Origin: a virus
Lineage: Duplodnaviria > Caudoviricetes
Direction: 5' to 3' (one strand)
Length of the DNA stretch: 64,000 nt
Virus record (IMG/VR): IMGVR_UViG_3300028025_003146
Coordinates: 1 to 64,000 of that record
Shown here: in pieces, positions 1-64,000 of the stretch
Position numbering within the stretch: the first letter of the stretch is position 1
Layout: the number at the start of each line of letters is the position of its first letter
The notes under the pieces: generated by a model
What the model saw: only the letters and a program-made list of their open reading frames with translations
Told to the model about the DNA's origin: nothing
Database searches by the model: none
Translations under genes and position numbers: made by a program

Positions 1-1744
1 CAAGGGTATCTGAAATTACAGACAAGGTCTTAAGTCCTAGTGCATCTAGTTTGATAAGACCTATATCCGCAACCGTATCCATATCGTATGCAACGACAGG
101 AATTCTACCTGATACTAAATCACTTGCATCAGCTCTTGATTCAACAGGAGCATACTTTCTTAAATCATCTTTTGCAACTACAACACCTGCAGCGTGTACG
201 CCAACAGATCTAATTCTTCCACGCAGTCTATCTGCAAGCCATAGGACTTCAGGATACTTAGTTCTAAACTCTTTAGTGTTTGGTGAATCAACAAAGTCTT
301 CGAAGGTATCAATAGACTTCATTGCACGGTTAACATCTGAAAGAGGAACCATAAATACACGAGCAGCATCTCTTATTACACCCTTATCTTTAAAGTAAGT
401 GTATGTAGAAATAGATGCAACATGCTTAAACTTCTTCTTTAAATAATCTTTAACTTCTTTACGACGACGGTCTTCAAAGTCTGTATCAATATCTGGAAAA
501 TCATTACGCTCTGGGTTAATAAAACGGAAGAACAATAAATCATATTTAATTGGGTCTACATCTGTAATTCCTAGCGAATAACATACCAGCGAGCCAGCGG
601 CAGATCCACGACCTGGACCTACCCTAATATTATTTTCCTTTGCCCAGTTAATCATGTCTGCAACAACCAAGAAATAAGAAGCAAAAGACTTATCTTTAAT
701 TACAGATAACTCCTCATTAAGCCTATCAATGTAGACTTGAGACTCTGCCAGACCTAGCCTTTTAAGGCCTTCAGAGGCCATCTGAGCCAGTTTCTGGTCG
801 GCATCCGTCTTGGGTACGGGTAGAAGGTCTAAACCACTGTTAAAATCGTATTCTCCAATTTTCTCAGCAATTTCCATGGTATTATCATATATATCTGTAC
901 GAGTAATCCCAGCCTTATTGAAGTCAGATTCAATTTCAGACCTTGATTGAATAAATAAATTGTAGTCCTGAAAGGATATTCTACGGTCTGGATATAGGTA
1001 ATTTAATCTCTCATTAATATCTTTAATCTGTCTAGACATTTCAAAATCAGCATCCTTATCTATCTTGGGGGATGTTGATAATATAAGCATTGCTTCTTCT
1101 AAGACTCTATCTTCTTCTTTAGCAAAGTGAGCATCTCCTGTTGCCACCGCCTTAATTTTAAGTTCATCCGCCAATTCTAATAGGGCAGAGTTAATTGGCT
1201 CAGGGTTATGTGATTGAACCTCAACATAAAAGTCTGGGCCAAAGGTCTTCTTAAATCCTTCAAGTAGAGTTCTAGCCTCATCGAGACTGCCTCTATCGAT
1301 AGCCTTACTAATTAATCCATTAAGACATCCGCTCAAAACAATGATGCCTTCGCTATATTGATCTAATACTTCTCTGTCAATTCTTGGCTTATGATAAAAG
1401 CCTTCGTTCCAAGCAAGCTCTTGAAGAGCATTAATATTCTCTAATCCCTTTTTGTTCTTTGCCAGTAGGATAATGTGGTTGTATGCCTGAATAGATTTAT
1501 CTGTCTTTGAAGACTTATCGAATCTATCTGTTGGAGATATGTATGCTTCTACTCCAAGGATTGGCTTAATGCCTTCTTCTTTGCATGCAATTTGCATTTC
1601 ACGGTGTGAAGATAATGTTCCGTGATCTGTAATAGCTATTGCTGTTTGTCCCGCTGCTTTTGCCGCTTGAACAAGTTCGAGGGGAGAGTTAAGACCATCC
1701 ATTAATGAATAGTAGGAATGCACATGTAGATGTGTAAATTTCAT
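1..1744 (-). CDS. dnaE: DNA polymerase III alpha subunit (N-terminal part, runs off left edge; absent from ORF track)
   Basis: Manual translation from ATG at 1744: MKFTHLHVHSYYSLMDG...AITDHG...GVEAY (PHP domain) and GPGRGSAAGSLVCYSLGIT...FINPERNDFPDIDTDF (PolIII catalytic motifs). Confidence 0.96.
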   Translation of the reverse strand, partial: MKFTHLHVHSYYSLMDGLNSPLELVQAAKAAGQTAIAITDHGTLSSHREMQIACKEEGIKPILGVEAYISPTDRFDKSSKTDKSIQAYNHIILLAKNKKGLENINALQELAWNEGFYHKPRIDREVLDQYSEGIIVLSGCLNGLISKAIDRGSLDEARTLLEGFKKTFGPDFYVEVQSHNPEPINSALLELADELKIKAVATGDAHFAKEEDRVLEEAMLILSTSPKIDKDADFEMSRQIKDINERLNYLYPDRRISFQDYNLFIQSRSEIESDFNKAGITRTDIYDNTMEIAEKIGEYDFNSGLDLLPVPKTDADQKLAQMASEGLKRLGLAESQVYIDRLNEELSVIKDKSFASYFLVVADMINWAKENNIRVGPGRGSAAGSLVCYSLGITDVDPIKYDLLFFRFINPERNDFPDIDTDFEDRRRKEVKDYLKKKFKHVASISTYTYFKDKGVIRDAARVFMVPLSDVNRAMKSIDTFEDFVDSPNTKEFRTKYPEVLWLADRLRGRIRSVGVHAAGVVVAKDDLRKYAPVESRADASDLVSGRIPVVAYDMDTVADIGLIKLDALGLKTLSVISDTL

Positions 1745-1767
1745 TTAACTCTCCGCCTCTTAACCTA

Positions 1768-2433
1768 TTACCAGTCTACGCTACTTGAAGAAGTAGACTC
1801 TTCGCCATTTGCTTCACCAGCAAAAAATGCTTCTTGCTCTGTGTATGGCATGTCACGCACTGCTGTATCCTCAAGCTGATAAAGCTCAAGTGATGAGCCA
1901 TCAAATGGTGTTTCATCTTTTGCAAGTGGGATAATTGTGTAGCTTGTGTCTGTCTTTGTGCCAGTACGCTTAATGCGCCACATTAGGTTAGTAATGCTTC
2001 CCATTTCTCCAGCGTACTCAATTAGTGTCGGTGTGATTGTCTTTCCACTTGAACCCTGAGACAAGATTCCTACATAAGGATCTTCCTTGCCATCATCTAC
2101 AAGAACATTAATGTAAAGTCGTGAACGACCCTTCCATCCTGCCTTATAGTCCTTGCGGTGTTGTTCGCAACCGTAACACTTGCCTTGATCGTCCATTGTG
2201 CATAGGGCCTTGCGACGATAGTCTTTTGGATTTGTGTGTTCTACTGCAATAAATCCTAGACCTAGCTTTTCATCATATGTAGGTGAGTCTGGATCAAGTT
2301 CTTGAAGAAAACGGACTTTAACGCTTTCTGCATCTTCTAGCTTAACCCAACGAGCCTTAGTACCGTCTCCACCTGAAGACTGTGGCTTGTCCATTACTTT
2401 GTTAAGGTCTTTCAACCCTTTTACTATTCCCAT
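1768..2433 (-). CDS. Single-stranded DNA-binding protein (gp32-like, Zn-binding)
   Basis: VKVRFL, H...C-x8-C-x2-C cluster, RIKRTGTKTDTSY, acidic tail ending SVDW; sits between primase and DnaE. Confidence 0.75.
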   Translation of the reverse strand: MGIVKGLKDLNKVMDKPQSSGGDGTKARWVKLEDAESVKVRFLQELDPDSPTYDEKLGLGFIAVEHTNPKDYRRKALCTMDDQGKCYGCEQHRKDYKAGWKGRSRLYINVLVDDGKEDPYVGILSQGSSGKTITPTLIEYAGEMGSITNLMWRIKRTGTKTDTSYTIIPLAKDETPFDGSSLELYQLEDTAVRDMPYTEQEAFFAGEANGEESTSSSSVDW

Positions 2434-2485
2434 GTTTCCTCATTTCATATAGTTGATGGTGTATATCCATCTTTAGTTTGTTTTA

Positions 2486-3484
2486 TTATGGGGTCCAAGA
2501 TCGGTACTCTATGTCTGATACTGCATTTTTAATACAGGTTTTAATTTCTTCATCAGTCATGTCGCCAGCATCTTTTGCATCATGTGGATATATCTTACCA
2601 TATTCATGGGAAGCCCACAAGAGGTCTTTATTTTTTAATCTATTGGCTATGCTCAAGCCTAGCTCTCTGCCAGCCAAATCTGCGTCTGTCATTACAGTTA
2701 TTTTATTAAAATATCTATTTAAAAGTTTTTGCTGTTCTGTGGATAATATACCACCAAGGACGGCAACCACATTTGGAAACCCAGCTTGATGTATTCTAAT
2801 TGCATCAAAGTTGGATTCAACTACAATAACATTCTCACCAATTTTCTTTGCACGGTGAACGTTAAATAATGTTTTGCTCTTAGGCAGGTTGGTACTATTT
2901 TTAAATGACTTGCCCTCGATTGATCTTCCCACTAAACCTATTGGTGTTCCGTCTGGACTATGCACAGGAGTAATAACCATATTCATTGAAGTAGAGTATC
3001 CTAATCCAAAATGGTTCATAGAATCCTCATTAATACTTCTTGATTTAAGATAGTCTTTTGCGCTTTGGCTTGCTAGAAGATCTGTATGAAGTCTATCTAA
3101 AGTCTCTTGTGAAAACTCTTCGAAGTCTGGCTTCTCTTCAAACATATTTGCCATAATCTCATCAAAATTATTAAGAGCGGCTTGCTCTTGTGTTGCAATA
3201 AATCTAATTGCTTCAAAGTCATTCTTGTGTAGCACACGTCTAACTAACTCAGTTAATGTTCCAGACTCTCCACATGATGGATTAAAGCATAGCCATGCCC
3301 CTGAAGATTTGTTAATACAGCAACTTGCAGTGTGTCTATTGGAATGAAAAGGGCAGTAAAACATAACCTCATTGCCTGGTTCCGCAACTATATCTAAGCC
3401 TAAAGCTTTTATTACTGACTTGATATGGTTGGGCGCATATTGCGTGGAATCAATTTTCCTTGCGTTATACCCTCTGATAGCCAT
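2486..3484 (-). CDS. dnaG: DNA primase (CHC2 zinc finger + TOPRIM)
   Basis: CPFH...WLCFNPSC zinc finger; VIVVESNFDA and MTDADLAG TOPRIM motifs; KDAGD. Start uncertain (ORF track extends to 3535). Confidence 0.92.
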   Translation of the reverse strand: MAIRGYNARKIDSTQYAPNHIKSVIKALGLDIVAEPGNEVMFYCPFHSNRHTASCCINKSSGAWLCFNPSCGESGTLTELVRRVLHKNDFEAIRFIATQEQAALNNFDEIMANMFEEKPDFEEFSQETLDRLHTDLLASQSAKDYLKSRSINEDSMNHFGLGYSTSMNMVITPVHSPDGTPIGLVGRSIEGKSFKNSTNLPKSKTLFNVHRAKKIGENVIVVESNFDAIRIHQAGFPNVVAVLGGILSTEQQKLLNRYFNKITVMTDADLAGRELGLSIANRLKNKDLLWASHEYGKIYPHDAKDAGDMTDEEIKTCIKNAVSDIEYRSWTP

Positions 3485-3711
3485 GCCTTCTTCTTTCCTA
3501 CGTATACTCCGTAGAGTGTCATTAAGAACACCCACGTTTGTCCGTCAAATTGTACTGAAAAGTTGGTGTCTATGTCAAGCACTCTTACATAGCCCTTGCT
3601 TCTCATGTCGTGGACAAGCATGCTTTCGTACTGGTATTTTAATCTAGGTATACCAGAATCGTCAGCAAACTCAACCCTTACTTGAAATCTTTTTATCTGT
3701 TTGTGGTTCAT
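3412..3711 (-). CDS. Hypothetical protein between helicase and primase
   Basis: ORF from MNHKQIKRF; overlaps both neighbours. Confidence 0.7.
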   Translation of the reverse strand: MNHKQIKRFQVRVEFADDSGIPRLKYQYESMLVHDMRSKGYVRVLDIDTNFSVQFDGQTWVFLMTLYGVYVGKKKAWLSEGITQGKLIPRNMRPTISSQ

Positions 3712-4939
3712 CTTTTTGGAATGGATTCTCGTAGATTTCCTTGACGATACCACGGTTGATATCCCAGTCTAGGTAGAAATTAAAATCATGACCGTGTCTA
3801 TTCTTACGAGAAACAATCTCAATCATATTAGTTTGTGGGTATCTGTGAACGGCTAAGGCCATATCAGCATCATACTCAATTGCCTTCGACCAAGCAACTT
3901 GGCTCATCATTGGCGGATTATCTTGATCAGAGATATCGTCTGCTGTTGCAGCAGTAATATCAATAATAGGAATGTTGTTAGACACCGCAAGCATCTTGAA
4001 CTCACGAGAAACGTTTCTATTTCTTTCTACTTCAGAGTTAGAACGCTTGTTATCATTAAATAGCTGATGGTAATCTAGAATAACTAAGTCTGGCTTATGT
4101 TGATCTATCTTGCCTTGAATAGTTGCAGGAGTAACTTCTGATGCACCTTCATTTGAGATAAGAACAAAACTATTCTTTCCCTCAAACTTCTTGTTTCCCC
4201 AACTGCGGAAATCATCAATGTTAATATCACCCTTTGACAAATCACTTGCACGGAATATACCAGAGCCAAGCATAGTAAAGATACGGTCACGCATATTCTC
4301 TGGAGACATTTCAAGAGATACGATCATTGGCTTAAAGCCTTGCTCCCACGCCTTACAAGCAAGATATGATGTAAACCAAGTCTTACCCTTTCCTGGCCAA
4401 CCGATTGCTACAATTAAATGTCCTGGAGCCATGCCTGTTGGATATGCTTTGTCAATCGCTTCAAATCCTGTAAGGATTCCTGGGGCTCCGCCCATTACAG
4501 ATGAACGCTCTTTAACTGCTTGATAATGTCGTGCAGCATTCTCAACATCAATAATATCTAAGTCTCTTACGTTATTTGTGTATCGGCTTAGTCCAGCAAG
4601 GTCACTCTGCATTTGTGCAAGAACTCTTGATGCTGCATCTTCTTTGAGAGCAGACCCTCCACGCATAATAATTGTCTTAAGCTTGTTAGAGATAAACTCA
4701 TTCTTTAATATGTCTAAGTAATACCCAGTCTCTGCTTTTGCCTCAACTGGCTCAAAGTCTTTATGTCGTTCCATAAGAACGCCTGCTTCAGGAACTGCTT
4801 TAAACTTATAGTAGTATGACTTTAGGCTTTCCCAGATATCTCTATGTGATGTAAAGAGATCGTCTACGTTATCCGCAAGTAGTGTGCTGATATCTTTATT
4901 CTTGCATACAGCAGAGATTAGTGTTGCTTCTGTATTCAC
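3671..4939 (-). CDS. dnaB: Replicative DNA helicase, DnaB family
   Basis: Walker A GWPGKGKT, SLEMS, LVILDYHQL, IEYDAD, KNRHG. Confidence 0.95.
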   Translation of the reverse strand: MNTEATLISAVCKNKDISTLLADNVDDLFTSHRDIWESLKSYYYKFKAVPEAGVLMERHKDFEPVEAKAETGYYLDILKNEFISNKLKTIIMRGGSALKEDAASRVLAQMQSDLAGLSRYTNNVRDLDIIDVENAARHYQAVKERSSVMGGAPGILTGFEAIDKAYPTGMAPGHLIVAIGWPGKGKTWFTSYLACKAWEQGFKPMIVSLEMSPENMRDRIFTMLGSGIFRASDLSKGDINIDDFRSWGNKKFEGKNSFVLISNEGASEVTPATIQGKIDQHKPDLVILDYHQLFNDNKRSNSEVERNRNVSREFKMLAVSNNIPIIDITAATADDISDQDNPPMMSQVAWSKAIEYDADMALAVHRYPQTNMIEIVSRKNRHGHDFNFYLDWDINRGIVKEIYENPFQKDEPQTDKKISSKG

Positions 4940-5253
4940 TCTTCGCCCTCCACCATCTTCTTAGTCTCATTCAGTAGAATGCTACGGTTAAACTTATCTT
5001 TCTTAATTTCTTTATTTAAAGCGTCTATCCTATCAAAATTGTTATAGAAAAAATTTAATGGGTGTCCCTGCTTGTTGGTAGAGAAGTAGTATATCAAAAG
5101 TTCCTGAGCACGTTGAAATCCAACGCTTTCAATTACATCATTCATAGCCCACTTTTCTCTAAACTTATTTACAGTAAGGGACTTGTTATACTTCTCTTTG
5201 TAAAGTGAAAGGTACAATCCAATTAGGACGTACGGCTCTTTTTCATTTGCCAC
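4936..5253 (-). CDS. Hypothetical protein coupled to dnaB
   Basis: 105-aa ORF, ATGA overlap with dnaB start. Confidence 0.7.
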   Translation of the reverse strand: MANEKEPYVLIGLYLSLYKEKYNKSLTVNKFREKWAMNDVIESVGFQRAQELLIYYFSTNKQGHPLNFFYNNFDRIDALNKEIKKDKFNRSILLNETKKMVEGEE

Positions 5254-5446
5254 TCTTGAGCTCTTCTTCTACCTCACGAGTCTTTTGAATAAGCTTATCT
5301 TCGACAAACTTATAAACTCTTTCTGTTGCTGCATCAACACTTTCTCCAGAACGGAGATCGTCTTCAACGCCAACACCTATTTTAATGCTTTCGTAGTTAC
5401 CCAAATTGCGTGTGAACGACAGGTCCACCTTAACTCTCGTTGTCAC
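5243..5446 (-). CDS. Small hypothetical phage protein
   Basis: 67 aa, GTG start with AAGGAG SD, TRNLGNYESIKI. Confidence 0.7.
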   Translation of the reverse strand: MTTRVKVDLSFTRNLGNYESIKIGVGVEDDLRSGESVDAATERVYKFVEDKLIQKTREVEEELKSGK

Positions 5447-5553
5447 TTGTGCTCCTTATTTGTATGGTTAGATAATGTCATATGGGCAAAATCTGATCTG
5501 ACTTCTAATTCTTTATTACAAACTGGGCAAATTACAATTCTGCTACTTGCCAT
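5443..5553 (-). CDS. 36-aa C2H2-type zinc-finger miniprotein (not in ORF track)
   Basis: MASSRIVICPVCNKELEVRSDFAHMTLSNHTNKEHK*; fills the gap exactly with TAATG and GTGA overlaps. Confidence 0.75.
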   Translation of the reverse strand: MASSRIVICPVCNKELEVRSDFAHMTLSNHTNKEHK

Positions 5554-6035
5554 TATTCCGCCTTCCATACTGGTATAAATCCGCTATCTGTCTTAGTATA
5601 CAATATAATGTTGTGTTTGAGAAGACCTATAAGCTCTGTTCTTGAAGGAACATTTCCAGAGTGTCCTGAATCTAATATAAACTCATGCAGATCTAATATA
5701 TCTTTTTCACAAAACATATACTTAGACCAATGCTTGTTATCTGGATCTCCTATAGGGTATATTTTTTGAGGGGCTTTAATTTTCCCGTCTAAAATATAAT
5801 CATGCAGGGTAACAGTATGTTTATTTAATAATGCCGAAACATCTTTCATGCCGTAAGCCTTACCCATATTCTTATCGACCTGTGAGTATGAGTACATAAC
5901 TCTTTTTTTATCTGGATAGCACCAAGCGACTAATTCATCCTTTGATCTGGACGACCTAATAACTTTATGTATTTTATCGTTTAAGAAGAAATACCGTAGT
6001 TTTTTAAGGTTGCTGTTTCTTTTTTTTCTAGCCAT
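5553..6035 (-). CDS. Putative helix-turn-helix DNA-binding protein (MerR/Xis-like)
   Basis: AYGMKDVSALLNKHTVTLHDYILDGKIKAP...YMFCEKDI pattern. Confidence 0.6.
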   Translation of the reverse strand: MARKKRNSNLKKLRYFFLNDKIHKVIRSSRSKDELVAWCYPDKKRVMYSYSQVDKNMGKAYGMKDVSALLNKHTVTLHDYILDGKIKAPQKIYPIGDPDNKHWSKYMFCEKDILDLHEFILDSGHSGNVPSRTELIGLLKHNIILYTKTDSGFIPVWKAE

Positions 6036-6166
6036 CTTCCGAAAGCACTCGTCTCTTTATTGCACATCCAGCGTTTGCCGCACATGATACAAAATAACTC
6101 TACATGTAGCTTTTGAGAAAATACTCTATCTACAAAAACCCTGCCTCTGCATTTTCCACACCACAT
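5981..6166 (-). CDS. Small zinc-ribbon protein
   Basis: CGKC...CIMCG, 61 aa, TAATG coupling to upstream gene. Confidence 0.7.
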   Translation of the reverse strand: MWCGKCRGRVFVDRVFSQKLHVELFCIMCGKRWMCNKETSAFGRWLEKKETATLKNYGISS

Positions 6167-6966
6167 TATAAGGTAAATACCTTTCCATCAACAACGCATG
6201 AATAGTCTGGTGATACGTGGATCATTTGAATGTGAGGATAATCATTTACAATATGAGCAACAGCAAATCCCTTTTGCCAATCGTGGTGCTGGCTGTACTT
6301 CATTCCATCACTCTTCTCATCACACATGTGACCAATTTCATATCCACGAAGTGTTTCTCCTTCGCCACCATTTCTAAGTTCATATGTTACCATATGTGAG
6401 GCAATTCTGTGTGAGTGTCCACGTATAAGTGAAACCTGTAGGTCTTCCATATCCTTTCTTACTGCTCCGCCTGCTGCAATTGAAAGTCCATGGTGTACGT
6501 GAATATCTCCAAAGCGACGCTTAGGCAATTCGTTGTAATAAATATATTCATATCCCAATGAATCTAGGCTCCACATAGATTCTGGAGTTACCTCAGAAAT
6601 ATACTCTGGAAGTTTTGCATCTACATAATTAAATACTCGGATGTCGTGATTGCCTAGAGCTGAAAACAATTGTGCATCAGGAAGCATTTCTCTTGTCTTA
6701 GCATAAAAGTCTCGTGCACCCTTTGCTTCATGGCGCATCATTGGAACAATTAGATCCTTGCTATCATTCTTATGATAGTTTAAAAACTCTGCAGACTTGC
6801 CTTCTGTATACTTGCTATAACATGCCTGATCATCTGTATCGCCGAGGTAGTCAACAACGTCTGGCTTAAACCACTTCATAACCTTAAACCAAAGGGCGAT
6901 CATCTTATCATCTTGATACGGGAACTGCTGGTCGGATGATAACATCCACTTTAAATCGTTGCTCAT
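6166..6966 (-). CDS. Calcineurin-like metallophosphoesterase
   Basis: SDQQ, LGDTDD, LGNHD, HHG, GHSHR motifs. Confidence 0.88.
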   Translation of the reverse strand: MSNDLKWMLSSDQQFPYQDDKMIALWFKVMKWFKPDVVDYLGDTDDQACYSKYTEGKSAEFLNYHKNDSKDLIVPMMRHEAKGARDFYAKTREMLPDAQLFSALGNHDIRVFNYVDAKLPEYISEVTPESMWSLDSLGYEYIYYNELPKRRFGDIHVHHGLSIAAGGAVRKDMEDLQVSLIRGHSHRIASHMVTYELRNGGEGETLRGYEIGHMCDEKSDGMKYSQHHDWQKGFAVAHIVNDYPHIQMIHVSPDYSCVVDGKVFTL

Positions 6967-6983
6967 TTTCTACCTTAATATGT

Positions 6984-7008
6984 AAAAAAGTCACGGGTAC
7001 GTGACTTT
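6984..7008 (-). terminator. Intrinsic terminator-like hairpin
   Basis: AAAGTCACG-TACC-CGTGACTTT running into a 6-T tract on the minus strand. Confidence 0.65.
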
Positions 7009-7020
7009 GATGTTACAGTA

Positions 7021-7048
7021 ATTGTAACATATTTGTGGGACTTGTCAA
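7021..7048 (-). promoter_or_regulatory. Sigma70-type promoter ahead of the replication block, overlapped by an operator-like palindrome
   Basis: TTGACA-16 nt-TACAAT with TGn extension; ATGTTACA-N5-TGTAACAT at 7010-7030. Confidence 0.7.
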
Positions 7049-7051
7049 GGG

Positions 7052-7498
7052 CTAAATTATATCCTTCATGCATATAGCTATGACATCTACGGACACATTT
7101 CTTGTTCCCGTTCCAGTCATGCTGCAAAAGATCTTTGGTGCTCCTGTTTTTACGTCTGATATGGCAACGTTAACGTTGTCATTGTCTCCTATTGCATTTG
7201 TTATTCCAGTGGTAACAAACACTTTTCCTGCATTTAAATCTTCTGGAGTGAATTTACCATTAAAATTAAAAGTATGCGTTTGCGCTGCTGCAGCTGCTTT
7301 AACATTTTGAAAAGTATATCTATAAGTAAATATTACTGGAACCTGAAGAGTTGTTCCTGCGCCAGCTCCTGCATTAGATAAAGATAAGGCGTTGGACTGA
7401 TATATATTATTTATATTTTGTACTAGCTTATTGAGCTTTGTGGGATCCAAAGGCTCGCCGTCATTAAAGGTAACGGGTATAAACTCATTTGTTGCCAT
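7052..7498 (-). CDS. Putative minor virion protein
   Basis: FNDGEPLDPTKLNKL N-terminal motif typical of fibre/anchor proteins; beta-rich C-terminus. Confidence 0.55.
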   Translation of the reverse strand: MATNEFIPVTFNDGEPLDPTKLNKLVQNINNIYQSNALSLSNAGAGAGTTLQVPVIFTYRYTFQNVKAAAAAQTHTFNFNGKFTPEDLNAGKVFVTTGITNAIGDNDNVNVAISDVKTGAPKIFCSMTGTGTRNVSVDVIAICMKDII

Positions 7499-7509
7499 AT
7501 TTTATCTCC

Positions 7510-7683
7510 CTATAAAGGTAAAGAATTTTCGTATTCTTCTACCGCTTTTTCTTTTTCTTGCTTTTCTTCTGTCATTTTTGTAATTTCTGCACGAAGGATA
7601 GCAATCTGAGTCTCATAATTTGAGACAATTTCGCCTATTCTTTGTTGCAAAGCTGTAACTACCAGCTCAATCTTCTCTGCCAT
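7510..7683 (-). CDS. 57-aa coiled-coil protein (not in ORF track)
   Basis: MAEKIELVVTALQQRIGEIVSNYETQIAILRAEITKMTEEKQEKEKAVEEYENSLPL*; fills the gap, AGGA SD. Confidence 0.75.
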   Translation of the reverse strand: MAEKIELVVTALQQRIGEIVSNYETQIAILRAEITKMTEEKQEKEKAVEEYENSLPL

Positions 7684-7690
7684 TTTATTC

Positions 7691-7909
7691 CTATTCGACT
7701 AGTGAGGACTTCTCTGCATTTAGAGCATCCCTTTTTGCATTCAAGGTGCTAAGGTTGTTGTTTATTCTTTCTAGACCTTCTGGGTCTACGGTTGATCCCG
7801 CCTCGTATTGAATTACTTCTAATTCTAATCCGTAAATTGAAAAGTCTAAGCTCTTAATATGTTGATCAATAATAATTGTTTTTTCTTCTTTTGTGAGTGT
7901 GGTTGCCAT
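7691..7909 (-). CDS. Small helical hypothetical protein
   Basis: 72 aa, AAGGAGG SD, upstream TGATATAAT. Confidence 0.75.
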   Translation of the reverse strand: MATTLTKEEKTIIIDQHIKSLDFSIYGLELEVIQYEAGSTVDPEGLERINNNLSTLNAKRDALNAEKSSLVE

Positions 7910-7935
7910 AATTCCTCCTTTTCTTATTATATCAT

Positions 7936-8220
7936 TTATTGGTCTTGCTGGCTACTAGGGTCTTCGGGAAAGGGATCGTGCTTAACGCCATCAGGCAACA
8001 CTTTAACCAGAACCCCGTTCTTACGCCCTATTTTAACTTTTTCAACTATCAAAGACTTCATTTCATCATTAGCCTTTTTTAAAATTGGTATCTGGTCTTC
8101 ACCCTCTTCATATGGATTAATCGATCCGATAATTGCGTTAATTGCGTTCATGACAATTGCCTGTTGTTTTTCAATCTCCGCAAATCTTAAAGCATCTTCT
8201 GCTGAAAACTCTGTATTCAT
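7936..8220 (-). CDS. Helical hypothetical protein, paralogue of N-terminal domain of 9983-10405
   Basis: EIEKQQ...SIN...IL...DE...L..EK pattern shared. Confidence 0.7.
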   Translation of the reverse strand: MNTEFSAEDALRFAEIEKQQAIVMNAINAIIGSINPYEEGEDQIPILKKANDEMKSLIVEKVKIGRKNGVLVKVLPDGVKHDPFPEDPSSQQDQ

Positions 8221-8221
8221 T

Positions 8222-9124
8222 TTATCCTATTCTTCCAGTCTTAAAGTTAATATTAGCATATCTTTCGTATTCGTCAAGCCCTCTTTTAGACCCTAACGCT
8301 TGATACCCTATCACATTATTATCCACGATCCTAGACAACTCTGCCAGGGAGTCTACCAGAAGATCGTCAGTTTCTTTTTTAAAATAATTACCTGGTAGCT
8401 TTCTCATGCTCATATCTTCATTATCTGCGTTATAATATAAGTGATATATATTATTTTTTCTAGGTATTAAAAGGTCGTATCCATGTGTATAAAATCTAAC
8501 TGAGTATAATGTCTCTTCTCCCCAGTGCAATATTTTCTTGTTGGGCTCAATCATATGAAGATCCCCTGGGCCAAATATTTGTGCACCAGAAACTCCTTTT
8601 GTGAATATATTTCCTTCTTTATTATGCATAGATGCTTGTGGCAATATCTTATCTTTTAAAAACTGAGCCTGAGCCTCTGGGGTATTTGGATACCCTATGT
8701 ATGGAGTATCATCGTTTGGCAAATACTTAATCTTGCCTTCTTCGTAAAGATAAACTGCTGGATATGTCGTTAGTATTGGATTAAGTCCTGCTTCTTTATA
8801 ATATAAATAGTCTGATATTAAATACTTGTCCCAGTCTTTTTCAAACCTGCTATGTGAATCAATTTGCAAATAATAGTCTTCTCCATCATAAAAAGAGTTG
8901 GCTATAAATCTTCCTATGCCAACCCCGATTTTATCTGGAGCAACTGCTTCTTCAAACTTAATGTTTTTGAAATCAGGAATATTAATCTTATCTTCTTTGA
9001 AATAACAATTAAAAACTCCAAAATTAATTGTATGTTCGCCAGAGGACTTATCGATACAATCGAGTATAGTTAATGGGAGTTCACGATCTTGAAAAGAAGA
9101 TATCTGTACAAATATGCTAGACAT
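8222..9124 (-). CDS. GlcNAc transferase of the Skp1-GlcNAcT/GT60 type
   Basis: SIFVQISSFQD, G.G..R..ANSFYDGEDYYLQIDSHSRF..DWD, ILTTYP, GEE...SVRFYTHGYD, YHLY motifs. Confidence 0.88.
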   Translation of the reverse strand: MSSIFVQISSFQDRELPLTILDCIDKSSGEHTINFGVFNCYFKEDKINIPDFKNIKFEEAVAPDKIGVGIGRFIANSFYDGEDYYLQIDSHSRFEKDWDKYLISDYLYYKEAGLNPILTTYPAVYLYEEGKIKYLPNDDTPYIGYPNTPEAQAQFLKDKILPQASMHNKEGNIFTKGVSGAQIFGPGDLHMIEPNKKILHWGEETLYSVRFYTHGYDLLIPRKNNIYHLYYNADNEDMSMRKLPGNYFKKETDDLLVDSLAELSRIVDNNVIGYQALGSKRGLDEYERYANINFKTGRIG

Positions 9125-9983
9125 TTATTTCCCTTTTATTTTCTAGAAATATATTCAGGCAGTACCCAGATATCGTATCTGGGTCTCCGTAATTCATATT
9201 GTCGTAATGTCCGTCCCTAGCATCAAATTTTGAATACATTCCTTCTCCGTGCCATTGATGTATATGGAATATGCCATCTAGGCTATCTTCAGAAAAACAA
9301 TTAGCATCAATAGAATCTGTAATAATAAACTTTTTTGAATCAAATAAAGAAGAAACTACAATTTCAGTAGCTATTAATGTTGATGTGCCAGAATACAAGG
9401 ACTTTAGCCAGGTGTCTTCTATTGTATCTCCGTACCTGCCATTTGGGCACAAATAATAAAATATGTCTTTGCATAAAATATCAGAAAGATTCATTACATT
9501 AATGATGTCTGAAGATGGGCCTATGAGGGTAGCCCCAGCATTAAACATTTTTTTATAATTAATATAATTAAATTTATTTGCCAGCTCGTAAGTCTGTTCG
9601 GTACATCTTTCAGTTAAAGAATAAAATCCAGGCCTGAAAGATATTTTTTCATCAAATATATACTTATTTAAATTCTCAGTAACAAAAACGTCTGTGTCTG
9701 TTTTTATTAAATAATCATATTCTTTTAATATGTGACTATTAGATTTTAAAAATTCCAGGGACTTGGCATATCTATATGTTTCGTAGTATGTATCTTTTGG
9801 AGACTCGTATTCATATACTAATACATTGTGTCTTTTTTTTATACTGCCGCATATTTCAGGCTCAGCAAATATAACAAAGGTAAACCTATTGTCTAATCTT
9901 CTGCCACTTAAAGTCATTTGATTAACTTCATCTACAAAGCTTCCGCCTTTATCTACAAAAGCAGTGATAGCTATTTTTGACAT
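9117..9983 (-). CDS. Putative GT-A-fold glycosyltransferase (DxD enzyme)
   Basis: YDYLIKTDTDVF, FNAG, FHIHQWH motifs; coupled to the GT60-type gene. Confidence 0.6.
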   Translation of the reverse strand: MSKIAITAFVDKGGSFVDEVNQMTLSGRRLDNRFTFVIFAEPEICGSIKKRHNVLVYEYESPKDTYYETYRYAKSLEFLKSNSHILKEYDYLIKTDTDVFVTENLNKYIFDEKISFRPGFYSLTERCTEQTYELANKFNYINYKKMFNAGATLIGPSSDIINVMNLSDILCKDIFYYLCPNGRYGDTIEDTWLKSLYSGTSTLIATEIVVSSLFDSKKFIITDSIDANCFSEDSLDGIFHIHQWHGEGMYSKFDARDGHYDNMNYGDPDTISGYCLNIFLENKREINV

Positions 9984-10405
9984 TACCAATTCCCTATAGG
10001 ACAACTTGAAGATTCAATTGATGAATACTCTTCTGCAAACACACCGAGTGCTTTACACTGTTTAGATATTGTAACAAATTCTGGGCAATTTGTACATAGC
10101 GAGTATCTTGAATTAGATACTTCCAGTGATGCCTTTTCAAGTTCTATTTGTTTCCACATTTCGGTATCAGCTAAAGGCTCATCTATGCTTACTCCAACTA
10201 TTTGAAATCCCAAATTTAAAAGCAATAAGGCTTTTTCTTTTCGAAGCAGATTAATCTCATCAATTTTTTCTTCCAATATCTCTAACGGGGTATCGTCTTG
10301 AGCATTACTATTTACAGAAGATCGAAGAATTTTAATCTCTGGAATAAGTAATAATTGCTGAGCTTCAATTTCTTTAATTCTATTTAGGTCATCTTTTTTT
10401 GTCAT
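9983..10405 (-). CDS. Helical domain fused to Cys4 domain (DUF6171-like)
   Basis: RYSLCTNCPE...QC...SCPIGNW; paralogue of 58236-58463. Confidence 0.7.
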   Translation of the reverse strand: MTKKDDLNRIKEIEAQQLLLIPEIKILRSSVNSNAQDDTPLEILEEKIDEINLLRKEKALLLLNLGFQIVGVSIDEPLADTEMWKQIELEKASLEVSNSRYSLCTNCPEFVTISKQCKALGVFAEEYSSIESSSCPIGNW

Positions 10406-10413
10406 ATTTCTCC

Positions 10414-12720
10414 TTATGGAATAGTTATTGATGAAGAATATCTATACGCACCACGATCTGAGGTTCCATTTGTAAAGATGTCTGTATAGTCTGTTAGTCT
10501 AAATCCGTATCCTTGAACACCAAACTGATAAGATCCATTAACGCAATCAGTATAAGAGTCTGTCGTGTCTGTTATTGTTGAGCTAAATGCATTGTGTCTT
10601 GCAACACCGCTTGTTGTTGCATTATTTATTCTTGTATTCCACCACATAAAATAAACATTGTCTGTTATGCTGTAAGTCCAAGTTCCAGTCAAGGTTCTTC
10701 CACTCTTAGATCTACCCACTGAGTTAACTGTAAATGCAGGAGTAACTGGTGCAGGCGTAGTAGTGGTAGTCGTAGTAGGTGCAGCCGTAGTAGTTGTAGT
10801 GGTAGGTGCGGGCGTAGTAGTTGTAGTGGTAGGTGCGGGCGTAGTCGTAGTAGTAGTGGTGGTAGTGGTGGTAGTCGTAGTAGTGGTAGTCGTAGTAGTT
10901 GTAGTAGGATTTGCTTCAGTTGTTGCTGTTGCAAATGCTGACCATCTGCTTACTCCAGTAGCGTTCTTTGAACGAACCCACCACCAGTATTGTGTATTTG
11001 CAGCTAAACCAGTTCTATTAGAGCTAGTTACATTTCCTATTTCATAATCTTCTGTAGTGTTTTTATCTATAATGTCACTATAATCTCCCACAGTACTATA
11101 ATATAAATGGTAATTAGTTGGTGATCCTCCTGCTGCATTCCAAGCCAAATCAATTCTGCTATTAGACATTCTTGTTGCTGTAAATCCAGTGGGTCTAGAT
11201 GGGAACTGTGGATTTACGTTAGATGTATTTTCAGAATAATCCCCTTCATCTTCTGTTCCTATCGACCAAAAGTCATCTCCAGTGTAATCGCCTATACCAT
11301 GTGCCTGAACCCCGAATCTATAAGAGGTCATGGTAAGTCCAGTTCCTCCAATGTCATTAAAAAAATCTGTAGTTTTATCTTCTGCATCTGTTGTATAAAA
11401 CACATGTTTTGCAGTTCCCTGTGTACTGGTATTTCTAAGTCTGGTATTTAACCAAAGAAGAGTTACGTTGGTAGTAGCAGTTCCAAATTTTGTCCAGGTT
11501 CCGTCTATTCTTCTATATATATTAGAAACAGCAGTAGGTACTCTATTTTCAAGAGTCTCTACAACTGCAGTTATTGGCCCTAAGTTTGGAGTGCTATGCT
11601 GTAGAGACACAGCTGATCCAAGTGAGGAATCGGTAACAAGTCTAATTAATTTACCTACAGCGGTCACATTAGTGCTTGTTCCGTCAAGATAAAATTTTGC
11701 TGGTATAACTACCGAGTGATCTTGGTTATGTGATGTATCAGTTCCGCTACCCAGTACTGTCCCATCAGATTTGTATATAGGTATCCAGGCTGAACGGTTA
11801 GTATTATAGTACTGGAACGTCCAATAAACTTTGTCTGGCTCTGGTGAGTATGTTCCAGTATTTGCTGTTATTGTATTGCCAATTTGCACACCAGTTGTTT
11901 TCCATGATGGCATCGTAACAATTACTGGGGCTGTTGCAATTGTACCAGTCGGAGTAGCCCAAGCACTGAATGTTGATCCACCAGTATTTACAGCTTTAAT
12001 TCTTCCTGATATCTTGTGTCCTAAATCATCATTTGAAATTAAATACGTGCTGCTGGTGTAGTCTGTGCGTATGGCTCCAGTGTCCTCCCACTTCCATTCG
12101 TACTCAAAAAGAGATGAGTCTGGTGATGTATCATTTGTCCTATCTGTAGTTGCTTTCCAATCTGGGTCTGTTTGCTTAAATATACCTACAGTCTGTCCAG
12201 GTTGTGGGGATCCAGGTGATGTTACGCCAATATAATATCCTCCATTAGTTGTTAGTGATACTGGAGCATACTTAACTATTTTAACTGGTGTAGCATTTGC
12301 TTCGTTAAAAAGTGTGCCGTCTGATGCACGTACAGTTACTGTTATCCATTTACCATCATCATCTGATGTTGTTGTGTATGCCGCTGAAGTTGCTGCACCA
12401 ATGGCTACGAATGGGCCTGCTTCTGCGTCTGATCTAACCCACTGTCTAGTAAAGGTAGTTGCGCCATCCCAGCTTCCATTTGTGCTGTCATATATATCAA
12501 ATGTTTTTCCGCCCAATCTTGGAGTAATTGTTGGAGAGCTATTAAGTGATGGGCCAGCACCCAAAAAAACTTGCACCCATTTGCTTGTAGTGCCCACAAG
12601 TTTTTTTACATACACAGTAGCTAAAGATGTCCAATTTCCATTCTTTTTTAAGTATATCTTCTTAAGCTCTACCCATTTGCTTGTGCCGCTTACGTCTTTC
12701 TTTAAATATGCTTTTGGCAT
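10414..12720 (-). CDS. Fibre/adhesin-like virion protein with Ig/Fn3 domains and poly-Thr mucin-like stalk
   Basis: N-terminal Y.KK..W repeats, Ig-like repeats, Fn3 (GLAANTQYWWWVRSKN), Thr tract, duplicated beta domain. Confidence 0.8.
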   Translation of the reverse strand: MPKAYLKKDVSGTSKWVELKKIYLKKNGNWTSLATVYVKKLVGTTSKWVQVFLGAGPSLNSSPTITPRLGGKTFDIYDSTNGSWDGATTFTRQWVRSDAEAGPFVAIGAATSAAYTTTSDDDGKWITVTVRASDGTLFNEANATPVKIVKYAPVSLTTNGGYYIGVTSPGSPQPGQTVGIFKQTDPDWKATTDRTNDTSPDSSLFEYEWKWEDTGAIRTDYTSSTYLISNDDLGHKISGRIKAVNTGGSTFSAWATPTGTIATAPVIVTMPSWKTTGVQIGNTITANTGTYSPEPDKVYWTFQYYNTNRSAWIPIYKSDGTVLGSGTDTSHNQDHSVVIPAKFYLDGTSTNVTAVGKLIRLVTDSSLGSAVSLQHSTPNLGPITAVVETLENRVPTAVSNIYRRIDGTWTKFGTATTNVTLLWLNTRLRNTSTQGTAKHVFYTTDAEDKTTDFFNDIGGTGLTMTSYRFGVQAHGIGDYTGDDFWSIGTEDEGDYSENTSNVNPQFPSRPTGFTATRMSNSRIDLAWNAAGGSPTNYHLYYSTVGDYSDIIDKNTTEDYEIGNVTSSNRTGLAANTQYWWWVRSKNATGVSRWSAFATATTEANPTTTTTTTTTTTTTTTTTTTTTTPAPTTTTTTPAPTTTTTTAAPTTTTTTTPAPVTPAFTVNSVGRSKSGRTLTGTWTYSITDNVYFMWWNTRINNATTSGVARHNAFSSTITDTTDSYTDCVNGSYQFGVQGYGFRLTDYTDIFTNGTSDRGAYRYSSSITIP
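10747..10908 (-). repeat. Poly-Thr / T6-7-PAP coding repeat
   Basis: 22 consecutive ACN codons (10840-10905) then three shorter Thr runs; mixed synonymous codons; one 27-nt unit duplicated. Confidence 0.95.
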
Positions 12721-12729
12721 GATCTTACC

Positions 12730-15243
12730 TTAATTATTCGTGCTAAACGCTAGGTCGCCGTTTTGACCGACGCTATTCCAGGTTGAACCTAGGATGGTTG
12801 TAGAGCTTGAGCCTGTAGTAAAAATTGCTCTTCCTCGTGTTACCTTTCCAGTTGCATCTGTTTGTAGCATAGCTGGTTGATCTTTTGAAGAAGTAGTGTA
12901 ATGTGCTACACCCCAGTTTTGCCCAGCTATAGTGCTATCTCCTATAAAGTAGAATCCCTTTTCGGTAGTATTGGCTCTTATTTCAAATCCCATGTACCCT
13001 AGACCACCAAGATAGTTTACATAGTTTGTTACTGCGCCACCTGAAGTTCCTGATGCATACCAGGTCTCTCCGTAATAAAATGCTGAATCTGGGAGCCCTC
13101 CTTCAAATAGGTTATCTGTAAACTTTACTGTATTTGATACAATGGTATTAGTGCTTGTAGTTGAGCCCCACTCATCAGTTACTGGGTCATATGTAGGGAT
13201 AGATACATATTCTGTAGTAGTTTGGGATGCTGGCATTATTGTATATCTCACATTAGTAAAGTTTAATCTTGTAGAGTCATCTGAAGTTTCTGTCTGACCT
13301 CCAGATGTGTTTGTACTTGCTGTCTGTTTTCCACTAAGGTTAATTGTAGCTCCAGTAATTGTACCGCCCTCAATTGTAGTTCCAGTAACTTTAGTTCCAG
13401 TTATAAGCCCGCCAGAAATAGTTCCAGTGTTAGAGTTTAAAGTAATTACTCCATTTGTAGATCCAGCTTTTGATGTAATTGTTTCTGAATTTATTTGCCA
13501 TCCGCTTGTAGTGTTACCCAGATATCCGCTGGAAGCTTTTATAACACCTGTTATATCAGCAGATGTTGCAGTAAGTCCTCCCGCTGCTGTTACTGTAAAC
13601 TGACCCGCAGCTCCCGCAGTAATAGATCCATCTGAACCTAAAGATGTGTTAGCCTTAGTGATGGCAGTAGATGTAATTGTCCATCCGCCGATTGATCCTT
13701 TATTAACGGTAATTCCAGACGCCGTGTCTAGCTGAAATAGGGTTCCACTTGCATCTGTTCCTTGAATACCAACTCCACCTGTGTATGCGCCTTGAGCATT
13801 CGTAAAAGCTCCCATTTCAATTTTGGTGCCCGTTGGAGTATTAAGTTTAAATTGACCATATGCTGTAGCACTTCCAACCTGTATAGCACCAGTAAAATTA
13901 CCAGCATTGGCATTGATAGTTCCAGTTACTGATAGGCTTGTTCCGTCCCACACAAGTTTATCTGTCGCACCACCAACTGATAAGTATGCAGCACTTGATA
14001 CGTTTGTATTTCCTTGAACATACCAGTAGTTATCTGGGGCAATGTAAAGGCCCTTTTTGGAATTATCTGAACTGATTCCATATCCTAATTTCATATCTCC
14101 AGCTGTGATTGCAACATCTGGTAAAAGAGAATTACTTACTGGAACTACTATGTCCTGATAAGTACGCCATTGAGTTTCATTAGTATTGCCATAAATATCA
14201 AATGTACTTACTGCAATCTCATAAGACTTTCCGCCTTTAAGACCATATATGTAAGAAGATGTTTTGTCTTTACCTGGAACAGACATATAGGTATAAGAAG
14301 AATTAGAGCCAGCTATTCTAAATCTTATTCTATATCCAGATGTGCTAGCGTCTGCATTTTCTGTCCATGTAAACAAAACTTTTTTGTCAAAAGAAAATAA
14401 CCCATTTGAATCATCAGTTAACGTAGTAGTGCCCACGTTAAAAGTATTAACTGGTGGAGTACTGTCAAAAACTATTGGATCGAATGGCACTGCCTCTTTA
14501 ACAATTGAAAAATTAGATTTTAATCCCGTGATAGATACGTGTTTAATTTTAATATAATTTGTAGATAAAGACGCAACCGTTATAATTGCTGGCCCCTTGC
14601 CAGAATATACCAGGTCGTATGTGCCAGCTTGAGAAGATGAAGTGTAAACCTCTGTGTAGTTGTATGTAGGGGAAGAGACCAATGCACCAGCCCACGAAAC
14701 TGTAAATCCATTTGATACAGAAAGCACTGACCAATCTGAGTCAGAAACATTTTGTCCGCTAATTGCATCCGCATATGGAGGTATTGCAAATGCTGTTCCA
14801 GTAGTTGATGTATCTATATAGACTGTTTTTAATAAACCAGTCAGGGTAGTTGGAAGAACGCCTGCAAAGTTATTAATTAATTCTTGTGACGAGATGATAG
14901 CTTTTTGTTGAGGTTTTGTTTTATCAATAGAATATGCAAAAGGAACTGTAACTGCTCCCGAAGTTATATAAATAGTAAATAGAGTAGAAAGTAATGGGGC
15001 TTCCCACGATATTTCTAAATTAATTCCGTTCCATACAGAAGTTACATTGCTTGCCTCTGGTCTAGAAATTTCTGGAGTAATAAGATTCTTAGAGGCAGAC
15101 CACAGACCATACGACCCGTCTGCAAATTTCCATCTAAATTGGATAGGAACTGTTCTCCCTGGGTCTAAATCTGGGATGACAACGTCAAACGTATCGCTGC
15201 CAGCAGCGCCTACGCTATAGTCACCTAGATCTTCAAAAGCCAT
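12730..15243 (-). CDS. Tail fibre / host-specificity protein with Fn3 domains
   Basis: Fn3 (GLKGGKSYEIAVSTFD), G.I.A..G.IGGW beta repeats, position after tail-tip genes. Confidence 0.75.
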   Translation of the reverse strand: MAFEDLGDYSVGAAGSDTFDVVIPDLDPGRTVPIQFRWKFADGSYGLWSASKNLITPEISRPEASNVTSVWNGINLEISWEAPLLSTLFTIYITSGAVTVPFAYSIDKTKPQQKAIISSQELINNFAGVLPTTLTGLLKTVYIDTSTTGTAFAIPPYADAISGQNVSDSDWSVLSVSNGFTVSWAGALVSSPTYNYTEVYTSSSQAGTYDLVYSGKGPAIITVASLSTNYIKIKHVSITGLKSNFSIVKEAVPFDPIVFDSTPPVNTFNVGTTTLTDDSNGLFSFDKKVLFTWTENADASTSGYRIRFRIAGSNSSYTYMSVPGKDKTSSYIYGLKGGKSYEIAVSTFDIYGNTNETQWRTYQDIVVPVSNSLLPDVAITAGDMKLGYGISSDNSKKGLYIAPDNYWYVQGNTNVSSAAYLSVGGATDKLVWDGTSLSVTGTINANAGNFTGAIQVGSATAYGQFKLNTPTGTKIEMGAFTNAQGAYTGGVGIQGTDASGTLFQLDTASGITVNKGSIGGWTITSTAITKANTSLGSDGSITAGAAGQFTVTAAGGLTATSADITGVIKASSGYLGNTTSGWQINSETITSKAGSTNGVITLNSNTGTISGGLITGTKVTGTTIEGGTITGATINLSGKQTASTNTSGGQTETSDDSTRLNFTNVRYTIMPASQTTTEYVSIPTYDPVTDEWGSTTSTNTIVSNTVKFTDNLFEGGLPDSAFYYGETWYASGTSGGAVTNYVNYLGGLGYMGFEIRANTTEKGFYFIGDSTIAGQNWGVAHYTTSSKDQPAMLQTDATGKVTRGRAIFTTGSSSTTILGSTWNSVGQNGDLAFSTNN

Positions 15244-15244
15244 T

Positions 15245-16168
15245 TTAGAATCCTAAATCCAATCTGTATTCAACTTCTACCTGTCTTCCAGATAACTTCA
15301 TAAGTGGTGTAGACAATACTGACCTACTTATTAAACCAAAATCTGGACTAAATGTATCTTCATCGTTAATTCTTAATGCATCCATATCTACTGAGGTAGA
15401 TGTTCCCCCTGCTGGAGTAATTGTAATTCCTATCTGATTGATATTAGAAGGATCTACATTTAATGTGCTAGCATTTGAAAAAAGATTGCTTAAGAGTATT
15501 CCAGGAGTTATCTTATATCCAGTGCCCGCCTCTGGAGTAATAGTGACAGAGTAATAGTTGTCTGGAGAGCTATAAAATTTAATAATAATATTGCTTAAAT
15601 TTGCATCTTGTTTAAAGTAAGCTAATCTAAGAGTATCATTTACGCTATAACCTGATAAGTCTATTTGTTGTACATTGCTTTTATATTCTTTTGCCGATGT
15701 TCCGTTTGAGGACATATTTAAAGTATACTGACCAACCCTAGAATTATTTGAAGATATAGATGGATTATTTGTCCAGTCTAGCTGACTTTCAAAATCTGCA
15801 ATAAATTTGCTATCGTAAGAACTAATAGAGTCTCTAAACTCTGGGTAGATTCCTACTTCTGTAATATAACCCGATACGTCTTGAGGAATTGTAGTTTTAT
15901 AAACTACAGAATAAGTGGTAGTGTCATTTAACGATTGTATATCAGTGCTACCAAACTCTACTGGAGTTCGATAAAATTCAAATCCCAGCCTTGTGTCTGC
16001 GTCTGTTGCTGATGCACTATCAATTCCAAAAGCCATGGATTTAGATGTAAACGAATCTCTTCCAGCTATAAGGTTTGTAAAAAATCTTTTACCGTATTTG
16101 GTAATAACATTTTTAGACCTGTATATCTCTTGGCCGTCTTGGTAATATATGTATGTTCCCTTTATCAT
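15245..16168 (-). CDS. Minor tail / baseplate protein
   Basis: NVITKYG, ITEVGIY fibre-anchor motifs with carbohydrate-binding-like insert. Confidence 0.7.
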   Translation of the reverse strand: MIKGTYIYYQDGQEIYRSKNVITKYGKRFFTNLIAGRDSFTSKSMAFGIDSASATDADTRLGFEFYRTPVEFGSTDIQSLNDTTTYSVVYKTTIPQDVSGYITEVGIYPEFRDSISSYDSKFIADFESQLDWTNNPSISSNNSRVGQYTLNMSSNGTSAKEYKSNVQQIDLSGYSVNDTLRLAYFKQDANLSNIIIKFYSSPDNYYSVTITPEAGTGYKITPGILLSNLFSNASTLNVDPSNINQIGITITPAGGTSTSVDMDALRINDEDTFSPDFGLISRSVLSTPLMKLSGRQVEVEYRLDLGF

Positions 16169-16176
16169 GATTCCCC

Positions 16177-16977
16177 TTAGATTGGTGTAGAATATCCTGA
16201 ATAATATGTTTTGCCGTCTGTTGCCAAAACAACCGCCCTAACTCTTAGCCATCTTTGAGAAGGAGTTGCCGCTGTATCTCCTTGCGCTGAGCTAACTCTA
16301 TAATTTCTAGTCTTTCCGCTATCTCCTATTGCTAGTAATCCGCCAGAGACATAAGACTTTGTTCCTGAACTTATTTTTGTACTCGTAACGCTTGAAGATG
16401 ATCTTATTTCCCACTGATAAGTAACTGACTCATAAGATCCTAATCCAGATACGTTGTTCCATCCCCAAGCCAGTGCCGTTCCAGTTCTATCGAAAGCAAC
16501 TGAAGGAACCGAAGGAGAAGGAGCAATAAATGCTACTGGGGTAGGTATGCTTAATGCTGGAGCTTGATTACTCTGCTGGCTTCTTGCGTCTACTCCCACT
16601 ACATTCTTTTTATCTTTACTTGAATTTCTAATTTTAATAATTGCTTTGATTCTAATAGAATTAAATGTATCAAAATATTGTTGATATGTTATATTTTCTA
16701 TATCTGTTAACTGAGGAATATCTATAATCTCTGCTGGTAGATTTGGATCTGGTGGTAATTTTTTATCTGCAAGACTTGTAGAAGAGCCTGAAGATCCTGA
16801 AGATCCTGATCCAGATCCTGTAATAAATGGACTTGCTACATCTGATTTAGAGCCTTCTTCAATATCTATTCCTACTGTTTTTCTTAAAAAAACACGGTCA
16901 GGAGAATTTTTTGGCAAAACAATTGGAGGTCCAACAACAACCGATTTACCATCAACTCTATTAGCGTCTTGTGTCAT
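16177..16977 (-). CDS. Minor tail protein (C-terminal Fn3-like domain)
   Basis: Position; GS linker; RWLRVRAV beta strand. Confidence 0.6.
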   Translation of the reverse strand: MTQDANRVDGKSVVVGPPIVLPKNSPDRVFLRKTVGIDIEEGSKSDVASPFITGSGSGSSGSSGSSTSLADKKLPPDPNLPAEIIDIPQLTDIENITYQQYFDTFNSIRIKAIIKIRNSSKDKKNVVGVDARSQQSNQAPALSIPTPVAFIAPSPSVPSVAFDRTGTALAWGWNNVSGLGSYESVTYQWEIRSSSSVTSTKISSGTKSYVSGGLLAIGDSGKTRNYRVSSAQGDTAATPSQRWLRVRAVVLATDGKTYYSGYSTPI

Positions 16978-17001
16978 TTTATTATTATATCATTTAGTCG
17001 A

Positions 17002-18714
17002 CTATAATGATCGACATGTGATCTCCGTATCTAGTCCTTCGTTAAACGTATGCCTAACATTTGTAACTATGAATTTTTGTGTTCCGTCTAGGCCTTGATA
17101 CAAATATTTAACAGAAACAATGTCGCCAACGGCAATAAATGGATTTCCAAATACTGATAAATTAATTAGTTTGCCTTTATTTACAATGCTGTTTTTAATC
17201 CAAGTGCCAAGTGCTTCTACATCTGAAAGATTTTGCAGCCAAGAGGACTCAAATATTATTGGCTCTTGATTTATATACTCTGACAAAACATCTGAGTTAT
17301 ACTCTAAAGTTCCAGACGGGGCAATAGTGTCTCCGTATAAATAAAACGTTGCTGCCTTTTCATCATTTAATGGAGTAAGAGCAGAGCTATTATTCAATAC
17401 GTATGTCTCCCCGCCAAAATTACTAACCTTTGATCCTAATATTTTTACAGACGTATTTAACCCTGTTGAGAATTTAATTGGGTATGCTGGGGCACTATTA
17501 TATCTTAAAGAAACTTTTCTTATCTCTCTAACTGAAGTTCCAAATTCATCTATGGCTGCAGGCTTAGCAGCATTATCTTGCTCTGCAGAATTATTATATA
17601 TGATATCACCAAAACCAATATTTAAATAATCATTAGAAAATGCGCCCCTATACATGTTGCTTACAAATTCAGAATCATTATATTTCTTTTCTTCTATATC
17701 TGTACCGTATACATAATCAAATATTGCCTCGCCATATTTACACGCAAGAGCAATTGTTTTTGTTGGCTTTAGCATTTGATTGACAGTTTTTTTACCGTCT
17801 TCGTCTTCATACATTCCCGAGCTGTCTGTGGCAGTAATTAAGAATCCATTTATGTATACATTAATCTTAATGCTTGATAGCTGCACCTTGACTTTAACAT
17901 CAATGTCATAGGACCTTCCTCCGTATACGCCATTGAGGCTTGTTACTGTATTTTTTTGACTATCATTTAATACACGTATGTCTCCGCCTTTTACTTTACA
18001 AATTCTAACTTCTTTTTTATTGACAGCGCCTGCTGTTTCTGTGCTATTAATAAAAATATAATATCCATCATTGCCTTGCCCATCCACAAAAAACCCTAGT
18101 CCTGCGGATTGCCTTGTTCTATCGATAGTAGAATCTAAAAACATTTTTGTGCCAAATGCGTAATGGCTTTTTGCGTATGATGCGTATTCTTCTTGAATGT
18201 AAGAGGGTAGGCCAGAGTAGGACAGAGTACTTGTTGGCAAAGATATTGCATTAAATGTTCTATAGGCTACTGAGTATTCTTTTGCACTCGTCGAGTTATT
18301 AGTTAGTCGTAAAAATGATTTTGCAGCCGCCGCTTTTGTCGGATCTACCACCATGCCTTTGTATCCTGCTACATTGTACTCAATTGGAGTAGTAAATGTT
18401 CTGTATGCAACATTTCCAAACCGTGTTCCGTCATATGCTTTTACTGAAATTGCATAAGGCTGATTAGTTGAAAGGTTTTCTATAGTAAATGGATTTGTGG
18501 TCTTCGTTACAGTTTGAGATGTTCCAGCAACAATATTGCCAGAGGCATCCAGCTTATAGTACGTGGCAGAGTAATTTACTGGCTCAGTTGTCATATTAGT
18601 TTTAGAAACTTTTACGGAAATTGAGGATGTTGAAGCAAAAGTAATTTCTGGTATGCCACCTATGTTAGTTGTTGACTGTGACACGTAAGGTTCAAATTCT
18701 CTATATGCTGCCAT
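17002..18714 (-). CDS. Minor tail protein (hub-like C-terminus, Fn3 and lectin-like domains)
   Basis: FGNPFIAVGDIVSV...FIVTNVRH tail-hub OB-like motif; Fn3 NLSTNQPYAISVKA. Confidence 0.75.
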   Translation of the reverse strand: MAAYREFEPYVSQSTTNIGGIPEITFASTSSISVKVSKTNMTTEPVNYSATYYKLDASGNIVAGTSQTVTKTTNPFTIENLSTNQPYAISVKAYDGTRFGNVAYRTFTTPIEYNVAGYKGMVVDPTKAAAAKSFLRLTNNSTSAKEYSVAYRTFNAISLPTSTLSYSGLPSYIQEEYASYAKSHYAFGTKMFLDSTIDRTRQSAGLGFFVDGQGNDGYYIFINSTETAGAVNKKEVRICKVKGGDIRVLNDSQKNTVTSLNGVYGGRSYDIDVKVKVQLSSIKINVYINGFLITATDSSGMYEDEDGKKTVNQMLKPTKTIALACKYGEAIFDYVYGTDIEEKKYNDSEFVSNMYRGAFSNDYLNIGFGDIIYNNSAEQDNAAKPAAIDEFGTSVREIRKVSLRYNSAPAYPIKFSTGLNTSVKILGSKVSNFGGETYVLNNSSALTPLNDEKAATFYLYGDTIAPSGTLEYNSDVLSEYINQEPIIFESSWLQNLSDVEALGTWIKNSIVNKGKLINLSVFGNPFIAVGDIVSVKYLYQGLDGTQKFIVTNVRHTFNEGLDTEITCRSL

Positions 18715-20954
18715 TATTCCCACGTAGCCTTTCTTTGAGACCAGTCCGCTAACCCAGTGAGGGCAGAGGCTGCATGATATGCTGGGGTTGTTCCAAATGC
18801 TCCTCTTGTCTTTACTCGGTATAAACCTGTCGGTCTAAAAAATGTTTCTTTTGTTATGTAATCATAACCTGGTCTTGATAAATATCTATACTTATTTACA
18901 TCTGATGATGAAGTAATCCAAACATTTTGCGACGTAGTTGAGCCAATTGGGGTGTACTGATACTGTATTGCATCGTATTCAATTATTTCTGAATCAATCA
19001 TAACATATCCTGTAAAATTATACAACGTTGCGCTGCTATAGTCGTCTAGGGTTTCTACATCAACTGCAAGTATTGTATTTTCTGGAGATGTGTCTGCTGC
19101 TATGCTTGACCTTAATCCACCAGCACTTAGGTAGGATACTTCATCTGTCCACAGATCTCCTGAGTTTCCAGCGTAGTTCGATGTAAGCTGACTTTGCCAT
19201 AAGATTTTAACTTGGTTTGCAGAAGGAATTTCTTGTTTATTAAAATCAATTATATTAGCAAGAGTTGTTCCATCTGTTTCGTAAGTAAATTCCCAGTCGA
19301 TGCCTGCCTTTTTATAAATATAATCACGACTTGCAAACTGCAAAATATTATTTTCATCAAAGAAAGCATTCATTTGTATATCACGGCACAGCTCTTGAAG
19401 GGCTTGCCAAACTGTTTTAGACCCTGTTGTCCACCAATAATTAATAACTGGGATAGACTTATCATCTGTTTCAGTTCTAATCTCGTAGCTTGTAAACCCT
19501 ATAGAGTCTAGGAGCCTTCTGATAATACTAGTTACTGGATATGACTCACATAAAATATCTGGAGCTACAGTATCCATTAAATATTTGGCAGCATCTAGTG
19601 CGTTTAAAGAAACCTCTCCAGTATCTCCTATTGTCCAGGAATCTATATAAAATGATCCTTGTGGCACCTTGTCATATAAATCTCCTGCTGAACCATAATT
19701 TCCAGCGGAATGATATACTGAAAAGTAAGGTTTTAATTCTGCATTCTTGACCATATAAGTTTTTGTTATATCAAAACTTGCTTCTCTATTGTAAGAAATG
19801 TATTCAAGTGCAGATTGGTTATATTTAACAATGTCTATGCTTAGGCTGTTTGCAGTGATCTTTCCGACAGGCAGTATGTCTTCTGAGCTTGAAGAAGACT
19901 CTTTTTCAATATCAAGAGAAACTATGTCTGCAGATATATCCTTTATCCATCTTGCTGATAGCTCAATAACCCCTAATACTTTTCCGCCGTTTGGGTTTGT
20001 TGCTTGAAGACGAATAGATTTAATTAGTTTAGGTGTAGCATAAACGGAAGGCTCTGTTGAAGTCCAGGCAGTTCCATTATAATATAGCACAATCTGACCA
20101 GACAGGTCTACTGGTGATGGCCCCACTGTTGCTGTTGTTGAATCTGAATATGTAATTGTTATTGTATAGTTGCTTGGAAACGCATGAGTTTTTTCAAATC
20201 TTGCAACTATCTTATTTGATACAGCAGGCTTTGTTGCTGTAGACAATGTTGCTGTTGCTGTTTGCCCCCTTGCCCAGGCCCCTGTAGCAGATGAAGCAAT
20301 AGTAAAAGATGTCGGGCTTGGTGTAGAAGCAATTACGCTTGAAGATAAATTAAAAGCTGCTGTTGAAAGACCAGTGATCGTGACTGTTTGTCCTGAAGAA
20401 AATCCATGATTGTTTAACGTTGTGTATGTTACAACAGAACCTGAAGAAGAAGCTTCTTTAATTGTTGCAGAAGTAATAGAGTAGTTAACGCTTATATCTG
20501 CATTTTGGTTTATTGGTGTTACCCAATACTTGTATGCAGTTGTTACTCCAGGGTAGTACAGTCTTGGGTATAGCGTAGTAGCGGCAGACTCGTATCCGTC
20601 TGTCTGTGGAGATGTTGTTCGTGGATAGGTTAATGTTCTTGGAGCATAAAAACTATTTGCAGGAGTGTCTGTTTGGGAGTTGGTCCAAATAAGATACTTG
20701 ACTCCAGAAAATAAAGGCCTAAACGGTTTGATGATTGAATCAACTGGGAAAAGCTTTTTGTAAGTATTGACTTTACCGTTCTCTGACTTTGCATAATATT
20801 GATCCATTGTAGATGGGTATGTTACAGTAATATTATCAAGCATAGAGTTCATGTTGTACTCTATTGTGCAGCCTATGTTTATTTTAACAGATGATTTCTG
20901 CTTAAATAGATTTTGAACAGTAGCATTATTTGATGAGGGTACTGTGGTAATCAT
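18714..20954 (-). CDS. Minor tail protein (tail tip / hub)
   Basis: TVWQALQELC...FFDENNILQF hub motif; follows distal-tail-like gene; start by TAATG coupling. Confidence 0.78.
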   Translation of the reverse strand: MITTVPSSNNATVQNLFKQKSSVKINIGCTIEYNMNSMLDNITVTYPSTMDQYYAKSENGKVNTYKKLFPVDSIIKPFRPLFSGVKYLIWTNSQTDTPANSFYAPRTLTYPRTTSPQTDGYESAATTLYPRLYYPGVTTAYKYWVTPINQNADISVNYSITSATIKEASSSGSVVTYTTLNNHGFSSGQTVTITGLSTAAFNLSSSVIASTPSPTSFTIASSATGAWARGQTATATLSTATKPAVSNKIVARFEKTHAFPSNYTITITYSDSTTATVGPSPVDLSGQIVLYYNGTAWTSTEPSVYATPKLIKSIRLQATNPNGGKVLGVIELSARWIKDISADIVSLDIEKESSSSSEDILPVGKITANSLSIDIVKYNQSALEYISYNREASFDITKTYMVKNAELKPYFSVYHSAGNYGSAGDLYDKVPQGSFYIDSWTIGDTGEVSLNALDAAKYLMDTVAPDILCESYPVTSIIRRLLDSIGFTSYEIRTETDDKSIPVINYWWTTGSKTVWQALQELCRDIQMNAFFDENNILQFASRDYIYKKAGIDWEFTYETDGTTLANIIDFNKQEIPSANQVKILWQSQLTSNYAGNSGDLWTDEVSYLSAGGLRSSIAADTSPENTILAVDVETLDDYSSATLYNFTGYVMIDSEIIEYDAIQYQYTPIGSTTSQNVWITSSSDVNKYRYLSRPGYDYITKETFFRPTGLYRVKTRGAFGTTPAYHAASALTGLADWSQRKATWE

Positions 20955-21436
20955 TATACTTGTTCCATTGCAATAGATACATTCCAAAATTCTTGAGCTG
21001 GATCGCTTGAAGAATCCTTAACATTTCTTTTTACTACCTCAAAACTGCAAGACGTAAAAGAAACCAATACGACTTCTTCCCTATCTGCAAATGGTGTTGT
21101 TTGATTCTTACCATATACTATCTTAAGTTTAAAAACACCTTGGCCTTTAGTGCCCTCAAAATATGATTTTAAATCTATTGCTCCGTATCCTGCATCTACA
21201 GTCATATTTGAAAAGGATGGGAGCATACTCCATGACGTGCTAAACTCTCTTTTATCTGCAATAAAAAACTTTCTGAGGGTTCCGTTGCTCATTCTTATTA
21301 CTTTTTGAATGCGGTTTTGATTAATAGACATTGGCTGTCTATTATGCTCTGAAAGCTTTACCCAAGTAGGGGTGTCTGTGGCAGACGTATCAACATATAG
21401 AAGTGAGCCTACTGGTAAATATACTGTGCTTGCCAT
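20954..21436 (-). CDS. Distal tail protein-like
   Basis: Immediately after tape measure; RMSNGTLRK...WSMLPS. Confidence 0.65.
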   Translation of the reverse strand: MASTVYLPVGSLLYVDTSATDTPTWVKLSEHNRQPMSINQNRIQKVIRMSNGTLRKFFIADKREFSTSWSMLPSFSNMTVDAGYGAIDLKSYFEGTKGQGVFKLKIVYGKNQTTPFADREEVVLVSFTSCSFEVVKRNVKDSSSDPAQEFWNVSIAMEQV

Positions 21437-24400
21437 TAATATGATCCCCCGATAACAATATTTTCTCCAACTTTTGCGCCTTCGGCTTTAGCAATCTGCT
21501 TAAATTCTTTCCAAAGTTCTCTACCACTCTTAGGAGATTCTCCAAAATTAAGTGTAGCATTAATAGTAACATTAGAGCTACTTGAACTTGTGGTACCACT
21601 CTTGAATCCACCTGTTGTAGAGTATGAAGGAACATCGTATTGTGGCATTGTTGCAACATTAGGATAAATTGTTCCTGAGAAATTAGGTTTCATCAATATA
21701 CCTTCTTGCTGTGCACCCAGGGAATTAATTCTATCATTTACCCTTAACAGATCTCCAGCAGCAAATGGTCCGCCTCCCCATTTCTGTCTAATAATATCAG
21801 TTGCAGAGTTTACCTTATATGTTTTCCCGTTGTATTTAAAGAATTGTCCTGGCTGTAAATTATACTCTCTAACAATTTGCTCTTTAGCCCATTGCTCAAG
21901 ACCGCCCTTATTGGTATTTCCTCCAAGTGACACGCCAGTCTTAGTTGTTGTTTTTGTAACTTCAAATGCAGTATCTTTAGTCTTAGAGCCAGCTGGTCCT
22001 ATTCCCATATATGCATTATAAAGATCTGCAAGAGTTTTTCCTCCTGTGATGGCCTTAGCATTTGCAAGTGCAGCTGCTGAATCTTGTTTTAATGCTGCAT
22101 CTGCTGCACCAGCTTTGTAGGTAGCCGATCCCTTTGGATGAGTCGCAGTCATAACTCTACCTGCAAGAGACTCTCCCTTTTCATTAATTAATGTTCCAGT
22201 AAATATTTTCTTTAGCTCTGCTGCTAAAACCTTATCAGATCCTTTTGAGTCTGCAGCAATTTGTTTTGCAAGATCTCCTAAAGGTCCTCTTACTAGCTCT
22301 TGTTGATCCTTTAATGCTTGTTTGTTTGACGGATCCTTTTCTAGAATTACATCTATTCTAGCTTGTTCTTTTACTAGTCTCTGGTATTCGTTTTGATACT
22401 GATCAACCTTATTCATTCTTTCGCCTGCTGAAGTAGCATTGTTTTGAGCATTAGTTAAATTTTTTGCAGTCTTATCTGACTGAGCTTGCAGTTTTTCTCT
22501 TTGAGCAATTAATTCTTTTTCACGCTTAGCTCTATTTTCTTCAATTGCATCAATAGCCTTTTGGTTTTCTCTTTCCCCAACAAGCTGCTTAATCTTTAGT
22601 TGTGCCTGTGCTGCTCCAGCCATATCTCCTGCAGCCATTTTGTCTGCGTATTCCAATTGAGCTTTTTGAATTTCAAGAGATAGGTTTTCTTTATCCTGAG
22701 CAGCCTCAAGTGCTTTCTTTCGGGCATCAGCCTCTTCATTAATCTTATCAATTTTTTTGTCAATAAGTTTAATTTCTTCTTTAATCTGATCTTGAGTTTT
22801 TTGTGCATTAGCCGCCGCTTTGGCTCCACCAGATGCAATTAATTTTTGCAAAGCAACAATAGACTTTTGTGATTTAGCTGCAATTCCGCTTCCTGAAGAC
22901 TTTGCTTCCGAAGCGGCTAAGGCAGAATCTAATGCTGCCTCAAATGCTACTAGTGCTTGGGCTTGCTCGGATGTTATATTCTTTAAATCAGTTCTGACTC
23001 CAGAAAGAAGTAGTCGCCATTTAGAATACATTCCTGCAACATTGTCTGACTGATTAAGTATTTCAGCAAGTGCTGGGTGTGTTTCTTTAAGAGAATTAAT
23101 CTGCGCCTGAGTTAGTGTTAGCTTAGATCCTTCTTTTTCATTAATGCTAGCTAGGATTTCTGACATAGCTTCTTGCTGTGTCATCAATTCTCCGTTTTCT
23201 TTTTTAGTTTTCATTAATGTTTGTAAATTATCATCAAGAGCATCTGTAGTATTTGAAATAACTACACCTAAATCTTTTCCATATAGTACGTCTGTATCGT
23301 ATCCTGCAGAAGCTGGGTCATACATATTTTTATTTAAAGTTTTAACCATAGCAATTGCCGCTGATGCAGAATCTGTAATTTCTCTAAAGCCCTTGCTTGA
23401 TATTGCGTTAAATGCCATATCGGCTTTATCTGATGCAGATATAATTGCATAGATTTTATTTGTTGCCTCTTGGGCAGAAATACCTGCTGCTATAAATTGT
23501 GCCTTTAAGTTAGTAGCAATTTCAGTAACTTTTGCCTGCTTGTTAGCATCTCCAGATACGTCTATGTCTGTAAAGGTTCCAACTAGTTCTTTTTGGTTTT
23601 CTTTTGCATTCTTTATTCCTGCTCTTAACTCTTTAATGCTTAGAGTTAGACCTTGAACTCCCGCTGAGTTAAGGGCTTCATATGCATTTCTTCCCTTTGC
23701 TCTAGTTAGCTCAAGTTGATCATTAACCGCTTTAATAGAATTAGAAAGATTGTTGTATTTGATTCCCGCTTCAGCTGCAGACTTTTCAGTAATTCCAACT
23801 GAGTTAGTTTTTTCAACTCTATCCTGCTCTCGTTCTTTTTGGAACTTCTTAAATATTGCATATCCCGCAGTAAGTGCTGTAAGAAGTAAGCCAATAGGTC
23901 CTAGTGCAAATCTCATTGCCATTCCAATTGCTTTACCAGCAATTCCTGCTGCGCCGCCAACACCTTTAAATCCTCCAGCAAGCTTACCTAAAGATCCTAG
24001 CATATTAGGAGCAAGCATTGGAAGTACTGATGCAAACTGCATAAGTTGTCCTGCTTGTCCGCCAATTGCTTGTCCCGCCATACCCATTCCCATGCCAATA
24101 CCCATACCAGCCATTGGTCCAGAGCTCATCATTCCAGCTCCGATATTACCCTTTGCTCTTTCTTGCCTATAAGCAGATCCGAATGTTATTGGCTGAACTG
24201 GCTTTTTAGTTCCTTTGTTAAAGTACTGAATTCCCTTTACCTGTCCGCCTCTATTAAAGTATTGAACTCCTGGAACCATTCCGCCCTTGTTCATTCCAAA
24301 CATTTGTTTTCTTACTTTAGTAGTTGCAGGTGTCCATGACTTTGAATCCCAGTTTGCAAACTTGGTTCTCAATATCTCTCTATCTATTTTACTTAAACTT

Positions 24401-27400
24401 TTTCCTCCTGTGCTAAGGACATCCCCAGCGGCAGATTTAAGAAGTGTATCTACAATATCTGGCTCTAAGGCTTTTTGAAGACTTCCCTGAGCATCCTTTA
24501 CGTATCCGTATGGTCTTTCTTTTTCAAGATTTTCAATCATCTTGCCATACATTAAGTTTTGTGCTTTAGGTGTTAGGCCAGAGCTTCCAAATAATCTTTT
24601 ACCCATACCAATAGATAAGGAAGTGGCACCCCACTTATCTCCTATTTTTCCAAACTTAGCTCCTACATTTTTAAAAGCTGTTCCCTTTAATACATTTCCG
24701 ATAACTCCACCAGCATTATATCCTGGTATCATTCCTCCAGAATTTCTTTTAAGTATTTTGAGAGCATGACTAATACCACTTGATGTGGTTAGTAATGTTC
24801 CTAGATTTGTTCCTCTTGCCCATAATGGCATTGAAGATCCAATTGTTCTATTTTGAGAAACCCAAGATAGTCTTCCGCCTCGTCTAGTAACAATTTGCCC
24901 TCTTTCTTTGCTTCCAGTTTTTGTACCAGGAATAAGACCACGGGATATTGCTTCATCTCTAGTAATATTTGGAGATGATCTTTCAGTAAATATTTGAGAT
25001 GCTGCAGAAAATAAATTTCTTCTTCCGCCAGCTCTTGCCCCGTCAATTTTAATTCCACGAAGTGCTGGCCTGTAGATTTCTTTTGCAAGCCTTTCAAATC
25101 CGAATGGGTCTGACCTGCCACCAATCATTCTATTTGAATTTTCTGGACTTTCTAAAGAAGCAATTAGTTTTTCTAAAGCTGCTTTAGTTCTTCTTGATGA
25201 CTGACTTCTATCTCCACCCAAAGTAACAGTTGCTTCATTCATCAAGTCATTTGGATCATATCCAGCTTGTAAAGTTTCTTTGATTCCAGAAGAAATTTGA
25301 CTTCCCGTTAAACCATTACCATTAGAATTAACTCCTAGATTTAGCCATGCGGGTAATAGTAAAGCTAGACCACTTAAATCATCTGTTATATGAGTTCTTT
25401 GAAGTCTTAAAGCTTTTCCACCTTTATTAAAATTAGGGCCACCGACTCCCTTTCCACCATTTATTGCTTGAAGCAATGGCAGATTTGCTGCTGTTGCTTC
25501 TTTGTTTACAACAAATTCTCCTGGAGTAAGCATTGCAGGAACTGTATCCGTATTACCTGTTCCTGGTACAATATTTCCTGCATTTAATCTTTTTGGAATA
25601 GTTGTTTCTGTGCTGTATCCAGCGCCAAATGTTTTTACACCTAGACCTTGTGCAATTTTATTAAGAAGGCTTCTAGTTCTTCCTGGGCGAAGAAGCTCTT
25701 TCATATTAGACTTTCCAGCCGCATTTACAACTGGCTGATTCAGCAGAGGAACTGTTGTTAGCCCAATTGTTCTTCCTTGTTGGCCCGCAATATCTACAGA
25801 AGCCTGTGCAATCATAGATTCTACCTGAGCATTTAATTGAATAATCTTAGCTCTTGCTTGATCTACTGTTAGCTTGCCAGCCTGTAGCTGTGCAACAATT
25901 GCTGCTGATTGTTTTGCAGCATTTGCAGTAAGCTCTGTCATTGTAGGAAGTAATGCCTGATATGAATCAGATAAAGATGATGTTATTAAGCCTGTAGACG
26001 CAACTTCTTTTTTAAGCAAAGCAATTTCTTCTTGTGATTGCATTGCAAGTGCACCTGTCATTGCATGCCACTTGGCTGCTTCTGCTGCAACAATACCTGT
26101 TGATGCTCCGCCTATTGATGTTAAGCCTGGAATCTTTGGAAGATCGCCATCCATATACATCTGAGGATTATTTCCAATCTTTTGATTTACTTTTGGTGCC
26201 CCAGGTACTACTCCGAAAATTGTTTGTGTTGATTTTTGATCTATCGTCATTCCAGCAACTGGATTAAGATGAGACATTGATCTTGTATCTTCTGGGCTAA
26301 TTAGTGGGTGATTTGGATCAACAACTCTTGCCCCGCTGCCCTTAACAACGTTACCCGCCAAGGTTGAAATTGTTGGTGCTGCAGATACTGCACCCGTCAT
26401 AGCTTTAGATTGAAGTAATTCAAATTCTGTTACGAGGCCTGCAATTGCAGTTTTTAATACTGTGGCTGCTTGAGCATCACTATAGAATGTAGCCTCAACA
26501 AGTGATCCTGCTTTTTGTGCTGCCAAAATCTCTGGCGTAAGCATCTTCCATCCTTCTCCACCTTTAAACAAGGCCCTGAAGTGTGACGCTCCTTTAATTA
26601 TATATCCAAAGAAGTTAGCAAGTACACCTGTTAACATAATTACTGGTCCGATGATTGCAGTAAATCCTGTAACAAATGTTAACAAAGATTTAATTGGGTC
26701 TGGCAATTTATTTATAAATTTAATAATTCCATCTACAACATTAATAAAGAATGTTTGAATCTTTAGGAACTCGTCACCAACTCCTGCAAGATCTGCTTTT
26801 AAGCCTTCTACCGCTCTCTTGTACTTTCCAGAAGCAGACTCTGTTACCATTGATAACTCTCGACCTGCTACCTGTGACAATTCTTGAGAACTTGCTTTCA
26901 TTAAATCCATTACCTGAAGAGTCTGACTTCCTTGCTTGCCTAGGTTTGCAAACAAAGCATTAAGTCTAGAGAACTGGAACTTACCAAACAACTGTTCAAT
27001 TGCTTGTTGCTTTTGTAGTGGATCTAGATTATCTAGTGCTGCTTGAAGAGCAAAAAGTGTTCCTGTTAAATCTCCAGCATTCTTTGCTACAATTCCACCT
27101 AGGTCAATTCCCATTTCAGAAAACTTTTCTTTTGCTACCTTTGTAGGATTAATTAAAGATGCTAGTGCTGATTTGAGAGCGTTAGCTCCTTCTGAAGCAT
27201 TAATTCCGCCTTCCTTCATTGCAGTTAAATACAATGCTAAGTCCTGTACGCTTCCGCCCAAACCTTGGATAACTGGACCAGCTTTTGGAATTGCTTCTAC
27301 TAAGTCATTAAGAGTTGTTGATGTTTGGTTTTCAACTGAGTTGAGAAAGTTAATAGAATCAGAAAGTTGATCTGTATTTTGCTTGAATGTAGTTTGAATT

Positions 27401-28296
27401 GCCAGGGTGGCCTTCATTGCTTCTTGTCTATCTACTTCTCCAAGCACAGCAAGTCTACTTGTTTCTTTAACAGAATTAAGAAGCTCATCGCCCTGCTTAC
27501 CAGTTGCTGCAATATCTGCAGCAAGAGTAATTGTATCTTTAAATGAAACTCCGTATGCCTTTGAAATCTCTTTAGCTGTTTGGGTAACTTCTCTTCTTAC
27601 TTTTTCAAGATCTGCTGCGGATGTTGCTGCTACTCCGCCGTATACTTTTGTAAGTCTGACTAACTCTGCATCTGCCATTCTAAATGCATCTGCTGCAGCT
27701 TTACCAAATGCCGCAAGAGGTACTGTAAGTCCTACTGTTAACTGACGACCTGCCCACTGAGTATTTTTACCCCAGTTAATAAGTTGAACTCCACCATCTT
27801 GAACAACCTTGTTCATAATCTGTAGTTCTTGTCTTGCTAAAGCGGTTTTGTTTTTTACAGCATCAAGACCCTGTGGAATATGTACGCTGTATTGCATAAG
27901 CCCCTGAGCATTTTTACCCATTGGCTGAATGATTGCATTTTGTAATGCTACTTGCTGCTTAGCAAGATCTCTGATTAAACCGCCTTGCGTCCTTGTGTGC
28001 TCACTAAATGTCTGAAAATACTGCTTCAGTTTCATTTGGCCCCTGTCTAGGTTGGTGCCAAACTTTTCAACATCCGATGTTAAGGTAACAAAGTGTGTTG
28101 CAAACTGACCAGTTCTTCTTAGGTTTTCACCAAAGGATCTGTTCATCGTCGCTACTTGGCTTGCAAGTCTTGCGTCCGATTGAATTATTTGTGCTTGAAG
28201 TTTTGAAAGAGAGGCTGCAACCTTATTGACATCTGCAATAAGACCTGAGAAATCTGCATTAGCAACTATATTAGTTACAATATTTTCATCAGCCAT
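21436..28296 (-). CDS. Tail tape measure protein (TP901-family domain)
   Basis: 2286 aa Ala/Gly-rich helical; GINASEGANALKS; DTVPAMLTPGEFVVNK; follows tail chaperones. Confidence 0.95.
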   Translation of the reverse strand: MADENIVTNIVANADFSGLIADVNKVAASLSKLQAQIIQSDARLASQVATMNRSFGENLRRTGQFATHFVTLTSDVEKFGTNLDRGQMKLKQYFQTFSEHTRTQGGLIRDLAKQQVALQNAIIQPMGKNAQGLMQYSVHIPQGLDAVKNKTALARQELQIMNKVVQDGGVQLINWGKNTQWAGRQLTVGLTVPLAAFGKAAADAFRMADAELVRLTKVYGGVAATSAADLEKVRREVTQTAKEISKAYGVSFKDTITLAADIAATGKQGDELLNSVKETSRLAVLGEVDRQEAMKATLAIQTTFKQNTDQLSDSINFLNSVENQTSTTLNDLVEAIPKAGPVIQGLGGSVQDLALYLTAMKEGGINASEGANALKSALASLINPTKVAKEKFSEMGIDLGGIVAKNAGDLTGTLFALQAALDNLDPLQKQQAIEQLFGKFQFSRLNALFANLGKQGSQTLQVMDLMKASSQELSQVAGRELSMVTESASGKYKRAVEGLKADLAGVGDEFLKIQTFFINVVDGIIKFINKLPDPIKSLLTFVTGFTAIIGPVIMLTGVLANFFGYIIKGASHFRALFKGGEGWKMLTPEILAAQKAGSLVEATFYSDAQAATVLKTAIAGLVTEFELLQSKAMTGAVSAAPTISTLAGNVVKGSGARVVDPNHPLISPEDTRSMSHLNPVAGMTIDQKSTQTIFGVVPGAPKVNQKIGNNPQMYMDGDLPKIPGLTSIGGASTGIVAAEAAKWHAMTGALAMQSQEEIALLKKEVASTGLITSSLSDSYQALLPTMTELTANAAKQSAAIVAQLQAGKLTVDQARAKIIQLNAQVESMIAQASVDIAGQQGRTIGLTTVPLLNQPVVNAAGKSNMKELLRPGRTRSLLNKIAQGLGVKTFGAGYSTETTIPKRLNAGNIVPGTGNTDTVPAMLTPGEFVVNKEATAANLPLLQAINGGKGVGGPNFNKGGKALRLQRTHITDDLSGLALLLPAWLNLGVNSNGNGLTGSQISSGIKETLQAGYDPNDLMNEATVTLGGDRSQSSRRTKAALEKLIASLESPENSNRMIGGRSDPFGFERLAKEIYRPALRGIKIDGARAGGRRNLFSAASQIFTERSSPNITRDEAISRGLIPGTKTGSKERGQIVTRRGGRLSWVSQNRTIGSSMPLWARGTNLGTLLTTSSGISHALKILKRNSGGMIPGYNAGGVIGNVLKGTAFKNVGAKFGKIGDKWGATSLSIGMGKRLFGSSGLTPKAQNLMYGKMIENLEKERPYGYVKDAQGSLQKALEPDIVDTLLKSAAGDVLSTGGKSLSKIDREILRTKFANWDSKSWTPATTKVRKQMFGMNKGGMVPGVQYFNRGGQVKGIQYFNKGTKKPVQPITFGSAYRQERAKGNIGAGMMSSGPMAGMGIGMGMGMAGQAIGGQAGQLMQFASVLPMLAPNMLGSLGKLAGGFKGVGGAAGIAGKAIGMAMRFALGPIGLLLTALTAGYAIFKKFQKEREQDRVEKTNSVGITEKSAAEAGIKYNNLSNSIKAVNDQLELTRAKGRNAYEALNSAGVQGLTLSIKELRAGIKNAKENQKELVGTFTDIDVSGDANKQAKVTEIATNLKAQFIAAGISAQEATNKIYAIISASDKADMAFNAISSKGFREITDSASAAIAMVKTLNKNMYDPASAGYDTDVLYGKDLGVVISNTTDALDDNLQTLMKTKKENGELMTQQEAMSEILASINEKEGSKLTLTQAQINSLKETHPALAEILNQSDNVAGMYSKWRLLLSGVRTDLKNITSEQAQALVAFEAALDSALAASEAKSSGSGIAAKSQKSIVALQKLIASGGAKAAANAQKTQDQIKEEIKLIDKKIDKINEEADARKKALEAAQDKENLSLEIQKAQLEYADKMAAGDMAGAAQAQLKIKQLVGERENQKAIDAIEENRAKREKELIAQREKLQAQSDKTAKNLTNAQNNATSAGERMNKVDQYQNEYQRLVKEQARIDVILEKDPSNKQALKDQQELVRGPLGDLAKQIAADSKGSDKVLAAELKKIFTGTLINEKGESLAGRVMTATHPKGSATYKAGAADAALKQDSAAALANAKAITGGKTLADLYNAYMGIGPAGSKTKDTAFEVTKTTTKTGVSLGGNTNKGGLEQWAKEQIVREYNLQPGQFFKYNGKTYKVNSATDIIRQKWGGGPFAAGDLLRVNDRINSLGAQQEGILMKPNFSGTIYPNVATMPQYDVPSYSTTGGFKSGTTSSSSSNVTINATLNFGESPKSGRELWKEFKQIAKAEGAKVGENIVIGGSY

Positions 28297-28307
28297 TTAT
28301 CTTTACA

Positions 28308-28685
28308 TTACTCCTTTGTGTAGCCTAGACCTGCTCCAATTCCAAACCCTGCTTGTGCTGCTAAGCTTCCTTGTAGGGAAACTATATCATCACCTGAAGC
28401 TTCTATACCTAGGGCTTTTCTTTTAACATCGTCAAAAGTTTTTGCCTGTGGTTCGGAGTCTTCCTCATCTACATCTAAATCTATTCCCTTAAGACTTGCC
28501 GTAAACTTTCTGTCTTCCGACTTTTGTTTCTTAAAAGATTTCAATGTTTGAATAAGTTCTGGCATTGAAAGACTTTCTTCTAGTTCTTCGTAATTCTTCC
28601 AGTGTCCCAGAAGAAATACTTCACCCTCTAAAGCGGCTAAATCTAGTTCTGACCAGCCAGAACCGCTGCCGCTAGAAGGTTTGGG
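28308..28685 (-). CDS. Tail assembly chaperone GT extension reached by -1 frameshift
   Basis: -1 frame open from CCCAAAC heptamer: KPSSGSGSGWSELDLAALEGEVFLLGHWKNYEELEESLSMPELIQ... Confidence 0.8.
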   Translation of the reverse strand, partial: PKPSSGSGSGWSELDLAALEGEVFLLGHWKNYEELEESLSMPELIQTLKSFKKQKSEDRKFTASLKGIDLDVDEEDSEPQAKTFDDVKRKALGIEASGDDIVSLQGSLAAQAGFGIGAGLGYTKE

Positions 28686-28975
28686 TCGTCCATCTTAATC
28701 CCACCGCATACCTCAAGTATACGATTGATTGTGGGGACGTCAAGTGCATCTTCTAGTGCATCTCTATCTGCTACCAAATCTGGTAGTTGTTTTTCAAGTG
28801 CTACTGCAACCGCATCAATTAACACATTAAGTGTTTGATCTTCTGTAGTTGAATCGCTTGCTGCCTGTAATACGAGCATAAATTTTCTTAGCTCTTTAAT
28901 GCTTAATGGCTTCAACTTAACTGTTGAGCCATTCTGAAGCGTTAGTTCTTCTACGCTATATACTGTTGTTGCCAA
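28643..28975 (-). CDS. Tail assembly chaperone G
   Basis: Between major tail and tape measure genes; TTG start with AGGAGG SD. Confidence 0.85.
   Translation of the reverse strand: MATTVYSVEELTLQNGSTVKLKPLSIKELRKFMLVLQAASDSTTEDQTLNVLIDAVAVALEKQLPDLVADRDALEDALDVPTINRILEVCGGIKMDDPNLLAAAVLAGQN
28679..28685 (-). other. Programmed -1 frameshift slippery site C-CCA-AAC
   Basis: X-XXY-YYZ heptamer in the G frame followed by a nested stem-loop. Confidence 0.75.
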
Positions 28976-29035
28976 TTTAATCCTCCTAGGATCTAGTCTT
29001 AATTATTATAACATATACAGATTATCAGCACAAAT

Positions 29036-29063
29036 GAAAAAGCCCCCAAAAAGGGGGCTTTTC
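29036..29063 (-). terminator. Intrinsic terminator after major tail gene
   Basis: AGCCCCC-TTTTT-GGGGGCT-TTTT. Confidence 0.88.
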
Positions 29064-29075
29064 CTATTTAATTAT

Positions 29076-29798
29076 TTAAGCTAGAACTCGGTCAATAATC
29101 TTACCGTATTCTGAGCCGCTATAGTTAGCGTCTGGAAGAAGACGGAATGTTACTGGGAAAGTTGTTGCTGCGTTACGTGCAAGTGAGAATTGTGACTGTT
29201 GTACTGACAAAACACGACGTGCATAATATACACGCTCTGTTGTTGCGTCTGCTTCTCCTGTTGCTGTAGTTGCTACTGTTGGTGCTTGACCAATTGCAAA
29301 TAGTTGACGTTCTGTTGGGGCAATACCAAGTGATCCTGCCTCAAGTCCCAATGTAAGGGTCTTGTCGTCTGCTCCAGTTGCACCCTTTGTTGGGTAATCA
29401 TCTGTTGCAGCACCTGCTGCTCCTTGCTTGGTTAGTGTTGCTCCTCCTTGACCGAATACTACTAGAACGTTTTCTAGTGTACCTTCGGACATTTCAGTTG
29501 CAATCATAACCTCCATAGCAGACTTGAAAAGCTTTGCTGTATCTAGAAGCTGATCTACTGTTACTGAATCGTAAGTTGGATTGTAAGTGATCTGAAGACC
29601 ATTGTTTGTAAATCCTACGTTACGAACATCTGCAGATGCGTCTAGGGCTGCTGCTGCTCTTGTTCTTGCTGCAAAAGTAATTCCACCAGTTGCTCTGTCT
29701 AAAAGGTTTTCCTTATATCCAGTTACTGTTGAATCGCTTGTTGAAATGTAGAGCGGTGAAGCTCCTACAAGAATATTTTTGGCTGAGTTAAATGCCAT
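29076..29798 (-). CDS. Major tail (tube) protein
   Basis: NILVGA, VGFTNNGLQITYNP, VDQLLD, FPVTFRLLP; strong SD and own terminator. Confidence 0.88.
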   Translation of the reverse strand: MAFNSAKNILVGASPLYISTSDSTVTGYKENLLDRATGGITFAARTRAAAALDASADVRNVGFTNNGLQITYNPTYDSVTVDQLLDTAKLFKSAMEVMIATEMSEGTLENVLVVFGQGGATLTKQGAAGAATDDYPTKGATGADDKTLTLGLEAGSLGIAPTERQLFAIGQAPTVATTATGEADATTERVYYARRVLSVQQSQFSLARNAATTFPVTFRLLPDANYSGSEYGKIIDRVLA

Positions 29799-29883
29799 TA
29801 TTTCGTACCTCCTGTTTTCAAAATATATATATATAATTGTAAATCATTAAATCTTGGCTGGCTAGGCCTTTCCTCTATGTACA

Positions 29884-29912
29884 ATAATAGAGTATAATTC
29901 GCCCAAAGGCAA
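29884..29912 (-). promoter_or_regulatory. Putative promoter of major tail gene
   Basis: TTGCCT-17 nt-TATTAT; same -35 hexamer as the protease promoter. Confidence 0.5.
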
Positions 29913-29913
29913 A

Positions 29914-30423
29914 TTACAGGAATCGGCCAGCTGTGTCTATATGCCTTGCGTATTTGACCTCAAGGATCACATCTGCGGACAGGAACCCTGCCAACTCCTC
30001 TGATGGGGCAGTTGGAGAAATGTCGGCCACGAATATGCTAAAGAATTTAAACTTTTTAGATATGCCAGAGTAGGCATTTGCATCCCTAGCAGACTCATCC
30101 ATTCTTCTAAATAGGTCGGTCATCAAGTTTCTGATCTCATTGATTTCTGAAACATCTGTTGAGTATATAGTAAATAGAATTTGCTCACAGCATATAGCCC
30201 AGTTTTCTTCATAGGATAAACCTATCTTGTCATAGACTATGTGCTTCTTTCCGCTCAAGAATTGATTTAATTCTGGAGATTGCTGTACAGGAATAATTGG
30301 GATAATCTCTTCCCCTATATTATCTGAATAGTAATCAGTTTGTTCAAAAATGTTATTTGATTTCAACTGGCTCCATAGGAACTTTCTTAAATCAATCATT
30401 ACGTCTGCTTTATAATCTGTCAT
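29914..30423 (-). CDS. Tail terminator / completion protein
   Basis: Position directly before major tail gene; size. Confidence 0.65.
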   Translation of the reverse strand: MTDYKADVMIDLRKFLWSQLKSNNIFEQTDYYSDNIGEEIIPIIPVQQSPELNQFLSGKKHIVYDKIGLSYEENWAICCEQILFTIYSTDVSEINEIRNLMTDLFRRMDESARDANAYSGISKKFKFFSIFVADISPTAPSEELAGFLSADVILEVKYARHIDTAGRFL

Positions 30424-31202
30424 GATGCCCCTCCAAATGCTAATTCTAATGCTGAGTCCGCCTGCATTTTTAATGTATTAGGACTAAATGAATATTTAAC
30501 CTTTCTTACATCGCCTGGAACCCTCATTGCTTTAGTTAATGATGAGTTAAATATTTGCTGAAATCCAGATTTTTTAATTGATGAATTTACTAAATTGCCT
30601 GTGAAGAATTGTGCATAGGCTATTCGGAATCTTCCCGTTGCCTTGCCTCCTCCTGGCCTTGTAACGGTCACAGAGGCGCCTTTAGGCATGTACACTACGC
30701 CAGTACTAGTTTCAAATACTAAGCGCTCTGCGAACCTAGGGCGGATTACTAGAGGCATTCCAGCTTCCATCACAGAAGCTTTGCTAATAAATACGTGTTT
30801 TCTACTTCCAAATTCATTAGGCACTGCTGATTTAGATGGCAAGAAGCTAGAAGAAATTTTAAATGAAAGGCCATCTGTTGATAAGACACTTAACTTAAAT
30901 AGCCTAGATCCCTTATTTCCAACCTTGTTCCATTCATATACATGGTGTAATGATTTAGGATTTATTCTTGACTGAGAGTCTACATATAGTCCAAAATCTT
31001 GATCTATTTGTTTAAATATAACAGACTGGAATTTCTTTTCAAATGCCTTGCTTGTTGTTAGTTTAGACACAACTTGAGCATGATAATATACTGCAGCAGA
31101 TATTTGTGCCACTGTGCTGTCTTTTAAAATAGTCCCGCTAGTGCCAGACATACCCTTTTGTAGACCGCTGGCTGCCGTAACTAATAGTGTACTATTGTCC
31201 AA
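30420..31202 (-). CDS. Neck / tail completion protein
   Basis: Basic protein in head-tail joining block. Confidence 0.55.
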   Translation of the reverse strand: MDNSTLLVTAASGLQKGMSGTSGTILKDSTVAQISAAVYYHAQVVSKLTTSKAFEKKFQSVIFKQIDQDFGLYVDSQSRINPKSLHHVYEWNKVGNKGSRLFKLSVLSTDGLSFKISSSFLPSKSAVPNEFGSRKHVFISKASVMEAGMPLVIRPRFAERLVFETSTGVVYMPKGASVTVTRPGGGKATGRFRIAYAQFFTGNLVNSSIKKSGFQQIFNSSLTKAMRVPGDVRKVKYSFSPNTLKMQADSALELAFGGAS

Positions 31203-31620
31203 TTGTCTGGTTTTCCGATCTCTTGACAGTAGAGTTATATCCCACTATTCCGCCAAACGGATCTGTCATTGGAGTTATTCCTACTACCTCAAAAACCGTA
31301 GGGGTGTTAGTTGGAAAATTTAATTCTTCCCATATAACATTATTCTCATAGTCTCTAATGTTTGTAATCTTTTCTCTTAATGTTACTTGTTCTGATGTTC
31401 TAATTTGCAGCATCTCTTCATTTCTATATTTATTAGAAAATACTTGTCCGTCTTTAGTAATAGTTGAAGCGGAATTGCTTATATTGCCTTTTGCGCTACA
31501 CGATACGGTTCTGTCATACTGCCATTCTTTTTTTATTGAGCCTGTGTCTGGATCCTGCGAATCAACTGGCTTATAGACATCCATAAACATAGTAAGTATA
31601 GATTCAACAAGATCATACAT
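31192..31620 (-). CDS. Head closure (stopper) protein
   Basis: QDPDTGSIKKEW, FEVVGITP..DPFG; position. Confidence 0.7.
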   Translation of the reverse strand: MYDLVESILTMFMDVYKPVDSQDPDTGSIKKEWQYDRTVSCSAKGNISNSASTITKDGQVFSNKYRNEEMLQIRTSEQVTLREKITNIRDYENNVIWEELNFPTNTPTVFEVVGITPMTDPFGGIVGYNSTVKRSENQTIGQ

Positions 31621-32600
31621 TATATAACAACCATCTTATTTATAACATATGTCGATAGCAACTGATCTGCATATACATTACCTGTACCTGAATAGGTACC
31701 AGAATTGTACTCAAATTGCCAATCGAATGTCTTTATAGACTTCATGTATTTATTACGCCAGACCTTATCCTTTGAGAAATAGTCTCTCATCAATTCAATA
31801 CATGCAAGATCAACTTCATCTGGAACTTCTTCCCATCCAAACCTACCTTGCACCCGATATGTAGACCCGCTTGAAAATGAGCCTCCCCAGGTATCATTAA
31901 TAGTTGGAGGGACCATGCCGTTTGCTATGTACACAGTGTTGTCAAGCATATTTGCTCTGTTAACCCTGATTCCAAATCCGCTCTCTGAAATTATTGTGTC
32001 ATAATTCCAATTGTTTATATTATTAAGTTTATCTACAAGAAGTACATCGTTTTGATATAGCTCGTGTATCTCAGCGATTTTATAAGGCAAAGGCAATACA
32101 TCTGAGTCGGCACCGTATACTGTTTGAACATCGTCATACAAATAAAATTGCTGTCCCGTATATGCCTCAATTACTTTTCTTGCATATCTTTCAGCGTTGC
32201 ATAGCTCAAAATAAGACTTAGTATTAGGATCTGAATAATCTGACCCTAATCCCAAAGCGTCAACTGCTTGACTTAAATCTGTGTATGGAGTTTGAACATA
32301 AACTTTATGCTCTATACTTGCTGCCTGCATATTTACTGCATAGGTCCAAACAAATCTAAGCTGCCTCTGTCTTTTTGTAAATTCGTATGGAAGATAAACA
32401 GAATAAGTTCCTGCGTCTACCTCTGACTTTACTGCTGTCAGGGTTGTTTGAATTATCCCTGGATTAATTGCTGGAGTTACTGATGGGTCTTCTGTAATAT
32501 CATATACCTTAACACCTACTGTGCCGTCTGCATCGGTTAACTGTCCCTGCCAAAATACTTTATGTGTTATTGGTGAATTTGAACCTACTAGAATTTCCAT
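31620..32600 (-). CDS. Head-to-tail adaptor
   Basis: IEAYTGQQF, GWEEVPDEVDLAC, TGNVYADQLLSTY. Confidence 0.75.
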   Translation of the reverse strand: MEILVGSNSPITHKVFWQGQLTDADGTVGVKVYDITEDPSVTPAINPGIIQTTLTAVKSEVDAGTYSVYLPYEFTKRQRQLRFVWTYAVNMQAASIEHKVYVQTPYTDLSQAVDALGLGSDYSDPNTKSYFELCNAERYARKVIEAYTGQQFYLYDDVQTVYGADSDVLPLPYKIAEIHELYQNDVLLVDKLNNINNWNYDTIISESGFGIRVNRANMLDNTVYIANGMVPPTINDTWGGSFSSGSTYRVQGRFGWEEVPDEVDLACIELMRDYFSKDKVWRNKYMKSIKTFDWQFEYNSGTYSGTGNVYADQLLSTYVINKMVVI

Positions 32601-32610
32601 TTAATAAAGG

Positions 32611-33018
32611 TTAAGCGTAGTACTCCTGAACTTCCTTTGGAGTTGCTAAGCGGAAACCCTCCTCCTTGTCAAAAATTTCTTGAGCATCTTCTTCTGTCAT
32701 TGCAACAAATGGGTGCTCTTTTGTGAATGTGAATCCTTGTATATCATACCTGAAATTTTCTCTAGTCATTCTAACTAGAACCGTATCTTCTGGCTGAGCA
32801 TCTGGATTAAATCTAGGCAGAATCTCTTCTGCGTTTTCGCTGAATTCGTCTGTGGCGTCTTCAATATCTTTAATTGTTTTTTGATAAACAGACCATGTGA
32901 CTCCCTCTTCTGCAAGGGCGGCAACAATATCTGCCTTACTCTTAATTCCATCAGTATCAACTGCAAAGTCCTCTGCAACTTTTCTGAGTTCTGCTACTTT
33001 CAATGTCTCAAATGACAT
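32611..33018 (-). CDS. Capsid-associated protein with N-terminal HeH/Rho-N-like domain
   Basis: LKVAELRKVAEDF...KADIVAAL; follows capsid gene. Confidence 0.6.
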   Translation of the reverse strand: MSFETLKVAELRKVAEDFAVDTDGIKSKADIVAALAEEGVTWSVYQKTIKDIEDATDEFSENAEEILPRFNPDAQPEDTVLVRMTRENFRYDIQGFTFTKEHPFVAMTEEDAQEIFDKEEGFRLATPKEVQEYYA

Positions 33019-33067
33019 ATATTCTCCTTTGTTAGGTCCTTTAATTATAGCATTGATAAATTAAAAT

Positions 33068-33098
33068 GAAAAGCCCCTAAAATTAATTAGGGGCCTTT
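33068..33098 (-). terminator. Intrinsic terminator after major capsid gene
   Basis: GCCCCTAA-TTAATT-TTAGGGGC-TTTT. Confidence 0.85.
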
Positions 33099-33120
33099 CG
33101 GGGGTTTTATCTTAAATTAA

Positions 33121-34170
33121 TTAAGAAGCAACCTTAACGTTCTTTACAACTACCCAAGCGTCTGCCTGCTCGATCTGAACGCCAACACGAGTATACATTG
33201 TGTACTCAATTGTGTCCTTACGTGGCTGGAAGAAGCGGTAGACAGTTACATCACGCTTGATACCAATAACTACGTTATTTGGGAATGTCAAGTGGATATC
33301 TCCGTGTGAGCCTGATGCTCCTGATTGTGTTCCAGTTTGTGTCTCTGAAAGAAGTGGAACTTCAACAATCGGAATACCGAATGCGAATGGTGCCACATAT
33401 CCTGCAGGTCCACCTAGTGGTGCAACTCCACCACGGATAACGCTTGAAGCGATATCTTGTGGAATTGTTTGGTTTGTTCCAATGCTGTTAGCATATAGGA
33501 AATCTTGAATCAAGTTTGATCCAGCAAGGAAGCGAAGGTCTCCACGACGTTGCTTGTACTTACGTGGCATAGCCTTAAGTGCCTTGTTGAATACTTCACG
33601 AGATACGTTAGCACCAGCTGCGTCTACGACACGACCTGATGCCTTTGCCTTCTTCACAACGCCATCAAATGACTTGTAAAGAGCATCTCCTGTAAGAGCT
33701 GTATCACCGTTAAGAAGAACATCTTCGATGTCGTTTCCTGCTTGTGTTGCCATCAAACGTGCAATGTGATCTTCTAGATCTGCACCTTCGATGTTATCTT
33801 CTAGAGATTCTGTTGAAAGCTCCCAGTCCATGCGGAGTTTCTTTGTTGTTAAAGAGATTTTTGAGAAAGTTACACCACTGTTTGTTGCGGTGTTGTCTGC
33901 CTCGGTTGCAAGCTTCATAAGCTTCTCACCAACGGACATACGGTCAATCTCGGCTGTGTCTGACTTCATACGAACTGTACGTGCGACCTTACCGATAACG
34001 GTTGCGTCGAACATATAATCAAGGAAGCGAGCAGACTGTTCTGGGTTAAGAAGTCCACCGTTGCCATTTTCTGAAGCTACGTGTACTCCTGTTCCACCAG
34101 TTGCGGAACCGAATCCTGTTGATACCTGAGTACCAGCGTTTACGGCCTTTTCTAATGTTTCATTGCTCAT
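33121..34170 (-). CDS. Major capsid protein (HK97 fold)
   Basis: GGLLNPEQSARF, LEDNIEG, NDIEDVLLNGD; follows protease/scaffold. Confidence 0.93.
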   Translation of the reverse strand: MSNETLEKAVNAGTQVSTGFGSATGGTGVHVASENGNGGLLNPEQSARFLDYMFDATVIGKVARTVRMKSDTAEIDRMSVGEKLMKLATEADNTATNSGVTFSKISLTTKKLRMDWELSTESLEDNIEGADLEDHIARLMATQAGNDIEDVLLNGDTALTGDALYKSFDGVVKKAKASGRVVDAAGANVSREVFNKALKAMPRKYKQRRGDLRFLAGSNLIQDFLYANSIGTNQTIPQDIASSVIRGGVAPLGGPAGYVAPFAFGIPIVEVPLLSETQTGTQSGASGSHGDIHLTFPNNVVIGIKRDVTVYRFFQPRKDTIEYTMYTRVGVQIEQADAWVVVKNVKVAS

Positions 34171-34185
34171 TATTTTATACCTACC

Positions 34186-34746
34186 TTAGTTGAATATTTC
34201 GTTTACGGAACCGAGGAAAGAACCGTTCCATTTAGATTTTTTGATTGTTACTTCTTCTGATCGGCCAAGATCGGAAGACTTCTTAATTGCAGTCTCTGAT
34301 TCTACTGCGTCGACACGCTTTTGTACACCATCAATCGTGTTCTTGATATCATTTACAGCACTTGAAAGTACTGTGTGTTGTTCTGCCAACTCTGAAATTC
34401 TAGAATCTACGCTCTTGCTAAAAGCTTCAACAGTCTCTTGGATTGCTGTAACTTGTACTGCATTTGCTTCAGATGCCTTATTTAGAGTTTCTGAGAAAAA
34501 GCCTTTTAGATCGCCTAACATCTTCGCAAAATCAGGTTCATCAACCTTATCTTCTGATACTTCGGCTGCTTTTTCCAGAGTCTCGGCAGGAACGTCTTCT
34601 GCTACTGCTTCTGCAGGAGCTTCAGCTGGAGCTGCATCATCTGCAACTACTGCTGTATCTTCAACGGCTGTTTCTTCTGCTACTGCTTCGGCTGGTGCCT
34701 CTACTGCAACATCTTCAACAACTACGTTTTCTGTATTATCTGACAT
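34186..34746 (-). CDS. Probable internally initiated scaffolding protein
   Basis: In-frame ATG (MSDNTENV) preceded by AAGGAGGT at 6-nt spacing. Confidence 0.65.
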   Translation of the reverse strand: MSDNTENVVVEDVAVEAPAEAVAEETAVEDTAVVADDAAPAEAPAEAVAEDVPAETLEKAAEVSEDKVDEPDFAKMLGDLKGFFSETLNKASEANAVQVTAIQETVEAFSKSVDSRISELAEQHTVLSSAVNDIKNTIDGVQKRVDAVESETAIKKSSDLGRSEEVTIKKSKWNGSFLGSVNEIFN

Positions 34747-35535
34747 TTCATTACCTCCTTCTGCGTTTGCCTGTTTTGCAATTGTTTGTGTTTCAGGCAA
34801 CGTAAATCTTGAGTGCTTATATGCATCAAGAATCTTATCAATCTCTTTTGCTTTATTAACATCTGAGCTCTCAACCCAACCAATTAGTTGTGCTGGCTTA
34901 CCAGAAACTGGTGAGTCATATGTCTTCTCTGTTGAGATAAAAACAGAGTTACTGTCTTCACAGTAAAAAATATTTTCGGTTACAACATCTACTGCTATAC
35001 CCTTTGCGATGTATTGTCCATTTACTTTCTGAATAGAAAGAATGTTACATAGCTCATTTGCTGGTGAGTCTACAATTGATAGCTCCATCAATTCGTAGTC
35101 TTTAATAAATCTTACAGATTTTCCTGTAGCTTTATTAACTTCGTTATCTGACTCTTTAATCTTTCCGCCGATTGAGAATCCTGAAAGAGTTCCGTCTAGA
35201 ACTTTTTCCCAACTGTCTTGTGCGCCTTTTGAAATGTATGCTGTTACATAAACTCCGTTATAAAATTCTTTAGTTGCTGGGTCGTAAAAAGTTTCTGGCT
35301 TAAAAGAAACCATCTTTCCAACTGCAAGGGATCCGTGCATCTCACGAATGTTTCCTCGAAAGCCTTCAAATGCTTTTATGCTTGCTTCTGCAGTTACAAC
35401 ATCTCCAGTCTGATCTACGTTATCTAGCGTTGCAAAGCCAGACACTGTTCTCTTTTCACGGTTAACTTTAGTGAAAGGTACAGACAAGTTAATGTCATTG
35501 CCATGGCTAGTCCATAAAGACTTTTCAATATTCAT
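34186..35535 (-). CDS. Prohead maturation protease fused to scaffold
   Basis: DQTGD, IREMH, GFSIGG, ELSIVDSPAN; acidic coiled-coil C-terminus. Confidence 0.92.
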   Translation of the reverse strand: MNIEKSLWTSHGNDINLSVPFTKVNREKRTVSGFATLDNVDQTGDVVTAEASIKAFEGFRGNIREMHGSLAVGKMVSFKPETFYDPATKEFYNGVYVTAYISKGAQDSWEKVLDGTLSGFSIGGKIKESDNEVNKATGKSVRFIKDYELMELSIVDSPANELCNILSIQKVNGQYIAKGIAVDVVTENIFYCEDSNSVFISTEKTYDSPVSGKPAQLIGWVESSDVNKAKEIDKILDAYKHSRFTLPETQTIAKQANAEGGNEMSDNTENVVVEDVAVEAPAEAVAEETAVEDTAVVADDAAPAEAPAEAVAEDVPAETLEKAAEVSEDKVDEPDFAKMLGDLKGFFSETLNKASEANAVQVTAIQETVEAFSKSVDSRISELAEQHTVLSSAVNDIKNTIDGVQKRVDAVESETAIKKSSDLGRSEEVTIKKSKWNGSFLGSVNEIFN

Positions 35536-35542
35536 ATGCTTA

Positions 35543-35571
35543 ATTTTAGCGACTTATAGATAAAAAGGCAA
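35543..35571 (-). promoter_or_regulatory. Putative leaderless promoter of the protease gene
   Basis: TTGCCT-17 nt-TAAAAT, 7 nt before ATG, no SD. Confidence 0.6.
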
Positions 35572-35588
35572 ATAACAGTTGAGTAGAG

Positions 35589-37172
35589 TTAGTCAACCTG
35601 TCTTCCGTCGCCCTTGGCATTTCGTCCTTCTCCAGAATTATCTGGGGCGGTTGCCTGTCGGTCTTGGGATCTTTGTCTAGTATTTCCAGCTTGGGCTGTT
35701 TGCTCTGCGGCATCCTGACCCTTCAAATCTACCACTTCGTCTCCGCCTTCAAGAGGAATCATGCCCTTTCTAATTCGAACTTCATTAGGGGTAATTACTT
35801 GCATTCTTAAATATCTTTCGTCAATCTTGGACTGGGTATCTTCGTCAGTAAGAGTTAACTCATTAAATTTAAGTGTTAGCGCATCTGTCTTTTCCTCAAA
35901 TATTTTATTTAATTTTTTCTCTAAAATCATTTGTGCTGGGCGGCAAACCTGCTCTTTAAATGTTTTATCCGCATCTCTTGCTACTGCTAAATTAACTCCC
36001 TCTGGGGTTCCAATTTTATTAATTGGGACACGATGGGCCAATAGGATTTCATCTCTATTTGATTTGCGGTAAACATTAAATGAAGATTCCTGTGGGTTGG
36101 CCTCAACTGGTTCCATTTTAAATTCGGTTTTTGAGTCTGGAGTATCTCCTGGAAGCGGAATATATAGAGATCTGTGGTTCTTGCCTTTAAGTCCAACTTG
36201 GAAAAATTCAAGCAATTTACGCTCTGACTCTGGAGAAAGCTTTGCTCCCTTTACTGTAATGATATATCTTGGGACCGCTTTGTTTTCAAAGTAATCAAGG
36301 TTATATCTTCCAGACAGTTCGTTACCCGCCAAAGAAACCTGGGCTGCAATAATATCTGCAACTCCGTAGTAGTTGTTCATTGGGGTATACTTCTTTAAAT
36401 GAATAATTTCATTTGGGCGATCTTCTTGTCCCGCAATTGGGTTCTCTGTTTCTGAGTCTCCAAAGTTGTTAAAGAATACTGCCTTTCCGTAAAGCAATTG
36501 AATAAAGCCATCTCTAAGTCTACGCACACGCATAGTCTTTGCTGGGATATGCCCGATATATCCAATATTTCCAGCAGTGGTTCTACCTATTTCAATGTAG
36601 CCATTTCCAGTTGCTTCGTAGTCTGTAAACACCTTAATTAATGTTTGAGTAAATGTATCCTCATCATTTGTTGTATCAAGCCACGCATGAAGATCCTGTC
36701 TTAATTTGCTTAGCTTTCTACGTGCTCTTTCAAGAGACTTTTCATCTGTAAGTGAATCAATAGCATCATTTGTTTTCTTTGTTTCTATAAAATCATATCC
36801 TAGACCAACAATGTTTGCCACCTTGGCATTAATTGCTGCATAGTTGTATGTTGAAATCTCATATACTTTTGAAAGATACTCTAGGTTGTATGGAGGTTCT
36901 ACCAAGTCGAACATTGCATAGCCAGTAATTGCTTGTGCCAATAGGTTTTGCTGTGTTCCAGTTTCTTCTCGGCCAGTGAACGACTTAGAAAATTCTCTAT
37001 TCATCTTACGCTTAAACGAAGTTCCTAGGCCTCTAACCTTTTTAAGATCCTCTAGGCCTGCCAAAAATGGGTCGGTTGTCGTTTCATTTTTTTCTAGCGA
37101 GAACCAGTCTGCGTTATTTGAAATATTAATTATATTTTCTGAGTTGTCTTCATCAAGAAATTCTGCGCTCAT
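35589..37172 (-). CDS. Portal protein (PBSX/HK97 type)
   Basis: TGNGYIEIGR, EIIHLK, YYGV, YFENKAVP, AHRVP, ITPNEVR. Confidence 0.94.
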   Translation of the reverse strand: MSAEFLDEDNSENIINISNNADWFSLEKNETTTDPFLAGLEDLKKVRGLGTSFKRKMNREFSKSFTGREETGTQQNLLAQAITGYAMFDLVEPPYNLEYLSKVYEISTYNYAAINAKVANIVGLGYDFIETKKTNDAIDSLTDEKSLERARRKLSKLRQDLHAWLDTTNDEDTFTQTLIKVFTDYEATGNGYIEIGRTTAGNIGYIGHIPAKTMRVRRLRDGFIQLLYGKAVFFNNFGDSETENPIAGQEDRPNEIIHLKKYTPMNNYYGVADIIAAQVSLAGNELSGRYNLDYFENKAVPRYIITVKGAKLSPESERKLLEFFQVGLKGKNHRSLYIPLPGDTPDSKTEFKMEPVEANPQESSFNVYRKSNRDEILLAHRVPINKIGTPEGVNLAVARDADKTFKEQVCRPAQMILEKKLNKIFEEKTDALTLKFNELTLTDEDTQSKIDERYLRMQVITPNEVRIRKGMIPLEGGDEVVDLKGQDAAEQTAQAGNTRQRSQDRQATAPDNSGEGRNAKGDGRQVD

Positions 37173-37510
37173 CTTAGCCCCTTTAGCTTTTTCATTTCGT
37201 CTTTATAGTTACCGATATCAAATGGATCAGGAACTAGTCCCCAATCGAGTCTTTGTTTTTGGTGCTCAAATTCTTCATCATCAATTTTCCTTCTAGCGGA
37301 AAGAAATTTAGGCCCGCCTTCGTATATGCCGAACGTGCGAACTTCTCTAGCCAAAGCATCGATGTTGGCTCTATTTCCTTTTTTGGACGTGATCGAAAGA
37401 AAGTTCCCATCATCATCTCCAATCCATCTGCCATCTGGCATTTCCCAGACATAGATGCCAAGTATCGACTCTTCTTCAAGAATCTTGCTATTTGTTCTGT
37501 TAATATCCAT
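37169..37510 (-). CDS. Hypothetical protein coupled to portal
   Basis: 113 aa, ATGA overlap with portal start. Confidence 0.75.
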   Translation of the reverse strand: MDINRTNSKILEEESILGIYVWEMPDGRWIGDDDGNFLSITSKKGNRANIDALAREVRTFGIYEGGPKFLSARRKIDDEEFEHQKQRLDWGLVPDPFDIGNYKDEMKKLKGLR

Positions 37511-37572
37511 ATGACTTTATTTTACCATTATTGTCTACTCAAGTCCAGCTTTTTGTCAACCCACGTGACAAA

Positions 37573-39345
37573 TTATTGGTTTTGAAGCACAATCCAGTCG
37601 TTGTCATAAAACTCAACGGAGTTTTCTGTCAATGTCATGGACGAATCATCTGCTATTGTAGCTGATCTTCCGATATGCATGTTGTAATTAGATAATGCCA
37701 TGGGGGCTGAGAAGGTTGCTGGGTAGTAAGAAATGTATTGGTATAGGCTGGAAGGCCCACCTGTTGATTTATGGTTAAATAGAACCTCTCCAGTAATTGC
37801 CCCGTTTGTTACAATTAAAACGTGATAAAGCTCGTTTGCGGTAAATACAGAACTTATATTTGTCTGAGATGTCTTGTCTACACCATTAACATAAATAGCA
37901 GATATATTAGATTTAGTAATAGTTCCATTTGCAGCCCAAGAGTAGCCTGCTGATACAAAATCTCCATTTGCCGTACTTGATAAAATAGAATTTGAGGTTA
38001 GGTCTGACAGTGTTAAAAAGAACTCTATTGTCCTAATTGATTCTGCGGTATTTATTTTAAATCCTGATCCGCCCGCCGTTGTTAATCCGTTTAATTTTTG
38101 TCGGGACAAAATAGGATATGCAACCCTTCCTAGAGTAATGTCTTTTGATGTAAATCCCGCTGTGCCCTCTATCGTGTAAATATAATCAGGGTTGCTTATT
38201 GAATAAAGAATCTGGTCTTTGTAGAAGCACAGTAGCAGGCTATATAGTTTTGGGATAAATTTAGTTGTATCTGATGAGGCAAATGTTATCTCAAGATAAA
38301 GAGTTCTTTCAGAGCTAAATGATCCTAATCTAAATTGAGGAATTGCTCCTCCATTAACACATGCTTGCCATGTTGACCCATCTGTGGAAGTTCTTACAGA
38401 GACCCCATTATCGCCGTTCCACTCTATCTTAGAGGAGTCTAAGTCGAATCCCGCAGGAATTCCTATAGCATCTACGACAACTACGCTCTTAGAGGCTGCA
38501 GAGGCCGTTTTCTTAATTTCTAAACATTTCTCTTCTGTGTTATAAACTAAATCTTCTGAGGCAAAAATTTCTATGGGCTTGTTGGCAGGATAAGCAAAAT
38601 TAAATTGTTTGCTTACGCTATCATCATATATTTCAAACAAGGTCCCGCCGCTTGGGTATGAAACCTGAAAAGGAGATGTTGTTCCAGAGTAGTTGAAGTG
38701 TTCTATAATTTTATCTAATCCTAGGGCATACCTGTATACTGCTGGGGCATCTACAATAAATGAATCTGCTGAATTTCCAGTCGGCCCTAATTTTAATGTA
38801 ATTGTTTCATTACTAAACTTATAATTATTTAAAGACTTGCTTGTTGCAAATTTGCCATCTACATATAAAGACATTTCTGCAATGGAGTACGTGGCTACAA
38901 TATGATGAGATTGACTAATATTAGGCAGGGTATAATCAAGTCTTTCCGCCTCAAGTTTAAATACTATGTTTCCTTTTTCATAAAAAATACCTACATTTTT
39001 TGTTGAGTCTGCAAATATAGTTGTTAGTCCAGATGTTGTGATCTTAGGATACATCCAAACTTCTAGCGAGAACTCGTTATCTGATGAATTGATATCTGCA
39101 AATCCGCCGTCGGCGGCAGATCCATAATAGTCTTTAGTTACGGGTAATGTAATGTACTTGGTATTAGTTATAAGAGAGCCATTTGCTCCGCCTGAAACAA
39201 GTGGGATTAATCCAGTAGTTAGTCCGCCTGAATAAGTTCCGCTATTTCCACACCCAGAGACATCTGAAGCGATAGTACCTGAAGACTCATCCAATGGCCA
39301 GAAACCGATTGGGTAGTCGTTAATTAACTTTAGCTGATAGCTCAT
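37573..39345 (-). CDS. LamG/ConA-like domain virion protein
   Basis: PIGFWPLDE.SG, FSLEVWMYP, HHIVATY...LYVDG, AVYRYAL. Confidence 0.82.
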   Translation of the reverse strand: MSYQLKLINDYPIGFWPLDESSGTIASDVSGCGNSGTYSGGLTTGLIPLVSGGANGSLITNTKYITLPVTKDYYGSAADGGFADINSSDNEFSLEVWMYPKITTSGLTTIFADSTKNVGIFYEKGNIVFKLEAERLDYTLPNISQSHHIVATYSIAEMSLYVDGKFATSKSLNNYKFSNETITLKLGPTGNSADSFIVDAPAVYRYALGLDKIIEHFNYSGTTSPFQVSYPSGGTLFEIYDDSVSKQFNFAYPANKPIEIFASEDLVYNTEEKCLEIKKTASAASKSVVVVDAIGIPAGFDLDSSKIEWNGDNGVSVRTSTDGSTWQACVNGGAIPQFRLGSFSSERTLYLEITFASSDTTKFIPKLYSLLLCFYKDQILYSISNPDYIYTIEGTAGFTSKDITLGRVAYPILSRQKLNGLTTAGGSGFKINTAESIRTIEFFLTLSDLTSNSILSSTANGDFVSAGYSWAANGTITKSNISAIYVNGVDKTSQTNISSVFTANELYHVLIVTNGAITGEVLFNHKSTGGPSSLYQYISYYPATFSAPMALSNYNMHIGRSATIADDSSMTLTENSVEFYDNDWIVLQNQ

Positions 39346-39401
39346 AATTCCATTATACTATATTTAAAGGCTTACTACTCAAGCCCTTCATTGCCTAGCT
39401 T

Positions 39402-39728
39402 TTAAACTATTTCTACCCCAGAAACCATAATGCTTACTCCGCCAGCGACATTTGCTGATGCCCAGATAGATTCTCCAGCATTAACAATTAGCGTAGTCTC
39501 TGTTGATCTTGATGTGTTTTCTGCAAGAAGAACGTCACCGAAGATTCTATTTGATAGACCTGGTGTTTGTCCACTTGGAACTAAATAAAGGCTAAAGGCA
39601 ATTGGGCCATTAAATGTGTTGGCCGTAAATATGCTCTTAACAATAGCCTTGTTAGTAAATGATTTTAGATTTGAGTTTGTTGTGCTTAGAAGAACTGGCC
39701 CAATAAATCGTGATGGATTATATGCCAT
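39402..39728 (-). CDS. Small beta-sandwich virion adaptor, paralogue of 44829-45146
   Basis: PSRF N-terminus and VS..VSGV.I C-terminus shared. Confidence 0.65.
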   Translation of the reverse strand: MAYNPSRFIGPVLLSTTNSNLKSFTNKAIVKSIFTANTFNGPIAFSLYLVPSGQTPGLSNRIFGDVLLAENTSRSTETTLIVNAGESIWASANVAGGVSIMVSGVEIV

Positions 39729-39736
39729 TTGGTCTC

Positions 39737-40450
39737 CTAGCTAATTGCCCATTTAGAGATAAGATCTCTTTCGATTGAGATATATTCACCCACGGTAAGG
39801 GCTCTGTTGTAAATAAGCAATTCGCCAATCTTAAATGCTCCGAATGTTGCAGAGTATCTTCCGATTACTTGTCCTGTCATGCTTGTTAGCCCGCCTGAAG
39901 ATGCACCGACTGCTACGTCAACACCATTTCTTCTAACTCTACGTGAGTTGTCAACATTGCTATAAACAAGTGTATAAATTTCTGGTGTTCCTGATAGTCC
40001 TACTGGAACAATAGCATTTTGATCATCGTTACCGAAACCAAACTTAAATGTGTTTGAAGATACGTATCCAGCAATAAGATTATTTCTTGTTCCTGAGTTC
40101 GTTCCACCAATTACATATGTGTTTGCATTTGCTGGCTTTGATGCAACATAAATAACTGTAAAGGAAGATGAGGCGATCCATGAGAGTGTTTGATCTGAGA
40201 ATGGTAGAAAGTCATCTACTCCATCAAAGTTAATTGCTGGAAGTCCTGCTATACCTGTTGCTTGAAATGTTGGTTGTGCTGCTGCAGTTGCTTGAACGCA
40301 ATGTCTAGCCAAACCAGACTTGTCATTCCATTGTGAAACTTTTCCAAGTCCGTCCCTTGTAATTGTAGATGGAAGACCAGCATCTAGCCATAGCTGCAAT
40401 CCAGACAAGGTGAATCTATTTCTTCTAAAGATAATATTATTACTAAGCAA
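39737..40450 (-). CDS. LamG/ConA-like lectin-domain protein (candidate receptor-binding)
   Basis: LQLWLDAG, VSQWNDKSG, INFDGVDDFL, IGELLIYNRAL. Confidence 0.8.
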   Translation of the reverse strand: MLSNNIIFRRNRFTLSGLQLWLDAGLPSTITRDGLGKVSQWNDKSGLARHCVQATAAAQPTFQATGIAGLPAINFDGVDDFLPFSDQTLSWIASSSFTVIYVASKPANANTYVIGGTNSGTRNNLIAGYVSSNTFKFGFGNDDQNAIVPVGLSGTPEIYTLVYSNVDNSRRVRRNGVDVAVGASSGGLTSMTGQVIGRYSATFGAFKIGELLIYNRALTVGEYISIERDLISKWAIS

Positions 40451-40898
40451 TTGGATCTTCCTCCATTATTTTTTCTAGTTCTACTAATGGTCTCTTAGGC
40501 CATGTAATTTCGGATACATCTTTGCTATTCTTAAAAGAAGAAATCTTCTTTCTATAATCTTTCCATGCTGCGAGAGACTTCTTGTCCATATCTGGGTCAC
40601 TCTCAACCCATGCTGTAGACATTAGCTCAAAGCTAATATGTGCGTTTACATTTTCTGTTTTTTCTTCATCTGACATCTTCTGTACTTCTAGTGCGTATAC
40701 TTTGCCACTCTTAACAAATGGTTCACAAGGCACTACTTTTTCTTGAAAGTCATCAAACTCAGGTGTTACTACTTCTAGCAAACCGTTTTCTTTTGCAAAC
40801 TTCTTCTCATCTATTGATTGAGGGATAGAAACATTTGGGAAAAGTTGAGATAGTGCGCCTACAGCGACTACTTTTTTGTCTTCTACTATGGCGTACAT
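40443..40898 (-). CDS. Tail-fibre assembly chaperone-like protein
   Basis: LFPNVS.P and AWKDYRKK...ITWP motifs; paralogue of 50604-51104. Confidence 0.7.
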   Translation of the reverse strand: MYAIVEDKKVVAVGALSQLFPNVSIPQSIDEKKFAKENGLLEVVTPEFDDFQEKVVPCEPFVKSGKVYALEVQKMSDEEKTENVNAHISFELMSTAWVESDPDMDKKSLAAWKDYRKKISSFKNSKDVSEITWPKRPLVELEKIMEEDPIA

Positions 40899-40908
40899 AT
40901 TATCTCCT

Positions 40909-41355
40909 TTAAACGTTTAAATCAGCGAATGCGTATGCACCGAATATTGTTGTGCCACCGTCTCTTGTCATAAAGTTAAGAACGGTTGTATTTGTAGATA
41001 GAAGTGGTGCTACGTTAGAAGCTCCTCCACCATCCCACTTAATTGATGCTGGCCATGTAACTGTAAAGGTACCGCCACCCTTAATTTCTAGCTGCCAGAA
41101 TTGTGCTTTTGGCTCTGTTCCTGTTGCTGGAATATTGCTAAATGCTACTGTGCAGTTTCCGCCTGCAACCATCTTAAATACGTTAGCAAGTGCTACGTTG
41201 CATGTTGCAACTCCTGAAGCGGCAATTGTTCCAAGATCTAGCTGTGCTGATGGCACATTAAGATATGGACGTGCTTGTCCGTTAAGAGGTGCTTGAAGGT
41301 ATGTGTATGTCCAAAGACCTGGGGTTACCTGTTGAGGTACGCTTGTTATTGGCAT
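40909..41355 (-). CDS. Fibre-associated beta-sandwich protein
   Basis: FSNIP...LEIKGGG.FTVTWP..IKW.GG...APLL...VLNF.T.DGGT; paralogue of 51104-51469. Confidence 0.7.
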   Translation of the reverse strand: MPITSVPQQVTPGLWTYTYLQAPLNGQARPYLNVPSAQLDLGTIAASGVATCNVALANVFKMVAGGNCTVAFSNIPATGTEPKAQFWQLEIKGGGTFTVTWPASIKWDGGGASNVAPLLSTNTTVLNFMTRDGGTTIFGAYAFADLNV

Positions 41356-41357
41356 TC

Positions 41358-41639
41358 TTATTCCTCCTCTGGAAGATGCAACTCTGGCAAAGATTGTGGT
41401 CTTGGCCCTTTAGTTTCAGAATCATCTTCATCCCATGCTTCTTGTGCTGCTGTTACTGAAGCAACAGCCTCTGCATGCTCAATTGCCATGATCTCACGAT
41501 CTGTTTTTCCTGGATACTTATCTACAGCTACTCCGTCAACTAGGGTGAATCTATGAAGCAGTTGTGATTCAACAACTTCATGCTCTCCATCTACGTCGAT
41601 TGCGGGTACATGTTGTGGTCCACAGAACTTTAGTTTCAT
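41358..41639 (-). CDS. Small acidic hypothetical protein (possible fibre chaperone)
   Basis: Start at MKLKFCG with AGGAGA SD. Confidence 0.65.
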   Translation of the reverse strand: MKLKFCGPQHVPAIDVDGEHEVVESQLLHRFTLVDGVAVDKYPGKTDREIMAIEHAEAVASVTAAQEAWDEDDSETKGPRPQSLPELHLPEEE

Positions 41640-41656
41640 TTTATTTCTCCTTTTCC

Positions 41657-43234
41657 TTACGGGTTTGACCAATGAGGCATACTTACGATATGCGGATATT
41701 GGGTAGTGTTTGAGTGTGTATCAAATTGATAATGGTGTACTATGTTATACGGCTGTAAATCTCCACCAAATGATAGAGTTGATCCATCTGTTCTTCTCAA
41801 ATTTTTATTAGCTGATCCTGGATCTACAAGATACAGATGTGGCCCAGGAGTATCTCCGTTTTGAGCAGTATATATTGAAATAAACTTGTCTTCCTTGAAC
41901 GGAACAATTGCAGTTCCATTAGAGCCATCTGTATTTCTAAAATAGAATAGCTTTGTTGGATCCTGAGTATTTACAATATGACAGTTAATTCCATTTCCAT
42001 AAAAGTGATATGGTGAATAAATTGCAACCCACTGATTATCCCATGTATTATGGTGCTTTTGTCCATACCAAGTTTCTGATTGATCAATTCCATAAGACGT
42101 TGTGTTTGCTAAGTTGATTTCAGTATCTGTAAATGCACCGATTCCTGAGTTACCAGCGGTTCCTTGAGATGACATGTTCCAATATCCGTATCTCTGTGCA
42201 TAACCGTCATGATTAAATCTTCCAAATCCTACAACACCGTTGTCTCCCATTACAATCTTCATGTGATATGAAGGCTCTGCTCTTGTTGAGCCAGCTTGCG
42301 CCCATGTGAAGTCATAGAATGCATAATTTTTTGCTGTTGCTAAGTGGTTTCCTGTTTGTGGCCCTGCTGCTTTTGCTTCTGACAGGAACTTATGAAGTGT
42401 CCCTGGCTTGTGGCTAAAATCATTTAGGCTATAGCTTGTATTTCTCCATACGTGAAGTCTTATTGCATTAGCAGTTGTAGATTCTACAACAGCAAGCATT
42501 TTGGTTCTATCATTGTAAGATGACATTCCACGATTTGTGCGTCCCGCCCAAGTTGCGTAAGTAGCTGAGTTTAAAGAAACTCTGTCAAAATATCCGTATG
42601 CTGCACCTCTAGGTCTAATGTTAAATTCTGCATCATTAGAGTAATGGCTTACACGTTGTCTTACACCGTAAGCTCCTATAATAGTTCCGCATCTAATTAA
42701 ATATTGATTAGTATCGTCTGCTCTATTCATCCAGTTTCCAGCAAAACCACCATGTAAATTAGGGCGGTATAGCATGTGTCCATCGGCAGAACCCCATACA
42801 GTCGATCCGCCGAAATATGTAGTTACTGTTGATTGACCGTAATTTCCTTGAGTGTATGTGTATGATCTAAAGCTTTCATACCAGTTTGGCATTGAAGAAA
42901 GTTCTGGAGACTGATATCCTGCTAACCAGCCTGGCATTGCATTTGTTCCAATAGATTGAAAATCTGAATTAATTATATTGAATCCAGCTTTATCGTTGTT
43001 ATCGTTAGTCCAGATAGCAAATGTTGGTAGAGGAGAAATTTCTGTATTATTTCTTGATATTACAGGAGAAGCCTCTTTATTTCCAACTATTGATAGCTGT
43101 TGAGAAATTGTTGTTGACGTTGCTGAAATTGCTGTATTATTTGCATTTGCAATTGGAGTAATGATTGCTGCAATTGCAGATTCAAGACCTGGAACAATTA
43201 TTTGTGAAGTGGTTGTTTCTGTATTATTTGGCAT
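41657..43234 (-). CDS. Putative receptor-binding virion protein, paralogue 2
   Basis: 525 aa, aromatic/Asn/Gly-rich beta protein, colinear with 43244-44806. Confidence 0.7.
   Translation of the reverse strand: MPNNTETTTSQIIVPGLESAIAAIITPIANANNTAISATSTTISQQLSIVGNKEASPVISRNNTEISPLPTFAIWTNDNNDKAGFNIINSDFQSIGTNAMPGWLAGYQSPELSSMPNWYESFRSYTYTQGNYGQSTVTTYFGGSTVWGSADGHMLYRPNLHGGFAGNWMNRADDTNQYLIRCGTIIGAYGVRQRVSHYSNDAEFNIRPRGAAYGYFDRVSLNSATYATWAGRTNRGMSSYNDRTKMLAVVESTTANAIRLHVWRNTSYSLNDFSHKPGTLHKFLSEAKAAGPQTGNHLATAKNYAFYDFTWAQAGSTRAEPSYHMKIVMGDNGVVGFGRFNHDGYAQRYGYWNMSSQGTAGNSGIGAFTDTEINLANTTSYGIDQSETWYGQKHHNTWDNQWVAIYSPYHFYGNGINCHIVNTQDPTKLFYFRNTDGSNGTAIVPFKEDKFISIYTAQNGDTPGPHLYLVDPGSANKNLRRTDGSTLSFGGDLQPYNIVHHYQFDTHSNTTQYPHIVSMPHWSNP
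42522..42573. repeat. 52-bp exact direct repeat, copy 1
   Basis: gacattccacgatttgtgcgtcccgcccaagttgcgtaagtagctgagttta, identical at 44097-44148. Confidence 0.95.
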
Positions 43235-43243
43235 TTTTTCTCC

Positions 43244-44806
43244 TTAGACCGTTGTCCAGTGTGGTACTACTGAAATATGTGGGTACATTGTTGTGTGAGA
43301 CATTGTATCAAAAGTAGAATAGAATGTTACGTTCCAGGGCTGCAGGTCTCCACCATTAGCAATGGTTGTTCCATCATTTCTATATCCATTTTCAAAAGCT
43401 GCTTGTGGGTTTGCGTAATATAGGTGTGGCCCTGGCCCATCTGCATTTTGTACGGAGTAGCACATTATAAACGAGCTTTCTCCAAATGGAACTGGTGATG
43501 TTCCCGCTGATCCGTCTGTATTTCTCCATGTGTAGTATTTTGTTGGATCTTGAGTATACACACAGTGAAGGTTAATTCCATTGTGGTAGTAGTGATATGG
43601 TGCGTATGAAATTACCCAGTTATTGTCCCATGAAATATTTGTTCTAATTCCATAAGTATCTCCTTGGTTAATTCCATAAGATGTTGTATTTCCTAGGTTC
43701 GCTCCGCTATCGGTAAATGCTCCAGTTCCACTGTTTCCTGGTGTACCTGGATTAGATGGAATAAACCATCCGTATTGCTGAGCATTGCCTTCTGGAGAAA
43801 ATCTTGAGAAGCCAACTGTTCCGTTGTCTCCCATAATTAATCTCATCACATAAGCTGCCTCTGGATTTGCTGAGCCTGCTGATGTCCATGTAAAATCATA
43901 AAATGCATAACTTGCTGTTGTTCCTGAAGGACCCGCTGTTTTTGCTTCTGACAAGAATAAATGAAGGTCTCCAGATTCGTAATTGCTAGCATTTAAATCA
44001 TATGATGGGTTTGTGTTCTTCCATACGTGCAAGCGAATTTGATTTGCTGTATTTGATTCAGCAACTGCAAGTGTTTTAGTTCTGTCGTTGTAAGAAGACA
44101 TTCCACGATTTGTGCGTCCCGCCCAAGTTGCGTAAGTAGCTGAGTTTAGATTTACCTGATCTACGAAACCGTAAACAGATCCTCTCATTCTAACTTGAAA
44201 TGTTGAGTCTGTCGAATAGTGATTCATTCTTGGACGAACACCACGAACACCAATAATAGTTCCAGATCGTTTTGTGAACTGGCCCCAGTCTCCTGCTCTA
44301 TTAAAATTAGTATTTCCGTAATTTCCAAATGTTTGGAAAGAGTAGAGGTGGTTTCCTTCGTGGCCATTCATATTTGTTCCAGCGCCTGAATAAGTTGTGT
44401 TACCACCCTGACCGATATTTCCGTTTGTATATGTCCAGCCTCTGTAATCTTCATACCAGTTACTTAGATCTGATAGAGCTGCGTCTGTCCATCCACCTTG
44501 ACGGTTATTTAGTCTGCTTGTTGCAACAACTTGAAAATCAGAATTTATAATTGAATATCCAGCTTTAGTATCATTATTTTGATTTGACCAGATAGCGAAC
44601 ATTGGATAAGGAGAAACCTCTGTATTGGTTCTTGATGTAGCAGCATTTGCAACTTTTCCAATTAGGCTTGAAAATTGTCCTGGAATTGCACTTTGCAATG
44701 TTGATACAGCAGCAGATGTCGTATAAGCAATTGGCTGAACAACAGCTGAGATGTTTGTTTCGAATCCAGGAATGTAGACCTGATTTGTAGTCGTATTAAC
44801 TGCCAT
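43244..44806 (-). CDS. Putative receptor-binding virion protein, paralogue 1
   Basis: 520 aa, colinear with 41657-43234. Confidence 0.7.
   Translation of the reverse strand: MAVNTTTNQVYIPGFETNISAVVQPIAYTTSAAVSTLQSAIPGQFSSLIGKVANAATSRTNTEVSPYPMFAIWSNQNNDTKAGYSIINSDFQVVATSRLNNRQGGWTDAALSDLSNWYEDYRGWTYTNGNIGQGGNTTYSGAGTNMNGHEGNHLYSFQTFGNYGNTNFNRAGDWGQFTKRSGTIIGVRGVRPRMNHYSTDSTFQVRMRGSVYGFVDQVNLNSATYATWAGRTNRGMSSYNDRTKTLAVAESNTANQIRLHVWKNTNPSYDLNASNYESGDLHLFLSEAKTAGPSGTTASYAFYDFTWTSAGSANPEAAYVMRLIMGDNGTVGFSRFSPEGNAQQYGWFIPSNPGTPGNSGTGAFTDSGANLGNTTSYGINQGDTYGIRTNISWDNNWVISYAPYHYYHNGINLHCVYTQDPTKYYTWRNTDGSAGTSPVPFGESSFIMCYSVQNADGPGPHLYYANPQAAFENGYRNDGTTIANGGDLQPWNVTFYSTFDTMSHTTMYPHISVVPHWTTV
44097..44148. 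repeat. 52-bp exact direct repeat, copy 2
   Basis: Identical to 42522-42573. Confidence 0.95.
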
Positions 44807-44828
44807 TGTATTTCTCCCTTAAATTATA

Positions 44829-45146
44829 TTATACTTGTGTAATTTTTACGCCAGAGATGAAGACTGAGACGGAGTCTGCAGCACTTGCACTGATCTGAAT
44901 ATTTTCTGCTGTGTTAAGAACTTGCTTAACATCAAGAACAATAATAGCACGAGGCGGAACATCTAGGGTCTTTACAAAGAACTTTCCTGCCATTCTCATT
45001 GTCACTGTTCTAGTAGCATCTGTTAGGTTATCAAATGTGATAGATGTAATAACATCGATCTGTGCTGCTGGTGTTGTGTATACTGATGTTTCTGATGCAG
45101 GTAGTGTATCTGCATAAAATCTGCTTGGTAAGCTTACTGTTGCCAT
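44829..45146 (-). CDS. Small beta-sandwich virion adaptor
   Basis: SVYTTPA...ITSITFDN...VSVFISGV. Confidence 0.65.
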   Translation of the reverse strand: MATVSLPSRFYADTLPASETSVYTTPAAQIDVITSITFDNLTDATRTVTMRMAGKFFVKTLDVPPRAIIVLDVKQVLNTAENIQISASAADSVSVFISGVKITQV

Positions 45147-45147
45147 A

Positions 45148-45480
45148 TTAAATTACTCCCATGTTTGTATAAATTGTGTAGTTATCTATCGAAGATTGGA
45201 TGGTAGCAACGTTTGCTGCTCCAGCCGAATTAACTGCAACGATCTGTGTAGACCCTGCTGTGTTAACTGTTGCAACAGCTCCAGAAGAAGCTGTTTGAAT
45301 TTCTGTCACCTTCGATGATGTAGCAGAAACAATATCATTTACTCCTAGGAGGTTGCCCATTGACTCTAGAGCCTTTGCTAGAAAGACTAGGTCCTGAGAA
45401 TTTAGAGTTGAACTCGACAGGGCTGTTACCTTTGTCTTAAAAAGATCAACTTGTGATGATAAACTTGAATAATCTGGCAT
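45148..45480 (-). CDS. Helical fibre-anchor protein (MPDY family, copy B)
   Basis: First ~50 aa match 51469-52134. Confidence 0.7.
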   Translation of the reverse strand: MPDYSSLSSQVDLFKTKVTALSSSTLNSQDLVFLAKALESMGNLLGVNDIVSATSSKVTEIQTASSGAVATVNTAGSTQIVAVNSAGAANVATIQSSIDNYTIYTNMGVI

Positions 45481-45559
45481 TTTGTTCTCCTATGTATGAA
45501 TTATAGCATAACTGTTTTTATTGTTTAGTACCCCGCCTTGCCTATAACACTCTTAATTA

Positions 45560-45592
45560 TACCCCACCAGCCTTCTTTAGGCCAGTGGGGTA
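45560..45592 (-). terminator. 14-bp GC-rich hairpin after transporter gene
   Basis: TACCCCACTGGCCT-AAAGA-AGGCTGGTGGGGTA; no clear U-tract. Confidence 0.5.
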
Positions 45593-45603
45593 CAGCAATT
45601 ATT

Positions 45604-46554
45604 TTAGAGAATTCCTCCATAGTATAAGGTTATGCCCATTAAGACCACTGGGATCACCAAAGCAAAAATTGCCTTATAGTAATCTTTGAGAGGGGTTCTA
45701 AAGTAGCTCTTACCTACAACTAAACACTTGTGTGCTGGAGACAACATATATCCTGCGTAGTCGACTGCAAAGAATAGCGGCAAAGTTTCTATGCCAAATA
45801 CTCCTACTGAGAGGACGACAAATCCAGCAAACTTGCTAGAACTTCCCAAGGCAAAACTTGCCAAGAATCCAGCAAAGGCAACTAGGATCAATAGATTATT
45901 TTTATGGGCACTTTCTACCCATGCATTTATTGTATCAAAATTAGCCTTTACAATATTGCTCAGGATAATAACAATTCCAGTAAATAGAATTACTCTTGCA
46001 TAATCAAGCAGTTGCTTTCGATCACGCTTTGCATCTGCCTCAAGTTGCCATGGCTGCTTATCGCTTTTCTTTAAAGGCTTGTCTGGGATATTAATTTCAA
46101 TATCATCTTCCTTTAAAATCTTAAATATATAGAAAAGGATTACTATTAATGTTGTAGCAATAAGTGGCCAAAGTCTGCTCATCAACTCCCAGTAACTAAT
46201 ACTTAGTGCTGCCATTGGGAGAAGAACTGTTGCTTCTAGTGGTGACCAAAAGTAGAAATGATGCGTAGAAAGGTAATCAATGATTCCGTAATTTTTACGC
46301 TTCTTTTGATCTTCTGGGGCAATTGTATCTAGTGCACCAGCCGAAACAGCGACACGACCTGAAATCGGCAGTACGCCAGAGAACAGAGAAATAAGAGCAA
46401 CTACTGCTCTTTTAGATTTAACATTTTTGGCAATCCAGCTGTAAAATGGCAGGAATACCTGGGTTTTCTTTGCAGCAAAGGACAATGCCATTACTGACGC
46501 TAGCAGTATTAAGAACTGCTGATTATTTAAAAACAAAGAGGGTGTAATTTCCAT
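45604..46554 (-). CDS. Multi-pass membrane protein, DUF401/ion-transporter-superfamily-like
   Basis: Many hydrophobic segments; SGVLPISGR, THHFYFWSPLE, GYMLSPAHKCL...YF. Confidence 0.72.
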   Translation of the reverse strand: MEITPSLFLNNQQFLILLASVMALSFAAKKTQVFLPFYSWIAKNVKSKRAVVALISLFSGVLPISGRVAVSAGALDTIAPEDQKKRKNYGIIDYLSTHHFYFWSPLEATVLLPMAALSISYWELMSRLWPLIATTLIVILFYIFKILKEDDIEINIPDKPLKKSDKQPWQLEADAKRDRKQLLDYARVILFTGIVIILSNIVKANFDTINAWVESAHKNNLLILVAFAGFLASFALGSSSKFAGFVVLSVGVFGIETLPLFFAVDYAGYMLSPAHKCLVVGKSYFRTPLKDYYKAIFALVIPVVLMGITLYYGGIL

Positions 46555-46569
46555 CTTTATAACCTTTCA

Positions 46570-46727
46570 GCATTTATAGAAATCTAATTTAGATACCTAT
46601 ATAAACACAAGCGCTAGCATCTTTGAGGTCTTAATTCGTGTCATTAAGACGTACAAATATAATAGGCACGTGTGCCTTTGTAGCAAAATACGGTCTTTTA
46701 TATGCTCGAATCCGTATATGATACAAA
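46570..46727 (-). ncRNA. Candidate structured cis-regulatory leader (four hairpins)
   Basis: Stems at 46677-46727, 46664-46677, 46628-46650, 46570-46608; last abuts the SD. Confidence 0.4.
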
Positions 46728-46729
46728 AT

Positions 46730-48376
46730 CTATTCTTTGCTTACAACAACTATGTATAAGCCGTTCCACCAGTCCGTATCAGACTCTAATGAATTTAATA
46801 TCTTCTTACTATATAATATTTTTAATCCTGATTCAAGTATTCCCTTATGGGCACCTTTTACAACATCCGTCCAGTTTGCGTCATCAAATATTAAAATAGA
46901 CTGTTGGGCAAAAGTTGCGGAATAATACTTTACTGCATTTTTTGTAGACTCAAAGTCGTGAGGTCCATCATAAAAGAAAAGATCAATATCCGATATAGGC
47001 TTTAGGTTAACCTTAAACATATCTGAATTAGATATAAATACTTTATTATTACCTTTGTATGGATTAATATTTTTCTTAAACTCTTCTAAGGAATTGGTGT
47101 CTGGTGTTTCCCACCCTTCTCTTACGGCCTGTGGAGCCTCCTGCCAGGTGTCTACGAAGTATGCCTGCAAGTTATTGCCACTCAATGCTGCAGCGGCTGT
47201 AGCACCCTGATAAGAACCAATTTCGAGGTATTTAGAAGAAGACTTAGCCAAACCATTTATTAATGACTGAACTCTAGTCGATGTTAAACCTGGTATATTA
47301 ATTTCAATTGGGTTATTTACAGAATCAACTAATTGCTGTGCAACAATGGCGACCTTTGGACTAATATGATTGCCATATTTTGCAGCCATTATTTTGTCAC
47401 AATAACCACAATCCCAGCAATCAAATTTACAATTTTTGATCTTATTACGCCAGATGGCAATAGGCTTGTCAACCATATTGGTCTCTTCAATAAAATCATT
47501 AAAGCTATCAAATAGAATTTCTTCATTGTTTGCATATCTTTTGATTATATCCATAGTTTCTTTTAGGCGGACATGCGACTCTCTTCCGTGCATCTTAATA
47601 ACATCAATTCCTAGGTCGTCTATAAACTCTTGCCAGTCTTCACGCCATGGTGGGAAATTGGCTGTCTTTAAAGATACGGCAAAATCTTCATGATCCCATT
47701 TCGGACAAGACACTCTGCTTATTGGGTCATTAAAATATTGAGGTCCGTCTGTTCTAGTATTATTAAACTGATAATGCTCATCCATCATTACGCATCCGCC
47801 GTAGCACCCTTCATTGGCAAGCAAGGATATCTTAACGCCGAACTGAGATTTAGCTTTTTTAAAACGCTTTAGCTTCTCGTGATCACGCATTAAATCTCTA
47901 TCAAGATTAATATAATCAAATCCAGCTTTTGCAAGGTGCTCTATGTCCCTTGGCTCTGACACATTTCTGAGAATGGTATTTTTTACAAATAGATCTGGAA
48001 ATGCCTTTTTTATTTGTCCTGTTGCCATCCAGTGTGTGTGAGGTATTGTTGCTGACTTAATACCCGAATCGTATACGGGTCTAAAGTTTTCTATAAACAA
48101 ATCTAAATTCTGTTGAGAGGGTCTAACTTGTATATTATTAAAAACGGCAGAAGCGGTTACCCCAGTCTCGTTTTGAATATGTAAGGCCAGGCCTATAAGA
48201 TAATTATGGTCTTCTTCTCCGCCGTTAAATACATCACCCATGGCGTCTTGGTCAAAAGGAGATACCCTACAGGTAAAATAAAAGTCATATATAAATGACT
48301 TATATTCTTTTAGAAAAGAAATAAACTCATTTAACTGATTTTCAGTTAGCTTGGGGTTTAGTGGTACGCTAAACAT
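46730..48376 (-). CDS. U32-family (Fe-S hydroxylase-like) domain fused to class I SAM methyltransferase
   Basis: LDRDL.RD, LLANEGCYGGC, IDVIKMHGRE, CKFDCWDCGYC; C-terminal YLEIGSYQG, FFYDGPH, LIFDD. Confidence 0.82.
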   Translation of the reverse strand: MFSVPLNPKLTENQLNEFISFLKEYKSFIYDFYFTCRVSPFDQDAMGDVFNGGEEDHNYLIGLALHIQNETGVTASAVFNNIQVRPSQQNLDLFIENFRPVYDSGIKSATIPHTHWMATGQIKKAFPDLFVKNTILRNVSEPRDIEHLAKAGFDYINLDRDLMRDHEKLKRFKKAKSQFGVKISLLANEGCYGGCVMMDEHYQFNNTRTDGPQYFNDPISRVSCPKWDHEDFAVSLKTANFPPWREDWQEFIDDLGIDVIKMHGRESHVRLKETMDIIKRYANNEEILFDSFNDFIEETNMVDKPIAIWRNKIKNCKFDCWDCGYCDKIMAAKYGNHISPKVAIVAQQLVDSVNNPIEINIPGLTSTRVQSLINGLAKSSSKYLEIGSYQGATAAAALSGNNLQAYFVDTWQEAPQAVREGWETPDTNSLEEFKKNINPYKGNNKVFISNSDMFKVNLKPISDIDLFFYDGPHDFESTKNAVKYYSATFAQQSILIFDDANWTDVVKGAHKGILESGLKILYSKKILNSLESDTDWWNGLYIVVVSKE

Positions 48377-48381
48377 TTATC

Positions 48382-48939
48382 CTACAAATCTATTTTTGAT
48401 AAAGTATCCGCATCATAATGAACGCCAAAATGATTATTTAATAGTATACCAGCTTCTACCCAATCTTGGCAAGAGATGATCTTTTGATAGATTTCATTCT
48501 TTTTATTTAAGTGGTACTTTTCACATTTATAGTCGTCCTGCTTTAAAAACTCTGGTGTAGATTTTAATAACAAAAGTTTATTTGAATAGTATTTTTCTAG
48601 CATGAATATCATTGCAGCTTTTTGGAAAAGGCATGCATTCTGTTTATCTTCTTCAGTCAAGGTATACTTAAACTTACCCTCTACCTGCTCAAATGGCTTA
48701 CCCTCTAGTTGTGATAAATGTAAGGTGTTTGGCCTAAGCTTTATATAGCCTTTATACTTTCCAACAAACTGATACGCAAGAGCAACTTCTTTTGTTACCA
48801 CCGTCATTTTTGGAAGGTTCATATACAGCATCTGGCTTTCATCTACTGCCCCTACGAGCAAATTGCTCCATTCACCAATATGCTGGATGTAATTATTTTT
48901 CTCCGTTTTATCTTCTGGATCAAATAAAAAGTAAATCAT
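48382..48939 (-). CDS. Hypothetical protein
   Basis: 185 aa, ATGA-coupled to upstream gene. Confidence 0.7.
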   Translation of the reverse strand: MIYFLFDPEDKTEKNNYIQHIGEWSNLLVGAVDESQMLYMNLPKMTVVTKEVALAYQFVGKYKGYIKLRPNTLHLSQLEGKPFEQVEGKFKYTLTEEDKQNACLFQKAAMIFMLEKYYSNKLLLLKSTPEFLKQDDYKCEKYHLNKKNEIYQKIISCQDWVEAGILLNNHFGVHYDADTLSKIDL

Positions 48940-49667
48940 TGAATTTCTTCCCAGAGTCCACTTTCTGAATCGGCAAGCTCTAATCTTTTTCTTGTCTCTA
49001 TTTGCAATAAATCTAGGTGTTTATTTGTTTCTATAGCTTTAACAACTGCAGTTTCAAGAGCTATTTCTCTAACTTCTTTTGGCAATTGATCAATGGCCTC
49101 CATGTTTCCGCCATTAACTCTTCCATAAAACATTAAGTCGTAAGCTGCTTGCGCTCCTAGTCTAATTCCCCAAAGCTCTGCCTCAAGCCTTTCTTCTTCA
49201 TCATGATCTCCAATTATATCCATAATCAGTCTACCGTCAGAAAGTCTACCCTCATCAGAAGAGTTAAATTTATCTATTAGCATCATATACTTATCTCGTT
49301 CTTCGTATACTAAGCTGACACTATTTTTTTGATTTAACAGAACTCTTTCTTTTTCTTTAATATTAAGCTCATGAATTTTAATTTCTGCAGGAGAAGTAGA
49401 AGCACTAATTTTTTCTTTTTCTAAATCAATTTCTAGTCTAGTTCTTTCTATTTTAAGCTCTTGCTCTACAATCATATTCTCTCTTGCTCCTAGCTCAAGC
49501 AAAAGCTGTCTAAGTTTTCCAAATGGAGTAAATTGCGCTCCACCAACAAAATTATCTATTTTAAATACTGGCACCCCCCAATGTCTATTTGTAGCATAAA
49601 GAAGAATATCTTTTTGTGATTTTGTATAGCCAGAAACATCCGACGTTATATCGTTTATATATCTCAT
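48936..49667 (-). CDS. Coiled-coil hypothetical protein
   Basis: 243 aa, long heptad region, RLGAQAAYDL...GRVNGGN. Confidence 0.75.
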   Translation of the reverse strand: MRYINDITSDVSGYTKSQKDILLYATNRHWGVPVFKIDNFVGGAQFTPFGKLRQLLLELGARENMIVEQELKIERTRLEIDLEKEKISASTSPAEIKIHELNIKEKERVLLNQKNSVSLVYEERDKYMMLIDKFNSSDEGRLSDGRLIMDIIGDHDEEERLEAELWGIRLGAQAAYDLMFYGRVNGGNMEAIDQLPKEVREIALETAVVKAIETNKHLDLLQIETRKRLELADSESGLWEEIQ

Positions 49668-49682
49668 TTTATTACCTATCTA

Positions 49683-50603
49683 TTAAGAACGTTGTGCTGA
49701 GTAGCCAGAACTTCTTCCTGGAACTCCCTTAGACTGCATTGATCCTCCGCCTTCAAAGCCAGAATCTGTAGCGTAGTTAAATCTCCAAGATCTGTTATTT
49801 TGCTCTCCGTTATAGTTTCCAAGCATGTATTGCCATGCTTGTCCCATATCAAAATTTTCTTCACCACAATTTGTAATTGGCTTTCCAACAGTTCCTATAT
49901 TTGTTTCAGTAGCAACACTAAATCTTCTTAAGTTGTTTCCACCTGCATAGTTACCCTCATTACCTGCGTATAGAGTAGTTAACTTTGAAGAAATTCCTTT
50001 TTGTTGTCCGTGAACGCCATTGCAAGGTGATTGAGCTTGAGTTTCTGTTGCAAAAGTTAATTTAACACCATTATCATCTCCATAGTGAAAACCTTTTGTT
50101 TCATGATAAAAAGATGACATTGTTTGAGAGTTGGATCCAAAGCTTTTGCCAAGTGAACTCATCCAAGACTGTGTTGTGAAATTAAACTTCATAATTGCTG
50201 CTACACCTACTTCGCCTGGTGCACCATATGCGTACAGTTGCTCTTGATGCATAATTGTTCCTGCATTTCCTACTGCATATGGGGCGGAAGGACCAATAAT
50301 TGATGTGTTTGTTCTCATATTGTAACGATTGGTTTGCGAGCTTGATCCTCCAACTGTATTATTGGCTTTAAGAAGATAGGCAAATGTATCATCACACATT
50401 CCACCAGGATATCCACTAGAGTTATTTAGCGGACTACCTAAATCAATTGTTGTATCAGTTGAGTGTGTTACTTCGTTAACGCTTGTCCATGGCGAACTGT
50501 TTCTGTATCCAGCAAGCACGTAACCCTTTGTAATAACCTGTCTCAAAAGAAATGCTACGGGCCCACCTGAACCAGACATATATCTATTTTGCGGAAATGG
50601 CAT
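49683..50603 (-). CDS. Kelch-like beta-propeller protein (putative fibre tip)
   Basis: About six repeats ending (R/K)(F/Y/L)x(F/Y/M/V)xT(D/E/N/Q)(T/S); follows a fibre chaperone gene. Confidence 0.72.
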   Translation of the reverse strand: MPFPQNRYMSGSGGPVAFLLRQVITKGYVLAGYRNSSPWTSVNEVTHSTDTTIDLGSPLNNSSGYPGGMCDDTFAYLLKANNTVGGSSSQTNRYNMRTNTSIIGPSAPYAVGNAGTIMHQEQLYAYGAPGEVGVAAIMKFNFTTQSWMSSLGKSFGSNSQTMSSFYHETKGFHYGDDNGVKLTFATETQAQSPCNGVHGQQKGISSKLTTLYAGNEGNYAGGNNLRRFSVATETNIGTVGKPITNCGEENFDMGQAWQYMLGNYNGEQNNRSWRFNYATDSGFEGGGSMQSKGVPGRSSGYSAQRS

Positions 50604-51104
50604 TTAAACCTCCACAGTATATTTTAGTTTGACTGAAGCAATTCCTAATGTGGGCCATGTGATATTAAATGGGTTTGTTTGTTCTGTAATATCTCTTAAA
50701 GATTTTCTATATGCAATAATCTTTTCTTGATCTGAATCTGAAAAAGAAGAAAATACATCTGGCATAACTAGGTAGTCTGTTGCGGTAATAGTGTTATCTC
50801 TATGATATTTTACTAGATTCCACTGATTTGCTATTACTTCTGCTTTTTCTTCATTCGATAAATCAATAAGCACATATGAGCCTTTAACTTTTTTACCAGC
50901 AAGGACTCTTTCAAAAGAAACTTTCTTTTTAGTTGGATCGAATGATGGGGTTTCTGCTTCATCTTCACATATATACCAATTATCAAAGCCTTCAAGGTGT
51001 GATTCTAAAATTGGTGAAGGGAAATGTGTTGAAGGATACATCTCTCTTAGCTGTTGCTCATTTACAATTTGAGTAATATGCTTATCTATAACTTGTGCGT
51101 ACAT
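50604..51104 (-). CDS. Phage tail-fibre assembly chaperone
   Basis: W..VK..RD..I.ATDY, YRKSLRDITEQ..PFNITWP. Confidence 0.82.
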   Translation of the reverse strand: MYAQVIDKHITQIVNEQQLREMYPSTHFPSPILESHLEGFDNWYICEDEAETPSFDPTKKKVSFERVLAGKKVKGSYVLIDLSNEEKAEVIANQWNLVKYHRDNTITATDYLVMPDVFSSFSDSDQEKIIAYRKSLRDITEQTNPFNITWPTLGIASVKLKYTVEV

Positions 51105-51469
51105 TATCGTGAGTCCTTCATTGATATTGATCCTCGCCAGTTTGTTCCATTATCGTATGTAATAAATGTTATAACATCGATTCCTCCAGAAGTGAGGGCT
51201 GGAGCTGTAGCTCCTGGATATTTTGCATTTGCAAATGTTATTGTGTATGCTCCTCCGCCAGTTAATTGTAGAGAAAAAGAAACAACTCCCGTTGTTGGGG
51301 TATTAATAATAGTAAATGTTGTTGCTGCTGTTACTGTGCAAGTAAAATCATTTGATAGAGATAAGTCTAAGTTTACTGCACCTGAACGAGACCCTAGGTC
51401 TAGTCTTCCAGTCTTATATGTATTAAGGGATCCAACTTGATCTCCGATAACATCGCTTAATAGTGCCAT
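51104..51469 (-). CDS. Fibre-associated beta-sandwich protein
   Basis: LDLSLSNDF, LTGGGAYTITF, APALT..GIDVITF.TYDNGTNW. Confidence 0.72.
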   Translation of the reverse strand: MALLSDVIGDQVGSLNTYKTGRLDLGSRSGAVNLDLSLSNDFTCTVTAATTFTIINTPTTGVVSFSLQLTGGGAYTITFANAKYPGATAPALTSGGIDVITFITYDNGTNWRGSISMKDSR

Positions 51470-52134
51470 TAGATTACTCTCCATCCTTGAGATGTATTTG
51501 AAAATACTAATTCTACAGCTTTGCTCTTTACGTTAAAAACTAGATCTTCCGCTATTCCAGCTATCAAGCTTCCGTTTCTTGCAACTGTAAAGTTAGTTGT
51601 TTGTGAAGTTCCAGCTGAGTCAACAATGATTACTGTGTCTCCAATTGAAGGTGCGGCTGGCAATGTTATTACAAGACCTGCTGCTGGTGTTATAAGAAGT
51701 CTATCTCCTCTAACTGCTGTATATGAAGCAGTTATATTTGTCCAAGTATTTGGAATCTTTCCTGCAACTAGTGAATTTAATCCTGTAACTGTTGAAGCAA
51801 GTGCGGAAATCTGTCCGCCTGCTGTACTTACATAGTTTTCAGTTGCATAGATTCTTGTTTCGTGATCAGCAACATCAGCTTCAACATCAGTAATTCTTTG
51901 TCCGTTAACTGAGCTGTTAATTGATGTAATAGCTGCGTCTCTTGCCGCATTAATAGCAGCAATTCTTTCAGTTGTAACTGTAAGAATATCGTTAACGCCC
52001 ATAGATTTTGCTAATGTATCAAGTGCTGAGGCCAGCAAAACTAGGTCGTTTGCATCTAAGGTTGTAGATGCAAGAGCGCTTACCTTTGTTTTAAATAGTT
52101 CAACCTGAGTTTGCAGTGTTGTATAATCTGGCAT
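51469..52134 (-). CDS. Fibre-anchor protein (MPDY family, copy A) with C-terminal gp34-like repeat domain
   Basis: ITLPAAPSIGDTV.IVD..G.....NFTVARNG...LVF.....GWRV. Confidence 0.72.
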   Translation of the reverse strand: MPDYTTLQTQVELFKTKVSALASTTLDANDLVLLASALDTLAKSMGVNDILTVTTERIAAINAARDAAITSINSSVNGQRITDVEADVADHETRIYATENYVSTAGGQISALASTVTGLNSLVAGKIPNTWTNITASYTAVRGDRLLITPAAGLVITLPAAPSIGDTVIIVDSAGTSQTTNFTVARNGSLIAGIAEDLVFNVKSKAVELVFSNTSQGWRVI

Positions 52135-52142
52135 TTTTTCTC

Positions 52143-55100
52143 CTAAGCCTGAGCTTCAGTCCAGGAAATTCTAGCAAGAATGTTTGCAGCCCCTGAACCA
52201 AGATTTGTTGCTGTAACTGTTAAGATATCTGGTCCATTAGGGAATGATGGGTTTGTCTGAGACCCATTTCCGTTTAGAATTGAGTTTGAAAGGTCTCTAA
52301 CTTTCTTAGCATCAAATGTAGTAACGGAGAAGTTAGTACCACCTGCGTTTTCTGTGTAGAAAGCAAAGATACGATCTCCACCAGTAACGGTATTTGTAGG
52401 GGATGTAACTGGTGCTCCAGTACCTCTAACTCCTGTACCGTCGTGATAAATTACCTGTGCAAGAGAACCAGAACCAACTCTTACTGCTTCCCATTCTGCA
52501 GGGATTGCAATACCGTTCATAGTTGCTGGATTTAGAATTCCTTCAATCAAGAATTGTCCCTGTGAAAGAACTCCAACTGAGTCAAGCTTCATCTGCATAC
52601 GGTTTGCTAGTTCACGCATTCCAAAGTTTCTTCCTAGACCATTGTCTGCAGAAGGTGCCACTCTAATCGAAACGAGTGGACGAGGGGTTGGTGTGCTTCC
52701 GAATGTCTGTACTGCGGTACCGTTAGGGTTAATTGCAGAAATTGCTTCATCTGCACCCGCTAAAGCAAAAGTAAATGATGTTGGTGCAACCGAAGTAATT
52801 AAGAATGTACCGTTGTATCGGCTTGATCCTGTAACTCTTGGTGATCCAGAAATTGACTGGAAGCCAATATTTGCATTAACCTTGCTGAAAGAGAATGTTG
52901 TAGGGCTTGGAACAAGTGAGATTGTATATGTTCCGTTAAAAATGCTATCCATACCAGTAATAGTAACCTGCTGTCCAACTGAGTATAGATGTGCTGTACC
53001 AGTTGTCAGTGTTGCGATGTTATTGCTGATTTGTCTAAATGTTGGTGTAACAATATCATTTACACCTGATATGGTTACGTTTGTACCTGATGCTAGTGTG
53101 TGAGTACCTGATGTAGTCATTGTTGCCACACCTGATTGCGCCTGTCGGTTTGTTAGCGTAGCTGAAATTGTTCCAGATCCACCAACCTGCAAGTATCTCT
53201 GCATACCAGCAGTAAAGATAAACGACTTATCATCATTAAATTTACCATCCATAATTACAGATGATCCCCAGTGTGACATAACTGGTGCACAGTTTTGAGA
53301 AATTGTTTGTACTGAAACTTGTGCTGTACCAGATCCGCCAGGAATTGTTGAGTCTGGAACAAAGTTTGATTGGATAGATGTTCCAAATAGATTCATTGGA
53401 ACTCCTCCGTAAACTAGAGGTTGTGCGACTCTTCTTACAATATTAACTGCATGTGCTTGAATTGATGGATTATATGCACCAATTGATGTATATTCGCAAA
53501 TCTCAAAATTAGCTCCATCTGCAATTCTTAGGTATCCTGTTGATGGCCAGAAGCTTACGTCATTGACATAGATTACTGTGTCTTGAGGGAATAGTGTGGA
53601 TCCGCTTAGCCCTGATCCTCCTGCAATTAATTTTGCAGAGTTTAGAGGCTCATTAATTGTTTCATATCTTGCAGGAAGGTTTCCTGATCTCATATATGAA
53701 GCGGTATTAATATTATTCATTACCATCTTGTGACACCAGATAATGTTACCGTCGGTGCCTCTTAATCCAAATCTAATTGAACCTGCTCCATACCAAGAGT
53801 AGTCAATAAATGTCATTTGCATCTTTGATATATCAAGGTCGTACCCTGTTGGTCCGTGTCCGTCTACAGTATCAATGTTCCAATCGTGTTGTGGAATCTT
53901 TTGAATCTGTGTCTTAAGATAAGGAGAACCACTAACACTTGGTCCTCTGTATGCTGGGGCAATGTTTAAAGAAGTATCATTGTTAATCTGAATAACTCTA
54001 TAAGACTGTCCTCTAACTACAATTAGGTCTCCAACAAGTAGTTGCTTTCTAAATCTAGTATCCACTCCTGTGACTACATTTGAAAATTGTGTTACTGAGA
54101 TCTTTCCAAATAGTTCTTTGTTTGAGAATCTTCTTACTGCATACAATGTCCGTCCATCATACTCAAAATAGAATCCATTTTGATCATCATATAGTCCCGC
54201 TCTTGTTGCTGAGCCTTTCCACTGATATGCTGTTACGAATGCATTAACTCCACCTGGCAATTGATCGATTGCGCTAATTGCAGAAGTAAATGTCTTTTGT
54301 ACAATAATTGTATTTGAATCTGTTACTGAGCTAATGGTGAATAGGCCATTGAATGGGTTATATGCTCCCACTGTTTCAATTCCCTCAATTTTAATTGTTG
54401 CGCCAGCCTGTAGGTTGTGATCTTGCAAAACACGAATTGTGATTGCATTTGATCCAATTGCTGTGCTTGATGCTGCAATATAAGATATATCAAATGAAGG
54501 GGTAAACTTTGTTCCTGTTGAAAACGTAATTGACTTACCTGACTGATATCTAAAATATCTACGTGTCTGTCTAAGTGTTTGTGTTCCGCATACGTTATTT
54601 CCAGTCGTGAGAATAACTCCACCATCAAACGGTCTATGTTCTACGTAGCCCTCTGGCTTACAGAATAGACCAATTCCTGTGGTGTTTATTGCACCTACTG
54701 GAATTAATGACTGTGTCATGAATGAAAATGAATTTGGGGTTGTAACTCTGTCAATCAAGAAGCTTCCATTAATTGCGCTTCCTGATGGAGCTGAAATCAA
54801 AATTGGCGTTCCTGGATAAAGTCCATGTGGGTTTGTAGTAACAACATCGATTCTTGAAAGACTTGCACCGTCTGATGTTGCTGCCCAAGAATTTAAGGCT
54901 CCAGTATTTCCGCCTGGAATGTGTGCATTATCAAAGATTCCTCCACCGTAAAGTGTTGTTAGGGTTCCATCTAGAACACTAGTCAAGTTTGGAACATTGC
55001 CCTTGGCAATAAATGAAAATGCTGTTGAGTCAACAATGGTAATAAGAAAAGTACCATCTGTAAGAGGGCTTAGTGATTCGTTAACGCTTACTACGTCTCC

Positions 55101-55640
55101 GTTGTTTAATCCGTGTGGGGTTGCGGTTGTTACAACAATTCTAGATCTTGGTGATCCGCCTGATGAAATAATAGAAATTACATCTAGGGAGTTTCCGCCT
55201 GTATTTCTTGAAAAGAATGTTGGGTAGTTATTTTGAAGAGAAAGAGATTCCCATTTAGAACCCTGCACACCGTACTCAAAGTCAGTATCAATCAAAGACT
55301 CTGGATCAGATATTTTTAGCTTTCCTACTGCATCCAACTGGTCTGGTGAAGGCGTAAATGTCTCAGATGGCTCGTCAACCATAATTTGAAGCTTATCTGT
55401 TGACTGCATTGATGCTGTATTATACTCAAGAACTAAAGTTGTGTGAACATCATTTAGACTATCAGTTAAAGAGTAGCTTGCTAGACCTACCGCTGGGTCT
55501 GAAAAATTATAAATAATTTTATTTTGGGTGACGTTTGTGATCAAAAGAAGATTTTGTCTTAGTACAAATCTTGGAATTGTAATCGTGGATGTTGCGGGGG
55601 AAAATATAATCCCTTGATCGTTAATTGCTCTTCTTGCCAT
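52143..55640 (-). CDS. Large virion structural protein with repeated small beta domains
   Basis: LLLITNVT.N.IIYNF.DP N-terminus; SLIDTDFEYG; five H-G/N/T/L-L..G..V.I repeats. Confidence 0.75.
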   Translation of the reverse strand: MARRAINDQGIIFSPATSTITIPRFVLRQNLLLITNVTQNKIIYNFSDPAVGLASYSLTDSLNDVHTTLVLEYNTASMQSTDKLQIMVDEPSETFTPSPDQLDAVGKLKISDPESLIDTDFEYGVQGSKWESLSLQNNYPTFFSRNTGGNSLDVISIISSGGSPRSRIVVTTATPHGLNNGDVVSVNESLSPLTDGTFLITIVDSTAFSFIAKGNVPNLTSVLDGTLTTLYGGGIFDNAHIPGGNTGALNSWAATSDGASLSRIDVVTTNPHGLYPGTPILISAPSGSAINGSFLIDRVTTPNSFSFMTQSLIPVGAINTTGIGLFCKPEGYVEHRPFDGGVILTTGNNVCGTQTLRQTRRYFRYQSGKSITFSTGTKFTPSFDISYIAASSTAIGSNAITIRVLQDHNLQAGATIKIEGIETVGAYNPFNGLFTISSVTDSNTIIVQKTFTSAISAIDQLPGGVNAFVTAYQWKGSATRAGLYDDQNGFYFEYDGRTLYAVRRFSNKELFGKISVTQFSNVVTGVDTRFRKQLLVGDLIVVRGQSYRVIQINNDTSLNIAPAYRGPSVSGSPYLKTQIQKIPQHDWNIDTVDGHGPTGYDLDISKMQMTFIDYSWYGAGSIRFGLRGTDGNIIWCHKMVMNNINTASYMRSGNLPARYETINEPLNSAKLIAGGSGLSGSTLFPQDTVIYVNDVSFWPSTGYLRIADGANFEICEYTSIGAYNPSIQAHAVNIVRRVAQPLVYGGVPMNLFGTSIQSNFVPDSTIPGGSGTAQVSVQTISQNCAPVMSHWGSSVIMDGKFNDDKSFIFTAGMQRYLQVGGSGTISATLTNRQAQSGVATMTTSGTHTLASGTNVTISGVNDIVTPTFRQISNNIATLTTGTAHLYSVGQQVTITGMDSIFNGTYTISLVPSPTTFSFSKVNANIGFQSISGSPRVTGSSRYNGTFLITSVAPTSFTFALAGADEAISAINPNGTAVQTFGSTPTPRPLVSIRVAPSADNGLGRNFGMRELANRMQMKLDSVGVLSQGQFLIEGILNPATMNGIAIPAEWEAVRVGSGSLAQVIYHDGTGVRGTGAPVTSPTNTVTGGDRIFAFYTENAGGTNFSVTTFDAKKVRDLSNSILNGNGSQTNPSFPNGPDILTVTATNLGSGAANILARISWTEAQA

Positions 55641-55655
55641 ATTGGTTAGTCTCCC

Positions 55656-56273
55656 TTAGAAAATAAAACTTGTTGCCATAATTGTACCATTTATCTGTGC
55701 CAAAGATGATGTTAGTGCATATTTTGGATAATAAATACCTAGATTAAGTAATGAATCTAATTCATAGGCTGAAACTCTTCTTTCAATATCTGCCACAACT
55801 ACATCTCCAATTGGACCTGTCGGACCAACGGGTCCCTGGACTCCTGCTGGACCCTGAATACCTTGTGGACCTCTTACGTTACCTTGTAAAACCCAAGTTG
55901 TTGTTGATGCGCTATAAACATAATACTCTCCAGTATTTAAATTTATAAAGTTGTCGCCTTCAATTAAATTTGTTAGCCCTGCATTTTGTGGAACTGATTG
56001 AGCTGTATATGTCTTTGTTCCTCTTGTACCTGGAACACCTGCTGGGCCCGTAACTGATGCGCCCCGTGGAATTGAAAAGTTTAAAACAGCATTTGTTGCT
56101 GTGCCTGAATTTGTAACTGTTGCATTTAGGCCTGAAGCAACCGATGTTACTGTACCTACAGATATAGCTGCTGCAGTTCCTGCTGGGCCTTGAGGGCCAG
56201 TAGCTCCCGTTGGGCCAGGTCGTGATCCTGCAACGACTACCCACTCAGTTCCGTTATAGCGTTTTAATGACAT
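55656..56273 (-). CDS. Collagen-like fibre protein
   Basis: Short G-X-Y runs (GPTGATGPQGPAG; GPQGIQGPAGVQGPVGPTGPIG). Confidence 0.8.
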   Translation of the reverse strand: MSLKRYNGTEWVVVAGSRPGPTGATGPQGPAGTAAAISVGTVTSVASGLNATVTNSGTATNAVLNFSIPRGASVTGPAGVPGTRGTKTYTAQSVPQNAGLTNLIEGDNFINLNTGEYYVYSASTTTWVLQGNVRGPQGIQGPAGVQGPVGPTGPIGDVVVADIERRVSAYELDSLLNLGIYYPKYALTSSLAQINGTIMATSFIF

Positions 56274-56312
56274 ATTTGATTACCTCTCCACTATTATACA
56301 ACATATCTTTTA

Positions 56313-58190
56313 TTAAACCCCAGCCCAAATCAGCGTTTCCGCATCAAAGGTTGGGAATATCTTTATCCATTGTCCTGCCGCTGCTACATATAAAGAAGCC
56401 TCTGAAGATATGTATGCTATCATTCCGCCGTGCAAAGATGCTGCTGGCAGGCTAGCAAAATTTGTTATTTGTGCAGCATTATTTTTAAATAAATCAGAGT
56501 AAGTTATTTCTCCTTCTTCTGTTGTTAAGTCTAGCCAAAATTCTGTTTGTGCTGGATTAGGTGGAGTTGTTGAAGATAAAATTGATTGACCACTTGTATC
56601 GTCAAGATCTACCCAGAAATCTCCTTCAATTGCAGTATACGTAGGTGGCTCTTCATCTGAATAAATTAAAGGAAGTTCTGGCTCATCTGTATCAATCCAC
56701 AGCGTGTCCATCCCATATGTTCCTTCAGCTGGAGGATTAGGTCCAGCAAATACAAATTCAGTAGAGCCTGCGTCATCGTCAACATCTATCCAAAGATCTC
56801 CTGTTGATGTTGCACCTGCTGGGGGTGAAATTAAACCAACAAAAAATGTGCTTGGTGGCAAAGATGTATCTGTTGGAATTAGTGTTAGTCCACCGCCTCC
56901 GCCTGAGCCTTGAATATCTTGCCAAAGTAGTCCGTCCCAGACCTTTAGTTTGTCTAGTGGCTTATTGTAATAGATTTGTCCGTGTACTGGAGTTAGTGGA
57001 GCGGCATCAAGTCCAATAATAATTCCATTATTAAAAGTATTTTTAGATGTCCATGTATTTGTTGTAGATTGAGATAGGTTTGTTGTTACATTTTCCCAAG
57101 CCGAGTTTAAAGCATTCCATACCTTTAGAGCACCTATTGTTCCGCTTCTTGCTTCATCCGTATCAAACCAGAATTGACCATCTATTGGAGAAGTGGGTGC
57201 ATTAGAGGACATCTTTGCAGTAGAAGGGGGAATATAGGCTTCTAGAATCATCTTGTTAGATTCATCATCGTAGGTTACAGAAATATTAGGATTTGTTCCA
57301 TGAGTAAACAATGGTCCGATTGCATCTTGAACTTGTTCTTGGGTTAATTGAGCTACTGCTACAAAGTTAATCTTGCCTGTGACATCATCATATGTTGCCG
57401 TTAAATTTGTATGAGTTCCAGAGGTTATAAGGCCTGCGGCTACATCCTGAATTTTCTCGTCTATATCTAATTGAGATAGTGGAACTTTTCCAAGTCCATC
57501 AAGTTGTGCAATTCCATCTGCTTGGCCTACTTCTGATACAGGAACATATTTTGTATCGCTTGTATTTCCAAGGGCAGCAATTGCTGCATCAGTATATGAC
57601 TTTGATGAGGCTAAAGCTGTGGCTATAGCTGTTGTTATAGTTGTTGAAAAATTAGGATCGTCATTTATTGCTGCCGCTATTTCATTTAGGGTATTTAGCA
57701 GTGCTGGAGAGGTATCAACTAAATTTGAAATTGCTTGATTTACGTATGCTTGGCTTGCTATTGTATTTGTATTTACAGATAAGGTTATTGTTTTTGCTAC
57801 GCTATCGTAGACCTTGTCTATTCCGCCTGTAGCAACAATTGCCGTTGCAATTGCAGCAATTGCTTCTTCATTATCGTATGTAGCTGTTAAGTTTATTTTT
57901 CTGGCCACATCGTCGTAAGCAACAGTTATATTTGTATGCGTTCCAGTGGTTAGCAGGTCTCCAACTAGATCCTCTACCTCTTCGGTATCAAGAATGTTGG
58001 TTTCTAGGGTTCGAACTTTAAAGTCTAGGGAGTTAGGGTTTGTGTCATTGGTTTTTCCAACTTTTGTCTCAAGGGCCTCAATAGCATCATTTGCGTCTGC
58101 ATGCTGTTTAGCATGTGGGACAGCTAAAACCGAGTCAGTCGGCTGTGGGTTAACTAGAACGTCTAGGTCTGCTGGAAAATTTGTTGCCAT
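56313..58190 (-). CDS. Fibre-like virion protein with TYDD and WxDxD repeats
   Basis: MATNFP..LD, LNTLNEIAAAINDD fibre motif, repeated W(I/V/F/L)D. Confidence 0.75.
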   Translation of the reverse strand: MATNFPADLDVLVNPQPTDSVLAVPHAKQHADANDAIEALETKVGKTNDTNPNSLDFKVRTLETNILDTEEVEDLVGDLLTTGTHTNITVAYDDVARKINLTATYDNEEAIAAIATAIVATGGIDKVYDSVAKTITLSVNTNTIASQAYVNQAISNLVDTSPALLNTLNEIAAAINDDPNFSTTITTAIATALASSKSYTDAAIAALGNTSDTKYVPVSEVGQADGIAQLDGLGKVPLSQLDIDEKIQDVAAGLITSGTHTNLTATYDDVTGKINFVAVAQLTQEQVQDAIGPLFTHGTNPNISVTYDDESNKMILEAYIPPSTAKMSSNAPTSPIDGQFWFDTDEARSGTIGALKVWNALNSAWENVTTNLSQSTTNTWTSKNTFNNGIIIGLDAAPLTPVHGQIYYNKPLDKLKVWDGLLWQDIQGSGGGGGLTLIPTDTSLPPSTFFVGLISPPAGATSTGDLWIDVDDDAGSTEFVFAGPNPPAEGTYGMDTLWIDTDEPELPLIYSDEEPPTYTAIEGDFWVDLDDTSGQSILSSTTPPNPAQTEFWLDLTTEEGEITYSDLFKNNAAQITNFASLPAASLHGGMIAYISSEASLYVAAAGQWIKIFPTFDAETLIWAGV

Positions 58191-58235
58191 ATGGTTGCAC
58201 CTCTTTCCTTATTATACCCTAAAGCTTATTAAGTT

Positions 58236-58463
58236 TTACCACTTACCTAGGGGGCATGTAGCCTTCTCAAGCTTTGTTTTTAAGTGCATTAAGCATCCAC
58301 ACTTTTTGCATTGCTTGGTGAGGGATATAAGTTCTGGACAAAACTTGCATATCTCATATCTTCTGTCAGCCTCTTCCTCTGTGGCGTATTCAGTTTTTGG
58401 ATTTAAAAAATCCCAGGGCCTTACTTCTCTTTTGGTAAGATCTGTGTTTTCTATATCTGACAT
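58236..58463 (-). CDS. Small Cys-rich protein (DUF6171-like)
   Basis: RYEICKFCPEL...QCKKCGC...CPLGKW. Confidence 0.8.
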   Translation of the reverse strand: MSDIENTDLTKREVRPWDFLNPKTEYATEEEADRRYEICKFCPELISLTKQCKKCGCLMHLKTKLEKATCPLGKW

Positions 58464-58503
58464 TTTATCCCCTATGCCTTTAATTATACCAAAAGACTTA
58501 TTT

Positions 58504-59091
58504 TTAACATAGAGGTATCCATTTTTCTAAGTACTGTCCCTTTAATTCAGAGACTGGAAGAACCTGTATGCTTAGATATTTAAAATAGTCTAGATAAACA
58601 ATCTTATTTCCCGCCTCAGAAATTATAATATCTCCTAGGCTTAAAGCAAGAGGGGTTTCATTAATCTTTATGTTAGAAACAGAATCTTCTAGGCATAGTA
58701 TTCCAAACAAAGCTGGCTTGCTTGCGCTAGACTGATCGTGCCAAAAATCAGTGGGTGGCGATTCTAATAGATCACAGGAAAGATAATATCTATTGGTATC
58801 GTAGCTTAAGTTAAACTTATTACAGGATTCTTTTACTGCCCCTACAACATCTTTAAATATCTTATTAACTTGAATATCTGGAAAAGATAAAACGTTTTTG
58901 TTTTTATTTGGAAATACCTCTTGTGGTTTTTGTGTCATTCCTAAAATGCCAGCAACAGGAAATTGATATACAAGATCTTTCTTGTTTAATTCTGAGTAAA
59001 ACTTTTCATATACCCCAGCAGCCTCTGTGTGGCCTACATGTATCAGTGTTTGTTTATTAGATCTGTATAGCAATCTTTCGTTACGACTCAA
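58504..59091 (-). CDS. Hypothetical protein, possibly degenerate DSBH/2OG-Fe(II) oxygenase fold
   Basis: WHDQ followed by alternating beta strands and GDIII; no distal His; TTG start proposed (ORF track extends to 59160). Confidence 0.45.
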   Translation of the reverse strand: MSRNERLLYRSNKQTLIHVGHTEAAGVYEKFYSELNKKDLVYQFPVAGILGMTQKPQEVFPNKNKNVLSFPDIQVNKIFKDVVGAVKESCNKFNLSYDTNRYYLSCDLLESPPTDFWHDQSSASKPALFGILCLEDSVSNIKINETPLALSLGDIIISEAGNKIVYLDYFKYLSIQVLPVSELKGQYLEKWIPLC

Positions 59092-59632
59092 TTTTACCAC
59101 CAGGCCTTTCTTTAACCCAAACAAACGGGTAAACAGGATCTCTTGGTGGCAGAATGTCATCTACAGAAATATCAGACAATAATTCTTCTGGCTTCCTTGA
59201 AGGAATATATTCTCCGCCTGATCCATAAGCTCCAATTATTCCCTTTTGTGTTTTTAGGCTACTATCTGTAGTTGTCTCTACTATTATATCAAAAAGCTCG
59301 TACATAAGGGTTCTTAATATAGGACCACTAACTGCTAAAAGCCCCCTTTTTCTATAAACTGGATTTATGTAAACTCTGTCTACGGTTCCGTCATAATCCA
59401 CAAGCAGATACATGTCTGGATAATTTTTTACAACACAACTTGAAACTATAACAGCTCCTTCTGCGTGATCGTTATTAAAATAAAACTGACACACCCATTT
59501 TGTTTGTAACAAAGATACTTCTGTTATCTGAAGCCACCACCCCGCAAGCTCTTTAGGCCAGGCTGAAAATACAGGCACTATCTTTTCATTAATTTTTTTC
59601 AGACTTATAATATTATATTGCGAAGGAATCAT
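59081..59632 (-). CDS. GNAT-like acyltransferase
   Basis: VDRVYINPVYRKRGL resembles GNAT motif A. Confidence 0.6.
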   Translation of the reverse strand: MIPSQYNIISLKKINEKIVPVFSAWPKELAGWWLQITEVSLLQTKWVCQFYFNNDHAEGAVIVSSCVVKNYPDMYLLVDYDGTVDRVYINPVYRKRGLLAVSGPILRTLMYELFDIIVETTTDSSLKTQKGIIGAYGSGGEYIPSRKPEELLSDISVDDILPPRDPVYPFVWVKERPGGKIES

Positions 59633-60986
59633 GTGTTAGCATTTTTTCAGTAAAGAACATATCGTAAGGTTCACAGTCTATTGATATGGTTTCATGAGCA
59701 ACTTCTATTACTTCAAATAAGTCTACAATTTCCCAACTATTACTATCTAGGTCAAAGACATAATCTAACTGCTCAACAACTTCTTCAGACCTAATAAATT
59801 GAGTTATTCCATTTCTTTTTACAAGGATCCAGTGCCACTGTGAGAAGATATCGCCATTAATTACAACAGCCTTGTCTCCAATTCTCCTAGTTATTCCAAC
59901 TATTTCTGTATTTACAATATTTAAGTTTGGATTATCACTTGTCCATGATAATGCTTCTTCGGTAACACCTTCAGATGGATTATATGGGAATCCTTCTAGA
60001 TCTGCAGAAAGTAATATGTCACCTACATTTAAATTTTCAGCACGAACAAGTCCTGATGGAGTTCTAACTAAAGTAGATACCGAAACAGATTTTCCAACAG
60101 GTGGTCCAAGTGGTGGCAAATCTATTGGTGGAAAAGCTGGTGGATCTGCTGGTGGAGCTGCTGGTGGATCTGCTGGTGGTGCTGCTGGTGGATCTGCTGG
60201 TGGTGCACTTGGTGGAGCTGAAATTCCACAAAAACTGTATCCAAGGTATACGTCTGGGCATCCAGCCGTCCAAGATCTTTGATATGCGTTTCCATAACCT
60301 TGAGCGTTTACGTTAGTGCAATATGTTGGGGCATCTACATAATCACAATCTACTGGTGGGCCTGCTGGTGGGCCTGCAGGTGGTCCTGCTGGTGGACCTT
60401 GTGGTGGAACAGATGCTGCAGCAGTAGTAAAGCTTGTACTGGAAGACGCAGAAGATCCACTATAATTTGCATTTGCATATAGTGTTACGGTTACAGAGTA
60501 ATTTGTGCCAGCAGAAAAACCACTTAGTAGTACTGGTGGGCCTCCCCCAGAGGATGCACTATTATTCGAAGAACCATTGCTAGCTGTAACGGTATATGAA
60601 CCCCAACCGCTTCCTCCCCATGTTATGTAGGCTTGATCTTGAGTCCAAGCTTGGCCTGCTCCTGCGCCATACGCAATAACAGAACCTATATTTGGGTATG
60701 GACTTGGCGGCGGCGGTGGTGGTGGAGGCTCTACATAATTGTAATATCTAAATGGTATAGTCTCACCAATTTTAACAGTACTTCCGCTTGCAATTTCTTG
60801 ATCTACAATTGACTGATTTAAATTTATATTTTGAATATCAGAGGCAGTTTCAGACCAACTCAGTCCAACTGATTCTAGGGCTGTTTTTGCTTGAGATCTA
60901 CTTAAACCTGATAAGTTAGGCACGTTTACTTTTCTAATACCGACTCTCGATATCGAAATTCTTTTGCTAGATCTTCTTCTAGCCAT
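59613..60986 (-). CDS. PASTA + Fn3 + Pro-rich + C-terminal Hint-domain protein
   Basis: VPNLSGLSRSQAKTALESVGL (PASTA); SVSVSTLVRTPSG..RAENLNVGD and TISIDCEPYDMFF...LTHD (Hint). Confidence 0.8.
   Translation of the reverse strand: MARRRSSKRISISRVGIRKVNVPNLSGLSRSQAKTALESVGLSWSETASDIQNINLNQSIVDQEIASGSTVKIGETIPFRYYNYVEPPPPPPPPSPYPNIGSVIAYGAGAGQAWTQDQAYITWGGSGWGSYTVTASNGSSNNSASSGGGPPVLLSGFSAGTNYSVTVTLYANANYSGSSASSSTSFTTAAASVPPQGPPAGPPAGPPAGPPVDCDYVDAPTYCTNVNAQGYGNAYQRSWTAGCPDVYLGYSFCGISAPPSAPPADPPAAPPADPPAAPPADPPAFPPIDLPPLGPPVGKSVSVSTLVRTPSGLVRAENLNVGDILLSADLEGFPYNPSEGVTEEALSWTSDNPNLNIVNTEIVGITRRIGDKAVVINGDIFSQWHWILVKRNGITQFIRSEEVVEQLDYVFDLDSNSWEIVDLFEVIEVAHETISIDCEPYDMFFTEKMLTHDSFAI
60126..60219 (-). 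repeat. 12-nt tandem repeat coding PPA(D/A)
   Basis: ggtggatctgct/ggtggagctgct units; a second GPPA array at ~60354-60407. Confidence 0.9.
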
Positions 60987-60987
60987 T

Positions 60988-62376
60988 TTAAACGCTCAGA
61001 TCGCCTAGGACAACCCAGGAATTTAATGCTCGTTTAATTAAAGTTGCACTACTCCACTGTGCACGTAATTTTAATCCAGGAGTAGAATTTGGAGTAAATC
61101 CATCTCCTGCTATAGTAACCTGAGAGGTTCCTGTTTGTAATATATCTACAGAGTATCCAATGGGAAACAAGTTAGAATCTGTTATTGTTATAGTTCCGCC
61201 TGCAGACATTTCAATAAGTCTTCCAGAATCTATTGGCGCAATAGTGTAACTGGTAGACTTAGAATTTATTGTTATCGAATCTTCAGATCTAACAGAAACT
61301 GATCCTGACATAGATGGATGATATTGACAGGCATAATATAAATTATCTGGGGCATTCTGCGGAAGCTCTACAATAATAGAACCATTATCTGCTCCAGCAT
61401 TTGTTATGCCTTCAGAATAAACATTTGCTAACGAGTACCCGCCTGGCACTGTTTGAATCCAGAAAGGGTGGTTTGTAGCATTAACTACAATTCTGTACCG
61501 CTTGCCTTTTGCAAAGCTAATAGTATCGTTTAAAACTCCATTTACAAGGTATCCACCTGAGCCTGAATTAGTAATATAATAATCTACAGAAGGCTGTGAA
61601 ATAGAAACTTTATTATCTAATGCTGTTTGGGTAGCAGTAGATATTGGCTTAACAGAGTCTGCCGTATTGTCTACATTTTCTAAGCCAATCATTGTTTTTG
61701 TAATACCGCTTACTGTTCCAGTAAATGTCGGTGAAGCAATAGGAGCTTTTGTTCCTAGTGCTGTTGTTATAGTTGCAGCGTATGAAGCATCATCATTAAT
61801 TGCAGCGGCAATTTCATTTAAAGTATTTAATGCATCGGGTGCTGTATCTATAAGGTTTGATATAGCAGCTGTAATAGCTAAATTTCTGTTTGTTACTTCA
61901 GTAGAAATTGCAGAAGTAATTTCTGTGTCTCTTGCAATTGTTGCTGGGATTTGAGAGTCTGGAACAAAACCATTTAAATCAAGTTCTGCAACTCCTTCTG
62001 GGTTTCCCAATAAACTCATTGGAATATAACCAGTGGAAACTGTATCATCTAATGCATCAATTGCTGCATCAACATATAATTTGCTTGCAATAGTGCTGTC
62101 AACTGCAAGAGTGATTGTATTTGCAACATCGTTATAGGTTTTGGATACACCTGTTCCAGCAACTAATGCTGAGTCTATTGCATCTTGAGCAAGCTCTGTA
62201 ATTTCACTTGGTATAACGCTTAAAAATGGAAGTGCTGGCCATAAACTTGTTCCATTTCCAGCTTTTATTTTATTTAGCGTTGTATCTAGACCTAGTTCTC
62301 CAGCTGCTAAAGGTCTTGTGGAAGAAGACCATTGAGATGAAGTACCTCTTCTAATTTTTATCGTTACTGATGGCAT
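60988..62376 (-). CDS. Fibre protein: Mtd/hyaluronidase-type N-terminal domain, fibre repeats, cupredoxin-like insert
   Basis: IRRGTSSQW...LAAGELG..T...KIKAGNG...W..LP; HPFWI...YYACQYHPSM. Confidence 0.8.
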   Translation of the reverse strand: MPSVTIKIRRGTSSQWSSSTRPLAAGELGLDTTLNKIKAGNGTSLWPALPFLSVIPSEITELAQDAIDSALVAGTGVSKTYNDVANTITLAVDSTIASKLYVDAAIDALDDTVSTGYIPMSLLGNPEGVAELDLNGFVPDSQIPATIARDTEITSAISTEVTNRNLAITAAISNLIDTAPDALNTLNEIAAAINDDASYAATITTALGTKAPIASPTFTGTVSGITKTMIGLENVDNTADSVKPISTATQTALDNKVSISQPSVDYYITNSGSGGYLVNGVLNDTISFAKGKRYRIVVNATNHPFWIQTVPGGYSLANVYSEGITNAGADNGSIIVELPQNAPDNLYYACQYHPSMSGSVSVRSEDSITINSKSTSYTIAPIDSGRLIEMSAGGTITITDSNLFPIGYSVDILQTGTSQVTIAGDGFTPNSTPGLKLRAQWSSATLIKRALNSWVVLGDLSV

Positions 62377-62627
62377 TATGCAGCACCGCCATCAACTACT
62401 CCTGGACTTGGAACTTCAACTGATTCTACAGAATAAACTGCTCCATCATATGTATGAATATGATCTAGTAGGCCTGTTATGGCACCGCCAACTGGGCTCC
62501 AAGACGAACCATCATAATATTTTAAAGAAGATTCAGCAGTATTAAAATAAATATCACCTATGCGTGGGTTTGCTGGATCTGTTGCTAGTGCTACTGCGTG
62601 TAAGGGAACTAATCTTTGAACTGACAT
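62376..62627 (-). CDS. Small virion protein
   Basis: GDIYFNT...LKYYDGSSW motif shared with neighbouring fibres. Confidence 0.7.
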   Translation of the reverse strand: MSVQRLVPLHAVALATDPANPRIGDIYFNTAESSLKYYDGSSWSPVGGAITGLLDHIHTYDGAVYSVESVEVPSPGVVDGGAA

Positions 62628-62638
62628 TTAAAACTCCC

Positions 62639-64000
62639 TTATCCAGTAATTACGACTCTGTAGGCTCCACTTGCAGGCGCTGTTGCAAATCTTAGTGTAA
62701 TTGTGTTTGCTGATGTACGCTCTACATCTGTTTCAACTAAAGCTTTTAGCCCTGCTGTTTCAAAAACTTGAACAGTAACATCATCTGATCCCAAATTGTG
62801 TGTTACAACAAGCGCTGTTAAATCTGAAGGGTTAGCAAGATTTTCTGCGTACTTTCTTGCAATTGCATGATAGTTTGTTCCATTATTTGTAAGTGTCCAG
62901 TTATCGCTTGTCTCATTCCATAGAACTTCAACATCTGCGCCATCGCCACGCTCTACACGAATTCCAGCATCTGCTGTTGGTGTTCCAGTATAGTCGGTAT
63001 TAAGATTAATCTTATTATCAACAATATTTACCTGTGTAGTATTTACTGAGTTTATTGTTCCAGCTACGTTTAGGTTTCCGCCTACTGTTAAATTATTTGT
63101 AATGCTTACATCATCTGGAAGACCAATTGTTACTGTTGTGCCTTCTCCTGCTGTAGGGCTTACTGTTACTTCATTAGCTGTTCCTGTAATGTTTGCAACA
63201 TAATCACCAGTTGTTTGGCTTCCAAGGTTTACATTCTTAACACTTACTGCACCGTCTGTTACGGTAAAATCTGTTGTAGCAAAAGAAGCAACACCACGGT
63301 TTGTAGTTGTTGCAATTTCTGCATCTACTGTTAGTATGTTTGCTACATCATCATATGTTACATCTATACCTTCGCCTGCATTGATTTGTCCAGCAACAAT
63401 ATCTTGAACACGCTCAGCGTTTAATGTTACTGCTCCTGATGTTACTGTAAAATCTGTTGCGTCAAAGCTTGCAACGCCTTTATTAGTTGAAGTTGCATCT
63501 TCTGCTGATACTGTAACTGTATTATTTGTTACAGCTACGTCAATTCCTTCTCCGCCAGCAACAGTTAATGTGTCAGTTAATAGATTAACTGTATCTGTTC
63601 CAGTGTCTCCTGCTATTGAAAGGTTTGTTGCTACGTCTGCTTCGCTTGCTGCGGTTAAACGACCTTGTGCATCTACGGTAAATGTTGGGATCTTTGTTGT
63701 TGAACCGTATGAGCCAGCAGTTACTGTAGTGTTATCTAAGTCTATTGTTGTTGTGCCTGCTGCATCGTTGTATGTTGATGTTAGACCAACTCCGCCAACG
63801 ATTGCTGAACCAATTACATCTTGAATAACCTCTGTAGAACCAGACATTGGCATCCATGGACCATTTGGAGAGGCAAGTCCATTGTAGTAGTACATTGTAT
63901 TATTGCTTGAGTCATAATAAATCTGACCCGCTACTGGATTGGATGGTGCTGAACTTAAATTCTGAATTCTTGCATTGAGCAGCTCATTCTTGTTGAGGTC
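62639..64000 (-). CDS. Fibre-like virion protein (start lies beyond right edge)
   Basis: Frame open to 64000 (DLNKNELLNARIQNL...GQIYYD); NKGVASF repeats, VDAQGRLTAAS, THNLG. Confidence 0.8.
   Translation of the reverse strand, partial: DLNKNELLNARIQNLSSAPSNPVAGQIYYDSSNNTMYYYNGLASPNGPWMPMSGSTEVIQDVIGSAIVGGVGLTSTYNDAAGTTTIDLDNTTVTAGSYGSTTKIPTFTVDAQGRLTAASEADVATNLSIAGDTGTDTVNLLTDTLTVAGGEGIDVAVTNNTVTVSAEDATSTNKGVASFDATDFTVTSGAVTLNAERVQDIVAGQINAGEGIDVTYDDVANILTVDAEIATTTNRGVASFATTDFTVTDGAVSVKNVNLGSQTTGDYVANITGTANEVTVSPTAGEGTTVTIGLPDDVSITNNLTVGGNLNVAGTINSVNTTQVNIVDNKINLNTDYTGTPTADAGIRVERGDGADVEVLWNETSDNWTLTNNGTNYHAIARKYAENLANPSDLTALVVTHNLGSDDVTVQVFETAGLKALVETDVERTSANTITLRFATAPASGAYRVVITG

Follow-up and report, generated by a model that had tools for sequence, protein, structure and literature searches.

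Which reaction is catalyzed by a phage protein that joins a U32-like domain to a SAM-dependent methyltransferase, and what is its substrate when the gene lies among tail fibre genes? The question is raised by an open reading frame (ORF) in a 64,000-nt stretch of DNA from a virus of the class Caudoviricetes (positions 1 to 64,000 of IMG/VR record IMGVR_UViG_3300028025_003146), which we refer to as “the window”. The U32 family includes UbiU/UbiV, TrhP, and RlhA, which are O2-independent, Fe-S- and prephenate-dependent hydroxylases. To our knowledge, no enzymes other than U32 proteins use prephenate as the oxygen donor for hydroxylation of aromatic rings, and the only U32 substrates that we know of are RNA and ubiquinone. 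The reading that we favor is that the phage protein is an Fe-S hydroxylase fused to an O-methyltransferase, that hydroxylation is followed by O-methylation, and that both steps most likely target a peptide or protein, and probably not RNA. We give this reading, taken as a whole, an even chance of being correct.

A preliminary description of the window had listed a series of motifs in the ORF. The ORF and all of these motifs are borne out, and each can be located in a protein of 548 aa:

46730..48376, minus strand: the complete fusion ORF, a U32-like, putative Fe-S domain followed by a SAM methyltransferase; 548 aa plus stop codon, ATG start
47372..48376, minus strand: N domain, aa 1-335, a predicted divergent U32-superfamily TIM barrel with a C-terminal four-Cys extension (AF2 pLDDT 93.1; VIA Z 16.7 to 5d88; hhalign 96.2-96.9%)
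47705..47815, minus strand: NEGC..C..C region, aa 188-224, with invariant C191, C195, and C224, and with E189 and E200-H201
47579..47596, minus strand: KMHGRE, aa 261-266, counterpart of the U32 “K-I-E-G-R” motif
47399..47431, minus strand: CKFDCWDCGYC, aa 316-326, an invariant four-Cys tail (C316-x3-C320-x2-C323-x2-C326)
46733..47296, minus strand: C domain, aa ~361-548, a class I SAM methyltransferase (Methyltransf_24, PF13578), O-methyltransferase-like (model pLDDT 92.2)
47204..47224, minus strand: EIGSYQG, aa 385-391, SAM-binding motif I, with E385 and G387/G391 invariant in the methyltransferase alignment
46958..46972, minus strand: YDGPH, aa 469-473, with residue roles assigned from alignments to 3ntv and the PF01596 profile
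46871..46888, minus strand: FDDANW, aa 497-502, with residue roles assigned from the same two alignments

The protein matches phrog_1458 over its full length (E 8e-166). This group is listed as “unknown function” in PHROG, and the fusion family is unannotated. All eight Cys residues of the protein are in its N half. We aligned the N domain with homologues, 56 sequences in all, with 20-49% identity to the N domain of the window. Seven Cys residues are invariant across the alignment: C191, which ends the NEGC motif (aa 188-191), C195, three residues further on (C191-x3-C195), the further Cys C224, and C316, C320, C323, and C326 of the tail. Another 12 positions are conserved in ≥90% of sequences (N80, K132, T134, D159, R160, R164, E189, E200, H201, K261, G264, and R265). 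Because the N-domain motifs are conserved throughout the alignment, they are not chance occurrences.

The preliminary description had made its case depend in part on the N half modelling as a U32 TIM barrel, and it does so: the model is confident (pLDDT 93.1) and its nearest fold is 5d88. When the model was compared with 48,161 chains using VIA, 5d88_A, the U32 protein Mk0906, ranked first (Z 16.7, rmsd 3.1, 222 residues aligned), ahead of a runner-up with Z 13.1; no other U32 structure was found. Of the PDB matches listed by Foldseek, none has a better TM or rmsd than 5d88. In BFVD, a phage protein annotated as “Peptidase” (E 8e-11) is the leading match once members of the family are set aside. 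Profile comparison is consistent with the fold. Using hhalign, the 56-sequence alignment matched a profile of 28 PF01136 proteins with Prob 96.2 and E 2.3e-9 over 223 columns, while all 26 controls (1 reversed and 25 column-shuffled) gave P ≥ 0.35. Among U32 subgroups, the N domain scored highest with TrhP-like sequences (24 sequences; 96.9%, E 1.9e-10), followed by RlhA-like (12 sequences; 89.8%) and UbiU-like sequences (5 sequences; 52.7%), although the higher TrhP-like score may reflect only the greater depth of that profile (24 sequences vs 12, 5, and 3). There was no hhalign signal for a 3-sequence UbiV-like profile, nor for the single E. coli UbiU and UbiV sequences.

As in the U32 proteins TrhP/YegQ, RlhA/YdcP, UbiU-UbiV, and Mk0906, the N domain combines a predicted TIM barrel with a conserved N, a conserved R, KxxGR, and CX3C at corresponding positions. 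The coinciding conserved positions are N80 with N67, R160 with R142, C191 with C193, and C195 with C197 (N domain and U32, respectively); K261, G264, and R265, each ≥96% conserved, align with K287, G290, and R291 of E. coli TrhP, each conserved in 86% of the U32 set. The likeness is nevertheless remote. Unlike U32 proteins, the N domain falls below every HMM threshold, lacks the CX6C pair, and lacks the U32 C-terminal domains. PF01136 (gathering score 22.4 bits) does not match the protein at E ≤ 1 or any part of the record at E ≤ 10, and a search with it of the genomes that carry stand-alone bacterial homologues gave no match at the positions of those homologues. Pfam and NCBIfam scans of the N half assigned no family, and ten distant N-domain homologues of 400-580 aa matched no Pfam family. 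Searches of PDB sequences (phmmer and profile hmmsearch) retrieved no U32 chain, only de novo TIM barrels and noise. By the profile alignments and the structure model, the N domain belongs to the U32 superfamily as a far-diverged member, below the level at which Pfam recognizes U32 proteins. We also considered and rejected radical SAM identity: PF04055 does not match, and the CX3CX2C stretch (aa 316-323) falls after the barrel, whereas radical SAM enzymes have it in a loop that follows strand 1 of a partial TIM barrel.

The N domain also differs from canonical U32 proteins at the predicted cluster site. The canonical four-Cys motif that binds [4Fe-4S] is described as CX6CX15CX3/4C (PMC6747719). 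C191 and C195 are the CX3C pair of this motif and align with TrhP C193 and C197; the CX6C half is absent, with the fully conserved U32 C177 aligned to a non-Cys position. Because the first two canonical Cys are missing, ligation of a cluster, if one exists, must differ. Unlike U32 proteins, the N domain has the invariant C224 and the CX3CX2CX2C tail; the tail probably either forms a further metal or Fe-S site or supplies the cluster ligands that are missing.

The C half had been described as a SAM methyltransferase, and this assignment is upheld by a match to PF13578 (Methyltransf_24) at aa 384-499 (E 1e-10; 42.9 bits vs a cut-off of 26.3) and by conservation of the ExGxxxG SAM motif; by fold and motifs, it is O-methyltransferase-like. 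The top four VIA matches to the C-domain model are O-methyltransferases (Z 16.2-16.6), with the sugar O-methyltransferases MeT1 and SpnH among the best, and TrmR structures are found further down (Z 15.5 and 14.3). However, tRNA m1A58 methyltransferases (TrmI) and other methyltransferases score no more than 1 Z unit below the O-methyltransferases, so O-methylation cannot be told from N- or C-methylation by the modelled fold. The sole PDB sequence match of the C domain is a weak one to 3ntv, a putative caffeoyl-CoA O-methyltransferase from S. aureus (E 0.075), and hhalign gave a weak alignment to a 5-sequence PF01596 profile (85.9%, E 5e-6); the PF01596 HMM itself did not match the protein at E ≤ 1. 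In the alignments to 3ntv and the PF01596 profile, D470 corresponds to the first metal-binding Asp of COMT-type O-methyltransferases, D498-D499 to the D-N metal ligands (with D instead of N as the second ligand), and W502 to the W of “DNxxW”. Across 23 sequences, D470, D498, and D499 do not vary. As in COMT, CCoAOMT, TrmR, and M. hassiacum MeT1, a Rossmann methyltransferase fold is thus combined with aligned acidic metal ligands and a W. Unlike cation-dependent O-methyltransferases, the domain matches only PF13578, its fold scores are tied with those of tRNA m1A58 methyltransferases, and H473 (His473), rather than Lys, is found near the position of the catalytic Lys that acts as base in COMT-type enzymes. 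The C domain is COMT/CCoAOMT/TrmR-like and probably metal-dependent.

The gene is genuine and widespread. Among 8000 scored candidates, at least 1875 database proteins match at E ≤ 0.001; 126 phage records have a homologue, 121 of them covering ≥80% of the query, and homologues are present in 583 of 598 pattern-matched IMG/VR stretches. Most T4-like cyanophage isolates have it, as do IMG/VR contigs in the hundreds, with the fusion being common in cyanomyoviruses and uncultured phages. Among the cultured carriers are P-HM2, S-CAM4, Syn19, and S-RIM2. Existing labels for homologues include “predicted O-methyltransferase YrrM” for some JGI entries and “T4-LIKE GC 351-354” in the record of P-HM2. 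The two domains can also be found apart. Across 80 more distant viral loci, the domains are fused in 66, encoded by two adjacent, separate ORFs in 11, and represented by the N domain only in 3; in two of the last group (L253 and L254), the N-domain ORF runs on for ~520 aa with no match to the methyltransferase profile. In two database homologues (P0125 and P0126), the C half is unlike the methyltransferase of the fusion.

The suggestion that the gene belongs to a fibre operon agrees with its surroundings, where it is co-directional with genes for a virion structural protein (phrog_5838), a tail-fibre assembly chaperone (PF16778), and several tail-fibre-like proteins. Its closest neighbors are the genes for three cassette partners and for a downstream membrane protein:

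49683..50603, minus strand: W306, a Gly/Ser/Asn-rich cassette partner, probably a Kelch-like propeller (phrog_1417)
48936..49667, minus strand: W243, a helical cassette partner of no known family (phrog_1409)
48382..48939, minus strand: W185, a cassette partner of no known family
45604..46554, minus strand: W316, a DUF401/TIGR00529-like, CitMHS-like membrane protein (phrog_14035), its gene separated by 175 bp from the enzyme gene upstream

The fusion gene is nearly always preceded by the propeller (fibre-tip) protein and two proteins without a known family. In 69 close viral loci, W306 and W243 are each present in 67 and W185 in 42; in 56 more distant loci, the counts are 55, 55, and 51. Elsewhere, W306 occurs in one to three tandem copies, and in other phages it forms the C-terminal domain of proteins of 620 to >1160 aa. 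W316 follows the enzyme gene in 47 of the 60 close loci with enough downstream sequence, and is retained in 20 of 57 more distant loci. W243 homologues also adjoin a U32-like gene in Ralstonia jumbo phages. In one of these, RP31, a W243 homologue (hmmsearch E 8e-35) is followed by a U32-like gene without a methyltransferase and then, with an overlapping start, by a DUF401-like gene (E 1e-84 for W316). Protein Atlas matches for W243 (scores 0.80-0.81) are within noise, and a complex prediction for the N domain with W243 scored 0.00, which counts neither for nor against binding.

Stand-alone N-domain homologues in bacteria offer a second view of context. We considered 16 loci from metagenome-assembled genomes, with the contexts of four (L010, L014, L023, and L024) being uninformative. 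The homologues are in, or at the head of, export and tailoring clusters rather than beside translation genes, and the genomes have a separate, canonical U32 gene elsewhere. In three loci (L020-L022), the homologue adjoins APH-like kinase paralogues, with HlyD also present in L020. A sulfotransferase is beside the homologue in another three (L016, L017, and L019), and CysD/CysNC genes for PAPS synthesis are found in L016-L018; these four Smithella/Syntrophaceae loci (L016-L019) have one common cluster. Radical SAM/SPASM genes are present in two loci (L011 and L012). Directly downstream of the homologue in L013, Pfam identifies a TolC-like OEP, a C39-ABC exporter, HlyD, and M23; in L015, the downstream ORFs match these in size. 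A cluster that combines a U32-like gene with a C39-ABC exporter is found in Sulfurimonas. Trp-halogenase, SecA-like, and M50 genes are also found near bacterial homologues. No precursor-peptide ORF was identified beside them, with a small ORF ending in ..NIVSSAWHE, just upstream of the homologue in L013 and L015, as a weak lead, and no DUF401 homologue was found near them in the loci examined. A 362-aa gene that follows the Halarcobacter homologue was considered as a second U32-like subunit and rejected, being one of the APH-like kinase paralogues; it is also unrelated to the RP31 DUF401 protein. The capping-gene and peptide-export contexts are what is new here. Although circumstantial, they fit a hydroxylase that acts on a peptide and whose product is capped.

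Fusion to an O-methyltransferase, the naturally split forms, and the pairing with kinases and sulfotransferases in bacteria lead us to the hypothesis that the N domain makes a hydroxyl. Because the domain is independently paired with three capping chemistries (methyl, phosphate, and sulfate), a new hydroxyl is the simplest explanation. The N domain would bind at least one [4Fe-4S] cluster via C191, C195, C224, and one or more Cys of C316-C326, and would place a hydroxyl at a C-H position, most likely one of an aromatic ring. With SAM, the fused methyltransferase would then O-methylate this hydroxyl to give a methoxy group. The first candidate targets are products of the phage cassette, namely the W306 propeller, which other phages have as a domain at the fibre tip, or W243/W185. 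A chorismate mutase was not found in the 81.9 kb record (76% complete), so any prephenate must be supplied by the host; a Trp-halogenase was not found either. The idea of a single polypeptide that hydroxylates and then methylates stands as far as the fused domains go, and the bacterial neighborhoods strengthen it; we infer the cluster, both reactions, and their order. Likewise, the proposal of a protein or small-molecule substrate in preference to RNA agrees with gene context, from which the substrate itself is inferred.

One precedent makes a modified RNA. The trmR(yrrM)-trhP2(yrrN)-trhP1(yrrO) operon of B. subtilis, whose enzymes the preliminary description had invoked, is described in PMC6599085 as making mo5U34 in tRNA by hydroxylation followed by O-methylation, and in both systems a U32-type enzyme is genetically coupled to a COMT-like SAM O-methyltransferase. 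Bacterial U32 hydroxylases have an O-methyltransferase step next, carried out by TrmR or UbiG, as would the phage enzyme. A phage version of TrhP plus TrmR, making 5-methoxyuridine or a related hydroxy- or methoxy-pyrimidine in tRNA or rRNA of host or phage, would share this domain logic (PMC6599085); a fusion of TrmR to a hydroxylase exists for TrhO (PMC6599085), the TrhP-like subgroup is the best profile match, and TrmR is among the fold matches of the C domain. B. subtilis has separate proteins, two U32 paralogues, and a tRNA substrate, whereas the phages have one polypeptide or two adjacent genes (11 of 80 loci), and the phage methyltransferase belongs to PF13578 rather than to PF01596, the family of TrmR, with no link to tRNA found. 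Neither PF01136 nor PF01596 was matched, the four-Cys extension takes the place of the TrhP C-terminal region, and linkage to the propeller, W243, and W185 within the fibre block is constant. The window has no tRNA gene, and the bacterial homologues are in export and tailoring clusters in genomes with a separate canonical U32 gene. We consider RNA modification very improbable.

UbiU/V, which carry out Fe-S hydroxylation in ubiquinone synthesis (PMC6747719, PMC10990095), suggest a different substrate class, since they act on membrane-bound aromatic rings that are O-methylated after each hydroxylation (PMC6747719). An aromatic, e.g., quinone-like, metabolite or lipid could be hydroxylated and methylated by the phage enzyme, with the DUF401-like protein importing the substrate, exporting the product, or anchoring the reaction. 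The frequency of W316 behind the enzyme gene in close loci and the three-gene series of RP31 are consistent with this; yet W316 is in just 20 of 57 distant loci, compared with 55 of 56 for W243 and W306, bacterial loci have no DUF401 homologue nearby, and the C39-ABC exporter and radical SAM/SPASM genes near the bacterial homologues suggest a peptide that is exported. No substrate is known for DUF401, on whose function the literature search yielded nothing useful. Tailoring of a small molecule is, in our view, unlikely. A metal-binding barrel that is not a hydroxylase is also to be weighed: the N domain might have another redox or lyase chemistry, a role in fibre-protein proteolysis or maturation, as the old name “peptidase U32” implies, or a scaffold function, and the methyltransferase might modify a group that is already present, e.g., a side chain or the hydroxyl of a sugar. 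According to PMC10990095, no U32 protein has a mechanism demonstrated in vitro, and even for canonical members, hydroxylase activity was yet to be shown directly in vitro when that paper appeared. Half of the canonical Cys motif is gone, sugar O-methyltransferases are among the best fold matches, 3 of 80 loci have the N domain without a methyltransferase, and P0125 and P0126 have a different C half. Pairing with three hydroxyl-capping chemistries and the clustering, at conserved motifs of the barrel, of the residues shared with U32 proteins argue the other way, and we regard a non-hydroxylase as rather unlikely.

For the hydroxylation and O-methylation of a peptide or protein, the closest parallel is with RiPP-type clusters (radical SAM/SPASM maturase, C39-ABC exporter, HlyD, and TolC), in or at the head of which the bacterial homologues are found. 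Unlike these clusters, the phage cassette lacks a radical SAM enzyme, a C39 exporter, and a recognisable RRE, and the candidate substrate is a folded propeller. Unlike known U32 enzymes, the N domain is fused or adjacent to its methyltransferase and is encoded in a phage fibre block, a context that points away from RNA and quinones. In its most specific form, the proposal is that a U32-type Fe-S enzyme that needs no O2 and whose cluster site is rearranged hydroxylates and then O-methylates a residue of the phage's own receptor-binding fibre-tip propeller, or of a small partner protein, in phages of oxygenic and other aquatic bacteria; this is a tentative proposal, possible rather than probable. 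If true, it would be RiPP-like post-translational chemistry on a virion protein. The enzyme would then be the first of the U32 type to act on a protein, and would found a clade with bacterial relatives that tailor exported peptides, which are subsequently capped with methyl, phosphate, or sulfate groups. If the propeller is the target, a phage receptor-binding protein would be chemically modified, with a bearing on the host range of globally abundant cyanophages. The clade itself is large and unannotated and has a different cysteine arrangement, with contexts that point to peptide or protein substrates. Our literature search, which covered sources other than subscription journals and supplementary tables (e.g., cyanophage T4-like gene-cluster and virion-proteome tables), found no publication on the fusion family.

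Regulatory signals were also scanned for. Promoters are not above chance (23 found vs 25.4 expected). Terminator-like sites number 9, compared with 4.3 expected, and include a weak hairpin past the stop codon of the fusion ORF.

The enzyme gene lies in a block of same-strand genes that includes a virion structural protein (phrog_5838), a tail-fibre assembly chaperone (PF16778) and several tail-fibre-like proteins, in agreement with the fibre-operon setting proposed in the preliminary description. The window belongs to an 81.9 kb IMG/VR viral record with an estimated completeness of 76%. All the motifs named in that description are present in the translated ORF where they had been placed:

46730–48376, minus strand: enzyme ORF, 548 aa
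aa 188–191: NEGC, with C191-x3-C195
N half: C224
aa 261–266: KMHGRE
aa 316–326: CKFDCWDCGYC
aa 385–391: EIGSYQG
aa 469–473: YDGPH
aa 497–502: FDDANW

All eight cysteines of the enzyme are in the N half, and seven are invariant in a 56-sequence N-domain alignment. The N half matches no Pfam or NCBIfam family, a PF01136 (U32) search of the 81.9 kb record found nothing even at E ≤ 10, and searches of PDB sequences with the N domain were empty. The AlphaFold model of the domain (pLDDT 93.1, pTM 0.91) matched many TIM barrels in Foldseek, with the best TM-score and rmsd for the U32 protein Mk0906 (5d88). A Foldseek-independent search of 48,161 chains also gave 5d88 the top rank, with Z 16.7 and an rmsd of 3.1 across 222 residues; the next chain scored 3.6 Z units lower. 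In a viral structure library, the best match outside the domain's own family was, at E 8e-11, a coliphage protein called “Peptidase”.

The U32 reference set comprised 44 distinct proteins, i.e., PF01136 matches from E. coli K-12 and bacterial genomes. The first hhalign round, using the 28 proteins of ≤480 aa, matched the N-domain alignment with Prob 96.2 (E 2.3e-9, 223 columns); every control, one reversed and 25 column-shuffled, gave P ≥ 0.35. By subgroup, the probability was 96.9% for TrhP-like, 89.8% for RlhA-like and 52.7% for UbiU-like proteins, with no match to the UbiV-like subgroup, a ranking that tracks profile depth and hence does not name the nearest subfamily. The N domain and U32 proteins have several conserved positions in common: N80, R160, K261/G264/R265 (corresponding to KIEGR in U32 proteins) and the pair C191/C195, aligned with cysteines three and four of the U32 cluster motif. 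According to PMC6747719, this four-cysteine motif begins with CX6C, a pair that has no counterpart in the enzyme. Together, the fold, the profile match, the common positions and the missing CX6C indicate, as judged from alignments and model, that the N domain belongs to the U32 superfamily, with its metal site rearranged, and is set apart from PF01136 membership. The U32-like assignment in the preliminary description is supported by the predicted barrel and the profile match, with the lack of a PF01136 match and of the CX6C pair as caveats.

The fused SAM methyltransferase is borne out by the C half, which matches Methyltransf_24 (PF13578) at E 1e-10 (42.9 bits versus a cut-off of 26.3) and whose model (pLDDT 92.2) retrieves generic class I methyltransferases in Foldseek. 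In an exhaustive structural search, the best four chains were all O-methyltransferases (MeT1 6g7d, Z 16.6; 5x7f, 16.5; 8c9v, 16.2; 4oa5, 16.2), with TrmR at Z 15.5; tRNA m1A58 methyltransferases fall within 1 Z unit of the O-methyltransferases, such that fold alone leaves the chemistry undecided. A profile search of PDB sequences gave a single weak match, 3ntv, a putative caffeoyl-CoA O-methyltransferase from S. aureus (E 0.075), and hhalign against five PF01596 proteins gave 85.9% probability (E 5e-6). In both alignments, the metal-binding Asp and DNxxW of cation-dependent O-methyltransferases align with D470 and with D498-D499, which run on to W502; D470, D498 and D499 are invariant in the C-domain alignment. 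Because of PF13578, the top fold matches and these aligned residues, the C domain is likely O-methyltransferase-like.

The family is widespread in phages. The whole enzyme matches phrog_1458 (function unknown) end to end (E 8e-166), and phrog_36869 matches the N half alone. Relatives were found by tblastn in 126 phage records, 121 with query coverage ≥80%; nearly all are T4-like myoviruses of Synechococcus or Prochlorococcus (~42–44% identity), and three Ralstonia jumbo-phage records match the N half only. At least 1875 relatives occur among 8000 scored candidates from a large protein database, and 583 of 598 pattern-matched IMG/VR stretches encode one. An exhaustive HMMER search with aa 1–345 gave 303 representatives, many being stand-alone proteins of 330–380 aa. 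A literature search, with supplementary tables and subscription journals outside its reach, found no paper on the family.

Gene order in 80 close IMG/VR loci and P-HM2 is W306, a probable Kelch-like propeller (1–3 copies), W243, W185 (often), the enzyme, and W316, a DUF401-like membrane protein. Where ≥3 kb of upstream sequence was available (69 of 80), W243 and W306 were each present in 67 loci and W185 in 42; where ≥4.5 kb was available downstream (60 of 80), W316 was present in 47. In another 80 loci, more distant and partly overlapping the close set in their contigs, W243 and W306 were each retained in 55/56, W185 in 51/56 and W316 in only 20/57. The two domains are fused in 66 of these 80 loci and encoded by adjacent ORFs in 11, with the methyltransferase absent from three; this natural fission and fusion supports a joint function. 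Four relatives (viral loci L253 and L254; database homologues P0125 and P0126) have a C half that is unlike the methyltransferase or lacks a match to its profile, and such alternative partners may be a sign of other follow-up chemistries. In Ralstonia jumbo phage RP31, a W243 homologue is followed in turn by a U32-like gene that lacks the methyltransferase and by a DUF401-like gene. Other phages have W306 as the C-terminal domain of longer proteins (620 to over 1160 aa), as would fit a distal fibre-tip domain; its final ~60 residues are the most conserved.

Stand-alone N-domain homologues are encoded at 16 MAG loci, and their contexts are new here. One (L009) is a binned phage contig with the full cassette, and four have uninformative neighborhoods. 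In Campylobacterota (L020–L022), APH/choline-kinase-like paralogues lie directly 3' of the U32-like gene, with SecA-like and M50 genes (L020, L021), HlyD (L020) and a Trp-halogenase (L021) nearby. The four Smithella/Syntrophaceae loci (L016–L019) have one cluster in common, with GNAT and TauE in all, a sulfotransferase, ATP-grasp enzyme and GLUG-repeat protein in L016, L017 and L019, and CysD and CysN/C (PAPS synthesis) in L016–L018. In L013, the gene is directly followed by a TolC-like protein, C39-peptidase ABC exporter, HlyD and M23 peptidase (Pfam); in L015, the gene is followed by ORFs of corresponding sizes. Radical SAM/SPASM enzymes adjoin the gene in L011 and L012. Exporters and maturases as neighbours suggest that the substrates are peptides. 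In L013 (86–163) and L015 (181–327), a small ORF ending in D(F/L)MNIVSSAWHE lies directly upstream of, and overlaps, the U32-like gene heading the exporter operon; it is a possible precursor peptide, although the two MAGs are related and both contigs end nearby. L011 and L018 each have two stand-alone U32-like copies in tandem, with a radical SAM/SPASM gene between them in L011, an arrangement that recalls the UbiU/UbiV and TrhP1/TrhP2 pairs.

Thus, the partner of the U32-like domain differs between lineages: a methyltransferase, kinases or a sulfotransferase. Each of these enzyme types caps hydroxyls, so the pairing is expected if the domain makes one; that the N domain is something other than a hydroxylase is unlikely. 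In the proposed mechanism, C191 and C195 would hold a [4Fe-4S] cluster together with C224, cysteines of the C316–C326 tail or both, possibly beside a second metal site. O2-free hydroxylation of an aromatic or otherwise activated C-H would follow, with host prephenate as oxygen donor, modeled on the proposal for U32 proteins in PMC10990095, and the fused domain would then O-methylate the new hydroxyl using SAM. Precedents are trmR-trhP2-trhP1 for a U32 enzyme with a methyltransferase (PMC6599085) and UbiU/V (PMC6747719). A small-molecule or lipid substrate, handled together with the DUF401-like protein, is rather unlikely. Modification of tRNA or rRNA is very unlikely, given that no tRNA genes were found in the window and that bacterial genomes with homologues have a canonical U32 gene elsewhere.

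Other features of the fibre region are as follows:

41657–43234 and 43244–44806, minus strand: paralogues in tandem, of 525 and 520 aa (54% identity across 520 residues)
45148–45480 and 51469–52134, minus strand: W110 and W221, with a common 101-residue N-terminal module (41% identity, E 7e-21)
51104–51484 and 40909–41355, minus strand: W126 and a 148-aa ORF, distant paralogues (31% identity, E 2e-8)
46555–46729, minus strand: 175 bp gap separating W316 from the enzyme gene

The tandem paralogues have no PHROG match, are kept in only 8 of 80 close loci, and probably serve as alternative fibre or receptor-binding proteins. The W110/W221 module seems to be an attachment domain shared by two distinct fibre proteins, one on either side of the enzyme cassette. 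Genes of tail-fibre-chaperone size (50604–51104 and 40443–40898) lie directly downstream of W126 and the 148-aa ORF, respectively, and the region seems to be built of repeated fibre cassettes. The structural region also includes a very long ORF (21436–28296, minus strand; 2286 aa). The enzyme–W316 gap contains a small GC hairpin with a T-rich run after it (46677–46664) and, ~20 nt ahead of the W316 start, TATAAATG, which we take to resemble a T4-type late promoter.
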